Part shown: positions 1 to 64,000 of the stretch, one piece after another
Position numbering within the stretch: the stretch's first letter is position 1
Layout of the letters: every line of letters begins with the position of its first letter
Made by a program: the position numbers and the translations under genes
Notes under the pieces: generated by a model
The model's database searches: none
What the model saw: only the letters and a program-made list of their open reading frames with translations
Told to the model about the DNA's origin: nothing
DNA from: Botryllus schlosseri
Lineage: Eukaryota
Reading direction: 5' to 3'
DNA: 64,000 nucleotides
Assembly: GCA_051294905.1 (NCBI GenBank)
Contig: CM119371.1
Coordinates: 1,490,001-1,554,000 of the forward strand

Positions 1-800
1 AAAGGATGACTTTGTCGGTACATTCAATCACGATGAATTCTATCCGGTTTTGTTCGATCTCATGCGGTAGCTTCGTTCTATCCATTAGAAAACAATGTTC
101 TCCCTTCGTTTTATTGCGTGAGGATGTCACCGGTGTTGTATATTCGTGTTGTTGCTCTAAGGTCGAATAGTTTTGTTTTCCTCTGATATATATGATCTTC
201 ATTATATATATATTCTCTCTTTCGGTAATCTCGCATGTTCAACGAGAATGGTTAATAGTTTTATTCAGAGAATAACTAAATAAAAGTGATATGTTGTACG
301 TTTAGGAATATGATTATCGATGCGTGACTTCTAGAATATTTCGGCGATTCAAATTTTACGTCATCGCGCCATACAAAGATTTGACACGCAACAGGTCGCA
401 GCCAGGCATAGTTCGCTCTTTCTGTATGGTAAATGCCGTAAATATATAGGAATTGTGACTGACTGAGGTAGCGGGTTAAAGGTATATATGCAGTAGCATA
501 TAGCTTATGGGGTATTTCGAATTGCCTGTAGTATATGACGCCTAGAGCTGTTTGACTTTCTGCAAAACAGGTGTAGACAACTATAGAAAAGTTTCAGCTT
601 TTCCAGGTTAGAATTAGAGCTAAACCGTTTTTCCGAATTAGATTACAATTATATTGCTGGCATTTCGCTCTAATTTAGTGAAATTAGACCACTATAATTC
701 GCTTCAAACATCTGAATTACCGGTAACTATACCTACGGTATATCATAATATTTATGCTTGAATTTTCTAGGTATATAAGTCATATAGATACATTCCTGTA

Positions 801-1149
801 GAACACTGATTCATGATTTTATAAAAGTTGGTGCAAGAATGGACATTTTCAACTTGATGTTGATTAATGGAGCAAAATTTGATATTTGAGTGCAATTATA
901 CCTCGAATCCAGTGACAAGATTATTAATCGTTGAAACCAAACGCAGCTTGATTATGTTGGCCCAGAGAATTTGGCTAGCCAGACCATATTGATGGAATAT
1001 GGTCACAGTAAGATAATATTTTGGGCTATTTTACATGAACTTTCCAACATTTGATTTGATATGTCCACTAAAACAGTTGTTATTCTGCTTTCGAACAAGA
1101 CCTTAATTGCTGGTTTCAATGGTAACTGTGTTTGTCAAAGGCTGCAAAG
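801..1149 (+). pseudogene. Decayed protein kinase exon (AGC-like)
   Basis: cctgtag / gtaatt. Across frames: LIH..IK, KNGHFQL.D, T.DYVGPENL.S....EYG....WA, i.e. subdomains VIb-IX with stops. Confidence 0.45.
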
Positions 1150-1172
1150 GTAATTTCTTTTCCATGTTAGAT

Positions 1173-2344
1173 GTTTATTTGTTTGTTTGTGGTGTTCATG
1201 GTGGTGGTTCGACTACACTGGTCATTTTACACCAGGCCGGTTCTTATTATTATTATTCCGTATCTGCCCGATTACCAGTGAACTCGGCACTTGGTGAATT
1301 CGGCCGCACAAACTCGGCACTTGGTGAATTCGGCCGTGGTAGATCTCGTAGCGGTACCGGTCACCATGATTGGTTACTGGAATGTTTGCCGGTGAACTTG
1401 GCACTTTGAGTGGTTGTCAATGTTGTACGGGGGTCAGGGCATGCGTAGATCACACAGTCACGGCGTGATTAGATCACAGATTGCGTAATTGCGGGAAATA
1501 ACGCGACGCTCTTCACTTGGTGAACTCGGCCCTTGGAGGAATTGGCACTAGAACACCTTCGCATTAGAAATGCATTTAGTATGAATGAACAGTATCAAAA
1601 AGGAAATTTAAACGTGTCGTGGCTCGTGGTAGATCTCGTAATCTTGGGATCCTTCAACCGTGTTATCGAGACACCTTAATCCCAGAGTGGAATCGTCTCT
1701 CCAAAGGCAAAAAATAATTTATTTTGACGTGATCATGCGAAACATTTGTTGATGAGGAACACTGGCTTGTCGTGATCGATAAACGAAGAAGCGCCGCTTG
1801 ATGTTCCACAGTTTTGATCTCACGTACAACGCCAAGATCCATCTTCTCAAAACTTACACGACACAGGCCCGTGACTCATGCCATCGATTCCAAGCAGACC
1901 GCGCGTGGTCGGTATATGAGCGCTGTGTTATTTCCCGTGGCTACGCAATCCGTGATCACGCCGTGACTGCGCGATCTACGGATGCCCTGACCTCCTTACA
2001 AGATTGACGAATCACTTGATAATACTATTATTAGTTTGATAATTCATATTAATAGCTGTAAATACACTTCATTTCAAAATTTCCCGAGGGCCGAATTCAC
2101 CAAGTGCCGAGTTTGTGCGGCCGAATTCACCAAGTACCGGGTGCATCGGCAACCATCTGCCCACTTACAGCACGACCCACTCCTAGGCTTTTTAAGACAT
2201 GGCTATGCGAATCAGATGGCGAGGAGGAGCCTAGATAAACGGCCAACACTTCGGTAGGAATTATGGAGTCGACGTGTCACGCTCGAACCCGCAATTCATT
2301 GGTGTTTAGCTATAATGGAACGTACCACTACGTTTCCTCGCCAT
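1173..2344 (-). mobile_element. SINE family copy split by a foldback element
   Basis: 3' part at 1173-1269 and 5' part at 2155-2344 match the SINE consensus. Confidence 0.75.
1270..2154. mobile_element. Foldback/MITE-like DNA element with tandem subterminal repeats
   Basis: 8-bp TSD atctgccc (1262-1269 / 2155-2162). Repeated aactcggcacttggtgaattcggcc units are inverted at both ends. Second inverted pair at 1432-1511 / 1918-1992. Confidence 0.82.
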
Positions 2345-2779
2345 ACCTCGTAAAATGAGACCGTAGCATTTGGCATTTCATGTGGCAATTGACTTTTGTG
2401 TGGAAAAATGTGTTCGTTTTAGAACTTATCCGAAACTTTTATTCCGCCATAGATTGTATATGATAAAACGATATCGGAATTGATCCTAGGAGAATTCCAA
2501 AGCAACTCACCACAAAGGAGGATTTAAAGAAGTTTGATGGAAAATTGAATGAAAGCAAAAGCAAGAGATGTGGTATGTTGAATCTGTTTTGGTACTTTTA
2601 AATAGGCCTACTTTGTTGTGCCGATAGCAGACGGTATATATAAACGTAAGATGTGGAAGCTATCAAGGTGTTTTTAGAAATTCAGTCAGTCAAAGTGGAC
2701 GATCGTATTGCTTGGATTATATTTAGGCTTATTTTAGCATCTTTGAGATGCAACTCTAAACGTGGACGGTCATGAACAG

Positions 2780-3445
2780 TAGGGCTCTTCAAAAATGACT
2801 TTTTTTCTCAAATCGTACTGGCTACTTGATAAAATTGTTAGGTTACCTAATTTAAGCCTACAAACAAAATATGGTTCAAATCCAGCCAGTATCCGCTTTG
2901 CTACAAGAGAAGAAAGTTCCTATTTATTATATAAAAATGAATAATAAAAAATTTGAAGATTTTCTGTTCACCCCATGAAAGTGTTAGGCTGTCTATAGAA
3001 ACGATGCTCACCAAATTTGGTTCAATTCCAACCAGTGGAAGCGGAGTTATTGCTGTCGAAAAATTTGGATTTTAATAAAATAGTACTTACGGTGAGCACA
3101 ACTTTAATAAGTAAACAAAGAATCGGTCACAGTAAATACTATTTTATTCAAATCCAAATTTTTCGACGGCTATATCTCCGCTTCCACTGGTTGGAATTGA
3201 ACCAAATTTGGTGAGCATCGTTTCTATAGACAGCCTAACACTTTCATGGGGTGAACAGAAAATTTTCAAATTTTTATTACCTATTCATTTTTATATAATA
3301 AATAGAAACTTTCTTCTCCTGTAGCAAAGCGGTTACTGGCTGGAATTGAACCAAATTTTGTGTTTAGGCTTAAATTAGGTAACCTAACAATTTTATCAAG
3401 TAGCCAGAACGATTTGAGAAAAAAAGTCATATTTTAAGAGCCCTA
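2780..3445. mobile_element. Palindromic TAGGG-terminated MITE (hAT-like)
   Basis: ~310-bp inverted arms with tagggctctt...aagagcccta termini and a degenerate 8-bp TSD atgaacag/atgtccat. Related copies or half-copies at ~7115-7400, 16695-17140, 19789-20273, 49065-49354, 53260-54055 and 58745-59102. Confidence 0.85.
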
Positions 3446-4884
3446 ATGTCCATGTCAGGGAAACGTTTTAGGGTAGGCCTACTCATATGTCTCGCAGCGT
3501 TCTCTACATAATTGTCAATTGCGATACAAACTGTTTGCTTGTATTGGTAAAGCCATCCAACTTCGAATTGTAAAATGTTGGGAGTCTTGATATCAAATTT
3601 TTGAAAGGTGCACTTTGAGAAGATTTCGGAATCAGTCAAATTATACAAAAATTTAGCAAATTCTTTGACATATTTCATCTATTTGGGACTCGATCAACGT
3701 AAAAGAATTGGTAATCATTTTATACAATATATTGTATTTGTAGTTGAAGTATAGTAATAATTCTTATGGTTACCGCACTTGTAACGATTCACGGCCATAA
3801 CTGGAATAATTAGAATGATGTAACTTTCAAATTGTCATGCATTTTGCAACAACATTGTTCTCAATTTTCAAGGTGCTGACCATTCGAGGAAGAATCACCC
3901 ACCGGGAATTCACGATCCGTAAACGCGGCCGACTGTTTCTCTCCTCAAGCGGAAGCGACAGAGAAGAGGAACGAAGAGAAAAAAGGAGCAGAAATAGCAA
4001 GAGTGTGACAAGTCGCGTCCGTTCGCTTTAATGCGTATTTCAATCCGCGAAGTAGTAGGTGGGAAAACTAATGGGCGTTTGGTTAGCGCTTATATAAGGT
4101 TGACTCCAGCGCTGTATTTGCTAAATGTTGCTATGAAATAGGGGTGGTGTCATTTGGTATCAATATTGACTATTGAAAGACCATTTGTTAGTGGTCATGG
4201 ATTTGTTCGGCCAGTATGCAGTAATTTCTGATGGTCACTTCCCGGGCTTCTGTTCTCTAACCCCTCATGATTGTTATTCTGCTTCTAGTAAGACTGTCGA
4301 TTCTAATGTTTTATCGTATCATTTGTCGGAGGTTTCGCTCGCTTTATTTACAACGTTTTGCTCTCTGCTAGGTCAATTACTGGCTGAGTATCACTACAGC
4401 CTAAGAAACTGCACTAATTCTCATTTTAATGTCTTGCTGGTTATCTTGCTGTCAATTCTAATAATTTATTAATGTCTATACCAGTGCCGCCACTCAAATG
4501 TTTTGTTCTCTGTACACAATATTATTAGGTCTTCAGCTTTCCATGCAGAGTATCATTACACTTTCTAGACTTGAGTATATATCTCTCCAACTAGCTGCCA
4601 AATAACTGATTCATTTGGATTGTTGAATTGATCATTTTGGACAGAATGTGAAGAAATTTTAGTCAAGAATTCTTTTTGTGGTAGTGGCTGTTTTCAAAGA
4701 GTGCTGAAGTAGTCATCGTTGATCTTGATAATCAAGTAGAAGTGACGATTGAAGTCAGTTCTCTAGTCATATAATATTAAAAAATATAATAATAAAACTT
4801 GAAAACTTGAGTGGAAATAGTTCAGAATCGAATCCATTTTAGTAAGTATGGGCGAAATAAATGTAGGAGTCATTCGTTAGTCGC

Positions 4885-5770
4885 TACCTCTGCCATTTTC
4901 GCAGTACGAATGTCTTAGCTATCAATCATCATTTTCATTTTATTTCTGCAGGGTGTTGAAAAGAAAAGGCCGCATGCTGGTTATTTAACTGGCTCATCAG
5001 AAGATGAAACCTGATGATAAGGACTGTTTTCACTTTCTTTCTGAAAACACTCGTTCGTTTGTTCGTTTTATTTTTTACAACGGCATTATTGCCAATTCGT
5101 TTGAAATTAAATTACATCACAAATCACAAATGTGATTAATATGTAGTAAATAATGTGGTGTGTGTACGCAGCCGTGATCAGGTTAAGCCCATAGTGGTAG
5201 AAAACAGGTTATTATATCAGGATCTTCTTCTTCTAACGTAGGATCTACATTCTACTCACCATGTTTAAAGGCTGTAGCATCTGCATAATATTTACATTAT
5301 TGAAGGACATGGAAAAGACGTTGAATTGAGTCGACACAAAATCCCCCTTTCTACGACCTGCCAAGATCTAATATCTACTACATCGGCTCGGCTTTTCTAC
5401 ATCTTTGGTCTGTACTGTGTTTGCTGGGATGTCACACCGCAATTGCAGGATGTGGTGTAGGTAAAATATTTTTGTGTCGGGTACAGTTCACAGCACGATT
5501 AACGTAAAATCCCGTTTAAACTGGATGACACATTTCTTATCACCTTGTCAGGTCTTCTGAGATAACTGAAATCCCACAAACCTGTCAGGTATCGCTGTGG
5601 TTTGCCATCTTTTTTCCTGAGTGACTGAATCTTTCCAAGATATCCTCTTGAAATGAAGTGTGTTGGGATCCGATTTAGTATCGGAATCATTTGAGAAGTC
5701 ACTTTCAATTTCTTGCTTCCGTTCTGTGAGAAATTTCGCTGCATACTGTTGTTTGATTTCATGAGCTATC
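4885..5770 (-). pseudogene. Possible degenerate C-terminal exons of the RBM28-like copy
   Basis: Exon-like blocks 5260-5770 (gtgagt donor) and 4885-5040 (ttttcag acceptor, ending ..RKWQR*) lie downstream of the RRM4 exon. Similarity is weak. Confidence 0.35.
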
Positions 5771-6377
5771 ATAGAAAAAAGGAATTGGTTGATATGACCG
5801 AGAAATACAGCCCTTGTATCATGGTGTCTTGATATAAATATATATATATATTCAGAAGTGGCATGTAGGCTAATAGAGATGTCAATAGTTTAGAGCAGTG
5901 GTTCTCACAGCTTTTAGAGCGCGCTCAAATTTTGTGTTATTTTACATCTCGCAACCCAAGCCTCGCACATCGTAAAAATGCATTTCTGACACAAGTAAGC
6001 CTATGCAGCGCTTTACGAGCATGTATCAATTAGAGAAGGTGCAGACAAAAAGCCGATCAATATCAAAGTTCCTATACTTTCCCAGAGTACTCAAGTAGAT
6101 TTTGACTACTTCCACTTCTGTTTAACCAGACAGAACCACTTGCTTTTTCGACTTTTGATTTTGTAAACTAGAAAGTCGTTTTGTGATAGATTCCAATCAT
6201 TTTAGGTATAAATTGACATAACGTTAAAGTAGCGTCTGTATCAAGGTCATTAAATATATTTTTAAAAACGGTACCAATTATTAAAATATTTCATGACCCA
6301 TTTCCGATTCAGTAATTTGCATTATCATGTCTGCCAATTAGCAACAAGCCAAAGTACACAGCGACATGCAATTTAGT

Positions 6378-6551
6378 TAGTACATTGAACGCTTTTGTAT
6401 TCGACATTTCGTGCTGGTGACATCATATTTTGTGCTACAATTGTTGACATGCAATGTTCTTTTGAATTCTCTACCTGTTGCTGACGATTACCCCTGACGA
6501 GTGTAAGCCGAGAATATTCGGGTTCATTTCAATATAAATATACTATTCAAT
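6378..6551 (+). mobile_element. Short PLE 3'-end fragment with a degenerate hammerhead (6490-6523, GAAA>GAGA)
   Basis: Matches 57422-57594. Flanks tagttagtacattg / tagttagtaaattg resemble a TSD. Confidence 0.85.
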
Positions 6552-6798
6552 AGTTAGTAAATTGTACATCTTTAAAGGTCCTAGTTCTACTTCTAGTTTG
6601 GCATCTCAAAAATCATGTGGTTACAAAAGTTTGATCATTTATATTATTTCAAGACGTGGTTATAGTTTATGCCTCATTGGCTGAATGATGATCAATTGCT
6701 GTCAAGGAGGAGGAATGGCAGCAGAAAATTGCACAGATACTGATGAAGGTTTATGTAAAATGTAAGATCACAAATATCAACATCACTTGAAGTTTTAC

Positions 6799-7038
6799 CT
6801 GTTTTCCAGTGACAGACAATTCAACCATTGGCCTGTGATTGATCCTAAAATGTCGGTATTGATTTTGAAACTTCTCAAATCTTCCTAAGCGTGTTCGACA
6901 CTCTGCGCTGGAAGTTAATGAATGCGCATCAGATGTATCTTCTAACTCCATGTAGTTGAAATTCTTCAGATCTTGCTTCAGTAAGGATTCCGTTATAACT
7001 AGACCACGTCGATCTTTGTATTGGAACAGGAGAAGCTC
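6799..7038 (-). pseudogene. RBM28: RBM28/Nop4-like exon (RRM4), frameshifted
   Basis: AG/GT-bounded. Across frames it reads ELLL..GLVITE..QDLK..CAFINF..EHA*..LR....DILG..RPMVELSV, comparable to RBM28 RRM4 (KLLL..RIKECRVMRDLK..GYAFAEF.EHEHALKALR..NPEIFG..RPIVEFSL, recalled from memory). Confidence 0.75.
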
Positions 7039-7666
7039 CTGAAAACATGTCATCAGTTTATCGAAACACTCATAGAGTAAACGTGTTAGCTAAAAGCAAA
7101 GAAAAGCTATACATTAGGTCTGTTCAAAAATAACTTTTTTTCCGGATTCCAGCCATTGACTGACTAAATGTTACCCTAAAAAACGCTGCACACCAAATTT
7201 GGTTCAATTCTAACAAGTAAAAGCATCAGCAGATCCGATTAAAATTTTTAATTTATTAGGAAAAATTGAAATAAAAAAATCAAATTTTTCTGTCGACCTC
7301 ATAAAATTTTTGGGTTGTCTACAAAGACGATGCAAAACAAATTTGACTCAATTCCAACCAGTAGAAGCGGAGTTATTTGAGTTTTTCATTGCTAAATCTC
7401 GGATTATCCTTGAATTGTGTAGATTAAACTATAATCTCAATTTGAAAAAAGTCGAGTATAATTCTGAATCTATCATAATTTGTAAAAAATATGTAGCTTT
7501 CAGCTATAATTCTATTTCCAATCTAATTTGGATAAGTTGAAAATGATATAATTGTCCAACTCTAGCTGAGAGAACCCCTGGTCGGACTGTGTGAACCCCG
7601 GTTTGGAACCACTACTTCAAGATAGCCAAATTAGAAAGCATGCTAATAGTTGTGATTCGGACATAC

Positions 7667-7809
7667 CTTCAACTTTTTGACACTTCTAGGAAGATTGTCA
7701 GCACAAAGTCGTGTTTCAGTCTGAATTTTCAGTTTGACCAGTTTTGCATTTTCAATCGTCACACGTTTGTTCCATTCTATTGCGTTGAGACATTCAGTGG
7801 CTTGCGTTC
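7667..7809 (-). pseudogene. RBM28: RBM28-like exon (RRM3-RRM4 linker and start of RRM4)
   Basis: GTQATECLNAIEWNKRVTIENAKLVKLK..TRLCADNLPRSV vs RBM28 GTKAAEGVS..KR..E..K..KLK..TRLCLHNLPKAV. tag acceptor and gtatgt donor. Confidence 0.8.
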
Positions 7810-8183
7810 CTACACAAAATCACAGGTCGTCATACGGTCAGCACTGCAATAACCATAGGTGGCTACTTTCAAAATAGCTTCACGCAGGGTTGTTATGACT
7901 CGATTTTATGGTGAATCGACATGACTCTTGAAAGTCATATTTTCAAATGACTCGACTTGAGTCAATTTTTGTAAGACTCGAATGACTTTAACCAAGTCGC
8001 ATGACTCAAGACTGGGACGGCCAAGACAGAAATTTCATTGTAACCTCGAAGAATAGTGAAGTCACCACATTCACCACAAAACTAAACAGTGAACACAATT
8101 ACTGTGCTTCCATGCAGCGCCGATGGACGACCAAAATGCCATGACGCATGATTGTACATGTCGGCCGTGTTTCCATGACCAGG

Positions 8184-9150
8184 CCTAATCCAACCGTGTC
8201 TTAGCCGAACAAGGCTGACATGTACGTTTTTATCTCACTTATTCACTAATAATTTCACCACATCACAAGATTGCGATAAAATGACTCGATTGGAAGTAGC
8301 CGATACGACTAGAATCGACAATTCAATCAAACAGGCCACTTTGACCTGGAACGTTTATGTAGGCCGAAATTGGACATATAAAAATAGCCCTAGGTATGAG
8401 TTTTGGAAGTTGCAACGCCTTGCATTTAAAGCTCGAAAGCCCGTCTTTTTGAAATGCCAATTCAATCTCCTATATTACCAAGATAATTTGCAGTCCAGTA
8501 GTTCGTATTACATTATCATCAGTTGTTAGTTCATTGTGTTAGAGTGAATGCAGCATCGGATTTTCAGAACAATTTAGTTTAAGATCAGTGATTCTGAAAC
8601 TAGGGGGCGTGAAAGCATCTGACGGGGGGTGCGAAGCTGCAGTCAAATGAAAAAAATAGTCGCACTCTGCGCGGTTTACCTCCACTTCATAATTATTGCT
8701 CTGTGTATAGGTCCAAATTTCATAGTATAGGATTCTCATATCAACAGTCATGATCAGGGCAATTATTTTTTGACATGTCAAAAAAAAAAACTCAAAATTA
8801 GGTCAAAATCGTCGTGTTAGGTCATAATAGTCACAATTTGTTTACAAAGTTATAACTTTTTGCAGCCTGCATTTCGTTCACAATGTAGATTTCGCACTGT
8901 CAGTAAACTTTTCATTTGACATTTTACCGCTTGTTGCCTACTTTATAGGTCTACCGTTGTAGACGGCCCATTGTCTAGTCATTGTGAATAATAAACATTC
9001 AATTGAAACAAATAGGTCGACATGATGGTATGCTCAACGTACCGCAATATCCTAACTTAAGCAAGACTGCGTGGGCATTGCATGGTTCTTATATCAAGAA
9101 GCGTGGTACTACTACACATTTTCATTATTTCTACCATAATGCGTAATGTA
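8184..9150 (+). repeat. Local segmental duplication; paralogue at 14327-15220, partial at 20340-20505
   Basis: Collinear similarity by eye. Confidence 0.85.
8586..9150. mobile_element. hAT (Charlie-like) derivative; copies at ~14720-15220 and ~26880-27200
   Basis: Begins cagtgattct. The minus strand has an STYL..(FS)TM-like and a ..VNEMQA C-terminal remnant. Confidence 0.55.
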
Positions 9151-10109
9151 GCGGTCGCTGCAACGACTTGTTGCAAGACACGCTGGTATAGTGCTTGATT
9201 GGAGTCGACGCCACAGCTTACAGTTCCTGTTGTACGCACTAGTCACTGACTAATGACCGCTCTGAGTACACTTGCAATCCTGATCACACTTGCAATCCTG
9301 ATCACACACGCAGATCCAAGGAGCTTTCTTTACTAGCACAGAACAGCCAAATAGTAGTAATTAGTGGTCAGAAACTTGTAAATTTACCAGGTTCAAATGA
9401 TACTGCGGTTCAATAAGAAATAGAAAGAATAAATGAAGAGAAATGGAGCCAATTGTCTATTCTATGACTGAAGCGCGAGCGCGCCGACCTCAGTATGCGG
9501 GCTCTGAGAACACGTGCGTCGCAGACTAACTGTGCCGTCACAGCTTGTGGTTTCGAGAGTGACCTATTTACGCTTTCGCGCACAACGGAATTGGGACAGT
9601 CATTTACACTCCCCCTTTTAAGGACATTTTTGTGCAACATAAAATGTCTTTACAACTATTTTCGCAAACGTGTAAACAATGTGGCTCCACTTCGGGAAAT
9701 CGGACTACACTGATAACACATACCCAGCAAACACTGGTACAGACCAGGAATGCAGAAAATCCGTTTGTATTAAGGCGTGGCGGGAATGTAAAAATACCCT
9801 GCCTTGTCGACTCGTTTCAGCGTACTTCCAATGGACTGTGGGATGGTGCATAGTCTACCTTTTCAACGTACTTTCAACACTCTGCGAGATTGTCTTTATT
9901 ACGGCGTGGCGAGAATGTAAAAATACCCTCCCTGCCTTGTCGACTCGTTTCTACGTACTTCAAACGCTCTGCATATTGCCTCGATTCAACGTACTTCTAA
10001 CGCTCCGCAAGATTGTCACTACTGCCGGCAAATCTGATTTCGGGAACACACAAATCATAACTTTGAATTACTGTTATTAACAAATTCAAACAAAAAAACA
10101 ACTTTCATT

Positions 10110-10196
10110 TCAGCAAGCTTATTAACACATATCTTCTTCACCTTGATTGTAGTCTGAAGATATGGTGTCTCATTGTTTTCTTTTTTTAACAACCCC
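10110..10196 (-). pseudogene. Possible RBM28-like exon (start of RRM3)
   Basis: SSDYNQG(frameshift)KKICVNKL vs PSDVNEGKTVFIRNL. tttacag acceptor. Confidence 0.45.
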
Positions 10197-10549
10197 CTGT
10201 AAAGATAAGACATAAACACCGATCAGCAAAGGCATTCATTCAGACTCCAGGGCATTGCAATTTTTTGGGGGGGATGGGAGGCAAAAATTTGATGAGGTGA
10301 TACGAGGATATAAAAAAATAGACTAAAAAAACTATGGTCTTGGGCCCGTAACTGGGTAATTAACACAACTTTAACGGTGATCTTTTACCCACAGACATGT
10401 TATGGAAGATCAGTGCTCCTGAGCAAATGAATATTTTAAAGATAATGGTTGAATTTGGTCAAGAATATTGTCAGTTTCACTGATCCGTGGACACTCAATA
10501 GGGTGGGTGGATCAAACAAACTTATCGCAGGGGGCTTCATCCTCTAGAC

Positions 10550-10905
10550 CAGTGGTTCTCAACCTGTGGTACGCGAGTCGATTCTTTTTTTGACCGAAGG
10601 GAGTTATTAGTTCAGATGGGGTTGATTTTGAGTTTTTTGAAGCCGTCGTCATCGTGGGTAGGGACAATCCCACCAATGACGGCCTACAATGGGATTCCGT
10701 TTTAATATATTTGACCACAAGTATTCCAAATGGATCCACTACAGAAATCATACAGCCTACTGCGCCTTAAAATGGGCAGTTTATTTTCTGTTTCGATGTC
10801 GTCGGCAGCTCAACATAGTGGAAAAATTTTTTGACCGCCTTCGGTGCGCGCAACTTATGTAGGTGATACACGAGCACTGCATAAAACCTCGAAATGGTAC
10901 GTGGA
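10550..10905. mobile_element. hAT MITE copy (one TIR lost)
   Basis: Starts cagtggttctcaacc. Reverse complement of both ends of 18613-19641, lacking its ~600-bp internal insert. Confidence 0.8.
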
Positions 10906-11446
10906 CCTTCCATGTCATGATTACTCGAAAGCCCCAAGTCATTGTCATGTAAACACACCGTTTATCTCTTATGCAGTGGCGTTAACCACTAATTTTTCCA
11001 ACTCACAACTGAATTTTGTCAGTAATTGGTAATTGCAACCGCAACCGCAGACATCACACACGTAGATACACAATTCTGTACATCATGCGTATTATTTAGC
11101 CTATTCATTTTTTTCATCAAGAGGCAGGTACTCAACAATAAAAAATACCGAAACTGAATATCGTGAAAAGTGTGAAAATAAATATATCTGATGAAAAATA
11201 CTCCACCTTTTATTAATTTACATAACATTTCAAAAAAAATGGAGAGGGCATGACCACTTTGGCCCTCTCCTGGCCACACCAATAAACAGACTGTGAAGCA
11301 TTTGCTTCCTGGTCTGGTCTAAGGGAATATTCTGGATATAGCTGTGATAGGGTACAGTTTGTCAATAGTAATTGGCCCACCGGACGTTCCCCCACTGTAT
11401 CTACCGATCTTGTTGGAACAATATCTTATTCGTGCTACTATCGTGA

Positions 11447-11820
11447 GTAGTAGTATATAGATCGGTCGCATGACGCAATGGGGTTCTTATGGGCGCGGTG
11501 GCGAATCGCCTGGAAACTCGTGGTGGCGAATCGCCTTTTTAGGCCCCCCTCTCGGCCGCGATTCGCCATGTGTTCTTATGGGCGCGGTCGTGATTCGCAC
11601 TTTCAGGTATAGGCCTGGGCGGTGATTCGCCGCGAAAACTCGTGTTGGTGACTCGCCTTTTTTACTATAGGCGGTGGCGGTGATTCGCCATGTATTCTTA
11701 CGGGATCTGTGGTGACTCGCCATGTGTTCTTATGGGTGCGGTCGCATGCGGCTATTGCGTCTTATGGCGGGGGGTGGCGAGCGGCTATTGCGTCTTATGG
11801 GATCGGTCGGACGCGGCTTC
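11447..11820 (+). repeat. GC-rich tandem array (cttatgggcgcggt..gattcgcc) starting at AGTAGTAGT; possible Polinton/Maverick terminus
   Basis: The repeat units are seen directly. The Polinton call rests only on the AGTAGT terminus and repeat-rich TIR style. Confidence 0.5.
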
Positions 11821-14800
11821 GTTGTTAACATGTCGTACTTCGTGTTGAATATGTATCAAGTAAATACTCACGTGATTGGTTCTTAGTTAATGAATATGTC
11901 GCAAATTATTATATATGACCGGTCCGAGTTGATCCTAGCGTTTACGGCGAGTGCGACAATGATATATCGTTATTCTTATGGGTGCGGCAATGATTCGTAC
12001 TATCGTTTATAGACTGCGGGCGACACGTCGTACTTTCACCAAAAAGGGTGTGAAATAGTTTGCTAAATCTAGGAATCAGTCGCTTGGTAATTAGTTTACC
12101 ACGGAGCCGGCGTAGCCGGCGAGTCGATTACCAACAATAGCTGCGTTCACATACTATCACTTCAAAAAGATGTTGTCACGGTGGATTCTCTCAGCAGGAG
12201 TGGCTCTGTCATGCTCTACTTAACTCCTAACTCGAGAGAAGCGACGACCACGTTTTCGCCCTTTTTAGAGACAGACGTCGTACAGTAAACAGGGAACTTG
12301 TGTCGTATTTCGTGTAGCATTGCATTAACGTAATATCTTCCATTTAGAGTAATTGCCAGCGTATATTTTAACGATACGTTATAGACCATTTAGTTAATCC
12401 TACTCGCAATACAAGCTACGGAAACCCACTGTGTCTGGACTTTAACGGTCAGTTAGATATCGGTCGTTACTCGCAACAGATATTCCAGTCCAGTTCTATC
12501 GAGAACTGATCCTACGCGACAGATGTGAAATATTTGTAAAATCCTACGAGCGCTGACAGGATAACACATCAGACAGCCATCTCTCGCGGTTTGGTGTTAC
12601 AGAGGCAGGAATCACGCACAAGTAATATTTTAGTAATTATTTTGTCACACAGCCGGCGTAGACGGCGATTCCAATACCAACAATAGCCGCGTTCACATAC
12701 TAACACTTCAAATAGTTGTGAAATAGTTTGCAAACACTGCGATCGCTGACAAGATAATGTCTCGGACATAGCCATATTTCGCGACTTGGTGTTACATGCA
12801 TGCCGATCGCTCTCGCGGTGAAATTTGAGTAAGCAGTTTATCACAGAACTTGATTACACTCGTAAGATTTAATAAGTAACGAATAACAGAACCACAGTGT
12901 CGGTAACTTGAATGGTGACAAATTGTCACTTATTTCTGCTCTAACCCTAATCCTTTGTGAAGTGAACGCTTATTCAGAGAGGTGTGAAATAATTTTAAAA
13001 TCCTACGACCGCTCACAGGGTAATGCTCCAGACATAGCGATCGCTCATGTCCGCTCACAAGGTAATATTTCCGTAACTAGTTTGTCACAGAGTCGTCGCA
13101 GACGGTGATTCGTAAACCAACAATTTGACACTTTCTGGTGGTCGCTATATGTTTTGACACTTCGGAACGTGGTCGACTTTAGTTGTATGATAAGAATCAT
13201 GCGAATATACAAGTAATGTGTCAATTTGTCAACTTGAAATGAAACTCACTAAACAACGCAAGTTGATTCGTATCTTAATGTTTTAATTCGGTACAAGTCG
13301 GATCCTTTTAGAAATTCTTTTAATGCGATCTTTTGAATCGACCGTAACCTGAATATTACTGACGCCGACTTTCAGCCAGATCGAATTATTCGCGCATTCT
13401 GCGTCACTGTTTTCACACCTATAGAATCAACACCAACTATAACTCTACAAGAATCAAGAAGCACAAGTATGTGCATTATACAATTATTGTCTTTATCAAC
13501 TTGAAATCAAACTCTTAACAAAAACACGCAACTTACCATTTGTCAAGTCTAGCATTACCAAAAAATCAGGTAGGTCTATTATTGATTGAAAATCCTTGAG
13601 TCCTTATTATCAAAAATGTTATAGTGCTGCGCCGGAATCCATTCGCGGGGTGTACTAAAGGTAAATTCAGATAATCCAAAATGAAATATTAGGACTTTGA
13701 CATAGTCTGAATTGAAATAGATTGACAAACATAACTACCAACTTTCGCCCAGTCACATTTCGAAATTATACGCATATTGATTTGAAACAAGTCATGAAAT
13801 ATTACAACTATATTCGCGATCCAACTTTCCGTTTGTCAAAGAGAAATTTAACATCTTACCATACTCAAAAGAATTATACATAACATTAACCGGTTATAAA
13901 AATATAGTTTTCACTTACTTGATTATAACACTACAACTCGCAAACTTGAATTAATTCGTCCTGGTTGTATTCATATGACCGATAATTTTTATTCAACGGC
14001 AAAGGTCGTTACTATTCTGTAAGACAAAGTATTTACTAATCGGTGCATATACGCGATTTGACATAAACCTATTATATTTTGAATATACGAGATTTGAATG
14101 TCTGAACAATAACTGAGAATTAAATTATCACAATTGAATCCATATATGACAGCGTAAAAGATATTGGAATGTCAGCAACTCTTTACGGTCATAGTTACAA
14201 CCACATTAACTAATTTACCCAGCCAACACGTCATGATCATTCCTGAAATCAACACAAACGCGACCACTGACTTGAGTTAACCACAAAACGGCATCAAGTT
14301 TTTAATCCACTAGTAGCTGACAGATTCTAATCCAACCCTGTCTTGGCAGAACAAGACTGACATGTACGTTTTATCTCACTATGAATTTTCACCACATCAC
14401 AAGATTGCGATGAAAGGAGTCGATAGGAAGGAGCCGATACCACTAGAATCGACCATTCAATCAAACTACCCACTTCGACCTGGAGCATGCAAGTAGGCTG
14501 GATTTAAACATATAAAAATCGTCCCGGGAATGAATTTTTGGGGTTGCAATGGCCTTGCATTTCAAGCTCAAAGGCCCGTCTTTTTGAAATGCCGATTCTA
14601 TCTCCAATATTACTTAGCTCATTTGCAATTCAGTAGTTTGTATTACAGTATTATCAGTTGTTAGTTCGTTATGTTTGAGTTAGTACGGCATCAGATTTTC
14701 GGAGGTCGTTAGTTTTAGATCAGAGGTTCTAAAACTGGGATCAGAGGTTCTAAAACCATCTGTATGGCGGCGCGAAGCTGTGATCAAATAAATAAAAAAA

Positions 14801-16440
14801 ATTCGAGCTTTGCGCAGTTTACCTCCAATTCCATGTTAGAGGATTCTCACATCAACAGTCATAACTAGGGCGATTTTTGTTACATGTCAAAAGATGTCAA
14901 AATTGTTTACAAAGTTATATACAACTTTTTTGCAATCTGCATTTCGTTTATATTGTAGATTTTGCAGTGTCAGTGCACTTATCGTCTGACATTCACCGCT
15001 TGCAGCCTACTTTATAGGCCTACTGTTGTAGACGGCCCATTGTCTGCTCATTGTGAATCATAAGCATTCAAATGAAACAAACAGGTTGGCATGGTGATAT
15101 GCTCAACGAACCGCAATAACCTAGCTGAAGCAACACTGCGTGGGCAATGCATGGTACTGATATCAAGAAGCGTTTTACTTCTAAACATTTTAATTATTTC
15201 TACCATAATACGTAATGTTACTGCAATGCTTCATAGGGCCAGATTTCGTTAAAATAAATTTTTTCCATGTAAAAATTTTTCAGTTATATCGGCAAAATAA
15301 AATTTTCAGGATAAACTACTTCGTAAGAACAAACAATTCCAATCAGAGGTGAAGATAAGTAGTAGAATTTTAACGTTATGTGGGAAAAAACTAATTTGTA
15401 TACGGTAGATCAAATTTGGTCAGATTTTTTAGGTGGAAAATGTCAAAATTTTGATTTTTTAGGTCAAAATCTTTTGATTTTTAGGTCAAAAAACCCTGAT
15501 CAATACCATCCATACCATCAAACTGTCCGTTGGGATTGGCTGCGTTCTGATTGCGTTTGTGATATGACGATAAGGGGGCCCGAAAATTTTCAATATCAAA
15601 AAGGGGGACGTATCAAAGATCTAATTTACCTTGCAAGTTTCGCGAAGCGAGTACAGATTTTGGAAATCAAGTAGTTTATTCAATTCTGGTTACAGTACGG
15701 TAAGTATGAACAAGTCTACTCACGTTTTCCTTACATTTCAGCAAGTTGATACAATTTGCCACTTAGTCAGAGGTGAAGTCATGAATCGAACAAGAGCACA
15801 TCCATTGAACATGTTAGTGGCGGAATTGATGGCAATCTGAATAGAAGATGTCAAGAGTGTGACAGCAACGTATTGAGTTATATGAACATATGCAGGAAAA
15901 GGATGTACAAGCATCTGAGATCTGATGACCATACGTTCAACGCACTTGATATCAAAAAGGAAGCAACAAGTTTCTCATTCAATTCCAACTTTTTGACATT
16001 TGCCGTCTACTTACACACACTTGCCACAAACAAATTTTAAGTTCAAGCGGGTGTATTTGTGTCTGAAGCTAGCTCAAAATTGCCTTCACCTTATCATATT
16101 TGTCAGTCGGTGGGACAGATACCGACGGTTCTATATCGAGGCGAAGGTATTGTTAGCGGCAAGTTTCAAGCTGAGATACGCCCGCGCAGCATGTTGAAGT
16201 GGTCTGGCAGACAGTTTTGAGATGAACCGAGTCACTTTTCAAAAATGACTTGACTCGGTGTTACAGAAATGCCGATTGACTCGTGACTCGAAGCAAAATC
16301 AAGTCAAGTCATCGGGAAATCGGTGTCTCTATAAATCGCTGTATACTTTACTAAATGTTCGGATTGTTCTCGATACGCTGGTGTGACTTGTGAGAGCGAC
16401 GAATCTCATTCATTCAATGATAGTGCGTTTTACTGAACTA

Positions 16441-17140
16441 GAGTAGGTCAGCACCATGATGCTGACGAGTTTGTGCTAAATATTAGCCCGCACATACCTG
16501 GTCGAACAAAAACTTTTCCGCCAAGATACAAATTCCCCTTGCCATCCTTCTCATTCTATTACTTCTTCTGTTGATTTATCATCCTTTCACGTCTGCTCAC
16601 AGCTTTATTAACTCGAATCTCATTCCCGCCACGGTTGTTGCCCTGCAATGGTAGTCACAAAGTCGCAAATATGTTTACAGACAGACTTGTACAATAGGTG
16701 TTAAAAACAAAACTTTTTTTCAAATTTTCATCGCCTAAATTGTCAAATCGTCAGGTTATCTTGAAAAAACGTTGCACAACAAATTTGACTCAATTCAAAC
16801 CAGTAGATGTCGAGGTCAGTCAAATTGAAATTTTGCTCATTTTATAAATAGTAGTATTTACGGTGACCAATTTCGTCTCTCCGACATGACCAAAAATCCT
16901 GTTCCAGGTATGCCTGAAGAGGCGGAGATGTCTTTTCCACTTGTTTTGATCTTGACAAGGGCCCATGGTGGAGTTTGGTGGAGACATCGCCAGTGAACGA
17001 AAAAAAAGATATGACATGGATTAGCTGGAAATTGGTCCACTTCGTAGAAATAGACACCTTTCAAAAGATGATGAGATTATTTTCAAATAGAGTAGGCCTA
17101 CTTTACGCGCTGAAATTAGGTGACCTGACGATTTGACAAA
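16441..17140 (+). repeat. Local duplication; paralogue at 18038-18287 plus 19771-20230 and more diverged at 24790-25060
   Basis: Collinear similarity, interrupted by the PLE in one copy. Confidence 0.85.
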
Positions 17141-18095
17141 CAATATACCGGTAGTTTACAAGTTTATATTAGTAGTCAGGTATTGGCGTAGGCTTAATTT
17201 GAATCTCGTGTATATGTAGTTAGGTAATGCATGATATCAATTTGTTTCTGCTATCTCGGGTTTTGTGCTCTATTCTCTCTTTTATCGGATAAATTATAAC
17301 TGCGGTTATACAACAGTTTCATAGTTCAACAGTACTATGCATTCGGGAGCTATGAAATGCATGTTTGCATGCGTATTTATCTCTATATTCGTTTCTCGAT
17401 TTAAAATAAATAGAGACTCAATCTGAATTTTTAACAGCTACCAAAATGCAATGTGATGCCTTGCAAAGACATATTGACTTGAATTGTGTCTAGACTTGAC
17501 TCAAGTCACCTCCAAAAATTGACTTGACTGACTGAAGTCACACATGTGCAATGAATCGAGATGACTTGTGACTTGAAGGGAGTAACGTGATCCCAACACT
17601 GCTGGCGGAAGAGACAGACATGGCATATTTTGCTTCGCATCCCCATGGCTCACTACACGATACTACAATAGAGTAGTGCCAGACACAGATGGATAGCTTC
17701 TCGCAGCATAGAGGCAACTAGAGTGGAACATGGCGGTATTGAGATATCATTTATTTGCTGTCCCATTATGGTAGTTTTCTGAAGAAAATGGCTACAACCT
17801 AAAATTTTATCACAATTTTATGTTTAATTTGATGCAGCATCATTTTAGGGCGCATAACCCTTGAAAAGAATTTTTTTGGAATATTTTTGTACGACAACAT
17901 TTCTCAATAAGTGGTGCTTCAGTAATACTTAAACATTTTTTGCGTATCAGAAAACAAAATCAGGTCGCATGTAAATGCTAGTTTTATTTTCGTTTTAATT
18001 GGGCTCGCCTATTAAGAAGCTGCCAACCGATGGTCTCGAGTAGGTCAGCCCCACAATACTGACAATTTTGTTGCTGAATATTAGACCGCACATAC

Positions 18096-18241
18096 CTGGT
18101 CGTAAGAGACCGTCCCTGTCGAGATACAAATCCCTCTTGCCATCTTTCTCATTGTTTCACTTCTTCTGTTGATTGATCATCCCTTTCACGTCTGCTCACA
18201 GCTTGATTAACTCGAATGGCATTCCCGTCCGGGTTGTTGCC
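18096..18241 (-). pseudogene. RBM28: RBM28-like exon (end of RRM3 plus RNLYLAREG motif); copies at 16498-16642 and 24868-25021
   Basis: DGNAIRVNQAVSR..(frameshift)KDGKRDLYLDRDGLLRP vs RBM28 DGRQLKVDLAVTR..GTRNLYLAREGLIR. All three copies end at CCAG|gt and carry stops or indels. Confidence 0.75.
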
Positions 18242-18312
18242 CTGCAATGGTAGCCACAAAGTCACAAATATGTTCACCGTCAGACTTGAATAGTATATTC
18301 ATATTGAAATGA

Positions 18313-18346
18313 ACCCGAATATTTTCGGCTGACACTCGTCAGGGGT
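18313..18346 (-). ncRNA. Minimal type I hammerhead ribozyme (third PLE copy)
   Basis: acccgaatattttcggctgacactcgtcaggggt is the same motif with an intact core. Confidence 0.82.
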
Positions 18347-18612
18347 AATTGTCAGCAACTAGTAGAGAAATGGAAAGAACATTGTATATCAACAATCGTA
18401 TCACAAAATATGACGTCACCAGCATGAAATTTCGTGAATGAGAGAGCGTTCAATGTACTATTTTTAGGTGGTACACGAACTCCTTTTGTTGACAGAGTTT
18501 TGGTTGGTGTATTTTGATAAAAGTCGACACAAATGGAATTGTGAACGGCCTCGCTCAACGATTCGAAATCTGTTGTCTCGATAATTATTCGCACAAATCG
18601 GATCATCTAACA

Positions 18613-19641
18613 CAGTGGTTCCCAACCTTTTTCCACCCGCGTACCATTTCGAGGTTTCATGTAGTGCTCGCGTACCACCTACATAAGTTATGCGCGCCGA
18701 AGGTGGTCAAAAATGTTACTACCGGGTTGAGCTGCCGAAGGCAGCGAAACAGAAAATAAACTGCCCATTTTAAGGTGCAGTATACGATTTCTGTAGTGGA
18801 TCCATTAGGAATTCTTGTGGTCAGTTATATTAAAACGGAATTTGGTTAAGTAAGAATCCCAATGCTTTACGACTAGATCTCTTCCCGTAGGGCAGGGGTG
18901 GCCAACCTTTTTGCCATTCATGGCCGCATTTGAACTACTCATTTCCGGTGAGCTGCGGACTAATCTATTTAATGACATAGGGTTGCTATACGCACCGAAA
19001 TCGATATGGGGTCAATGGTGAGGTTATGAGATAGCAGGAATTGCCGCGCGAGGCGCGTATTTTTTCAGATTTACTACTGGATTTCGTGAATAATATAAGT
19101 AGTTTTACATATTACTATCAAACATTTAACCTTTCTCAGCCCATGGATGTGGTCAGATTGACCGGTAGAGTTGATGGAGGGGATGTTTTCGAAAATTTAG
19201 TTGATGATGCATCTTCGGGTGGACCAATTGTTATTAGTCACTGTGCTACATGCGGTTATTTCTTGACATCCCATCAGGATTGTCGGTATATAGTGAGGTG
19301 TACACGATTCCGAGTTGGTATTTGTATATGGGGCGCATCATATTCCCCTACTCTTCGAATTTGAAATGGGGGGCTCTAATTGCAAAGGGCCCTACCATAT
19401 TAAAATCGAGAAATATAGATATAGGCGCACAAATTCCCTTCAACAGCCGCAGGTTGACAATCCCTGCCGTACATCGTCACTGGTGGGATTGCCCCTACCC
19501 ACAACGACGACGACTTAAAGTCAACCCCATCTGAACTAATAACTCCCTTCGGTCGAAAAAAAAACAGAATCTACTCGCGTACCACCAGGAAGACCTTCGC
19601 GTACCACTAGTGGTACGCGTACCACAGGTTGGGAACCACTG
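18613..19641. mobile_element. Non-autonomous hAT (Buster/Charlie-like) element
   Basis: TIR cagtggttcccaacc / ggttgggaaccactg. Perfect 8-bp TA-centred TSD atctaaca (18605-18612 / 19642-19649). A shorter reverse copy lies at 10550-10905. Confidence 0.92.
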
Positions 19642-20622
19642 ATCTAACAGATGTTCGCCGATGGCAGAATTAATGGCCTTTGATCGATCAGCATCAATCT
19701 TAAGCGGATGAGTTATGAGTTATGAGTATTCAATTGTATATTGAAGTTCTGTACCTCCAAGAAGCTCTTCACAGTCAGACTTGTACAATAAGGGTGTAAA
19801 AAGGACTTTTTTTTCAAATTTTGTCGGCTTTATTGTCAAATAATCGAGTTACCTTAAAAAAATGTTGCACACCAAATTTGACCCAATTCCAACCAGTAGA
19901 TGCGGAGGCCATTAAAATTGAAATTTTGCTAATTTTTAAATAATAGTATTTACGGTTGCCAATTTCGTCAGACCGAAATGGCCAAAAATCGTGTTCCAGG
20001 TATGTCTGAAGAGGCAGGGATGTCTTTTCCACTTGTTTTGAGCTTGACAAGGGACTATAGTGGAGTTTGGATGAAGACATCGCATGTAAACGAAAAAAAG
20101 ATATGACGCGGATTAGCTGGAAATTATTCCACTTCATTGAAATAGACACATTACAGCGATGGTGAGATAATTTTCAAATAGAGTAGACTTCATGCACTGA
20201 AATTAGGTGACCTGACGATTTGACAATCAGGTCGATGAAATTTGAAAAAAAAAAGTTATTTTGAGAACCCCTACCTTGCAGCCATTGCTAGCTCAGAATC
20301 ATGGCTACTGACAGGCTGAGGATGGGTTTTAAGCGTCAGAACTCATGTTTCAAGCTCGAAACCCCGTCCTGTTGAGAAGCCGATTCTATCTCCAATACTT
20401 CTTACTTACTTTGTAATTCATTGGTTCGTATTACTATCAGTTATTAGTTAGTTGTGTTTTAGTTGGTAAGGTATCAGATTTTCAAAGGTTGTTAGTTCTA
20501 GATCTGATTGAAGTTGCAAGCTTTACAAAGTGAGTACAGATTTTGGAAATCCACTAGTTTGTAAAAGTCGGGTTACGGCGCCGAATAGTGGTTTAAAAGT
20601 AAGCATGGACGTATCTACCCAC

Positions 20623-20735
20623 GTTTTCATTACCATTCAGCGTGTCGATACAATTTGTCACTTATTCGGGAGTGAGGTCTTGAATTGGACGAGAGCACAT
20701 CCCTTGCACATGTCAATGGCGGAATTCATGGAGAT
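20623..20735 (-). pseudogene. RBM28: RBM28-like exon (RRM3 RNP1); copies at 15724-15836, 26607-26714 and partially ~25615-25654
   Basis: ISMNSAIDMCKGCALVQFKT / IAINSATNMFNGCALVRFMT vs RBM28 [20 protein letters not shown]. Shared tattcag acceptor. Confidence 0.72.
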
Positions 20736-22479
20736 CTGAATACAAGATGTCCAAGTGACAGCAACATATTGCAATATAAAAAAACGTGCTGTTAAACAAT
20801 GAATATGCATCTTATCACCATACGTACAATGCATTTAATATCAAAAAGAAAGCATCAAGTTTCTCACTAAAGTCGACTTTGTATATTTGCTTTCGACTTC
20901 CACGCACTTGTCCGCTTACACACATTGAGTTCATTTTGATTTTTGAATGACGATTATTGATCAGTGATCGGCAAATTGCGGGTCGTGACCCCAAGCAATG
21001 ACTCGATGTTGTTCAAGCCAGGTAGATTCGTGTCTTAACTATCCTAAAATTTCCTTCACTTCATCATATTTCCCAGTGGGTCGGACAGATACTGAGATGC
21101 CAACGCTTGTATATTGAGGCATAGCTATCCATAAAGGAAATTTTCAAGCTGTGATCTGTCAGCGTGTTTGTGAAAGCACGGGCTGTTGTAATGGTTTTAC
21201 GCAGAAGAGAGAGAGAAATTGGGCATTTTGTTTCATTCACTCATGGCTCATGAACTACAGTTGTTCAAAACACAGATGAATAGCTTCGTGCAGCAAAGCG
21301 GCAACTGGAGTGGAACATGGAAAAATAGTTAGAGGATAATCTTGCATGGCTTCTATGAGGGAAATTGGCATGACACCAAGAGAAACAAACCAACATCACC
21401 GATACCAACTTTAGTTTTGAAAGTTGAAGATTCGGTCATTTCATTTCACGTTTCTCGCGGGGATGTATCTGAAATTGCAAAATTTACTTCTACATATTAT
21501 AAGTGACACCTTTACTGAATCTACTTTTTTAGACCACTCAATCGGGAAATTTTTAGACGTTTCTATTTCTACTTCCACTCAACAATACCTACTATGACTT
21601 TACGATGTAAGTAAGGCGACGGCGGCTTGGCAATCGATTTCCCTGCGCGAGGGATATTCTTGTTACCTCGTCGCAAAATGCCTCGGACAAACAGGTATTT
21701 TCAGGAGAACTATAAATTAGATTAGAATTAAAATGAGAGCATATGAACATTTCACAAATTAGATTACAATTAGAACTGAAGATCATTTCACAAAGTAGAT
21801 CACAATTAGATTGCTGGTATTTCACTCTAATTTACTGGCACTGTAAATCATAGTGACTTCTGTTGTATGAGTCGGGTGTGTGTTTTGACCTAGCCTAACG
21901 TGAACCCTGAGACTGGCTCAGCATGGCTTGGACAACTAGATAATTCTAGTTGTCTAATTACACGGATTACAGCAAAATGTCTGAAATTTCATTCTACTAT
22001 AGTTTGTGAAATGTTTCATTGCTCTAACTATAACTCTGATCTAATCTCTGGTTTTTCGAAAAATGCTACAAGAGAAATGTATAATGCGAAACGAGTCAAG
22101 GTTGGCATGCAGACATTTGTCATTCCCATGCTGATCAGAATGAGGTCTGATTTGATATGAATTGAACTTGATTACATGCTCAACTTTTTGCGAATTCAGT
22201 AATTCTGATTCCAATCTACTTTGTTAAAACTGTGTAGCTATTACTTTAATTCTATTCTAATTAAAAAAAAACTGTGTAGTTAGAATTATAATTCTAGCAT
22301 GATTTGTCAAAACTTTTCAGCTAGCATTCTAATTCCAAGCTGATTTGAAAAGTCTGCAAATGATCCAGTTGTCCAAGTCTGGCTCATAGCAACCCGTGGG
22401 GTTGTCGTGTGAAGACCGGTTAGGAACAACTGCTCCAAGGTCATTACAAAAAATGCTAACAGTTGTGATGTTGACATAC

Positions 22480-22638
22480 CTTCAACTTTTATCGACGACA
22501 CTTCTAGGAATTTGCGAACACAAAGTTCAGAAGTAGAGAAAGAGACGTTTGGATTTTTCAGTTTGGCCTGTTTTGCCTCTTCTATCGATCCACGTTTCTT
22601 CCATTCTATTGTGCTGAGACATTCAGCGGCTTGATTTC
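22480..22638 (-). pseudogene. RBM28: RBM28-like exon, second copy of the linker exon
   Basis: GNQAAECLSTIEWKKRGSIEEAKQAKLKNPNVSFS..LCV, with the same splice sites as 7667-7809. Confidence 0.78.
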
Positions 22639-25600
22639 CTACACATACAGACACAGTTGGTCAATGTAGTGAGCATTGCAATTTTCTACTAGTGGTAATT
22701 GGTTAATCGAAGGTTGATAATTTCGACGTAGCTTCAGGACTAAGGCAAAATGATTCATGACACCAACACACAATACACAAGTTGCATCTTAAAAACTATT
22801 TTCAAATACTGTGACACAGGGGGCAGTCATTCACTAAAATAAGTGATGCAACTCATCCTAAATCCAATTAAAACTTTTCAAAATTCAAATTGTGAGAGAA
22901 GTAGTTTGATCTCAAATTTGGCTTGTGTGTTGTCTCAAAACACAACAAGAAGTTCATCATGCAGTTCAAATATGGTACCGTACTGAAAATTTTCAGGAAT
23001 TAAAATATAGTCAGATGCTACTCAAGTAATAATTTTCACAGTAAACTTCAAGTTGTAACATTGAATGCAAACTTTACAAGTTGATGGATGATAGCCGTTA
23101 AAATAGCTAAAAAGCTTGAGAACCACTGGTCGATTAGGAGTCATACGGGAACAATATCGCTTAGAAATTATGATGATTCAACAAGATACAAATGTATCGG
23201 AATCTGAACGTTTCTTTGCCAAAATGTGTTACCCGGAAGTTTATGATATCGTGCCATGCCATGGACTGCAGGTCTGCCTAATATATTACAATTTCACATC
23301 TCAATCTGAAAATGCAACAAGTTGTAGGCTAGTCCTCTTGTGAGAAAATACACATCAAATTTTGAGGTGATTTAGAAATTCGTTACGTATCTTTCTGCAT
23401 CGTGTCTAGGGCTGAGAAAAATCGAGTTCCTGAATGAGCAGATTCTGATTCACGAAATATGCTTCGAGCCATATCAAGTAATCTAGTATCACTCATTACG
23501 ATGTCCTACCGTTTTTGCCACCACAAAGATTGGAATATGTTGCCTGTTAGCCATCTCATGAAATATGCTTTAGTATACTTTTCGATCATACCGATTTCAT
23601 TCCACTCGGTGACAATGTTGTGTGATAATGATAACTTCGGAAATGGGCTTCGTCCAGTAACCTTCGTAGGTTTGTATTAAATATTCCATATGCTACAATA
23701 CCGCCAATAAGGTTTCGAGGCTTCGAAAGTGAAATTAAGTATCACAACTATAATTCTTGTTGATAAATTAACTTTCAGTGGTGAGAAACCTATAATTTCA
23801 ATACTCGAAAAAATCGTTTTTACTACTCGACTCGAATCATTGAAATTAATGCGCCATTCAGACTCGAGTTCTCGAATCATCGTGCCCAGCCCTAATCGTG
23901 TCATGACAGAGTTGATGACCTACTTTTGACTTACCATGACAACACAATTTTCAATGCTGTGATATTTATATCAAACTATTTAAAGCAGCCTATACCCTAC
24001 AAATCGTTTCAGAAGATTTTTATTAGTTATGTCGAAGAAGACTTGCCAGAAAAAAATTCGTAAAATTTCAACCGTACATTCTATGTACATCTGAACGTAA
24101 AATAGAGTTTAACCCACACCAAAGTTGCAGCCCTTTGAAAATAAACCCAAGAATCAAAATCAAGATGGTGGTTCTTAACAGGACTGCGCCTGACGGAAAC
24201 TTCAACCAGTTGGATTTGTGTCAGAAGCATGTTGGATTATATCATATTTGGCAGGGTGTCGGACTATACCGAGATGCCAATGATTGTATATTGAGGTATA
24301 TTGAGGTATTAATACAGAGGTGATTTTCAAGCTGTGATATGTTACCGTATTTATGAGCTCACAACCTGTCGTAGTGGTCTGGAAGAGAGGCACATTTGGC
24401 ATTGGCATCATTTACCCATGGCTCAGCAGCAAGGAGACAGTACCTTAGAGTTGTTCAACACACAGATGAATAGATTTGCGCAGCCGTGGAAGCATGGATA
24501 AAACTGGAGTGGAACACGGTGTTATGGAAAAAATTTATTTGCAGTACGGTGGCTCTTTGAAGAAAATATCAGCGATCGAAATTTTTTTTCTCATTTTATT
24601 TTCAATTGAAGGCCATTTCATATTTAGAGCGCAATACCACTGAAAACAATCATTTTAGAATACTTTTGTATATCCACATTTCCTTGTAATTGCAGCTGCA
24701 ACATTACTCGAAACAGAAAACATTACAGAAAACAATATGTGGTTGAATGTAAATGCTGGTTTTATTTCCATTTATTTCCACTTGAAAAAATTGCCAACCA
24801 CTCGCCAAGAGTACGTCACCACCTCTATGGTGAAAATTTTGTTCTGTATATCGACCCCCACACGTACCTGGTCGTACGAGCCTTGATCTGCCACGATGAA
24901 ATTTCATCTTGTCCCTTTCCTAATTATTATTTTTCTTCTTCTGTTGGATGAGCAACCTTTACACTTCGGTTCTGCTCACAGCTTGATATGCTCAAAGCTC
25001 ATTCCCATCCGGGGTCTCGCTCTAAAATGGCGGTCACCCATAAGTTTACAGTCACACTTGTAAAAACAAATAATCAAGTTAGTTTACACGCAACTAACTT
25101 GTGGTTATTCAGTAGTTCCAGTTCTATTTGTTTTTTTGGCAAAAGTAATTCGAAGTCTAGTTGCGTAAGTGAGTAATTGTAGTGGCGCATTTCAGAATAA
25201 TTTTTTGTGAACCAGAAAACATGTGTCGTCATTTGGTGTATATCAAGCGTGTCAAATATACGGCCCGTCACACGATTTCATCCGGCCAACGAAGCCATTA
25301 TAAGTAGATTGAAAAATGCAAATAAAGTGTCCATCACATTTTAAGCAAACGTCGAGCGAAACATTTCCATTCAATAATCCTTCAAGGCAGTAAATGTTCA
25401 CAGGCCACACTATAGTCCTTTGACTGCACTGTTGGAGTTTCCTTTTAGTCACCATTAGGAGCAAGTCCGTGACATTGAAACCCAATTCGGAGAAGGCAAA
25501 ACAGTGCGCACCGAGTTTTATGAAAAATGGACTTGAAGGTGGTTTTTCACACCCGTACTGGTATCGTTATTCATATACGTGGTCACACTGCTGTGCCACC

Positions 25601-28600
25601 TTCAGATTCAAAAGTTCCCCCGCACATGCTGATGGCGGAATGATTGATGGTGATCTGAATAGAAGATGTCGAAAACGTTACAAGAATGTATTCAAATACA
25701 TGAATACAAGCCTGAAAGCAAAGTCGTAATGCAGATACGGGCTATACAGATAGTGTGGGCAATAAAGAAATGGATTTGGTTACAGTACCGAATTTCTACA
25801 AATCTTCAGTTCCTAGAATCCTTGAATCTCAAGCCTAAATCAAGAATAATATTAGAGTTTAAAATTATGTTTGATATGGTAGATACCGACCATCTTTATA
25901 TCGGTATATCTATTACCGTAATTTTCCAAGTATTGTACGCCCCCATTTATAATACGCACCCTTTAAAATAGCATGCAAATTCTGGGAAAAAACCTGTACC
26001 AATGTATAGTACGCACCCTGCATTCGCAGTACATCAAAAGTTGCTTTAGTTGACCATGTCATTATCTTTTGGGATGACACTGTTGAACAATCATGACATA
26101 ACGATCGCTAATAAATATAAAATCAACGGCATTGTCTCTAAACAATAGTAGATTGAAGCCAAAGCCTGCGAGGCCTGCGGCGTGATAGTTCAGGCCAGCG
26201 ACATGACATCTTGCGCACGAGGCCTATTACACATGCGATTGCTCAGGTTAACAATCATGTCTTGCGCACCAAGTCTGTTGAAGATGCGACTGATTACGCA
26301 AGTGATTATATCTTGCGCACATGGTCAATTGAATATGCTATTGTTAAGGCCTGTCATCGACGCGATGAATTAGCGAGGATTGCTGCGCTTGCAGCAATCA
26401 ATGACCTAATTTTGATCACGTACAAATGGCAAACTAACTCAACATTAGGTCACGTGCTGTGCAAGGCTGTGCTGTGCAGTTATAGTTTTGAGTTTTGGAT
26501 GAGGAGTAGGCTACAGATTTTTTAAGCCGAGTAGTTTGTAGGCCTACATGTCCAGTTGAAGAGCAGCAATCCTGGATTGAAAGTAAGCATAGATGCAGCA
26601 ACATACGATTTGCTTGCTGTTCAGCGCTTCAACACAATTTGTCGATTCTTCTGGGTCTTGAATTGGACGAAAGTACATCACTTCCACATGCCGGTGCAAC
26701 GAATTGGTGGCGCTCTGAATAGAAGATGGCAAAATCGTGACATCAATGTATTGAAATACCTGAATGCCGTACATACAGGAGACCGAGGAGAGTACGAAAT
26801 ATACGATGGATATGGATCTGATGACTATATACATTGTGAGGGCAATATAGAGACACTAGACCAGTAAAGCGTTTTTTTTTTCACATGTCAAAATTTTTTT
26901 AAATTGTAGCGTTAGATCAAAAATAGTCAAAATTGTTCATGAAGCCAAAATTTTTCTGACGTCTGCATTTCGTTTGTATCGTAGATTTTGCACTGTCGCT
27001 GAGCTTATCATTTGATATTTTACAGCTTGTGGCCTACTTTATAGGCCTACCATTGTAAACTGCTAATTGTCTGCTCATTGTGAATCATAAACGGTAAAAT
27101 AAAACAAATAGGTAGACATAATGTTATGATCAACGTACCGAAATATTCTAACTGAAGAAAGACCTCTTGGGCATTGCATCATTTTTGTATTAGGAAGCAC
27201 ATGATGAAAAATTGTGACCTTGAAAATAAGATATATATTAACCCCTAAAAAATATCCCTTAAATATTTCACTTTTTGTTTTGGTCTTCAAATAATGTTGA
27301 ATTGCATAAAATCTCGGGGCAGTTCCATGTCATCTGTAAGAAAAGGTATAATAATTATAAGGGATGTATACAGTAGACACCCAGATTGAGATAGATGGCG
27401 ACATGAATGCCACTCAAGTAGAATAATGAAATATTTTCAAGCAGAGTCAAGGTGGTAGCAAACATTGTTGCTACTCAAGAACAATACAGTAATGAAATAT
27501 TAGCTGGGAGAGTCTAGAGATAGTTCATAACATTGATGCTAATCAATATAGTTGGTGAATGTTTCAATTGGTGGCAAAAATTTCCAAGTAGACAGAAATG
27601 AGAGGGAGAATCCTATAATATTGTCACACTTGACTGATTTCTATACACAATGACCCCCACTCGAGCTACATTTAGGGCCGAGCATCAAACATTATTAGGC
27701 CTAATCTCTTACACGACAGAATAGACCAATCTTTATACCATAGCAAAGTGAACAGGATTTTTAGGTCCAAGTAGCTCAATTACAGACGAAATTTCAAATT
27801 TGCCTTGGAAAAGCCTTTCAATTTCACAAGTGTATGATCATTAAAAGCTTGCTTTTCATCATGCTATAACTTGGACACTATACTTATGGTATGTAATTCA
27901 TGCAAATAAATTGATATTTACCAAGATATATTTCACTACGTTATGAACCAAACTTCTGCAAAATCTGAAACTTGATGGAGTCCAAATCTATTTTCATGGC
28001 ACAAACAATCCCTTACGCTGGATTGATCACGGCTCAAGGTTGAACTTGATCAGACTTCGCAGCATCATTTTACATTGAGACACATATTATCTATAGGACC
28101 AAGACACAGTGATTTGCGTACTAATACTCGAATCTGAATCGAACAGTCCTACCGTAACTGTAATTATTCGAGTCGGTTTTTTGGACTAATGAAACTTTAC
28201 GCCCAGTTCCATCAAAAAGCTATAATTGCATCAATTTTCTGAAACCTCGATTGGTCGTATCGCAACATACGAAAAATGGTGTACAAAGTTTGCACATTAT
28301 TGTAAATGATATTTCTGTGTAGCTGGATCGATTTGCAACATTGTCACGAAGTCAAATAAAGTATTTTCAAAAAATACCTTGTCATCATCATGTGGTGAAG
28401 AGCCGGTCTTATGTTTCATAGTTGCATGAAAAGTAGGACACATACTCAAACGTTTAGGTCTCCCAGACTCCATATACTTGTATCGTCATCATGAGTGATT
28501 ATCAAATACTTGATGTGAAGCCAGACTACAATCACTCATGTAGGCCTACCGGTATTCGATTTTGCCCAGATGTAAGCCTGTAATTACGAGCAAACCTTTT

Positions 28601-29059
28601 TCCAGCATGATTTCGTCTCCAGCATCATCGTCCATCGGTAATTCCATTTCAAGTCAACAACACAGTGACCCACTAGGTCTCCGATTTTCATGTCATTTTA
28701 GGAGTGAATCTAGTACGGTATCTAGCACTGAGTGTAGAAAACATGATTTTGCGCAAAATTAATACAATGAAACCATTTTGTGCTCACTCCACGATGAAGT
28801 TTAATTAGTTTCACATCACCTGTTACAGTACAATCACAAAACAGCGTATTGAAGTAGTTAAGAGCGAATGATGGTGTCTAATAACAGAATACAAGAAACT
28901 CTTGATACTGAAGGGAAAATTTTGGTACTTCTTCGATAGTAGGTAGACATCGAACAGTGTTCACCATGATCACCAATGAATGTTTCCCATGAACACGAAT
29001 AAAAATTTATAAACGTCAAAATGAATTGTTGTTTTTTTCTGTCATTGCAGAGACGGATA

Positions 29060-29330
29060 TTAGGGTTGGGTTGAGGGGTATTAGGATTGGGGGAAGAGGG
29101 ATATTTGGGCTTGAGAGGGGATGGTAGGCTTGGTGGAAATTAGGGTTATGGGAGGGGGAAACAAGGGTTTGGGATTGGAGGTGCGGTTTATTGAGGTTTC
29201 GATATTAAGGTTTGAGGAAAGGGGGATTGGAGGTGGGTTAGAGTCAAAGTTGGGGTTGGGTTATCCCAAGATTAGGGTTGGTGAATATTAGGGTTAGGGA
29301 AGGGGGGGGGCTAACAAGGGGGGCAGGGCA
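29060..29330 (+). repeat. G-rich degenerate (TTAGGG-like) low-complexity tract
   Basis: Scattered attagggtt units and many G runs. Confidence 0.7.
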
Positions 29331-30459
29331 CTGAAGATAAATATTTTTACACTGGCTTGCTGAATGTATCAATTTACACAACATGACAACATTCTCGGGT
29401 CATTTATGCAGACACAAGTTCAGATCTTCCTACAAAAAGCTTGTTTTCATCACGCGAAAACTTGAAAACTTCATTCAAAATGGATAACGGTAGCTATCTA
29501 CTCAACTATACCCTTTCACAAGCTGATGAGTCGAATTTCAGCAAAATCTGCAACTTGATGGAGATCATATCTCTCCTTGGTTCAGTTGACGTGAAATTAC
29601 ATGTATACAGCAGTTACCTAATGTCATAAACAATCCAGTAAGCTGGCTGTTTGACAAGGTTGTTTGGCAAGGTTGAACTTGATCAGAATTGTAGCATCAT
29701 TTTATATTCAGTAATTGCATTCTCGAGCGAGGCAGGAACGGACGATCGATACTCCAGGGAACCTCGAAAATCATGTTTGAAATAAGCTGTAAGCCAATAT
29801 GGAATCGGTGTCACCTGCAGACTAAAGACTCTATACTTATATACTATACACACAGGTGTGAAGCAAGACGCTGAGAACCGTCATGGCACACCAAACATAT
29901 CACGCTAAACGTACCAGGATTACATTTTCGAGCATATTGATTGAACACATAAACGCTTCTTTCTTGTCGAGGGCGATTTCTGGAGTCGGGGGTTACCGGT
30001 ATCGACTATCACGTCATGTTACTATTTCAAAAGATTTCACATCAGACCAAACCTTTCATAACACACTCATTCAGCAAGAGGCCATCACAATTTCGAGTTG
30101 GTAACCTCAATTCCTATCGATATACCAAGACTGTAGTATTGTATGTGAGGACGGTAGAAGCGTGAAACGGTATGCCAATGCAGCACATGGTCTACAATCA
30201 ACATCAAGCTAGGTTAGGTTTGCATATTCCCCCATTCGGCAACATGGAGATCCATCTATTCTTCCTAAATTCAGGTGTAAAACTTTACCATGTCGTTCTT
30301 TTTCGCTTTATCCAGTAATATAAGTGACTCAGTCTGTATTGTGAAACATATTAGCTGTATCTCCAACGTCCGATCGAATTAAAACTGGTATTAGAACACT
30401 CGATCAGCTGATTTCATTCCATGTTTTGACTTAGAGCCATTGATGCATGTGAGACATTA

Positions 30460-31635
30460 GCTCCACCACGCGGAATAACGAAAGGCGTCAAATACATAAC
30501 ATCATGCAGTTCGATATTTCAGTCCTACGAGACGTTAAGGAAAGAAGAAACACCAACCGAGGAGCTATCGCAAAAAGAGATCTACAACATCCTCATCAAG
30601 AACAGAACACAACATCAGGAGCACGAGCTGCAAGACTGGAAGCAAACGTGGCTCTACGACAATGATGTCAAGCACCACATCAACAACTATCAACGTGTAA
30701 TATCATACAGTATTATTAATGAAGCATACTTCACAGGAGCGCGTAAAAACAAAATGGGATGGACTACAAGAACATCCGTACCGCTCAAAAACGAATGCAA
30801 ATTCTGCAAGCAGAACCCAGATACGATGCAGCATATCTACACGAAATGCCCAGTGATCAAAAAGCTCTTCGACGTCATCAAATCCGACCTTGAGGACACA
30901 ATCCGAGCTGATATCATCCTAACGAGTGAAGACATGTCCCGAAATCACTACGACGGCCATCATAAGCAACAAATCTTCGAAACCTTCATGCAAATGAAAG
31001 AGATGATATGGCGTTGGAAAGCATCGCTCGACATTGAGAACGAATACGCCAATGACGTCACAAACAGAATTGAACTCGTACGAACATCGCTACACCCAAA
31101 CACACAGGAAGCAAGACAGCAATGGGATAGAGGATGAAGAGGAAGAAAACATACGCACGCGCGAATATCGCTTCCCAGACGCAATTATATACATTAACAT
31201 CATAACATAAAGCTACACAATCACGCAAACCTTTTCCAAAACTCGCAATTTTCCTATCTTCGTTTTCTGTCATAACTCATATTACATGCACGTTTATCCT
31301 TCCGTTGAACAATGAATAAAGAAAATACCCCCACCCCCCCCACCCCACACACACAAGCCCCACAATAAATTTTGGTAAATAACGTGAAATTGACAAAGAT
31401 ATGGAAATTTTATAAGCAAATCTTCCAAAACCACCGGGAAAGAAAAAGAAAGCATTTGATTGACGACCACACCCAGAACCAACGAAAGATCACCTACCAC
31501 ACCCTGTGCTAAACACAACCCAAGATGAACGCCATCTTGCCCAATAGCACCACTTTTCATAATTTCCTATACTTTCTATTCATCTATTTTTATTATGTTT
31601 TTGCTGATACTTTTGCATACTTGGAATAAAAACAC
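30460..31635 (+). mobile_element. 5'-truncated L1/Tx1-like LINE 3' end (zf-RVT CCHC domain plus 3' UTR)
   Basis: Open frame 30460-31137: KEIYNIL..DWKQTW..CKFCKQNPDTMQHIYTKCP..IWR. A/C-rich 3' UTR ending near AATAAA at ~31625. Confidence 0.78.
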
Positions 31636-32869
31636 TAAGAAGGCAGTGTTGGGATTAAGCCACTGCCTTCGAATCACAAGTCATCTCGAATCATTCCACA
31701 TTTTACTCTAGTCAAGTCAATTCACTTGATTTTCATAGGTGACAATGGTCAAGTCAAGTCACTCGGTTTTTGGAGGCGACCCGAGTCACGTTGACTCAAG
31801 TCAAGTCAAGTCACGAGTCAGGTCTAGTCAAGAGTAAAGTCAAGTTGAAATTTCAAAGTAATATACATGATTTAAAGTCATTACTAACTAGGGCTATTTT
31901 TGGCACGTCAAAAAAAGTTAAAAATTTTTCACATAATGAGTTCGATTTATTAAGCTGTTCTTGTGTAAATCACACTAACATGTAACTTAGTTACTCCCGC
32001 CATTTATCGGTTTCAAAAATCTAGTGTTTTTTGGCTGTAACTCGTTTTGTGTTCACAATAGAGAAAACTTGCTTCTAAGACAGATAGAAGCATGATGTTT
32101 TGGCAGCTTTCATGACCCTACAACCAGTGATTGTCGAGATGGCAATTTCACCACTTCTCGCGCAGAAATTGGGGGAATGCTGGCTGGAAAATGGAGGCAA
32201 TCCCCTAAAACCAATTTTTATTGAAGTTTCAAGACATTTTTCGGGGCTTTAGAATCCCCTTTTTTCGATTTGAAAAAAGTCTTTTTCACTCCACCCTACA
32301 ACATTTCAATATTTAACGACAAATGACGATATATATCCTCACCTCTCCACCAAGCCTACCAACCTCTCATTCGAATTAAGTTCTGACGCATGAAACGATT
32401 GTCTGGCATTCATCCTCATTGCTACGCAACCTTTTGTCACATTGTACGCATTCGCGTAAAATACATTGTCTCTCCATATCCCGATAACCCAATGAAAATA
32501 CAAGGCTCAAATAACTGATTAATATTTATTTCAAATCAATTCTATACATTTCATAACATGAAAACGCAGCCCAATACAACATAAAATCACGGAAATTACA
32601 GCCATTACTCTATAAGTGTAAGATGAAGATATTTATTAGGAGTCATTAACAATACTCTGAGTTATGAGTTGTGGATAATGTCAGTATAATTGAAAATTAG
32701 TCACAATGGACAGTAGGAGTAATTTATAGAATGTCGAGCAGCAAATCATAATATCTCAGTAAAAAGGGAACATTGAATCACATTCATCAAATTATTTGAA
32801 ATCGCGAAATTGCATCAATTAAACATGAAATAACCAGTTTAAATACTTAAATGAAATGCTCTCCATATT

Positions 32870-32963
32870 TCAATTTTGTTGTTGAGGAATCGTTGGCTCT
32901 TGTAAACGATCAACGATGTTGCTTCTGTTACTTTCCGTACCGCTGACTGGAAAACAAGTACCT
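32870..32963 (-). CDS. Terminal coding exon of an uncharacterised minus-strand gene
   Basis: ttattcag acceptor, phase 2, (R)GTCFPVSGTESNRSNIVDRLQEPTIPQQQN*. AATAAA downstream at 32632-32637 and 32525-32530. Confidence 0.6.
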
Positions 32964-33535
32964 CTGAATAAATCAATATCATAGTTAATCAATCATGTTT
33001 CCCAACTATTCGGACTATGAGCCGGAGATGGACTGGACTGTTTACACGGGTACGTCTTTACACTGCACAAATTAGAATTGGACTTTTTGTACACGACCTG
33101 GGCTCATAGTCCGAGATAGATTTTAGGGATTCGATCGACAGGTGGATTGTGCATTTCTATTCCCGCACGACAATTGTCAGGTTTCGTCGGCACACAATCC
33201 TATATTTGGTAACATATTTAGTTAGTACAGGAAATTCGTGAAGATAAAACAGCTGGCAACACATCGTATCTCAGGTAGCGGTATTGGCTGGGACGGGTAA
33301 ATAGCTATAGGACTTTGTTGACAGTTTACATTTAGATTAGGAAATTGCGGTGTAGCTAACAATGCCGAGTATCAATGACATTTGAAAAGTAGCTCAACAT
33401 CTTGTTTGATGGAAAGTATATTTTCTATTCTAATCATCATCTGTATCAGTGGAAAATTCATCAAAATAAGGACCGCGTTACTTCTTCAATATAGCCTAAA
33501 ATAGGTGACGATAAGTGTACTCACTGTACTGCTAT

Positions 33536-34020
33536 CAGACTCAGATAACTCTAGTTGTCTAATTAGAGCGTAATGCCGGTAACCTAATTTGAATCTATTT
33601 CTGCTCTAATTCTAATCTAATTTGTGAAATTTTTATATGCTCTCATTTTAATTTAAACCCGATCTCCGGTTTTCCTGTAAATGTTACTGAGAGAAATGTA
33701 TAGTGCGAAACGAGCCAAGCTTGTTGTACAGAGATTTGTTATTGTCATGCTCATAAGAATGAGACTTGATTTGATACTTTTTGATAATTTTTGTGTATTC
33801 AGTAATTCTAATTCCAATCTAATTTGGAAATATGCATCGCCATAAATATAGTTTTAAAGTATTTAAAAAAAAGTGACGCGATAATTAAATTCTACTACAA
33901 TTTGAAAAAAACTGTGTAGCGTCAATTCTAATTCTACTGTATGTTGGAAACAATTGTAATTGTAATTCTAGTTCTAATCTAATTTACAAAAGCAGGAAAT
34001 CTTCTAAATGGCCGAGTCTG
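33536..34020. mobile_element. MITE with cagactc termini and tctaat repeats; relatives at ~545-720, 7400-7560, 21700-22345
   Basis: cagactcag..ccgagtctg ends and a shared internal sequence with 21940-22345. Confidence 0.6.
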
Positions 34021-35422
34021 ACTGGAAATGAATCTGAAATCTTGTCGATTTGCGGTAAAACTGTCGAGCACATTTTGTCCAAGAGCGATGGTTACGGGAA
34101 ATTTGTAAGTTGTCACATAAGATTACCTAATAAAAGTATTCGACAACCAGTCCCAGTAATAAGATTTAAAATTCACATACTCCAGTACTTTTCAAACCTT
34201 CATTTACACTATTGCTACATGAAACCAAGTAAAAATATTGACGGGATCACTACAACTTCTGTTCGAGTTTAATCAACGACTATTTTGTTCGTTTCTATAA
34301 CGATGATGTGCTACAAGATATTACGGCCAATAACTCTATTTAGTTCACCTCCAGCAGCTGAACAATTCCGACGTATTGATTTTCTACCTACGCCGTATTG
34401 ACATATAAATTCTTCAAGTATCGTATCAAATCTCAGTTTTATAACGTAATAAATATTTATCCTAAGAAACTGAGACCTGCGTGTTCTGAATGCAGCAAGT
34501 AATCATGTATTGAAGTGACGCATTACTGCCGAAGATCAACTTTAGTATTTTAAATTGGCAGTGGTGGTCAGTAGTAACCAAGTACTTCTAATTATGCGAA
34601 GTACAAGAGTACGTTTAGCTCATTTTCACTACCTAGGGGAGATGTGGTACCGACGGATCAAAAATTACAAAATGTTCTCTGGCACGCAAATCTTCAGCCG
34701 AGAACAGCAGATCTTTTGCTGTCTCAACACTTTGATACAAGCTCTACCTATCGCGGGCATTTACATGAATATCCGCCTTTTCAAAAAATATTTATTAACG
34801 TTTAAAATTTGTTGCTCGAACGTGTCATCGGTCCCCACCCGGTGGGTCCAAAGGCACACGACCATGGGACCTATGAGACATACGCTCAAAAACTCAAATT
34901 TGATGACTTGTTTTGTTGTGTACTGTAAGCTAAGCTACAGCAAGTTAATGAAGAATGTTTCGTAGCGACCTTCAAGAATCAAATAGATTATATGAACTCA
35001 AATGTTGGCAAAAAATCATGTTTTGATTTACGCCTAAACTTACAAAATGAATGCCACATACATATCACCCGCCAATCAACATTTTGACTTTCAAATACCT
35101 CGTAACAGCGATAAAACACCGCATGTAACTATGATTCAACGCCTATATATATGTAGGCGAGTTTCTGTTGTTGAGTGATTAGTTGGTGGATTTTTTTCAA
35201 TGAAGCACCGTTTGAAACCCCATGTTAAATTGTAATGACGACACTATCCGACATCATTTTGTTTAATAATCTCTATTAATTTATTTGATGCACAGATCAC
35301 GTCACAATATTTCTAGGCAGTTGTTTGAAACCGGATGTGCATGAGAATGGATCGACGACAAAATGGAAGGATAAATTTCAACTCTCATTTTAGAACGGTC
35401 AGACTTCGCAACATCTACTCAC

Positions 35423-35474
35423 CTCCAATAAAAACTCCAGTCGAGTCGCTGCCAGGCATCTCCATATGCTTTCA
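35423..35474 (-). CDS. Internal exon (52 nt, phase 1 to 2)
   Basis: ctcatttcag / gtgagt. (V)KAYGDAWQRLDWSFYW(R). Phases fit both neighbours. Confidence 0.65.
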
Positions 35475-36120
35475 CTGAAATGAGAAATACTTGATTGTAA
35501 AAGATGAATGCATCCTATGAATTGTGCTTTGTTGCAGAACATATTGTGTCATATCTGAAACAGTCATCTGGTTCGAACCGAGTTAAAATAATCAAAAATA
35601 TAAATGATTTGTGTCTTACGATACACGAAGGTTTATTTATGGTAAGTAGGCGTATGGAACCTGCGCTTATCCACTATTTAAAAATCTAAATCCGGTTCCG
35701 GATGAGAGATTCAAATCTAAGTACTAATCCATATATAGTTTTGTATCGCGTCCAAATCCACGTCCAATCCTGTAATGGCTGAAACTTGATCAAAAGTCGC
35801 ATAAAAACGAAGGTTAATTTCAAAATAGAGATGCAAATCTATCTTCGCATGAATCAGAAATCGACATCCGATCAAAAGTGAGGCAGAAGAGATGACGCGT
35901 GACCTCAATACCAGAGAGATGTATAGAGTGGAGTGGAAAATTTTGATATTATTTGTTCTAGTTTCCTTTCAATACAACATTCATTGTAACAGAATATTCA
36001 TTAACTCGAAGACTTTTCGTGTGCCTCTTTTCAAGAGTTAACGGCACACTAAAGGGGTTTAAACAGATTTAAAAGCAAAACCAAAAAGGTAAAGTATGAC
36101 GCAACGAATTGTACTGGTAC

Positions 36121-39100
36121 CATAGGCGCCGACTTACGAGCTTACGAGGTGGCGGCCACCTCGTATAAAATGCTCAAACGCCCAAGTGATTTTTGACCAG
36201 TAATTAGTAATAAGGCGAATCGATGCGACCTCGTTAGAGACGTCTTCGATTTCGATACGCGCGCGTGCCAGGCGCGTAGCCACGGAGGTTTTGGGGATCG
36301 AACTTCCCTATTTGAGACGTGAAACCCCGTCATTTTGAAATGATCATTCTAACTCTGATATTCAGTTGCCATTCAATAATTGTGTATCAGTCTTCCGCGC
36401 GGCGGATTTGCGAGAAACGTGTTGTCAATTAGCAAGAAGAATCCGTGATGATCTCCCACTGAGATGATTGTAAAATTAGGTCATTCATGGCAATCGTCGC
36501 TAGCCTAATTTATCGCGTCTCGATCAAGCCTGGTTCCGCAGGCTTCAACAATCGCATCTGTAATAGGCCCAGTTCAACTGCGCAATCGAATCTGCATTGG
36601 CGGATTCGGCCTGGTGTGCACAATATTATCGCTGGCCTACACAATAGCATCTGCAATAGGCCTGGAGTGAAATATATCATTGCTGGCCTATGACCTAACT
36701 ATCGCGTCTAGGGCTTAGCAAGCTTTGGCTCCTATCTCTCGCTGGTTTCGAGACAATGCGGTCGAGTTTACGCTAATTAGTGATTATCTTATGTCATATT
36801 GATTAAAAAGCGACATCGCGAAACTGAATAACATCAAATCGCTGCAAACAGACTTTAACATGCAAAATTGATTCCCGCCAATACTTGAACGTAACGACCA
36901 GAAGATGTGTATCATGTCTCGAGTTCAGGAATACGACAAATGTTTGAAGTCGGTGCAATCAAGTTCGGACATTTTGATTTGCGAGAACTGTAGCCGAGAC
37001 ACGCGCGTATTTAATTGTTCACCAGAGATCAGTGACTCGCTAATTGACAGCACTCCAGGACTCTTTGGCAAGCTTTATCATACGCCTAAAATCGTCGATA
37101 CGAAGAGATTATATGATCGCCATTTACACATGTACTTGACCCTAATTGAATTGATGCTATATTGGTAAATTGAAAAAAAAAATCAAATCCCCAGTAAGTT
37201 TTCGATTGGTCGCGCGCCTAGTGTGTGCTGAGAAGCACCATCCTAGATCTCATCTGCCGACAATGCGCCCAAATATACGTTCTGCTTTTCTGAAATCTAA
37301 ATTATGTGCACTTTGTGCACCCATATTTGTTTAGAAAACCATTCATGACCTAGCTAGCTTCATGATAAGTAATAGGAGCCCGAAATTGGAGGGTGTGTTG
37401 GTGTGTGCCTGCAAATTGGAATTCATTTCTGCGCAGATTCGTTTCTCTAACAAGGCTTTGCCAGTGACATTAATCGGGAAATGCAGCAATACAGCTTAAA
37501 CACCGATATAATGAGAAAACAATTGTCGCGACGAAAGCTACTCAATACGGTGTCAGACTCAAAACCAATTCGTGGCGATACTGATTAGATTACACGCTTT
37601 CTCATTTGCCATCATTCATATTTCTTGTTATCTACTTGATACATTCGTACTCCGAAATTGTCGCACAAAGTCATTTTTCAGTCTTTCTTTCATTATTAAC
37701 GTGATGCATCACAAAATTATGGGTGGCACAAATTCTGATTTTATTCGATTCGTTTGAACAGGGAACCTTCTACATTCCGATAAACTTGATTGCTGGATGT
37801 ACTCGTATCGAGAACAACATTATCGCATATTAAACTATTAGGCACTAGATAGACAGTGGATTTCTATTGGTAAGGTCGCGGCATGCGTCCGAAAGTGGAA
37901 TTAATTCTAGTCCAAGGGTGGCCAACCCATGGCCGTAGAACGAAATTTGTGCGGCCGTCAACACGTAATTCAATTAGTATGCGTTGGCGGCCGTCGACAT
38001 GCAGATTGGATTTACGAATTGACCGATGTATTCCCGAAATGCTTCGCGAACTTAAATCGGGAAATGCATCAATATTTTAATCATCAAACAATTGCCGCGA
38101 TGCGAGTTAGTCAACGCGAACCAAGAAACCGCAAGAGACAATTACTGATTGGCTGCGCGATTTCGCGTTTGTAATCATCATTATTGTCTGCTTGAAGTAT
38201 TCGAGAGTTGTCGTGTGTTACTTGCAAGGCCAGTGCGCGTTGTATTTCGTTAGTCACAATGGGCATTGCGCGTGAATAATATTGATGCAGCTGCAGCAGG
38301 TGCGTATCCAGAGCGCGAAAAAAAGGGGGGGGGGCGGGTGCGTTAAGAAATTGGCTATTGTGACGTCATCATTACGATCACTCGTATCCAGTGTTGCCAA
38401 TCTAGGTTACCGGAAAAACACAAGATTATGTCGTGAAAAAACACTAGATTGGCGAAAAAAACACTAGATTAGTACATGGCAGGAATAATTTGCCCTTGTC
38501 AAGTAATCATGATGACCATAAGGTACAAATCCACAGATAAGAAGTGTTCCACACATGAATTCGATACATAAACTGCATGATTATTCAACGAAAATTAATG
38601 AAACGAATTCAATAGCGCAAAAACATCAAATATTGTCGCTTTCGAATTGTACACGGCATCATAAAAATTATCTTTCGATTATACACCATCCATCACTACC
38701 GTGCATCCTCAACCAAAAAATGGGGAGGTTTCCATGTGCAGCATACTTCAATTCCACGAATGCAGTGGAATGTGGCAATGCCAAGAGATTCGTCATGAGC
38801 TTCCCCAGTAAAGAATATTTTGATTCACCGAATCCATTGTGCACTGATTTCAATTTTTGCAAAAATTCTGTGTGAGGGCATTGACTGATAACCTGCAGCT
38901 CATTTTGCGATCTTGCCAAAGCAGCCCATTCTTCTGACAAATCATCAAGTTCATCAAATAATATCACAGAGGGAAATTGCACAGCTAGACGAATAATTGA
39001 TTTTACTATTCTTCGGCCTGCTTACATTTTTTTACATTTATTTATGACGCGAGACTCGAATTGAACAATGCTTAATTAGTACTCCACCAATGCAGCTGAC

Positions 39101-39802
39101 TGGATGATCCGCGGGAATCCCGCTGCAGCATTGTATTATATTTTTATTGCAATTTTGTTCAATAAAGCTGTCTGTCTGTCTCTGTAAATGAATATCTTGC
39201 CCGAATCTGCAGACTGAGTTTAACAAGAAACGACAGAGCATCAGAGCGAAATCGCTCTGCATTTTTTCAGAGACTTTCGCTCATGAGTACGGTTTCACAG
39301 CGCACCCTGTTACGTAATAATTGCTTGTTACTGCACCACCACCGCCATGGGCCATAGTGGTTTTAGTCCCCTTAAATTACATTAAGAAGCCATATTTGCC
39401 TTCTCATACGTAAAAACAAATATGTTAAACTAATAAATTAGCAAATATTAGAGGCTATATTTGACATCAATTTTTAGGATTTTGAAAAGGGGGGGGGATT
39501 ACGGCCCCCTAAACCCCCCTGGATACGCCACAGAACTGCAGATTACGTCGGACGGACTGGTAGCGCGGGCCGCAGTTACACTTCAAATGATCGTACCGTT
39601 TTAAGATTACTCGACTGCATGGTTTGATATTAATGAGTGCAAGGCCGATAATAAAACGTCACGCGAATGGTTTAACGCTGCACGTACACCAGCGGCATGC
39701 AGTAAAGTGCGTTTTCGTGCGACGATGACGTCATCGAGATGGAACAACTATGACGTTGTAAGACTTCGCCACCTCGTAAAAAAATAAAAGTCGGCGTCTA
39801 TG
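36121..39802. mobile_element. hAT-like element with CATAG termini containing nested fragments
   Basis: TIR cataggcgccgactt / aagtcggcgtctatg with subterminal gccacctcgta motifs. TSD actggtac/gctgctac (6 of 8 match). An internally deleted reverse copy lies at ~44090-45078. Confidence 0.72.
38750..38990 (-). pseudogene. hAT transposase C-terminal dimerisation-domain remnant
   Basis: FPSVI..LDDLSEEW..EF.QKL...GESKYSLLGKLMTNLLALPHSTAFVE resembles the hATC motif K(Y/F)..L..L...L.LPHS.A..ER. Confidence 0.72.
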
Positions 39803-40523
39803 GCTGCTACTATAGTACCGTATGTTCGTATACTACTACATTTATGAAAACATTTGTAGCAAACATCGTCGCGTGGCGCGCATGAAAATTTCGGGATTTG
39901 ACATGTTCTGTGGATGTTAATTTGCTCTGAATACTCATTAAGGACATGTCTTACTACCACATTATCTACTACGAAGTAATTTTTCTTCAGCGCCCCCTAT
40001 ATCGCCCCCTTGAGCCCAGCGACCCCAATTTCGTCCCTTGAGCGCTACCGCCCCCTTCAAAATCGCTAGCGCCCCTTGCGGGGCCGCTGGAGACAAGGTT
40101 AAGAACCACTGGTATACATCAACAGTTTTTTTATGGTGAATACTAATTTTTGCATACTTGATATTGTCATGTGAAAAGTAATTTTTGACGCACTTCAACG
40201 ACGCCTTGCTTCGAAATTGATAGAAGTGATATGCAAGCTCACAATTAGCAACGTGTGAGAGATCATGCCTGAATTTCGTACATCAACTTTTCGAATTAAG
40301 TATGGGATATCGAAATACTAAAATTCACGATTACCGTGCGTTATCACGTAACCCTGGCCACGACGCTACGTCATGCATGAAACTAAAGCCTCAGGATTTT
40401 TAGCTGCGCTAGTAACGAATTGGATTTTTTACGTGAATTGACCCTTTCATTCGAAATGATCGCGCATATATAATATACCTTAAAAAGCTTTCTAAGATAC
40501 GATGCAACCAAACAATGACTCAC

Positions 40524-40713
40524 CTTGTAAAACTTTCAATTCAGTATCGAGATCATTTACAATGTTCTGGACTTTCTGCAATTCGTCTCCTTTTAACATA
40601 TTATCTTCTTGGTTGTACATCAATGTTACTTTCTTCAAATTAGAGTTGTTGATGAGAGACGAAATGTCATCGAGTGAAGCAGGGTACAATAATATGCATC
40701 GGATATATTCGAT
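40524..40713 (-). CDS. Internal exon (190 nt, phase 0 to 1), LRR-like
   Basis: ctgcag / gtgagt. IEYIRCILLYPASLDDISSLINNSNLKKVTLMYN..LQKVQNIVNDLDTELKVLQ. Confidence 0.72.
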
Positions 40714-41099
40714 CTGCAGTGAGAAATTATAACTAATATTATTGTGAGTTACAATGATGCTTACCACTATTGTTGACCATGTCACCAGGGGCCATCATGT
40801 ATTACAATATACTTTGGATCACCAGTTTGGACGGTTTAGTCGGACCTGCTAGGCGATTCTGAAAACAATGGCCGTATTATCCAGCACATATCTAATACAT
40901 GTTGAAATTTTTAGTCGGAAACACTTCCATTCTCTCAAGAAGAAAATGTCGAGCATTTTCTGTTCAGGTCAAATTAAAACCATCCGACCGTGGTGTTGAG
41001 GTTGCACTGTCGTCACCATCAGAAACAAGTCACTGACATGGACACTAATGTTACCATACCTCCTCTTTTTTTACTTTTTTGAAAGTGTTCTAGAAACTC

Positions 41100-42675
41100 T
41101 AAGAGTGTTAAAATTTTTTTCTTCTTCAAATTTCAACGGCTTGCTTGTCAAATAGTCAGGTTACCTAAAAAAGCGTTGCACACCAAATTTGACTCAACTC
41201 CAACTAGTGGAAGACGAGGTCAGTCAAATTGAAATGTTAGTCATTTTTGAAATAATAGTATTTACCGTGACCAATTTCGTCACACAGACATGATCAAAAA
41301 TCGTGTTCCAGGTACGCCCGAAGTGGCAGGGATGTCTTTTTCACTAGGGTGTGGTTTGGATGAAGACATTGCCAGTAAACGAAAAAAATATATGACACGG
41401 ACCACCTGGAAATATAGACATGTCAAAACGATGGTGAGATAATTAACAAAAAGAGTGAGCCTACTTTACACACTGAAATTAACGGCCACGAAAAGAAAAT
41501 GAACTGACAAGCAGGTAAAATCTAGGTAAATATATTTCTCAAGTGATCTATATTCTGTGTCGGTCCAATGTAAATTTCTTCACGATACAATTTGATATTA
41601 TATGATATTTTATTATTTGTTCTGCACCACTCCTACAGTACTATCACAGGCGAATTAGAAGGCTTATGGTCATCGTGACGAATCTTCTTCCTATCAAAAG
41701 TTATCGTCCTCTATTCATGTCATCTTTCTCCTCCATATTCGGTTACTATAATCTAATTGTATTCATATATCGCAATAAAACACCAATGCCCTTTATCACT
41801 CTATGACAAGGGGGTCCTGGTGATATTGAAACACCCAAAACTGACTAATGTGCTTTATCAGCTCATTGGGTTACCATTTGGTTTCCCCGAATCTCACATA
41901 TGTGAAATAAACTCATAAACTCATCAACTCATTAATACTATTCAGTCATAAATACTATTCAGTGGCATAACCCATTCTCAATTGCAATCAGTGCCATTTT
42001 CAACACCCTGGATCAGTCAATGTCAAATAGTAGAGAAATATTTGAACACTGATCTGCTGAGGAATGCAACTGATGTCTCTGTGGATGAGGTTTTGGGAAT
42101 GGCGACTTTGCAATCAGTACAAACTTTGAATCAAAGCAGAGAGTATGCCCTGCATAACTGGGATAGATTTCGTCAGATCTAAATTTGACCGACAAAAAAT
42201 ACTTCATATGACTATAACTTGATAAATATATTTACCTGTATTTTACCTGCTTGTCAGGTCATTTTCTTTTCGTGGTCGTTAATTTTAGTGTGTTAAGTAC
42301 TCTCCATCGTTTTAACATGTATATTTCAATGAAGTGGACCAATTTCCAGGTAATCCGTGTCATATATTTTTGTTCACTGGCGATTTCCTCATTCAAACCA
42401 AACCCTAGGACCTTGTCAAGATCAAAACAAGGAGAAAAGACATCCCTGCCACTTCGGGCATACCTGGAACACGATTTTTGGTCATGGTGGTGTGACGAGA
42501 TTGGTCACCGTAAATAGTATTATTTCAAAAATGACCGAAATTTTAATTGGAGTGACCTCGGCTTCTACTGGTTGGAATTGAGTCAAATTTAGTGTGCAAC
42601 GTTTTTTAGGTAACCTGACGATTTGACAGGTAAGCCGATGAAATTTGAAAAAAAAGTATTTTTTCAACACCCCTA
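41100..42675. mobile_element. TAGGG-family foldback element with ~450-bp inverted arms and a unique internal segment
   Basis: Arms 41100-41545 and ~42215-42675 are reverse complements. Degenerate TSD agaaactc/aggagcac. Confidence 0.8.
41975..42180 (-). pseudogene. Possible decayed kinase exon inside a foldback element
   Basis: LY*LQSRHSQNLIHRDI.. followed, after a frameshift, by VLKMA. Confidence 0.35.
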
Positions 42676-43291
42676 AGGAGCACGCTCAAATGACCTCTTT
42701 TTGAGAATTTGTCCTCTTTTTTGAAAATTTTGTTAAAATATATGTGAAAATTCAACTGAGAAATTGGAAATAAGAACTGAAGTAACAGTCCGGCAGGTCA
42801 TTCGGGAGTTGAGCCAAAAAGGTGACCTTTTTTTATTCAACCAACTAAAAACATGGATTAAATTCACCAATTTTTCCGGTATTGTAAGTATGAATTTTTT
42901 TTAAAAGTTGTCCTTTTCAGATTCCCAAAATATGCTAACCCCAATTGACACTCAATTCCGAGATTACGACTAGCAATTTATTTTTCGTGTAAAACAGGGG
43001 CATGGATTTTGAAGCAATCTTCGGAATCATTTGTCTGGTCCGTCTCGCGGGTGCTCTGCAGGTTTGAATCCGACCCGCGACGCCAGTTGAGTTTGACACC
43101 CCTGCTTTAGATGAGAAAATTACCAGGAATCACGAACCCCGCAACTGCAGTGGATATTTCGGGTATGGAATATAATTTAATTCATGTGACGGGGACTCGT
43201 ACTGTGCGGCAGAATTTAATGATAAACGTGCAATGGTGGGAGAAAATCTTCCATATATCCAATGCAATTAATACTGGATGATAAGTATTAC

Positions 43292-43459
43292 CTTCTTTTG
43301 CTGACAAGCTTCTACCGTCTTCCTGAATTCATCTGCTTTCCTAACGTAAAACATTGCGTGGATATTGACGGGAACGGAAATTGCTCTCCGGCGCTCCAAA
43401 ATTCGATTGTAATTAACATCGGGTATCTGGCCATTCAGAGCAATATCCACGATATCCAA
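43292..43459 (-). CDS. Internal exon (168 nt, phase 0-0)
   Basis: ttttag / gtaata. LDIVDIALNGQ..TVEACQQKK, no stops. Confidence 0.7.
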
Positions 43460-43594
43460 CTAAAATGCGAAAAACAGTTGTTTCAAGACTTTAAGATAGC
43501 TGCCGAAGAGATGATTGGGTTCGAGGTCATATAAAATTATGGGTAAATGTAAATGCGTTTGAAAATACTTTGCGAATCGAATAAGGAATCGTAC

Positions 43595-43672
43595 TTGATA
43601 CTTTCTCCAGCAAGTCTCAATCAAAGACCAGTCGATGTCTTCATCTGTGCAATCGAGCAGGATCTTGCTTAT
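43595..43672 (-). CDS. Internal exon (78 nt, phase 0-0)
   Basis: gttcag / gtacga. ISKILLDCTDEDIDWSLIETCWRKYQ. Confidence 0.62.
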
Positions 43673-45170
43673 CTGAACACAATATTGGTTTCTTTGAGTA
43701 AGATGACATGATTGTTACGATGATCTCCCATTTGAATAATTATTCATATAGTTACAGTACAATAGTTATTAGTATGAATACTTCGATTCTCTATAATGCA
43801 TATACTACATCGATTTTAGTCTCATTCCAGAATATGTTTTTTTTTTAAATCCACTCAGGAATATGATATGCGTTCTACAAACGTATGATATAGAAGATGG
43901 TGCTCAAAGTAGTCATCGTCGGTAGTCAAATAGAAGTAACGCCTTCCATTTCTATTCAAGTTGAGGGAGGAGAAGCAATATGCAGGTAGTAAAATGTGAG
44001 TACTCACTGCTCAAGGTCTAGTTTTGTCTAAAAAATGAAAACTGTTTAATAGAATTAAAAGTACATAAAAAGCATAACCAATTGACAAGAGCCGACTTTT
44101 ATTTTTTACGAGGTGGCGAAGTCTTTTGACGTCGCAATTGTTCCATATCGATGACGTCATTGTCATACTAGAACGCACTTTACTATATGCCGCTTTTCAG
44201 CACACGTTAGGCACGTAGCCAGTCGATAATCAGTTTTTTTTCTTCAAATTTATCAATATAGCATCAATTAAATTCGGGTCAAGTACATGTGTAAATGGCG
44301 ATCATATGGTCTCTTCGTAATGACGATTTTAGGCGTATGATAAGCATGCCAAAGAGTCCGGGAGTGCTGTCAATTAGCGAGTCCCTATGATCTCAAGCCA
44401 TGATACACATCTTTTGATCGTTACGTTCAAGTATTAGCGGGAATCAATTGCGCACGGTAAAGTCTGTTCGCAGCGATTCGATGTTATTCAGTTTCGCGAT
44501 ATCGCTTTTTAATCAATATGTCAAAACCATCACTAATAGCGCAGCGAGTGATAGGAGCCAAAGCATACACAATTAGGCAGCAATGATATCTTTTGCCCCA
44601 GGCCTATTGAAGATGCTATTGTGTAGGCCATCGATGATACCGTGCAGGCCAGGCCGAAACCACCATTGCACATCTGATTGTGCGGCAAGCAATGATATAG
44701 TGTTAACTGGGCCTATTACAGATGCGATCATTCAAGCCTGCGGAACCAGGCTTGTTCGAGACGCGATAAATCGGGCTAGCAACGATTGCCATGCGCACGG
44801 GACTGAATAAACTAATTTCGCGACCATCTCAGCAGGAGAACATTGCTGACTCTTCTCGCTAATTGACAACACGCTTCGCGCAAATCTGCAACTGAATATT
44901 AGAGTCAGATCATTTCTAAATGACGGAGTTTCGGCGTTTCAAATAGTTGGGTTCAACCCCCTGTGGCTATGCGCTGGCAAACGCACGTTATCGAAATGGA
45001 AGATGTCTCTAACGAGGTCGCATCGAATTACTGGTCACAAATCACGTAGGCGTTTAAGCATTTTGTACGAGGTGGTCAACTAGAGAATAAAAAAGGTCAA
45101 CATTCGCTCAGCTCCCGTATGGTATGGTAACCCGACGTATGGTAACCCTATGTAAAAGAACTGCTCATTG

Positions 45171-47352
45171 AAAAAAAGAAAAATTTGAATTTCAAAAAGT
45201 GCCTTTGATATTTGGTCCCAAATCTCAAATGAATTACTTCTATCATGATTTCAGGTTCTTGCACCCTCTAGTGGCCGTGCAATTTCACCGGACGAGCCGA
45301 AAAGCTGCAGATGCAACATGTTTCTATCTCACTTCCATAGAACTTTGTTTTGAAAATGTACAGAAAAAAGTTACATGCAAATTACTGATTTTTAGACCGC
45401 CATTAAAAGGTTGGTGGGTTTTACCTAGGTTGCAATGCCAATTTGCATGTTACAATTTGTTACATTGCTGCTTTAACAACAAAATCTTGTTTGGTGGACC
45501 AATGAGTTGATTTTTATACCTACCGGGTATGATTTTGATCAGTAGAGAGAATGATAGAACTTTCATGATATTACATCATCACAAACCTTTATGATATGAA
45601 GTTGGTGAAAAGGGTATCTTCCTGTTCAACTCTACATCAAGCGATAGGCCAAGATTGTTGAAAAACTGAATCAGTTGCAGTAAATCAGCTATATAATTTG
45701 TAATTGATGTATGTTTTGTTGAAAATGATGAGATCACTTGATACATTGTTAAACTGTTTTATATATTATACATATTGTTCAAGCTGCTGTACTCATGTTT
45801 GGAATATTCTGGAACTTTCATAGTCAACCTCAAGTCTCCCAGTAGAAGTGATGATAACTCATTTTGAAAGTGTTCTGGTTTCTGGTGTATCTTGGAGTTT
45901 ATCTTATAATACTCTGGTATATTGGTGTTAAGACTGACTCTTTCATGTGTAGTATCAAAGGCCACTGCCTGTATGAAAAGGTCTCTGGAATATACTTTGC
46001 TACGTGTGTGAACTGAACTGACATTGTCTAGTATAAGTACAGATTCAGAATTTCATCATGTTCTACTTATAGCAGATTGTGGTTTATCATATGTACAAGT
46101 ACTGCAAGTAATTGACATATTGTTATCAAGAAAAAGATCCAGGTCTGTTGTTGCTTGCAATAAGTTGCACTGTGGAGAAACTTTTCAAAGTGTTGATGGT
46201 TTTCCTTCTCGAACACTTCAAACTAAAGACAGTTAAATATAGTTGTTTGATCACAACTAAAGTGATCAAAGTTGAGCATACCTTCATTCACTTGTCCTTT
46301 AGTCGGAAGTATTCCAGAAGGAAAACCATCAACACTTCGAAAAGCTTCTCCACAGTGCAACTTCTTGCAAGCAACAGAAGATTTGGATGTTTTTCTTGTT
46401 AACATTATGTCAATTACTTGTAATACTTGTACATATGATAAACCACAATCTGCTATAAGTAGAACATGGTGAAATTCTGAATCTGTACTTATACTAGACA
46501 ATGTCAGTTCAATTCACACACATAGCAAAGTATATTACAGCAACCTGTTCTGTTCATTCAGCCAGCGGCCTATGACACTGCACAGTGCTCAAGGAGGAGA
46601 TAGTTTTAATGCAGATATTACAGATAATTATATGATCAACTCCAAGATAAACCAGAATATGTATAATATATAAAACAATTTACAATGTCTCAAGTGTTAT
46701 GGAAAATCATCATTTTCAACAAAACATGCAGGTATGAGGTATATAGGCTAAATTATATAGCTGATTTACTGTAACTGATTCACAGTTTGAACCATCTATG
46801 CCTATCGTTTGTTGTAGAGTTGAACGGAAGATACCCGTTCCACCAAGCTCATGACATAAAGGTTTGTGATGATGTAATATGATAAAAGTTCAATCATTCT
46901 CTATTCTTCATCCAAATTATGCTAGGCTGATATATAAATCAACTCGTAGGTCAATTGATACGCCCTGCCAAACAAGATTTTGTTATTAAAGTTCTAATGT
47001 AACAAATTGTAACATGCAAATTATCATTGCAAACTTGGTAAAACCAGCCGACATTTTGAATGGCGGTCTAAAAATCAATGATTTGCTTGTAACTTTTTTC
47101 TGTACATTTTCAAGACAAAGTTCTATGGAAATGAGATAGAAACATGTTGCTTCCACAGATTTTAAGCCAAAAACTAGCCTTCAAGCATAAGCGGTTATTA
47201 GGATATGGCAAAATTAGCTATTTTTGGCTCGTTCGGTGAAATTGCACGACCACTAGAGGGTGCAGAAACCTGAAATGATGATAGAAGTAATTCATTTGAG
47301 ATTTGAGACCAAATATCAGCGACACTTTTTGAAATTCAAATTTTTCTTTTTT
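45171..47352. repeat. Diverged inverted duplication (~1.06-kb arms, ~60-bp spacer)
   Basis: 45171-46230 is the reverse complement of ~46293-47352. ORFs 46024+ and 46501- have near-identical translations. Indels differ between the arms. Confidence 0.9.
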
Positions 47353-47627
47353 TTCACTTCTCCCTACACTCAAGTAGAACTGGAAGTAGTCAAAATCATT
47401 GCCGCTTGAGTAAGTATGCAAAATTTATTTCAGTATTCTGGAGAAGTACTGGTTTGCTAACTACATCTATTATGGAGTCACTTTCATATTTCCAGAATAC
47501 ATGGTTAATATGACAATTTCACTCATAACAGAAAGATGAACATTTGCGGAAGTACTGTAAGTGAGAAAACTTTATTAACCACATCCATCAAAAAACTACT
47601 TCTCAGAGTGCAAAATAGGTTTACGTA

Positions 47628-49775
47628 CCGTAATTTTCCATGTATAATGCGCAAAATTTTCACGTTTTTTGCCCTGGAATAGGGGGGTGCGTATTATACA
47701 TGGGTACAACAAGCCTTGAAAAAAATCTCCCTCGATAAAAAACTTGAAATCACACTTTTCTTCATGTTTGTTTCCAATCGCATATCACTTCCAGCCATCG
47801 CGCACATTAATTCGTATTATAGAGTGTAACGCGCAGCCAATTAGCGGGAAGCGTGTTGCCAATGAACGAGAGTCGTGTACAAAAGGACGCGATCTCCCGC
47901 TGAGTTGGTTTGCCGTTTGTACGCGAGCGAAAGTAAGTCAGTCATAGACACTAACGCGCGGCAATTCTCGCTAATTCATCGCGTCAACGACATGCCCAAA
48001 CAATCGCATATACGTATACAAGAGGCCATGTGCACAAGATATAATCGCTTGCGTAATCGCATCTCCAACAGACCTGGTGCGCATGACATAACCGTTAGCC
48101 CGAGCACTCGCATCATGCGCAAGATGTCGGTTCGTTGGCCTACACCATCTCGCCGCCGGCCTCTAAGGCTTTGGCTGCTCTCTACTATCGTTTAGAGCAG
48201 TGCTCTTCAACCGGGGTTGTCGTAAACCCCAGGGTGTACCAGAATTTGCAAAGAGTGTATCACTCGGATTGGGTGTACAGGGGTGTACCAGATCCTAATT
48301 ACAATGAGCCGAAGGCTAGCTATCACAAAGGCAGGTTCATGGGTCAGTACAGTTTGACGCACAGGTTAATGAGCATGGTACGATGTTATCTCAAGTGTAA
48401 TACTGTACACCGTTTGATTGTGATGTTATAAACACAAATTTCTCGTATTCATTTAGCCGTCGGCAATAGACCAATGGTTCCGTTTGGTGTTGGAAAGTAT
48501 GCAGGTAACAAACATGTGTTCAGCTAGTCATTTTTCTTTAGTGATTTTTGAGGAAACCGCCGCGATAGCTCAGACTTCTTGAATCGGTACTTCATACCCG
48601 ACATTAATAAATACCGCAATGCACATAAATGAAGTGACGAAGCCAGCCAGGGTCGAAACAGCATCCATGATGAAATCGAAACCCTTTTGTTTTAAAATGC
48701 CGATTTTATGTCCAATATTTCGCCATACATTTGCAATTTAATATTTTGTTATTAGTGATGCAAATTAGCGACAATAGACTGTGTATAGCGACATACAATC
48801 TGAGGTTGCTGACATCTTTTGCAGCCCATGTGCTACTATCGACTGTGTGTGGTGTGGGGCAGGCCTGATACGCAGCAGGCTGGTGCGTCTGCTATCATCG
48901 CTGATCTGAATTACCGCTTCTGCAGCAGTAGCATTACCTACTCTGTCCCCAATACTGTTACATTTAGGTTGATTATCGTTCGTAATGTCATGCTGTTTTT
49001 GGGCTGACACGAAATAAATTCCAATTTGCGTGACAGGCGGCCTAACTGGCGGCGAATAGACTCTGTGACCAAATACTATTTTATTCAAATCCAAATTTTT
49101 GGACGGCAATAACTCCGCTTCTACTGGTTGGAATTGAACCAAATTTGAAGAACATCGTTTTTATAGACAACCTAATACTTTCATCGGGTGAACAGAAAAA
49201 TTTCAAATTTGTCGTTATTTATTTTTCCCGTAGCAATGCGGCTATACTGGTTGGAATCGAACCAAATTTGGTGTGTAGGCTTAAATTAGGTAACCTAACA
49301 ATTTTATCAAGTAGCCAGTACGATTTGAGAAAAAAGTCATTTTTGAAGACCCATAACGAACAGGGGTGTACGAGTTTTGAGCAAACGTTAAAAGGGTGTA
49401 CCACTCCGAAAAAGGTTGAAGAGCACTGGTTTAGAGACAATGCCGTTAATTGTATAATGATTAGCAATCGCATCTGTAATAGGTCTCGTGTCGTTGGCCG
49501 GAACTATCTCGCCGCCGGCCTCGTAGGCTTTGGCTGCTATCTAGTATCGTTTAAACACAATCCCGTAATTGCATAATGATTTGCGATCGTTATGTCATGA
49601 TTGTTCAACAGTGACATCGCAAAGCAGAATGACATCGTGTACTAAATCGGAACTATTCATGTAGTGAAATGCAGGATGCGTACTATACATGGGTATAGGG
49701 TTTTTCCCAGAATTTGCATGCTATTTTAGGGGTGCGTAATATACATGGGGGCGTACTATACTTGGAAAATTACGG
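47628..49775. mobile_element. Non-autonomous Tc1/mariner-type element hosting nested insertions
   Basis: TIR ccgtaattttcca / tggaaaattacgg flanked by TA. Another copy begins at ~25916. Confidence 0.82.
48198..49428. mobile_element. Non-autonomous hAT element
   Basis: TIR cagtgctcttcaacc / ggttgaagagcactg. Perfect TSD gtttagag (48190-48197 / 49429-49436). Confidence 0.92.
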
Positions 49776-50050
49776 TAATTACATTACTAGCAAATTGGTT
49801 TCGATTTTAAGTTACTACCATTTCTACTCGAACAGCTTTTTCGCAAATACACATACTTTTCACGAATTGGATTTATAAAAGAAGAGATTCAAAGTAACCA
49901 CCAGCCCACCACTGATATACTGGTCGGCGAAACATTGAGTAAAAATACTTTTAAAAACTTTTTACTTGAGCACTTCCCCAGCCTTACATTCTCTACTTTA
50001 ACAGGTATTTTAAGATGTAATTCTACTTGGAATTGTGTATAAATTCAAAC

Positions 50051-50218
50051 CATTACTTCTGCTTGGACTTCATTAGCGACACTGACAACATTAACCAGTT
50101 CTGTACATACTCCAGACCGACTCGCAATATTATTAACGCATGTTGAGTAGAAATTGACAGCACACGTTATAAATTGACACTTGCATTCTCTTATTACTAA
50201 AAATATCGAATTCGATAT
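50051..50218 (-). CDS. Candidate internal exon (168 nt, phase 0-0)
   Basis: Weak sites (acaag / gtttga). ISNSIFLVIREC..EVQAEVM is open and the same length as 43292-43459. Confidence 0.45.
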
Positions 50219-50553
50219 CTTGTAAGATTTTTGCATTATATGCTCTTATTAAAACAAGACCAGATCCACTGTACTGAAATTGCAGCATCGAGTCATGAAA
50301 TGATGCCTTGAACCCCAAAAACCAATTGGCCACCTGCACACTACCCAACCATAATTATTATGAATTCAAGCGAGCACAAGAAACCGGTCAGTTAATTATT
50401 TTTGTCAGATATTTAGGTATTGATTACTGGATTACATACTGTAAGATGAAGTATGTCTGAAAGTAGAAGCAAATCAAATAGTCGAATCGGTCAACCGTGA
50501 TTCAAAATATGAAACTAAATAAATAGCATAAGAAAAATATATCTGTAACTGAC

Positions 50554-50703
50554 TTTTTCTACTTTATACTCTGATAACTCCCGCAAACAAGCCTGCTTGA
50601 CGTACAGTTCTTCAATCAATTTGACAAATTCTGCATCAAAAAGGTTGATCAAATATTCCACTTCTACGAGGAAACAAACCGTTTTGAATAATAGAGTGGA
50701 ATC
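50554..50703 (-). CDS. Internal exon (150 nt, phase 0-0)
   Basis: ttttcgcag / gtcagt. DSTLLFKTVCF..KLIEELYVKQACLRELSEYKVEK. Confidence 0.6.
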
Positions 50704-52162
50704 CTGCGAAAATAAAGTGTTGCGAGTTAGGTCACAATCCACCAACAAGAAGCCCTAAGATATATGTATGACTGAAGAATTTTATTACCAAAATTCAAAA
50801 GAAACATCAGTGACTTGCAAACAGATAAATCAAAGTCCAGAAGAAAAATTATGCCAACCACTCACACTGTAAGAGTTAAATACGATGCCGGTTGAGCCCG
50901 CAGTAGCCTTCGAAAATTGTCAATTTGGCACGTCGCCCAGGAAAAATAATGGTCGTACAGAGTTCTCAAACATAATCTCAATTAGAAAGCACAACGGAAT
51001 GTACAGCGTAGGTAACACACGCTAAGAAATTACCTCAATGAAAAAACAATCAAGGAATCAAGCCAGTCAGATCGGTTTCGGCGTGCGGATCGTACGATCA
51101 CTCGGCTTTACAATAGTGACTACTACTGGCTACGCGAAATCACCGTGTTATAAGAGCATAGCTTCTCAAACGAGTCGCCTGAAATTGCGCACAGGAACCA
51201 CGTAACAGCTACATGCATTATATTGACCAAAACTTTTAGGAAATATATTAGTCCGTTCTATCTATCTATTTTGCGCCGAGCATGACGAAATTTTGAACCC
51301 GAAACTGAATTTCTTCGTCTTGGTCTCTCTCTCCCTCTCTCTTTTTTGAAGTACATATCACGTCTACTTGAAAATTTGTGATATCGAAAAGTAAGTTAGT
51401 AGGTATCGAAAATCGAAATATGACAGAGTACAAGTAGAAGTAGAGTGTCGGAATATTGGCTTTACTTGTTCAAGTACTACAAGTACGGGGGTACTTGAGT
51501 ACTTTGGAAAAGTAGAGGTACTTGGCCATTGACAAATTCTGGGTTTGAATTAATGGAATATTTAAATTCGCTTCCACTCTTAATCACCGCATCATTGTAT
51601 TGGTAATAAAGTTGAATAACGTTAGATTCAAGGTTATTTGATTTGATTAAACTAAGCTATTCAATTCCAAATCGCATCCCTTACAATGGTGTTTTACATA
51701 AATCAAAGCAGAACTGTGTCCAGAATAGACCTTGAATGTTCCACCCCCACCACAGAATATTTCAGTGCAAGATTTCGAAATATTTCAAGAAGATGGCTTG
51801 CCTGTTCAAAACAACGAAGGGTAAAAGCCCCATCCTTTGATTTTTAATCGATGTGATCTAAAATCCCGAATGAAATTGAAAATTAAAGCACAGTGACGAC
51901 AAAATATCTTTAAATTCAGCAGGAAAGAAAATTACTTAAGAAATTAGCACAAGCTGTAAGCTTACTGTTCCCTACAAAATTATCGGGTCTTCAAAACGCT
52001 CATAATTATCTCATCAGCTACAGCTTGGCTATACTACACTGTGAGGTCATCGCTTCACGTGCCTAGCGTTGTTCACAGTTTCGTGCATGTGCAATGAGCG
52101 AAAGTTCAATCCAATCATTAATACGGGCTTAATATCAAAGTAGAATCATCTTGATATCAAAC

Positions 52163-52282
52163 CTTTATGTTGAAGTGCCCGTCAATATTCTTGAAAGTAA
52201 TTATGCGGCTTCCACTTATCTTGATGACATCTTCTTCGTTCTTCAATTCAATCCAGTCTTCTCGTACAGTTAGCTTGACAAC
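52163..52282 (-). CDS. Candidate internal exon (120 nt, phase 0-0)
   Basis: tgaag / gtttga. VVKLTVREDWIELKNEEDVIKISGSRIITFKNIDGHFNIK. Confidence 0.5.
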
Positions 52283-52406
52283 CTTCAAATATTGTTCAGA
52301 GTTGAAACTCAAGATCGTGCATTTTATCGATCATCCACCAAATATCGTGACGTCATATCGCACATACAGTGACGAACGAAGTATCACAGATCATTACGTG
52401 TTATAC

Positions 52407-52700
52407 GTCGTCCACACGGGTCACTGATTTTACCGGCGTTTCTGTCGGTGGCGGCATTTTGGGACATTTGCGACTCGAAATCTCCGCAAACAATCGTTTG
52501 TATGAGGCAAGAAGTATTATCGAAATCAGGAGAAAAAACTCTACGAATTGAGACAATGACACTTTGGTCAATCTAGTTGATCTTAAAAGCAAATCGTAAG
52601 CACCCGAAACCGTATTCCAGTATTTACACGAATTCAGTGTGAATTTCGTCTTTTGATCCGAACGCGAAATTGGACAGTTTCCTAGTGTGAGCATGTAAAT
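52407..52700 (-). CDS. Candidate exon(s), internal structure unresolved
   Basis: attcag acceptor, then IYMLTLGNCPI.. (LRR-like). Open to a gtataa donor at 52406, but may contain a short intron. Confidence 0.35.
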
Positions 52701-53259
52701 CTGAATTACTTCATGGACATCATATTGACTCCTATATTACAAGGGAAACAAAACGTTTTTTTTAGTCAAAAACGCTGTTATGTTCAGTAAAAACTTTTTC
52801 GATGCGCACTTTGTTGTTAAGGACTGGTAATTATCTGTTGCGAACCGACAATGTCTACATGCGCACTCCAGAATTCTGACGATGCTAGTAATGCTTCTTG
52901 TTACTCACGCTGTGCATTTTTTAGCGGCACGGGGCGTTCGATTATGTAAATGCGACATAATTTGTCAAAATATTGATGCACAATTCGATCATCGCCAGCC
53001 TGACCGGTATCGATCACACCAATATCAAATTTCATTACGTTGCATTCATTTCACTCATTCTCAATGTAGTAGAAAGCGTGTTTTTGTTGACGAGGTTGTG
53101 ACGTTACCTCAGTTCTCTTATTGTTGCCACTACGCAACATAATCCACCATTTCACTAAATTCGATTACATAGCTCGATATTAATGACACAGTGCGGATGA
53201 TAAAGCATCATATCAGTGGGTAAATACTTTGAGGCTTCGGGATGAATGCAGATTTCACT

Positions 53260-54055
53260 GGCTATGTGATAAAATTGTTAGGTTGGTTAAAAGAACGCTG
53301 TAAACCAGTTGAAGCGAGATTCTTGCTGTAGAAAATTTTGAATTATTCAATAAAAAAAGAATTCAAAGTTTTCTGTCAACCCCATAAAATTGTTAGGCAA
53401 TCAGTAGAGATGATGCACACCAAATTTGGCTCAATTCCAACCGCTCGGAGCGAAGTTATTGCCGTAGTAAAATTTACGATTCAATGATTTTATAATAAAT
53501 AATTATAGCTTTCAATACAACATCCATTGCAGTACAATATTTAAACTCAAATACTTTTCGGTTGCCTCTTTTTAAGAGTTAAAGGTACACTAAATGGATT
53601 TAAGCGGATTTAGAAGCAAAACCAAATCTGTTCAATTCCCTTCAGTGTGCCGTTAACTTTTGTAAAGAGGCACCCGGAAAGTCGTCGAGTAAATAAATAT
53701 TCTACTACAATGGATGTTGTATTGAAAGCTATATTCAAGTTATGTACGGCGAATCTGATATTCAAACAAATAATTGATGAGTTTGCCACCGTAAAAGCTA
53801 ATTTATTGGAATCCAACTTTTTCTACTGCAATAACTTCGCTTCTAGCGGTTTGAATTGAGCCAATTATGGTGTGCCTCGTCCCTGCTGACAGCTTAACAA
53901 TTTCACGAGGTTGACAGAAAAATTTTGAATTTTTTTTTGTCATTTCTGAATGACAAATCCAAAACTTTCTACTGCTAGAAAATCGCTTCTACTGGTTGCA
54001 ATAGACCCAAAGTTGATGTGAAGCATTGTTTTCGCCAACCTAACAATTTCATAAC
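53260..54055. mobile_element. Imperfect ~800-bp palindromic MITE of the same family
   Basis: 53270-53610 is the reverse complement of 53625-54052. The core also occurs at ~35965-36085. Confidence 0.72.
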
Positions 54056-55856
54056 ATAGCCACTGAAATCTAAACATTTTTTGTACAGCCTTAATGCAGA
54101 GGACATGTAGTATAATGCTTTCTATCACGACTACGGCGTCATGGATCACGAGCTGTCATCACGTCACAAGTCTCCGCATACCCACATAAACTATACTTCG
54201 GCAACTATATGCTTGTTAGTACGTAACTAAATCATAGAATCGATCTCACTTCCCAATCCAATTTTCCAAATAGCGATTCAATCCGACGATGTCCGAGAAG
54301 TGAACGTAGTGCTTTTGCTGGGAAATTGTTGTGACGCAAATCCACTTCCTTCACCTGCAACGATGGAAATATTTTATGAAACTAGGGTACTAATCGTAAA
54401 AGACAGTATACCAGATGCTATTTACGTTACGGCCGAAGGATAACCAATACAACGTACATTACGGAGCCAATGCTGATTGTTCAACTATTCGGGAACATGT
54501 GTCACATTCGATATAACTCGAGAATCTCTAGTGATAAAATGTGCGCACTGAGTTCACAGGTTTACGTAAAATGTATCGCAAAGTAGTTCTTCATAGAAGT
54601 GAAAACGCAACGCAACACAAGGAGAATTAAAGTGACAAAAATATGGCTCTGATATCTGGTTTCGCAGCAAAATGTCAGTTTTGGGTCAACCGGTCCCTGG
54701 CTCCCACAGAAACCTGAAATGGGTTTGAATATTGATGAACCAAATTCCAATGTCACCGCTTATAGTTGAATCTATCTTATTCCTCACAACATATATCGGT
54801 AGTCACCACAGTTTTCACGACTCCGACTCCATCGCGCGAAGATTAGCCAAACTCCGACTCCACAGCCCTGGTTACAACCCCGTCATAATCCTGATTTAAA
54901 TGTCCCATATTATATCGACTTTACTTGATTATAGATAGTGCACTGTAGTACACTGTTACATGACATCATCGAGAAGTGGCCTCGTGGCCATTTTTGGTAT
55001 GGCACACTGCCAAAATCAATATGAACAGACCAACACCGAATTTTGCGCAAAATTTACTGAGGAATAGGATGATCAAGTGATCAGCCGTTAGCCGCCATCG
55101 AAAACGAAACAGTTATCGCGCTTGACAGGGGGTTGTAATTGTAGCAAATGGCCTGAAGGCCGCAATTTCACGGTAAAATTGACATTGGAGAATATAAAAT
55201 AAAAGTAAATATTTGAATGCCAACCGAGAATGTTAGTAAACTGTCTAATGATATCATCATCTCATCACCTATCTCAGCATGGAACACAGTTAACGTTACC
55301 ACAGACACAGCGGCTTTGCGTGAAATCCGCAATTCGTTAGGTATAGGCCAGCGGTTCTCAACCAGGGGTCCGCGGACCCTAGGGGTCCGCGAAGCAATTT
55401 CAGGGGGTCCGCGAGACCTCTAGATTTTTCAAATGGTTGTTAACCTTATATTATTTTATTTTTAAATTTGAGAAAGCATGGGGCAGTTTCGCACCACAAG
55501 TGCTAAAACCTCATGACTCATATCATCATAATATTCGTATGACATGAACTATCGTAGTGTGGAAAATCATTTCCATTGCGAATTTTTCAATAACCTGCTG
55601 ATAGAAACATATTGCTGTTTAGAGACGTTTTGTTAGGGTTTGTGGAAAAAATAAAAATATGGAGATAACGTCAATCAGGGTGACTTCATAATGTCTGCGA
55701 AACCTTCTCGATGCGAAGTTGTCAGTACAATAAAATTAGTGAACAGTCGTTTGAGAAAAAAATGCCGGAGTATTTCCCTAATTTGTCCCAATGGAAGGAT
55801 TGAAACCTCGCCACGAAATTTATTTATTCTGTGATATACACAACCACTATTTTAAC

Positions 55857-55945
55857 AGCTTCTTGAAGGTAGAGAACTGCAATATACAATTGAATAGTAT
55901 ATTCATATTGAAATGAACACGAGTATTTGCGGCTGACGCTCGTCA
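55857..55945 (-). mobile_element. Degenerate PLE terminal fragment (tail plus eroded hammerhead)
   Basis: Diverged match to 56394-56482. Confidence 0.75.
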
Positions 55946-56453
55946 TAAATAAGAGATTGATATATCTGCCCTTAAAGCTCGACTATCAGATTTTGCACAT
56001 TCTTATTGCGGATTCCCTATCGCCAAGGCTGGTTTTTTGATGAACAAGGAGCGTTTCGTTGCTATCAAAGCATTACGCTCCAACCCTGAAATTCATATCA
56101 CCAGTTATATTGGTATGCAGCCTTGTCTTGTTAATGTTCAATTGTTCACGGTCGAAAATGTTTGCTCGTAAATATATATGTCAACCCGAACATAACAAGT
56201 CGTTCCTGACAGTTTTTCTCAGGTTGGAAAGCTTGGATCCATTCTTTGGCGCAGAAAATTTGTCTATACTTTTAGATTAAGATTTCACTTTGACAGTATA
56301 AACTCTCTGCGGCTCGCGATTTGTATGTTGCCATCCCTGCGCTAGCTGCTGGACATGATATGTTCATAAAATATATGTTTCTTCATTTTGAAGAGCTTCT
56401 TGGAGGTACAGAACTTCAATATACAATTAAATAGTATATTCATATTGAAATGA

Positions 56454-56487
56454 ACCCGAATATTTTCGGCTGACACTCGTCAGGGGT
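56454..56487 (-). ncRNA. Minimal type I hammerhead ribozyme (left arm copy)
   Basis: Exact reverse complement of 57534-57567. Confidence 0.85.
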
Positions 56488-56588
56488 AATCGTCAGCAAC
56501 TAGTAGAGAATTGGAAAGAACATTGTATATCAACAATCGTATCACAAAATATGACGTCACCAGCATGAAATTTCGAATGAGAGAGCGT

Positions 56589-57006
56589 TCAATGTACTAT
56601 TTTTAGGTGATACACGAACTCCTTTTGTTGACAGAGTTTTGGTTGGTGTATTTTGATAAAAGTTGATTCCAAGGCACACAAATGGAATTGTGAACGGCCT
56701 CGACCTACGATTCGAAATCGGTCGTCTCGATAATTATTCGCACAAATCGGATTATCCAACAGATGTTTGCCGATGGCAGAATTAATTGCCTTTGATCGAT
56801 CAGCATCAATCTTAAGTGGATGAGTTAAGGGTGAGCTTTTCACATCGCGTGACGCACGTGTTCTGATAAATCTGGGGACATGTTGGTTTATGCGGTCCTG
56901 CAGACGTCTTGACGTTCTTCCCACGTAGCCACAATCACAGTGGCACCTATATTCGTACACTACATTACTTTGTTGAAGTGCAGGAAGCACGTCTTTGCGT
57001 GTTGAA
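56589..57006 (-). CDS. Mirror copy of the PLE GIY-YIG domain (left arm)
   Basis: The ORF track translation is identical to the + arm from STRKDVLP onward. Confidence 0.85.
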
Positions 57007-57432
57007 CTGCTCCCTTCAACACGCAAAGACGTGCTTCCTGCACTTCAACAAAGTAATGTAGTGTACGAATATAGGTGCCACTGTGATTGTGGCTACGTGG
57101 GAAGAACGTCAAGACGTCTGCAGGACCGCATAAACCAACATGTCCCCAGATTTATCAGAACACGTGCGTCACGCGATGTGAAAAGCTCACCCTTAACTCA
57201 TCCACTTAAGATTGATGCTGATCGATCAAAGGCAATTAATTCTGCCATCGGCAAACATCTGTTGGATAATCCGATTTGTGCGAATAATTATCGAGACGAC
57301 CGATTTCGAATCGTAGGTCGAGGCCGTTCACAATTCCATTTGTGTGCCTTGGAATCAACTTTTATCAAAATACACCAACCAAAACTCTGTCAACAAAAGG
57401 AGTTCGTGTATCACCTAAAAATAGTACATTGA
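57007..57432 (+). CDS. GIY-YIG endonuclease domain, C-terminal part of PLE ORF (5'-truncated, no true start)
   Basis: LPSTRKDVLP..SNVVYEYRCHCDCGYVGRTSRRLQDRINQH...SAIGKHL...F.IV.R....LESTFIK..QPKLC.QKE matches the PLE GIY-YIG pattern (VVY..C.C..YVG.T.R.L..R..H; SAI..H; LE..I...P.L). Confidence 0.88.
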   Translation: MLPSTRKDVLPALQQSNVVYEYRCHCDCGYVGRTSRRLQDRINQHVPRFIRTRASRDVKSSPLTHPLKIDADRSKAINSAIGKHLLDNPICANNYRDDRFRIVGRGRSQFHLCALESTFIKIHQPKLCQQKEFVYHLKIVH

Positions 57433-57533
57433 ACGCTCTCTCATTCGAAATTTCATGCTGGTGACGTCATATTTTGTGATACGATTGTTGATATACAATG
57501 TTCTTTCCAATTCTCTACTAGTTGCTGACGATT

Positions 57534-57567
57534 ACCCCTGACGAGTGTCAGCCGAAAATATTCGGGT
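57534..57567 (+). ncRNA. Minimal type I hammerhead ribozyme (PLE-associated)
   Basis: ACCC-CTGACGA-G(TGTCAGC)C-GAAA-ATAT-TC-GGGT: stem I ACCC/GGGT, intact CUGANGA and GAAA core, palindromic AATATT stem III, UH cleavage site after C57563. Confidence 0.85.
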
Positions 57568-57984
57568 TCATTTCAATATGAATATACTATTTAATTTCTT
57601 CATTTTGGTGCCATAAATGTTACGAATGTATTCGGCAATCCTCGTTCATATCAAAACGAAGACGTGGATTTTCAAGACACGGCCTATAGTACTTCAAGAA
57701 ATACAGCAGCAAAATTAGCTTTGAAGTAATAAAAGTCTACCAATTTCTACATAAATCGTATGAGGTTATTTTCAAGAAAAATCATTATTTTCCTGTTTAT
57801 CACAAGCATACAGTTCATATTTGCATAAGACATGAAGGTTGCACCATATTAGAGCAAAAGTTGAACTCAAACTTGAGGGGGTCCGCGAGGGTCCGTGACG
57901 GTCAAAAGGGGTCCGCGAAACCAAAAAGGTTCTTTTCTTCTCAATAGTATTCCCACACAATCTGAATGCCCTTTACCTGGATAA

Positions 57985-58110
57985 ACTTGATACAGTAATA
58001 CTAATTTTGATTAACCCATCAGCAAGTCTACTGAGATTTGGATACCTAGCAATTGTATTGGGATTCGTCCAATACTTCACTAAGCCGATGCCATCTCTAA
58101 TATCTGAGTC
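57985..58110 (-). pseudogene. Possible hAT transposase C-terminal remnant
   Basis: LVKYWTNPNTIARYPNLSRLA resembles the hATC W......YP.L..LA motif. Confidence 0.45.
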
Positions 58111-59505
58111 ACTCTAAGGACTCTTAGTCTTCGAGCTCATCAGTTGAACATTGACATGCTATTGGCAACAAGCACAAAACATACCCAGCATATTTCCCAA
58201 GTAGTCTACCAAGTATCGGAACTGTCTTTAAACATCACTGTTAGTCCTTGTGACGGTGTTTTCGTCAGTATTAACAATGTCATTCCAAATATCAATTCTA
58301 AAATCGCTCACATTCTGAATTAGACAAGAACCCCTAATGATATCAACCTACATCAAGATCTGACGGAAGAGCAGCTCAAGACATTTCTGCCACTGAAATT
58401 TCCTACGCGGAAAATATATATTATCTGACTCATGGAAAATTGAGTTTTCCATGATCTGACTTCTACATGTAAAAAATATAGTTTATAAACTCCGAGAAGA
58501 TAAGTTCTACCTTTTCTGAACCAAAACATGTTCGACAAGATTCTTATCAGGTTTTCGTCAAAATAAAAATCCTGTCCTGATCCGGATCCGGCAAAACAGT
58601 AAAATCTGGAATCCGGATCCAATCCTATTGCCAAAAAATCACCCGGATTCCTGACCTGTTAGAATCCAAAATCCTGATCCTGTACATCTCTAGTAGCTAT
58701 ACGGCGTTTGGCGTCTGTTATGTTCAGACGCCGAGCAGCAATACAGCGGAGTTATTTCAGTTTTTATTCGATAATTCTGGGATTATCCTTGATTGGTGGA
58801 TAATCCAAGAATTATCACAGAAAAACTGGAATAACTCCGCTTCTACGGCTTGGAATTGAGTCAAATTTGTTTTGCATAGTTTTTGAAGACAGCCCAACAA
58901 TTTCATGGGGTTGGCAGAAAAATTTGAGAAAATTTTTTTTTTGCGTTTATGGGCAAATCCAAAATTTTCAAACTCTACGTAAACCGCGAATATTTGTCGG
59001 AATGAATTCAAATTTGGTGTGCGTCGTTTTTTAAGGCAACCTAACGATTTAATCAAGTAACCAGCAAGATTCAGGAAAAAAAGTTATTTTTGAACAGCCC
59101 TAATGTGCATGCCTCCTATTTACATCGCGTTGGCCCAGATGGGTGTCTGATCTTAAGACTACTAGTCGTGCCGGCATCTTCCTATCATTCATTGTATTGC
59201 AGTCTTGTGATGTTTTGAAGTGATGAAATTTTATGAATAAACTTGAACTTGAACTTTGAAATAAGAAGTCTTGCCATTTTATACATAGGCTAAATAGTAT
59301 GATGTTATTTTCAGGAAAGGTCAATTTGTTGCTGTTTATCACTAGCCTGCAGTTAATATTTGCACAATATAGATGACGGTTGCACGATAATAGAGATAAT
59401 TTTGAACCAAACCTTGCGGGGTAAACGGTGGTCCGTGATGGTCCAAAGGGGGTCTGCGAAGACAAAAAGGTTGAGAACCACTGTCATATACAATACCAAG
59501 GCCTG

Positions 59506-59760
59506 TGGCGAGATAGCGTAGTGGTATAATCTACAGTCACCTCACGACACCAATAGGTCCGAGGTCGACTTCAGAATTCCTACCTATGTGTTGGACGTTA
59601 ATCTAGGCTACTCCTCGCCATCTCATCCGCGTAATCGGTGTATTACAAAAAGCGTATAAGTGGGCCTCTCTACAAGTCGGCAGATATACTGAATAAAGTA
59701 AGCAATATCGGCCTGGTGTAAATGACCATAGTAGTCGACAAACACCATGAATACCACCGC
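59506..59760 (+). mobile_element. SINE family copy
   Basis: Same head (ggcgagatagcgtagtggtata) and 3' body (tatcggcctggtgtaaatgaccat..aacaccatgaatac) as 63246-63471. Confidence 0.8.
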
Positions 59761-60544
59761 CCACTTCGCCCACCCCAAAAGCCACCACTGCATATTTGAT
59801 TTCTTTCGATCCCGGCGAGATGTCATAATATCCGTGCACCGCCTGTACATCGGAAAGCACGGTGAGTCCTTTGCATTTAATGTGATTAATGCTCCAAATG
59901 GACAATTGGACATATACGCTGCACAAAAACTGCCACATAAAGGCATGTGTATTCGATAGTTGGACACACACGAGGAGAATTCACAATGTTTCTGTTGTAC
60001 TCCCATTCTCATCTTCCGAAAATTTGTTTGGCACCGCAGATCGCACATTCGTGACTCTGACTATCATGAGTTTTCGCAGTCTTCCCGGCTTTCGCGAGCA
60101 AAATTAGACTTATTCGAGCCGCGATGGATTTTTGTTCAGCTTGGTATGGCGCACATAAAACTTGATGTTAGTCGCTTTTATGTGCTGAACACATCTCGAC
60201 GTCATACCACTGACTTTCATCTTTATAGTTTTGACAAGTTGGTTATTGAGGTCGACCAGCCTATGAAATCTCGCCACTGATTCTGATGCGTGTACGATAT
60301 CATCAAAGCAATGATTTGTTTGTTTAAAAAAGCATGATTATCTCCATGTCCTCACTATATAATCAAATACCAATATTGCATTTTGGTTAATAATCCCAAT
60401 TTTATATAGTGCTTCGCGCGAATGGATTTAGAACTTGAATGCGGCCCGCGATCTCAAAAGTTTGCCCGCACCCCAGGCTACCGTTCGAATGACTTTCCGG
60501 AAACTACCATTGAAGCGTGCAATATACATATTGCTTAACGAGGA

Positions 60545-60790
60545 GTTGTTTTTGATATTCATGGTGTTTCGACGACATTGGTCAATATTCGTTATCATGT
60601 TTCCGTATTTCCGACTTGTAGCATAGCCGACTTCTATGGTCTCTTTAAGACACTACTTACGCGGATTACGTAACGAGGGGAGCTTACCATCACTTCGATA
60701 GGAATTCTTGAATCGACCCAGTGTCGCCCCAAAACCAGCAGACGATTGGTTTAGCAGCTATGCAACGTACCACTATATGCTATCTCGGCG
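60545..60790 (-). mobile_element. Diverged SINE family copy
   Basis: Collinear similarity to 63246-63471 (attcatggtgttt..ccgacttgtagcat..accactatatgctatctcg). Confidence 0.7.
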
Positions 60791-60897
60791 CACGCTACGG
60801 ACGTGCAAATATAGGCATATTAAGTTGTTGTTAGTGTCCTTGTTACTCCATTACATTTCGACTAAAATTTTGCGAAGATTTTTTTGTTAATACGTCA

Positions 60898-61597
60898 CCG
60901 TGGATGTATCTTCTGTACTTGGGTCACTGGTCGCAGCGGACAGTGATCTGCTTTGGCTGCGCACTAAATGAGCCCAGGTATGGTCCAGACCTGATATATA
61001 TTATATGCGCACGGCGGGTTAGGGACAGATATACGTCGGAGCTGATAGCTGCGCAACAAAAGCTGACCTCTTCGCTCCATTTGGCGTCAGACATGCTGCA
61101 GAGCTGATATCTGCGCTCGAACTAGCGCCTGACATTCCTCAGACCTGATATCTGCGAACTATTTTAACTGGACATGCTCTGGAGCTGATATCTGCGCACC
61201 AAAAGAACCCAGGTATTGCCCGGACCTGATATCCGCCTATATATCCGGACATGCTCCGGAGCTGGATATCTGCGATCTATTTTCATCCAGACATGCTTCG
61301 GAGCTGATATCTGCGCAGCAAATACCCCTAGATATGGTACGGACCTGATATCTGCGCACTGAATGGCCCCAGACATGCTTCAGACGTGATATCTGCGCCC
61401 TGGAACGTTTGAAACAACGTGTGACCTTTATATGACCTCTATGTCTGCTGTTTTTTGTGATATCTGCGATATCTGAGTATATCCACAGTGATATCTGCGA
61501 TATCTGAGTATATCCACAGTAGTGATATCTGCGGTATCTGCGGTACCTGCGATATCTGCGATATCTGAGTATATCCACGGGGGTCGGGGACCCGTAT
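60898..61597 (+). repeat. Minisatellite array (ctgatatctgcg core, ~29/59-bp period, then 9-bp gatatctgc units), probably internal to a TIR element
   Basis: More than 20 gatatctg cores. Ends ccgtggat.. / ..atccacgg are inverted. Confidence 0.8.
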
Positions 61598-61599
61598 AG

Positions 61600-62859
61600 C
61601 TAAATCTTGCCACGGTTTTTGAAAAACTGATTGACTGCCGACTCAAAAAATTTTTCGAATTGAATGCAGTACTGTCTCCGACCCAGCATGGATTCAGATC
61701 AAACCACAACACCAACCATGCAATACTATCAATTGTAACGGACTATTACAAAACCATCAAGCAAAAAAATAGTGGCTGCAGCATTTTTATCGACCTCCGC
61801 AAAGCTTTCGACACAGTTAACCACAGAATCTTAAGATACAAGCTAGAACACTATGGAATCAGGGGTATTGCAGCAACTCTACTTGAAAGCTACCTGGCAA
61901 ATCGCAAACAATTTGTTAAACTGGGGACATTAAGATCGACTACCAGAGATATAACTTGTGGAGTCCCACAAGGCTCAGTCCTTGGACCGACTTTTTTCCT
62001 CATTTATATTAACGACATTGTTAATGCATCTTTATTCCGCACAACCCTATTTGCTGATGATACTCACCTCTTCATAACCTCTAACACTGGCAATGATTTG
62101 CATGCATCCGTGAATAGGGAACTCCCAAAAGTATCGAGATGGCTCCAAGCAAACAAACTAAGCTTGAATGCAGATAAGACCGAGATGCTCCTTTTAAATA
62201 ATGCCAATCATAGTTTCACTGTGAACATCAATCATAAACAAATCTCCATATGTGACTCAGCAAAATATCTCGGTGTCACTATTGATGCTAAAATGTCTTG
62301 GAAGCAGCATATTGAATGCACAATATCAAAACTAGCTCGGTGTGTGGGAATAATGACCCGTCTGCAATCTTTGGTTTCCAGATCAATACTACGAACCATA
62401 TATTTTTCTCTTTTCCACTCTCACCTGCAATATGGAATCGTAGTATGGGGAAGTGCATGCAAAACATTTCTGTGCAGAATTCGAACCCTGCAAAACCGTG
62501 CGATACGGCTGATCTCATCTGTACCTTTACGTACCAATTTATCGCCTTACTACCGTAAGCATCGAATTTTGCGAGTTGATGAGCTATATCGCTTCGAAGT
62601 ATCAAAAGTTGTTCACAAATATTTTTCCAATAGTCTGCCTCCTGTGTTTGATGACTTTTTCATACCTGCTAAAAATGTCCATTCCCATTACACGAGATCC
62701 TCGTCAAAGGGAAATATCTACTTACCCCCACCCAATAGCAACCTAACTAAGAGATCTATCGACTACTCGGGACCTATCATTTGGAATGCATTACCACCAC
62801 ATATCCGTGAATTGCCTTATGATAGATTCAAAAAAGCCCTACTTGATCACCTCTTATCG
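61600..62859 (+). mobile_element. 5'-truncated non-LTR retrotransposon ORF2 (reverse transcriptase, CR1/L2 group)
   Basis: Open frame from ~61600 (VFEKLI..QHGFR..FIDLRKAFDTVNH..GVPQGSVLGP..LFADDT..KYLGV) with the typical C-terminus YTR..P..RSI.Y.GP.IWN.LP..FKK. No endonuclease domain. The last ~22 codons of the listed ORF (to 62928) come from an inserted hAT end at 62860. Confidence 0.92.
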
Positions 62860-63245
62860 CAGTGGTTCCCAACCTTTTTCATCTCGTGCCTCCCTTGGCC
62901 GAAATTTGAGCCAAAATTCCCCCCTTAGGAGAAATCTGCCCGATGATTAAAAAAGGTGATTTTTAACCGCGCAATCACCGGTTGACCGAAGAATAAGACG
63001 GGCGGTACGGAGTGTTTGTTTCTAGCAGTGCTGTAGCAACACTTTGTAGACCTCCAAAAACAATGGTCTTGGTCCCAATCAAACAAATTCTGGAAGGCTT
63101 GACTCAACAGACCCCATTTTTCCATTTGTGTTTTCGGCTTATTATGCACTAATCGCTAATATAACCGCTGTGAAAAATCAGTATGCATAAATGTACTGGT
63201 CTCGCGATTTTTTTCTCAAGTAACTAAGTAAGTGGCCTTCCTATT

Positions 63246-63471
63246 TGTTTGTTTGTTTTGGGGTATTCATGGTGTTTGTCGACTACCATGGTCATTTACA
63301 CCAGGCCGATATTTATCTTATCTTCCGTAACTGCCGACTTATAGCATGGCCCACCTCTAGGCTTTTTGTAAGACACCGCTGACGCGGATGAGGTGGCGAC
63401 CTCGGTCGGACTCGAACCCGTACCCATTGGTGTTGCAGCCGCGGATTATACCACTGCACTATCTCGCCACT
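63246..63471 (-). mobile_element. tRNA-derived SINE, full length
   Basis: A-box TAGTGCAGTGG (63451-63461), B-box GGTTCGAGTCC (63408-63418), GCA at the anticodon position, (AAAC)n tail, 13-bp TSD tggccttcctatt (63233-63245 / 63472-63484). Confidence 0.88.
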
Positions 63472-63639
63472 TGGCCTTCCTATTGGAATTTCGTCTATTG
63501 GTCCTGGTACTCGAAAATGCGACAATAAACTGCTCAAAGTGAAGAAAATTAGCATATTATAAATCAAAATCATTCAATATTACCAAACAGAGTTATAAAA
63601 AGTGAGTCTAACAAGACTTCAACTGGAAATTGAGCAGTC

Positions 63640-63826
63640 AGCACAATGACTTGGACTCGGACTCGAGTCATAATAAAATGAATCTGACTCGAACCTACGC
63701 TCGGTGACTTGGCTCGTCGGACTTGACTCAATAGTGAATTGAAAATGACTCGACTTGATTCGAGTCAAAACTGTTTAAGTGAGATTGACTTGTGACTCGG
63801 AGCCTCGTGACTTGGTTACAGCCCTG
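63640..63826. mobile_element. MITE family rich in gactc/gactt repeats; relatives at 7885-8015, 16220-16310, 17475-17601, 31644-31850
   Basis: Ends in acagccctg. Dense gactcg/gacttg motifs. Confidence 0.6.
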
Positions 63827-64000
63827 ATACATACCGTGATATATAACATACACGTAATCAGATTTCCTGCTTGAGCTCATTGAAGTTTAGGACACTCATT
63901 CTGTTTCGGCAACATTGCACCAAGTTTAACATGCATTTTTTTCGATCGAGTAGCTGTTCACTAAAAATAAAGGCAGGCTAGCGATCTCTTTGACTTGAAT

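Follow-up and report, generated by a model that had tools for sequence, protein, structure and literature searches.

In endonuclease-bearing (EN+) Penelope-like elements (PLEs) an adjacent inverted 5′-truncated copy combined with a one-sided tail of 30-40 bp has been stated to be the norm (PMC8557442, Craig et al. 2021). The elements Pen2a, Pen2 and Pen3a of Adineta vaga are flanked by TSDs of 8-10 bp and carry an optional 31-bp tail which extends the N-terminus of the ORF; these families are low-copy, lie head to head and have palindromes of 18-38 bp at their junctions (PMC3846280, Arkhipova et al. 2013). The minimal hammerheads of PLEs have been described as having a type I core, a G10.1-C11.1 pair and a palindromic stem III for dimer formation, and pairs of them on opposite strands, 100-700 bp apart, have been reported (PMC4209133, Cervera and De la Pena 2014); the dimer model has been restated in PMC6765202. 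The PLE of the anole cleaves and extends both DNA strands, its RT starts at two sites one tail apart, and a dimer has been predicted for it (PMC11167929, Frangieh et al. 2024). No model for inverted arms was found in the available text of the latter article, and the available main text of a preprint on retrozymes and PLEs (bioRxiv 10.64898/2026.07.22.740005) holds no passage on inverted arms or tails. The head-to-head layout, the one-sided tail, the junction palindromes and the opposite-strand hammerheads are thus already known (PMC8557442, PMC3846280, PMC4209133).

In this work we have analyzed a palindromic PLE copy located in a 64-kb stretch of DNA, the whole of which is referred to as the window. 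The locus is best explained as one recent, dead-on-arrival insertion of an endonuclease-bearing PLE, 5′-truncated and in the head-to-head layout. By itself it is of little weight, every part of it being in print and no complete protein being encoded; what it offers is a clean case for the question of how the inverted ends and tails of PLEs arise.

Structure of the palindromic insertion

An inverted-repeat search of the window identified two arms, 56425-57006 and 57015-57596, which are exact reverse complements over 582 of 582 bases (100%). The left arm (− strand) is an inverted 5′-truncated PLE 3′ end comprising the GIY-YIG part and the pLTR, the right arm (+ strand) is a sense 5′-truncated 3′ end, and each of them reads outward from the last part of the ORF into the pLTR. 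Zero mismatches set the 95% upper bound for the divergence of the arms at 0.51%, unless conversion or polishing has equalised them. The insert is bounded by a TSD, an exact 13-bp direct repeat (56378-56390 on the left and 57595-57607 on the right, + strand) with a chance expectation of about 8e-5 for 1600 placements; the right copy overlaps the right arm by 2 nt, its first 2 nt being the last 2 nt of the arm. A foldback DNA transposon or MITE was considered as well and rejected, since the ends are PLE 3′ ends and asymmetric.

The left arm alone carries a tail, 34 nt placed between the left TSD and the arm (56391-56424, − strand; 36 nt with the 2-nt overlap into the TSD). It is PLE family sequence, as it recurs at 19727-19771 and 55850-55945 of the window, in the copies referred to below as B and D. 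Starting from the ATG at 56443 (− strand) the end of the pLTR and the tail together encode 18 residues, the tail accounting for most of them. This peptide aligns to the N-termini of all four homologs of more than 800 aa (0, 0, 0 and 4 of 500 shuffles were as good) and gave no alignment to three N-truncated homologs. Since the tail encodes the N-terminus of the ORF, the template must have continued past the pLTR and included the beginning of a following ORF, a feature also described for Adineta Pen2a (PMC3846280).

The arms are separated by an 8-nt spacer (57007-57014, + strand) providing Leu-Leu-Pro codons, with which an open 3′ end of the PLE ORF begins: 141 codons for the end of the linker and the GIY-YIG endonuclease, followed by the stop codon (57007-57432, + strand). 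Among the 28 homologs matching the motif pattern, out of 39 fetched, the spacer Leu was present in 22 and the Pro in 25. Two longer proteins, P0040 (236 aa) and P0134 (374 aa), each contain all 141 arm-encoded residues exactly, which identifies the spacer as element sequence in sense orientation on the + strand; at the 5′ end the right arm therefore extends further than the left. The reading of the spacer as an antisense loop on the + strand was rejected, the − frame lacking the conserved Leu-Pro. The residue which precedes the spacer is Gln, and a Gln codon upstream of the spacer leaves at most 2 nt of microhomology (a 2-nt stem) at the centre. The initial annotation had described two mismatch-free 582-bp arms, an 8-nt spacer belonging to the + reading frame, a 13-bp TSD and a tail of ~35 nt on the left arm only; all these were borne out, and so was its view of the locus as a PLE insertion with an inverted 5′-truncated repeat, a known layout and one young event under one TSD.

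The element family and its other copies

The 141 codons starting at 57007 matched Pfam GIY-YIG weakly (E 0.019, below the cut-off), and P0001, a protein 58% identical to the endonuclease fragment, passes this cut-off. The fragment is 49-53% identical to the C-termini of three homologs of 826-850 aa and 45% identical to that of a fourth; all three of these four homologs that were scanned carry RVT_1. P0134 extends back to the RT catalytic motif (YVDD; RVT_1 match with E 1.2e-5, below the curated cut-off), and it is through this protein that RT and GIY-YIG were found in one ORF, the truncated copy itself being without RT. The element accordingly combines the features of EN+ PLEs: a C-terminal GIY-YIG domain, RT upstream in the ORF, a pLTR with the ORF start and a hammerhead motif, as well as 5′ truncation, an inverted adjacent copy and a TSD. 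The sole Cys-pair pattern of P0134 lies inside the endonuclease and its linker is without any; by the criterion of PMC8557442 this points to Penelope/Poseidon, a putative placement reached by exclusion of Neptune, Nematis, Naiad and Chlamys. Cluster look-ups of the family proteins gave no named reference protein.

Three public DNA contig sets (X1, X5 and X6) and one raw RNA run were matched at 88% likeness to the region 55950-57036, i.e. to the left flank, the left arm and the spacer plus the next 22 bases. The family proved to be very abundant (140,849 matching records in X1, 45,520 and 7,845 in the two other DNA runs), and its depth declines steadily toward the 5′ end in all three. Among the 24 loose ends listed (of 2339) one cluster falls at 56387-56391 (455, 138 and 141 in X1, 447 and 178 in X5, 133 in X6) and another at 56430-56435 (152 in X1, 239 and 167 in X5, 82 in X6), both with mixed AT-rich flanks in 3/3 DNA runs. 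The latter cluster is clipped beside an allele at 56429, the true ends being within a few bases of the arm end. Two 3′ ends, separated by some 36-40 nt, are thus present in the family. In X1, 45 records pass position 56390 straight into letters of which the first 14 equal 57608-57621; they represent the target without insert and with one copy of the TSD, and may be paralogous and not allelic, as the flank is multicopy. Eight of the 15 joints listed (of 692) change strand, six of them internally with offsets of 35-127 nt. The rows listed (15 of 692 joints, 24 of 2339 loose ends, 40 of 135 differences) include neither the centre of this copy nor its own left junction, nor the DNA upstream of the spacer. 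An opposite-strand joint in X5, 56388/56425, was seen in two contigs and links the tail end directly to the tail-less end; it could belong to a tail-to-tail array or to a circular form.

Both arms share minority alleles; for instance, the other allele makes up 69-81% of the summed depth at 56429 and 74-100% at 56787. The allele of this copy at 56787 reaches ~26% of the summed depth in X1 and ~1% or less in X5 and X6, a split hinting at a sub-lineage expanded in some individuals only. Among the 40 differences listed (of 135), ten concern the coding region and eight of these are silent, which fits descent from functional masters. The active master element postulated by the initial annotation was thereby substantiated in part: the longer, RT-bearing P0134 is identical over the endonuclease and eight of ten listed variants are synonymous, but no full-length family ORF was found. 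The longest family protein found has 374 aa and belongs to a cluster of 3, the best of 39 longer protein matches is 59% identical, and a search with the 48-aa RT N-terminal fragment returned 0/24. Judged from these sequences, recent activity of the family is likely. The RNA run, of which 6% was read, gave 4163 matching reads; 98% of them continue into unlike sequence and the two directions of the pLTR are equally represented (800 vs 792), which fits copies embedded in host transcripts; these reads carry no information on this locus. A search of public runs for the locus itself listed no RNA run, a blank given no weight here. A metagenome scan yielded two loci (L001 and L002) from 188 candidate stretches, neither of them with a long inverted arm at the element.

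The window holds three further copies of the family besides the palindrome (copy A). Copy B (18286-19771; 18274-19785 with its 13-bp TSD, which has 1 mismatch) is composed of a tail-less arm of ~400 nt followed by a tail-bearing arm of 45 nt in the opposite direction; the tail arm overlaps the tail-less end by ~7 nt, and a short templated, slippage-like repeat is found where the two arms join. The tail-less arm of copy B is interrupted by a non-coding element of 1.03 kb (18613-19641) bounded by terminal inverted repeats and an 8-bp TSD, which we take to be hAT-like from the length of this TSD; ends related to it were seen near 55349-55415 and 57910-57930. Copy C (6378-6554) is a plain truncated end with no tail. 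Copy D (55850-56102), recognized by identity and tblastn, has two parts. An older, inverted PLE end with tail (55850-55945), which shares 89.6% identity with the arm across 96 nt, is joined to an RT N-terminal fragment in sense orientation (55959-56102), which matches residues ~220-277 of the homologs; a TSD was looked for around copy D and not found. In total the four copies present three tail ends and three tail-less ends, and at the outer junctions of copies A and B the element overlaps the TSD by 1-3 nt in 4/4 cases.

The target of the palindrome is a multicopy stretch (55850-56390 and 57608 onward) that starts with copy D, whose join was found at summed depths of 1646 and 861 in X5. A non-autonomous derivative of a PLE is one possible interpretation of this repeat, for which neither a right end nor a TSD could be found. 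Other repeats of the window are an older nested palindrome of 2.2 kb with arms of 80-92% (45171-47353), long decayed inverted repeats ~7.5 kb apart (36156-45075), and palindromic elements of ~146-bp subrepeats (2771-3454, with relatives at 7111-7419, 49071-49355, 53250-54071 and 58745-59106). Two fragments of non-LTR retrotransposons were also noted on the + strand, one with a 442-codon RVT_1 frame (61600-62928, E 3e-30) and one with a zf-RVT frame (30430-31137, E 7e-6).

Formation of a palindrome with one tail

Fold-back self-priming or template switching had originally been proposed for this locus. A folded-back strand carries its loop antisense, and the spacer is antisense on the − strand only, so that the folding strand must be the − strand; this strand begins at the right end, where there is no tail for it to template, which excludes an untrimmed fold-back. 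The sense spacer and the left-side tail thus rule out the simplest fold-back model, and what is left of the proposal is the need for a second priming, a template switch or the trimming of an end. In LINE-1 twin priming both nicks prime on one RNA, and a microhomology join gives a 5′ inversion inside one TSD. In L1, however, the inverted segment comes from further upstream in the RNA and is not duplicated, whereas here the 3′ end is present twice, and an L1-type inversion without duplication was rejected for the palindrome.

We give a probability of roughly 0.55 to the reading that both target nicks were primed, at two RT start sites, and that both arms derive from one template. According to this reading the GIY-YIG domain would nick both strands of the AT-rich target, 13 nt apart, and the template would be an RNA of more than unit length that includes the pLTR, the hammerhead and the first part of a following ORF. 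The bottom-strand nick would prime at the proximal start site (no tail) to give a primary cDNA of ~590 nt, the top-strand nick would prime at the distal site ~36 nt further 3′ (tail), and the two cDNA products would be joined head to head. Derivation from one template would account for arms which are identical and end 8 nt apart. Either a second RT would follow the first along one RNA, or the primary cDNA would snap back at its end and the new strand would be captured by a short tail cDNA; the data fit both options alike, and we infer the order of events and the join. The shared minority alleles agree with one template and do not separate the two options.

The two end classes, with and without tail, speak for this reading, and so do the two start sites and the extension of both strands described for the anole PLE (PMC11167929). 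The layout of copy B, in which a 45-nt tail arm faces one of ~400 nt across a slippage-like join, fits separate synthesis of the tail end, and the 4/4 TSD overlaps of copies A and B are as expected if each nick is primed, overlaps of 1-2 nt being weak evidence in AT-rich DNA. Several points speak against priming of both nicks. If the two cDNAs were independent, they would seldom end within 8 nt of each other, so that some additional coupling has to be assumed, and a loop of 8 nt is the product expected of snap-back. Strand displacement would be required of a second RT copying the same template, and the polarity of copies A, B and D is equally predicted by a trimmed hairpin.

A more specific version, which we put forward tentatively and with less confidence than the priming of both nicks, is that the head-to-head repeat and the one-sided tail are a single product of an RT-endonuclease dimer which nicks both strands and copies one RNA twice from two start sites. 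If so, the 5′ reach of the tail-bearing arm should never exceed that of the tail-less one, and a near-perfect palindrome would mark the extreme at which the second RT has drawn level with the first. The former rule holds in both clean copies of the window (3/3 with copy D). A literature search on Penelope twin priming with inverted copies returned no PLE-mechanism paper by title; as subscription journals lie mostly outside such a search, novelty is not implied.

The junction palindromes of Adineta have been read in print as self-priming on an antisense template (PMC3846280), and the one-sided tail as a trace of endonuclease resolution (PMC8557442). Combined, these steps offer a possible, though less probable, origin of the locus: an antisense strand including the tail, RNA or cDNA, would fold and be copied to a full hairpin, ~34 nt would be lost at its 5′ end by endonuclease resolution, and integration would follow, the tail forming a 3′ extension. 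This would leave the arms identical, confine the tail to one of them and place a short antisense loop on the − strand, all of which is observed. Copy B fits such a trimmed hairpin poorly, as a ~390-nt loop closing 7 nt from the end would be required and the join is slippage-like; moreover, TSD overlaps at both ends suggest priming at both, and the tail ends match the two RT start sites observed in vitro (PMC11167929). Because the family is so abundant, genome-wide counts of arm offset and tail side could decide between twin priming and trimmed hairpins.

Two further accounts were considered. One is that two insertions occurred separately at the same site, or that gene conversion or cruciform repair has kept the arms of an older palindrome identical; the identity of the arms would then be no measure of age. 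The great abundance of the family, the location of the copy in PLE-derived DNA and the homogenisation to which long inverted repeats are open would all suit this. That a single perfect 13-bp TSD bounds the arm pair, that the layout recurs in copy B, again inside a single TSD, and that the open frame equals P0134 over 141 aa, which arm-arm conversion would not maintain, make this very improbable. Still less credit is due to an artefact of assembly or library fold-back, i.e. a chimeric read, or polishing which equalised the arms. It would explain the zero mismatches in 582 bp, the absence of the centre junction from the rows listed for the three DNA runs, and the fact that each DNA run matches less than half of the locus words (best 0.44). 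A read fold-back would, however, mirror flank DNA too, whereas the palindrome stops at the TSD and has a one-sided tail; the flanks are contiguous elsewhere with one TSD copy (the 45 X1 records), and inverted joints are family-wide (8/15 listed). An artefact is therefore unlikely.

Hammerheads, hairpin RNA and related systems

A motif scan found one minimal type I hammerhead core per arm, starting at 57538 (+) and 56483 (−). The complete motif as read from the sequence spans 57524-57567 in the right arm (+ strand), and its mirror 56454-56497 in the left (− strand). The right-arm hammerhead has a stem I of 4 bp, a stem II made up of one G-C pair and closed by a loop II of 7 nt, and a palindromic stem III of 6 nt (57557-57562), with the predicted cut after 57563; a 6-nt strand upstream of stem I (57524-57529) can pair with loop II (57547-57552). 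Loop contacts of such type are common in hammerheads. The motif is kept in L001 (4600-4648) and L002 (562-610), at 50-53% protein identity, with compensating changes in stem III and in the loop II pairing and with a stem I of 5 bp; the first core base is changed in L001. In the window the core is intact at three sites and decayed in copies C and D. As a sequence motif the hammerhead is real. Rfam at the gathering threshold gave 0 matches in the whole window, and at E<=10 no hammerhead was returned for 55700-57800; four matches obtained at E<=10 (two to mir-568 at the hairpin centre, two to CRISPR repeats) are far below the cut-offs and were dismissed as chance. The monomer fold of the hammerhead region was no better than that of shuffles (z -1.39), and the ribozyme fold was not obtained in it. 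No pile-up of read ends was seen in the RNA run (6% read), a type of library that need not keep cut ends.

The initial annotation had also predicted that transcription of the locus would give a 580-bp hairpin with a hammerhead at its 3′ end. The hairpin is supported by a computed fold with a 582-bp stem (-1124.5 kcal/mol); the free 3′ position of the hammerhead is not, since it lies ~30-70 nt from the arm end, inside the duplex. As the hammerhead would be fully paired in the 582-bp stem, and the single sense copy would be without a dimer partner, cleavage inside a read-through hairpin is unlikely according to this model.

Silencing of Penelope elements by small RNAs has been reported (PMC3846280). 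For this copy the role of a natural siRNA/piRNA trigger against the family, put forward in the initial annotation, is hypothetical. Inverted joints are common in the family, so that this copy is not special, and a role in silencing would matter only if small RNAs could be traced to this copy and not to other inverted copies. Silencers of the Mu killer type are inverted duplications which give a long hairpin if transcribed. The inverted duplication is alike here, its hairpin being a computed one.

When the locus is set against the described PLEs, its parts are familiar. With the EN+ PLEs treated in PMC8557442 it shares the head-to-head inverted 5′-truncated copy, the one-sided tail (here 34-36 nt), the pLTR hammerhead and the C-terminal GIY-YIG; unlike them it has no full-length or tandem body, and with near-equal arms the whole insert is one palindrome. 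With the Adineta PLEs (PMC3846280) it has in common the TSD, the ORF-extending tail, the palindrome at the inverted junction and the head-to-head arrangement, and it differs from them in its 13-bp TSD, in its 582-bp arms reaching into the endonuclease and in belonging to a very abundant family. Its hammerheads agree with those of PMC4209133 in the type I core, the G10.1-C11.1 pair and the palindromic stem III, and depart from them in that stem II has one pair and a 7-nt loop able to pair upstream of stem I, and in that the two motifs lie ~1.05 kb apart. Poseidon of Anolis carolinensis (PAc) resembles it in having end classes one tail apart, AT-rich targets and a hammerhead at the junction of pLTR and ORF (PMC11167929).

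Follow-up and report, generated by a model that had tools for sequence, protein, structure and literature searches.

A hammerhead motif lies in the 3′ module of a Penelope-like element of Botryllus schlosseri, at 57534–57567 (+) of the window, by which is meant the whole stretch of 64,000 nucleotides that was analysed. Judging from sequence comparison, the motif is probably a ribozyme in which only stem I is local; helix II would be a pseudoknot and helix III would form between two copies. Helix II proper would be reduced to the single G10.1–C11.1 pair. Six nucleotides of loop II, placed after a one-nucleotide linker, would pair with a six-nucleotide strand ending 7–9 nt upstream of the core, and the resulting 6-bp pseudoknot, stacked on G10.1–C11.1, would give a 7-bp surrogate helix II beside stem I. 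The active fold would need a second copy, provided by tandem terminal repeats in the same transcript or by another RNA. Cleavage would fall after C57563.

Architecture of the motif

Reading of the interval 57300–57800 reveals a complete hammerhead core at 57534–57567 (+), with CUGANGA, GAA, A15.1–U16.1 and a cleavable H17 within 57538–57563. As the original prediction had described, the full core is accompanied by a 4-bp stem I, a stem II of one G-C pair and a palindromic stem III. The parts are the following.

57524–57529 (+): proposed pseudoknot 5′ strand GCUGAC, exactly complementary to loop positions 57547–57552; its end lies 8 nt ahead of the core
57534–57537 (+): stem I 5′ strand ACCC, paired with GGGU; stem I covaries across families
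57538–57544 (+): core box CUGACGA, C3 to A9, identified by sequence reading and by the copy probe
57545 (+): G10.1, pairing with C11.1 (57553) around the 7-nt loop 57546–57552
57546 (+): linker U, the single nucleotide between G10.1 and the pseudoknot 3′ strand
57547–57552 (+): pseudoknot 3′ strand GUCAGC, complement of 57524–57529
57553 (+): C11.1; the G10.1–C11.1 pair is invariant in 41/41 variants
57554–57556 (+): core G12 A13 A14 (GAA), by sequence reading
57557–57562 (+): palindrome AAUAUU, A15.1 to U16.1, replacing stem III; AAGCUU in relatives
57563 (+): C17; cleavage is predicted, from hammerhead numbering, between C57563 and G57564
57564–57567 (+): stem I 3′ strand GGGU, partner of ACCC

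The distance from A9 to G12 is 9 nt. A palindrome of 6 nt leaves no room for a loop, and therefore helix III is possible only between two copies. Across the motif family, stem I has 4–7 bp, helix II has 1 bp plus the proposed pseudoknot, and helix III is of the two-copy kind only.

Loop II had been said to be complementary to a strand located 5 nt upstream of stem I. The complement is present, exact over 6 nt at 57524–57529, but 4 nt separate it from stem I, or 3 nt when G57530 is included. G57530 could add a G·U pair with U57546; the position is A in the copy at 18.3 kb. The same upstream sequence had also been noted as a second CUGACGA, which fails as a general feature, being absent in the relative L003 and in the window's second family (both described below). 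The upstream strand there differs and still pairs with the loop, and hence it is to be regarded as a complement of the loop, not as a second core. The upstream CUGACGA was also considered as a real core and rejected, as it has neither a 10.1–11.1 pair nor a partner for stem I.

In the usual geometry of pseudoknots, one nucleotide, here U57546, is enough to span the deep groove of a helix of 6 bp. The constant 7–9 nt from upstream strand to core would suit two side-by-side helices of similar length, and we infer that the link of 1–5 nt between the pseudoknot and stem I can be accommodated in three dimensions.

Copies in the window

A 20-nt probe extending from the core to GAAA detects five sites in the window at three mismatches or fewer, versus 0.00 expected from 100 shuffles. 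Exact matches occur at 57538+, 56483− and 18342−. The match at 6494+ carries two mismatches (loop C>A and GAAA>GAGA), and that at 55946− carries three, with its upstream part replaced. In alignment, the five copies share sequence up to 57596 and diverge beyond. An earlier count of three intact and two decayed copies agrees with the three exact and two decayed matches, yet only two of the intact copies are independent, since 57538+ and 56483− lie in the arms of one 582-nt inverted repeat. These two are the products of one event, or one copy seen twice.

57015–57596 (+): 5′-truncated Penelope-like element copy, 3′-terminal 582 nt; arm of a perfect inverted repeat
56425–57006 (−): mirror arm with the same 582 nt inverted, 100 % identical, 8 nt between the arms
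56424 down to about 56385 (−): tail of ~40 nt after the mirror arm, shared with the 55946− copy
56454–56497 (−): identical hammerhead and upstream strand in the mirror arm, from probe, alignment and inverted repeat
18313–18356 (−): independent intact copy, with G>A at the equivalent of 57530, in a truncated element fragment of ~330 nt
6480–6523 (+): decayed copy with GAAA>GAGA and a loop C>A that costs one pseudoknot pair
55917–55946 (−): decayed copy truncated inside the core, with 3 mismatches and the upstream strand absent, followed by the same ~40-nt tail

All window copies of this first family are 5′-truncated 3′ ends. Near the 18.3-kb copy, endonuclease remnants at 18453–18658 and 19618–19716 (−) are split by about 1 kb of unrelated sequence, which indicates that an insertion interrupts this copy.

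The element and its terminal module

The motif follows an open reading frame for the C-terminal part of a GIY-YIG endonuclease.

56977–57432 (+): C-terminal GIY-YIG endonuclease ORF fragment, 151 codons including the stop

The distance from its stop to stem I, predicted as about 100 nt, is 101 nt. The Pfam GIY-YIG match of the ORF (E=0.023) is below the cut-off; 106 of 118 candidate homologues have E≤0.001, and in the endonuclease alignment the YVGRT..RL..RI.QH block is well conserved. With a GIY-YIG ORF in front and a palindromic helix III, the assignment to the minimal, dimer-type hammerheads of Penelope-like elements is upheld. The placement 3′ of the endonuclease ORF is common to four lineages, the copies being truncated with the reverse-transcriptase part absent. 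Inverted truncated neighbour copies and a tail of 30–40 nt at one end are typical of Penelope-like elements, according to Craig et al. 2021; here a 30–40-nt tail follows the 56483− and 55946− copies.

The 150-nt terminal module is massively repeated. The interval 57400–57640 matches 42,878 contig pieces in DNA run X2, 6,077 in X13 (which carries a second organism label) and 5,297 in X5, and the sequencing depth over this interval is highest at the hammerhead. Many genomic copies share only 57443–57596 and have a different, fairly uniform upstream sequence, which suggests a non-autonomous family borrowing the 150-nt tail with the hammerhead. Many also end at 57586, 57591 or 57596, or run into the shared ~40-nt tail; the positions concerned are 57586–57596 (+), 56385–56424 (−) and 55850–55887 (−). 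Such ends and tail resemble the signature attributed to internal initiation of reverse transcription in Penelope-like elements.

Several other features of the surroundings were noted. A TATA-like box (TATATAA-type) at 57491–57499 (+) is conserved in all four lineages (the window, L002, L003 and the M family) and lies ~32–34 nt upstream of the pseudoknot 5′ strand in the window and the M family. A transcript starting from it would begin just before the ribozyme; no step in RNA depth was seen near the box in the reads of run X24. Elsewhere, a frame of 442 codons at 61600–62928 (+) has, judged by translation alone, reverse-transcriptase-like motifs of a non-LTR (LINE-type) element. A CUGAUGA box at ~51940–52030 (−) has a 10-bp "stem I" partner ~60 nt downstream, C-G in place of A15.1–U16.1 and no helix II; it is probably a chance inverted repeat.

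Relatives and a second family

Relatives were sought by aligning the endonuclease fragment with 26 homologues and scanning metagenome contigs with the alignment. Of 526 matching stretches, 192 encode relatives, and the best 80 of these 192, at 45–61 % identity, were kept as loci. Among these 80 the same motif occurs 60 times, in 38 distinct variants, at 145–200 nt after the ORF match. Eleven of the best 80 gave no nhmmer match to the hammerhead module; no hammerhead was seen in the flanks of the 8 of these 11 that were read, one of which runs into a T-run. The architectures compare as follows, in the order upstream strand, link to stem I, stem I, core box, linker with loop strand, and palindrome.

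Window 57538+: GCUGAC; link 4 nt; 4 bp (ACCC); CUGACGA; U + GUCAGC; AAUAUU
M family (most loci): UCUGAC; link 2 nt; 6 bp; CUGAAGA or UUGAAGA; U + GUCAGA; AAGCUU
L002: UCUGAC; link 1 nt; 6 bp; UUGACAA (U3-A8); U + GUCAGA; AAGCUU
L003: UGACGC; link 5 nt; 4 bp; CUGAAGA; U + GCGUCA; AAGCUU
Window 36034−: UGUGCC; link 1 nt; 7 bp; UUGAAAA (U3-A8); A + GGCACA; AAGUCUU (quasi-palindrome)

The last of these belongs to a second family in the window. After its core box come G, the linker A and the loop, then C, GAAA and AAGUCUU.

36001–36048 (−): second family, same architecture; upstream strand 36048–36043, loop GGCACA 36025–36020, C17 at 36008
53542–53589 (−): decayed second-family copy; core G5>A, both pseudoknot strands mutated
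about 53624–53728 (+): further decayed second-family copy, inverted, forming an inverted repeat

Downstream, the 36034− family has sequence similar to the corresponding part of the first family, which points to a related tail module; no endonuclease ORF was found near the 36034− copy.

A degenerate hammerhead pattern yielded no match in the viral contigs or the metagenome contigs, and a match of the degenerate pattern in L001, inside an archaeal coding region, was set aside as chance. A protein-based scan of the viral contigs found no relative.

Directly after the hammerhead of L003, two hairpins (1319–1365 and 1385–1420, +) resemble the histone 3′ stem-loop. Their score with Rfam RF00032 is 27.7 bits (E=1.3e-4), short of the gathering score of 34. 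A hairpin is also predicted directly after stem I in the window copy, at about 57566–57583.

Conservation of the pseudoknot pairing

Four pairings of loop and upstream strand were found, each Watson-Crick at 6/6 positions: GCUGAC/GUCAGC, UCUGAC/GUCAGA in the M family and L002, UGACGC/GCGUCA in L003, and UGUGCC/GGCACA in 36034−. The upstream strand always ends 7–9 nt before the core. Since the sequences differ among the four lineages while staying complementary at a fixed distance, the pairing is conserved, and the complementarity put forward in the original prediction is thus backed by compensatory changes. Six candidate cores in the window match a loose pattern; for four of them the 40 nt upstream contain a perfect 6-nt complement of the loop, and its end always lies 8 nt ahead of the core. 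In the loci (best 80 of 192 relatives), a perfect complement was found for 42 of 54 candidates, ending before the core at 7 nt (1), 8 nt (40) or 9 nt (1). A control with the loop reversed and uncomplemented gave a single match in the loci, at 28 nt, versus 42.

Alternatively, the complementarity could be a by-product of a local duplication of CUGACGA, or chance, and play no structural role. The upstream strand does overlap a second CUGACGA in the window, in the M family and in L002. However, the upstream strands of L003 and 36034− are not core-like, yet pair 6/6 with their own, different loops, and the reversed-loop control likewise speaks against such an origin, which we regard as very improbable.

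Alignment A3 comprises all 41 distinct variants, unselected, with L003 one column out of register and two variants that have no upstream strand. Its pseudoknot helix is 92.7 % paired and its whole structure 93.6 %, versus at most 43 % with the partners slid; its covariation score was reached by 0 of 500 shuffles. With L003 in register, all six pairs are formed in 33/41 variants and all six are Watson-Crick in 29/41. Alignment A4 was hand-picked, with 14 sequences including at least one per lineage and the wobble variants; the broken-pair variants were omitted, and therefore its percentage paired leans high. Three of the six pseudoknot pairs change on both sides in A4, and the mis-registered L003 row could account for the only cells left unpaired there. 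As the covariation comes from four lineages, it represents few independent events. L003 keeps the inner UGAC/GUCA; what sets it apart is a register shift of 2 nt, by which two pairs are lost at one end of the helix and two others form at the opposite end, rather than six independent substitutions.

Single changes within families preserve the pair in L010, L015, L055 and L081, all via wobble, and break it in L038, both L048 copies, L068, L071 and the window copy 6472. The upstream strand is replaced in L004 and L045, and at least one pseudoknot pair is broken in 8/41 variants. Breaking is about as frequent as keeping within families, which is what neutral decay of dead copies gives. The genomic variants G57524>A and C57552>T are present at a few per cent each, with frequencies unlinked between copies.

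Predicted folds and competing pairings

With a helix II of 1 bp and a palindrome for helix III, a nested hammerhead fold would be held together by hardly anything. For the window copy, the fold of minimum free energy is inactive: two 5-bp hairpins, CUGAC/GUCAG and CCGAA/UUCGG, enclose the core. The z-score of this fold is −1.39, an energy that is not unusual. For the pseudoknot duplex, predicted energies range from −6.6 to −8.1 kcal/mol over the four lineages tested. The local hairpin that pairs the loop with the core and sequesters it is predicted at −5.1, −3.5, −2.6 and 0.0 kcal/mol in the four lineages, with −5.1 in the window and 0.0 in L003.

In the folds predicted for L002 and M-family loci, a stretch that overlaps the beginning of the upstream strand pairs with the stem I 3′ strand and the nucleotides following it, in an alternative helix that spans from ~10 nt before the upstream strand to ~10 nt past the cleavage site. 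This helix competes with stem I and the pseudoknot, and is not seen in the window family or L003.

The conserved helix might act as an off-switch, with loop II held against the upstream strand or the core CUGAC in an inactive fold until released. The loop of the window family is indeed complementary to the core as well, its minimum-free-energy fold being that 5-bp hairpin together with CCGAA/UUCGG, and the alternative helix of the M family and L002 would also work in this direction. Nevertheless, a ribozyme with a 1-bp helix II has no competent fold to inhibit unless something substitutes for helix II; the core-sequestering hairpin is not conserved, while the upstream pairing retains its 6 bp and its fixed distance; and solved and tested hammerheads use such pairing to activate. 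An off-switch is accordingly judged distinctly unlikely.

The original prediction had left a choice between a stabilising pseudoknot in place of the loop I/II contact and an inhibitory hairpin that sequesters the core. The hairpin loses its footing, as that pairing is not conserved across lineages and vanishes energetically in L003. The stabilising pseudoknot is favoured by the comparative data and by the solved pseudoknot hammerhead, with the amendment that it would replace helix II itself and not only the loop I/II contact. Lunse, Weinberg and Breaker reportedly stressed in 2017 that the small Penelope-like variants are without such contacts. We infer that the pairing belongs to the ribozyme fold, activating rather than blocking it, and that the motif acts in dimers and cleaves.

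Covariation in the rest of the proposed ribozyme, model searches and RNA reads

Stem I covaries and stays paired, as ACCC/GGGU, UAUCCC/GGGAUG, CCCA/UGGG and UUAACUC/GAGUUAA. The core pair 3–8 in the 41 variants is C-G in 9, U·G in 28 and U-A in 3, and is unpaired in 1. Since the U3·G8 wobble of 28/41 variants is that of the M family, the most amplified lineage had a weakened core. The U3-A8 variant has already been noted in schistosome elements (Cervera and De la Pena 2014, PMC4209133). Helix III has the palindrome AAUAUU in the window and AAGCUU in relatives, with a centre pair that covaries (GC 34, UA 3).

Across the window, no match to an Rfam family attains the gathering score. The Rfam hammerhead models have no match at E≤10 on 57400–57700 (301 bases), nor on L002, L003, L033 and L008. 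RNA was surveyed with 3,733 raw reads of run X24, about 6 % of the run, in which read ends do not accumulate at 57563/57564. Coverage is equal on the two strands, as expected for read-through of dispersed copies. In 94 of ~2,000 RNA reads of X24, GA is inserted behind 57565 and one base is missing at 57570; this variant occurs in none of the contigs of DNA run X2.

It is also conceivable that the conserved helix is a hairpin of the 3′ module recognised by the reverse transcriptase, with the hammerhead boxes a non-catalytic relic. The 150-nt module is, after all, what gets copied and amplified, and most M copies carry U3·G8. In an Anolis element, mutating the hammerhead left insertion in vitro unaffected and RNA-seq gave no ends at the site, in line with the read ends here; the Anolis hammerhead is also reported to need the protein of the element to cut. 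A simple hairpin signal, however, would not require a covarying core, stem I and palindrome. Stem I, the 3–8 pair and the helix III palindrome are covarying or kept, and G10.1–C11.1 is found in 41/41 variants, which counts against a relic. We therefore hold recognition of a mere hairpin to be unlikely, if less so than an off-switch. Protein recognition and a ribozyme role would not exclude each other.

Comparison with known hammerheads

Cervera and De la Pena 2014 (PMC4209133) describe the hammerheads of Penelope-like elements as having a long hairpin helix II of 6–8 bp, a helix I of 4–5 bp and a palindromic helix III, and as weakly active in vitro; action as dimers is proposed for them. The present motif agrees with these minimal hammerheads in lying in the terminal part of the element after the reverse transcriptase-endonuclease ORF, in being of type I with a helix I of 4–6 bp, G10.1–C11.1 and a palindromic helix III that implies dimers, and in having a U3-A8 variant and a very high copy number. 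It differs from them in having no helix II hairpin and in the position of the partner strand upstream of helix I. Among the canonical hammerheads tabulated by Craig et al. 2021 (File S2), stem II strands have 3–9 nt and none is a single pair; the same source flags cores with 7–17-nt spacers that fit no descriptor. On a non-systematic check by eye, cores noted in the Naiad consensus sequences of that supplement had long helix II insertions and were dismissed as not being of this design.

By complementarity, spacing and compensatory change, the motif has a 1-bp helix II and a loop pairing of about 6 bp with a strand 5′ of helix I, as expected of a pseudoknot hammerhead. Weinberg et al. 2015 is said to be the source for the pseudoknot (PK) hammerhead. 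According to Zhan et al. 2024 (PMC11300833), the crystallised pseudoknot hammerhead has G10.1–C11.1 and 8 nt between A9 and G12; its loop takes part in a 6-bp pseudoknot which, in the words of the authors, "fulfils the same role" as helix II. Both ribozymes share a short G10.1–C11.1 loop, of 6 nt there and 7 nt here, and a 6-bp helix in the place of helix II made from the loop and a strand 5′ of helix I. There the partner strand sits in the loop of an additional hairpin (helix IV), which an A-rich linker, forming a minor-groove triplex, connects to helix I; here it is a plain single strand 1–5 nt from helix I, with no helix IV evident. The sole local hairpin predicted near the upstream strand is weak and overlaps stem I. 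The crystallised form also has a normal helix III stem, unlike the two-copy, non-monomeric palindrome here.

About 40 % of hammerheads use a pseudoknot, according to Perreault et al. 2011 (PMC3088659). The pseudoknots described there, of 4–6 bp between the stem I and II regions and including a natural case with a stem II of one base pair, are like the one proposed here; they set the parallel arrangement, and activity depends on pseudoknot length and register. The example tested in that study is a bacterial or metagenomic type II hammerhead with a proper helix III, unlike a dimer-type hammerhead of a retroelement. The non-circular permutations of Eckert et al. 2023 (PMC10085705) likewise build core helices from non-neighbouring strands and thereby place pseudoknots in the core. 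In those, however, three blocks are intact and CUGANGA adjoins its helix II strand, whereas here the 5′ strand of helix II is separated from that box.

In the full-text literature, from which Lunse et al. 2017 was missing, no description was found of a pseudoknot replacing helix II in Penelope-like elements, and the motif strings themselves were not found in it. The pseudoknot hammerhead design and the hammerheads of Penelope-like elements are known; on comparison of the sequences, what seems new is a helix II supplied by an upstream strand in these elements.

Implications

The role and the weak activity of Penelope-like hammerheads are still debated. Our analysis raises the prospect, which we advance tentatively, of a subclass of hammerheads borne by eukaryotic retroelements with two of three helices non-local, helix II made with the 5′ tail and helix III between copies. 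If this is true, a transcript would be able to cut only if it started sufficiently far upstream and met a second copy. In the window family, where the loop can pair with the core as well, a built-in choice between on and off would result.

Searches cataloguing Penelope-like hammerheads require a helix II hairpin. The present design is invisible to Rfam models and stem-loop descriptors, and may account for some of the Penelope-like cores that defy descriptors. If the upstream strand supplies helix II, whole families, with thousands of copies in this genome, would escape the catalogues, and in vitro constructs omitting that strand would look inactive. It would also mean that the pseudoknot solution of bacterial, phage and metagenome hammerheads arose in animal retroelements too.

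Follow-up and report, generated by a model that had tools for sequence, protein, structure and literature searches.

Small hammerhead ribozymes have been described from metazoan Penelope-like elements (PMC4209133); they are type I motifs which lie in the repeat after the reverse transcriptase-endonuclease reading frame, with a helix I of 4-5 bp, a conserved G10.1-C11.1 pair and a palindrome at 15.2-16.2 but no real helix III, an arrangement implying that they act as dimers. They occur in thousands of copies, often as inverted pairs, and reportedly cleave poorly alone. Helix II of the published motifs is a hairpin of 6-8 bp, an extra base lies between A9 and G10.1, and the descriptor used to search for them asked for a stem II of at least 3 bp (PMC4209133). 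A review from the same laboratory presents Penelope hammerheads as being without the characteristic tertiary interactions (PMC6155905), and another study mentions elements with an ‘HHR core’ not matched by any stem/loop descriptor or with no canonical hammerhead (PMC8557442). For one Penelope-like element tested in vitro, it was reported that the hammerhead cut only with protein, that ribozyme mutants had no effect on insertion and that RNA-seq reads did not terminate at its cut site (PMC11167929).

A hammerhead with a 1-bp stem II has been characterized from bacteria or metagenomes (PMC3088659); it is a type II monomer with a normal helix III, in which loop I pairs with the 3′ tail that follows stem II, a 6-bp Watson-Crick helix links the stem I and stem II sides, and the stem lengths are constrained. 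Its activity was lost when the pseudoknot was shortened or mutated and was rescued by compensation, and a pseudoknot between stems I and II was predicted in about 40% of hammerheads (PMC3088659). Pseudoknotted core helices and a short linker joining the stem I and stem II sides are also features of the non-circularly permuted hammerheads SGC, CSG and GCS (PMC10085705).

Here we analysed a 64,000-nucleotide stretch of Botryllus schlosseri DNA (contig CM119371.1, positions 1,490,001 to 1,554,000; hereafter the window), which carries at 57524-57567 a hammerhead resembling the metazoan Penelope motifs in type, position, helix I length, G10.1-C11.1 pair, palindrome, copy number and inverted pairing. 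In contrast to the published motifs, its stem II is 1 bp long, it has no extra base between A9 and G10.1, and the partner of loop II lies upstream of stem I. The Botryllus form therefore falls outside the published min-HHR definition on two features, because the descriptor and the published motifs (PMC4209133) need a hairpin stem II and an extra base after A9. It has the single-pair stem II, the 6-bp linking helix and the constrained stem lengths of the PMC3088659 ribozyme but is of type I, pairs the 5′ tail before stem I with loop II, has a dimer-type helix III and resides in an animal-type retroelement; since helix II has its 3′ side on the continuous strand and takes its partner from the 5′ tail of stem I, it can be regarded as the type I counterpart of that design. 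It shares the pseudoknotted helix and short linker of the SGC, CSG and GCS types, whereas its blocks keep the classic type I order (CUGANGA, GAAA, cut site) with only the 5′ strand of helix II displaced, and this order rules out a non-circular permutation. We consider that the motif is probably the hammerhead module of a young, very abundant Penelope-like retroelement, with a helix II that is a pseudoknot instead of a hairpin.

A type I minimal hammerhead at 57524-57567

Direct reading of the letters confirmed a type I minimal hammerhead at 57524-57567 (+), 5′-GCUGAC-GAUU-ACCC-CUGACGA-G-U-GUCAGC-C-GAA-AAUAUU-C-GGGU-3′, including every part that the earlier note had named, namely a full core, a 4-bp stem I, a 1-bp stem II and a palindromic stem III. 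In plus-strand order, the pseudoknot upstream strand GCUGAC (57524-57529) and the linker GAUU (57530-57533, with G at 57530 and AUU at 57531-57533) precede the stem I 5′ strand ACCC (57534-57537), which forms 4 bp with the 3′ strand GGGU (57564-57567), and the core box CUGACGA (C3-A9, 57538-57544). G10.1 (57545) stands directly 3′ of this box, with no extra nucleotide after A9, and makes the single pair of stem II with C11.1 (57553), while the bases enclosed by this pair are an unpaired U (57546) and the pseudoknot 3′ strand GUCAGC (57547-57552). There follow GAA (G12, A13 and A14, 57554-57556), the helix III palindrome AAUAUU (57557-57562) and C17 (57563), and the cut is predicted between 57563 and 57564. 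All hammerhead core bases are present, that is, CUGANGA, GAAA, A15.1-U16.1, H17 at the cut site and G10.1-C11.1. The segment G-UGUCAGC-C can form at most 1 bp in cis, as opposed to a helix II hairpin of 6-8 bp; the helices round the core are a covarying stem I of 4-5 bp, a stem II of 1 bp plus the 6-bp pseudoknot, and a helix III that exists as an intermolecular palindrome only.

Searching the window with the pattern CTGANGAG-N7-CGAAA-N4-TH and allowing up to one mismatch returned six matches versus 0.05 expected, a number reached by none of 100 shuffles. Four of these belong to the family (57538+, 56458- and 18317- exactly, 6494+ with one mismatch); the remaining two, at 25655+ and 44810-, look like chance and were set apart. 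The search with hammerhead models that had been proposed as a check was negative, as the Rfam models gave no match at gathering score and none at E values up to 10, a result that says little because the same models also missed ordinary Penelope hammerheads in metagenome loci. Taking the upstream CUGACGA as the core was rejected as a parse, for it lacks a stem I, and its core and helix II would be separated by 6 and 2 unpaired bases.

Pairing of loop II with the strand upstream of stem I

The helix between the upstream strand and loop II comprises 6 bp (57524-57529 with 57547-57552) and is separated from stem I by 4 nt, where 5 nt had been given before. The complementarity of loop II to an upstream GCUGAC(G/A) claimed in the earlier note held for these 6 bp, which are kept by compensation across three families, but not for the seventh pair, which is not conserved. 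This pair is G·U in the 57524 copy and A-U in the copy at 18.3 kb, where it goes back to mutation of G to A within a CpG of this one dead copy, and the sister families have A or G opposite G at this place.

Sister families were retrieved by a search from which the loop of the main family was excluded, and this yielded 246 + 265 further motifs genome-wide as compared with 2 + 3 in the control. Family 2 reads ACUGGC-GUU-CACUG-CUGAAGA-G-A-GCCAGU-C-GAAA-AGCU-U-C-CAGUG and family 3 begins ACUGAC-GUU-CGCUA-CUGAUGA-G-A-GUCAGU-C. Each of the three families leaves its first loop base unpaired and has, at positions -14 to -9, the reverse complement of loop bases 2-7; protein identity is 56% between families 1 and 2 and 76% between families 2 and 3. 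Consensus positions C3-A6, G8, A9, G12-A14, A15.1 and U16.1 are identical in the three families, with C, A or U at position 7 and C or U as H17; this core identity holds for the family consensus only, because the search patterns forced those letters within rows. The helix III palindrome is AAUAUU in family 1 and AAGCUU in families 2 and 3 as well as in the metagenome locus L093. Variants with double changes were also found, namely ACUAAC/GUUAGU (L045), ACUGGU/ACCAGU (L055) and UCUGGC/GCCAGA, the last in two inverted pairs located on two contigs, and intermediates between paired variants carry G·U.

Two candidate counter-examples were dismissed. The AGTTAT.../GTTAGT type without an upstream complement turned out to be one 5′-truncated copy within another repeat, with identical flanks in all four places fetched (L073-L076), and the GCAAGT type, which has a G·A mismatch, carries G at position 17 and has identical flanks in both of its places (L081 and L082), marking it as a duplicated dead copy. 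The hammerhead of L073-L076 is of family 3, truncated from the 5′ side to just before stem I. The G that directly follows the upstream strand (57530) is common to the three families, recurs at position 1279 of L093 and is replaced by A in the metagenome locus L153; no partner was found for it.

For covariation analysis, 103 instances (the window and loci L001-L082) were reduced to 54 distinct 49-nt rows and no row was dropped; several rows are 5′-truncated and many came from searches demanding a mutated loop. Among these 54 rows, which are related to each other and from which the structure itself was derived, the six pseudoknot pairs are 84.0% paired versus 7.4-33.6% with the partner slid by 1-3 columns, and the covariation score is 0.298 versus at most 0.101 after sliding. 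Five of the six pairs show changes on both sides, resulting from few, mostly family-level events, of which at least five are independent compensations. None of 500 shuffles attained the paired percentage or the score of the real rows, and 28 of 500 attained the number of double-change pairs. Stem I has both-side changes in four of its five pairs in the same rows, the centre of the palindrome covaries between UA and GC (pair 39-40: GC 28, UA 24), and when stem I and the palindrome are included, the structure as a whole shows the same covariation behaviour as the six pairs. Loop mutations in single dead copies are almost never compensated, as expected of decay after insertion, and add no support. 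The pairing inferred in the earlier note is kept by compensatory changes across the three families. Judged from the alignment, covariation supports the pairing and not its sign, as an inhibitory helix would covary alike.

The pairing was also followed in metagenome DNA that had not been used to form the idea: 24 relatives were aligned and 80 metagenome loci encoding relatives were scanned. On the coding strand, these 80 loci contain nine motifs of the form CUGANGA-N7-11-GAAA; two of them, in the unrelated loci L093 and L153, are of the G-N7-C form, and both have the upstream complement. L093, where the motif lies about 180 nt past the reading frame, has UGACGC/GCGUCA with six of six Watson-Crick pairs, and L153 has UCUGAC/GUCGGA with five Watson-Crick pairs and one G·U, which was read by eye (the script handled Watson-Crick words only). 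Both loci were read directly and stand outside the covariation counts; when L093 is added, there is a compensated change at all six helix positions. Weaker look-alikes occur in L084, in which an A-U closing pair lies inside a palindrome, and in L099, which is in a different register, and an ordinary hairpin helix II was seen in at least eight other metagenome loci. Directly past the hammerhead of L093, at 1319-1365 and 1385-1420, the model of the histone 3′ stem-loop matches twice, both times below the gathering score (27.7 and 18 bits versus 34; E values 0.0005 and 2).

Possible roles of the upstream helix

In the pseudoknot reading that we favour, stem II would be the single pair G10.1-C11.1, and six of the seven ‘loop II’ bases would pair with the six bases lying 4 nt upstream of stem I. 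U57546 would form a one-nucleotide bridge crossing the deep groove as in H-type pseudoknots, in which one nucleotide can span 6-7 bp. The 6-bp helix would then stack on G10.1-C11.1, take the place of the 6-8-bp hairpin that forms helix II in other Penelope hammerheads, and be joined to stem I by the 4-nt linker, linking the distal ends of both stems like the pseudoknot of other hammerheads. What we observed is the sequence, the copy numbers, the covariation and the recurrence in other lineages, while the stacking geometry, an activating role and cleavage are inferred. The active form would be a dimer, because helix III (AAUAUU or AAGCUU) forms only between two copies, which agrees with the dimer model of Penelope hammerheads (PMC4209133), and the element's protein would probably help. 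The calculated stability of the upstream helix is -7.4 kcal/mol versus -5.4 kcal/mol for the competing core hairpin. The predicted fold of the monomer is inactive (core hairpin plus CCGAA/UUCGG, -12.2 kcal/mol) and is not better than that of shuffles (z = -1.0).

Footprints of cleavage were sought in RNA reads and in genomic copies. The RNA examined came from a bulk run and a single-cell run labelled as this species, of which about 6% and about 3%, respectively, were covered, and no pile of read starts or ends was listed at 56457/56458. Both strands are covered to equal depth at the element 3′ end (window 56374-56578), and of the placed reads of the bulk run 98% continue into unlike sequence; this run-on into unlike flanks together with the equal strand depth indicates read-through of dispersed copies. 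Nor do the 5′ ends of genomic copies accumulate at the cut site. In 198 copies a base other than C precedes GGGUUC..., and of the 100 listed of these about 90 are C17 point mutants and about 10 have unrelated upstream DNA.

The upstream helix could also be an off-switch, which closes a hairpin round the stem I strand and the CUGANGA box until the ribozyme is opened by a protein, by another copy or by transcription running past it. Such a switch would fit the same covariation as well as the rank of the helix, at -7.4 kcal/mol, as the most stable local element; it would also suit the poor cleavage of Penelope hammerheads alone (PMC4209133), in one case only with the element's protein (PMC11167929), and the missing cleavage footprint in reads and genomic copies. 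However, without the helix the ribozyme has a 1-bp stem II and zero contact of stem I with stem II, so that nothing would be left to switch on. Moreover, the tested precedent with the same numbers, 1 bp and 6 bp, requires its pseudoknot for activity (PMC3088659), and all three families hold the helix at -14 to -9, with a bridge of one base throughout. The earlier note had offered a stabilising pseudoknot and an inhibitory hairpin as alternatives; the pairing itself is kept by compensation and covariation cannot separate the two, but a stabilising pseudoknot would fit the precedent of PMC3088659 better than an inhibitory hairpin, and we regard the off-switch as rather unlikely. We judge as unlikely, too, if by a shade less, that the module serves chiefly for protein recognition or as a signal for reverse transcription at the 3′ end of the element RNA, with the hammerhead core kept for binding or folding and not for cutting. 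Copies terminating 33 nt (or about 70 nt) past the motif would fit an internal start of reverse transcription near the ‘tail’, and in the element studied in vitro ribozyme mutants left insertion intact and no RNA-seq ends lay at the cut (PMC11167929), in line with the lack of cleavage footprints in the reads and copies here. This is opposed by a consensus core which, at the level of the family consensus only, is identical over 56-76% protein identity and varies at position 7 as hammerhead rules predict, and by a palindromic helix III that is kept via a compensating change. Given the inactive predicted monomer fold and the lack of a cleavage footprint in reads and copies, an off-switch or a mainly protein-binding role retains some probability beside the stabilising pseudoknot.

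By a further account, the pairing is a by-product, the upstream GCUGACGA being a duplicated core box and loop II matching the core by chance. The loop of family 1 can also pair with its own core (CUGAC/GUCAG, -5.4 kcal/mol) and the upstream strand resembles the core box; this double match is why the upstream strand looks like the ‘second CUGACGA’ for which it had been taken. The resemblance proved peculiar to family 1, since family 2 has ACUGGCG there, with ACUGGC as its upstream strand, and a loop that pairs with only 3 nt of its own core, while the upstream strand of L093 is UGACGC. In addition, the core:loop II hairpin has both-side changes in none of its pairs and 428 of 500 shuffles reach its paired percentage; thus, the upstream helix covaries and the core:loop hairpin does not. 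A by-product is already contradicted by the families, the covariation and the metagenome loci, and we hold it to be highly improbable.

A pseudoknotted helix II is a known hammerhead device, and in the literature searched we found no description of a pseudoknot in Penelope hammerheads; Lunse et al. (2017), reportedly a survey of Penelope-associated small hammerheads and variants, may cover the pairing. With the pseudoknot reading, the published picture of minimal, poorly active hammerheads that have no tertiary contacts and were searched for as hairpins would be incomplete, as it would have to take in a lineage of thousands of copies with a covarying pseudoknot helix II. Hammerhead chemistry as known would be unchanged, and the motif would offer a compact natural design (1 bp + 6 bp) for a type I, dimer-type setting, as well as a route to re-searching elements seemingly without a canonical ribozyme. 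It is a doubtful, tentative extension that Penelope-like elements hold a widespread, overlooked hammerhead class which forms helix II with a strand upstream of stem I and would escape hairpin descriptors and Rfam models. If true, some of the elements with an ‘HHR core’ only or without a canonical hammerhead (PMC8557442) may carry the pseudoknot form, and the pseudoknot may supply the contact of stem I with stem II that Penelope hammerheads were thought to lack.

The host element and its copies

The motif lies about 100 nt (102 nt) after the stop codon (57430-57432) of an open reading frame at 56977-57432 (+), which corresponds to the 3′ end, the endonuclease part, of a Penelope-like frame; the copy itself begins at 57015, the inner edge of an inverted repeat. 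Compared with Pfam GIY-YIG, this frame gave an E value of 0.023, below threshold, and the frames tested ranged from 0.0025 to 0.023, all below the cut-off. Longer genomic copies with the same C-terminus scored 32.9 bits (L003, with a frame of 464 aa) and 47.2 bits (L059) for RVT_1 versus a cut-off of 29.6, and the protein collection contains relatives with a length of about 840 aa. The traits found further include an inverted 5′-truncated partner, a partial tandem (537 nt) and a short tail past the repeat, and inverted 5′-truncated partner copies, partial tandems and a short tail are described for Penelope-like elements (PMC8557442). From these sequence features, a Penelope-like element with RVT_1 followed by a GIY-YIG-like C-terminus, inverted 5′-truncated partners and a short tail past the ribozyme is supported. 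Accordingly, of the previous assignment as Penelope-borne and located after a GIY-YIG stop, the former part stands through RVT_1 in the longer copies, while the frame's own GIY-YIG match is sub-threshold.

Within the window, 56425-57006 and 57015-57596 are the 100% complementary arms of one 582-nt inverted repeat with an 8-nt spacer. The mirror arm at 56425-57006 (-) bears an identical ribozyme at 56454-56497 (-), and the element runs on into a further unit on this strand. The motifs at 57534+ and 56454- represent one event and not two, because they lie in the arms of one perfect inverted repeat, and the 100% identity suggests that both arms arose in a single insertion event. An independent intact copy lies at 18313-18356 (-) with the upstream strand GCUGACA. 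The three places reported as intact (57534+, 56454- and 18313-) thus have exact cores but count as two events only. The two places reported as decayed (6490+ and about 55914-) are indeed so: the copy at 6480-6523 (+) has two disabling changes, C>A in the loop and GAAA>GAGA, and that at 55888-55945 (-), which on the minus strand follows the 56483 copy 537 nt further downstream, is 5′-truncated inside the core and has GAAA>GCAA.

Genome-wide, the 26-nt core occurs exactly 4,456 times in the 495.5-Mb assembly (2,244 + 2,212) and the full 44-nt motif 2,539 times (1,311 + 1,228), with none in the reversed-pattern control in either case, and since the copies are nearly identical, the family is young. 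The last 33 nt of the 57524 copy occupy 57564-57596 (+) up to the arm terminus at 57596; many copies stop here and others about 30-40 nt further, and the flanks of copies diverge after ...ACTATTTAAT. Copy ends fall into two classes, about 33 nt and about 60-70 nt past the predicted cut, with loose ends seen at 56387-56398 and around 56430, and these two classes may represent the variable Penelope ‘tail’. Same-strand tandem hammerheads are found 537 nt apart in the window (55850-56482, -) and 212 nt apart in L029 (L029/L030), and the short units enclosed by two such ribozymes are reminiscent of retrozyme-like non-autonomous units. Across the genome many hammerheads are paired in -/+ orientation at distances of 70-1,100 nt, including pairs of family 2.
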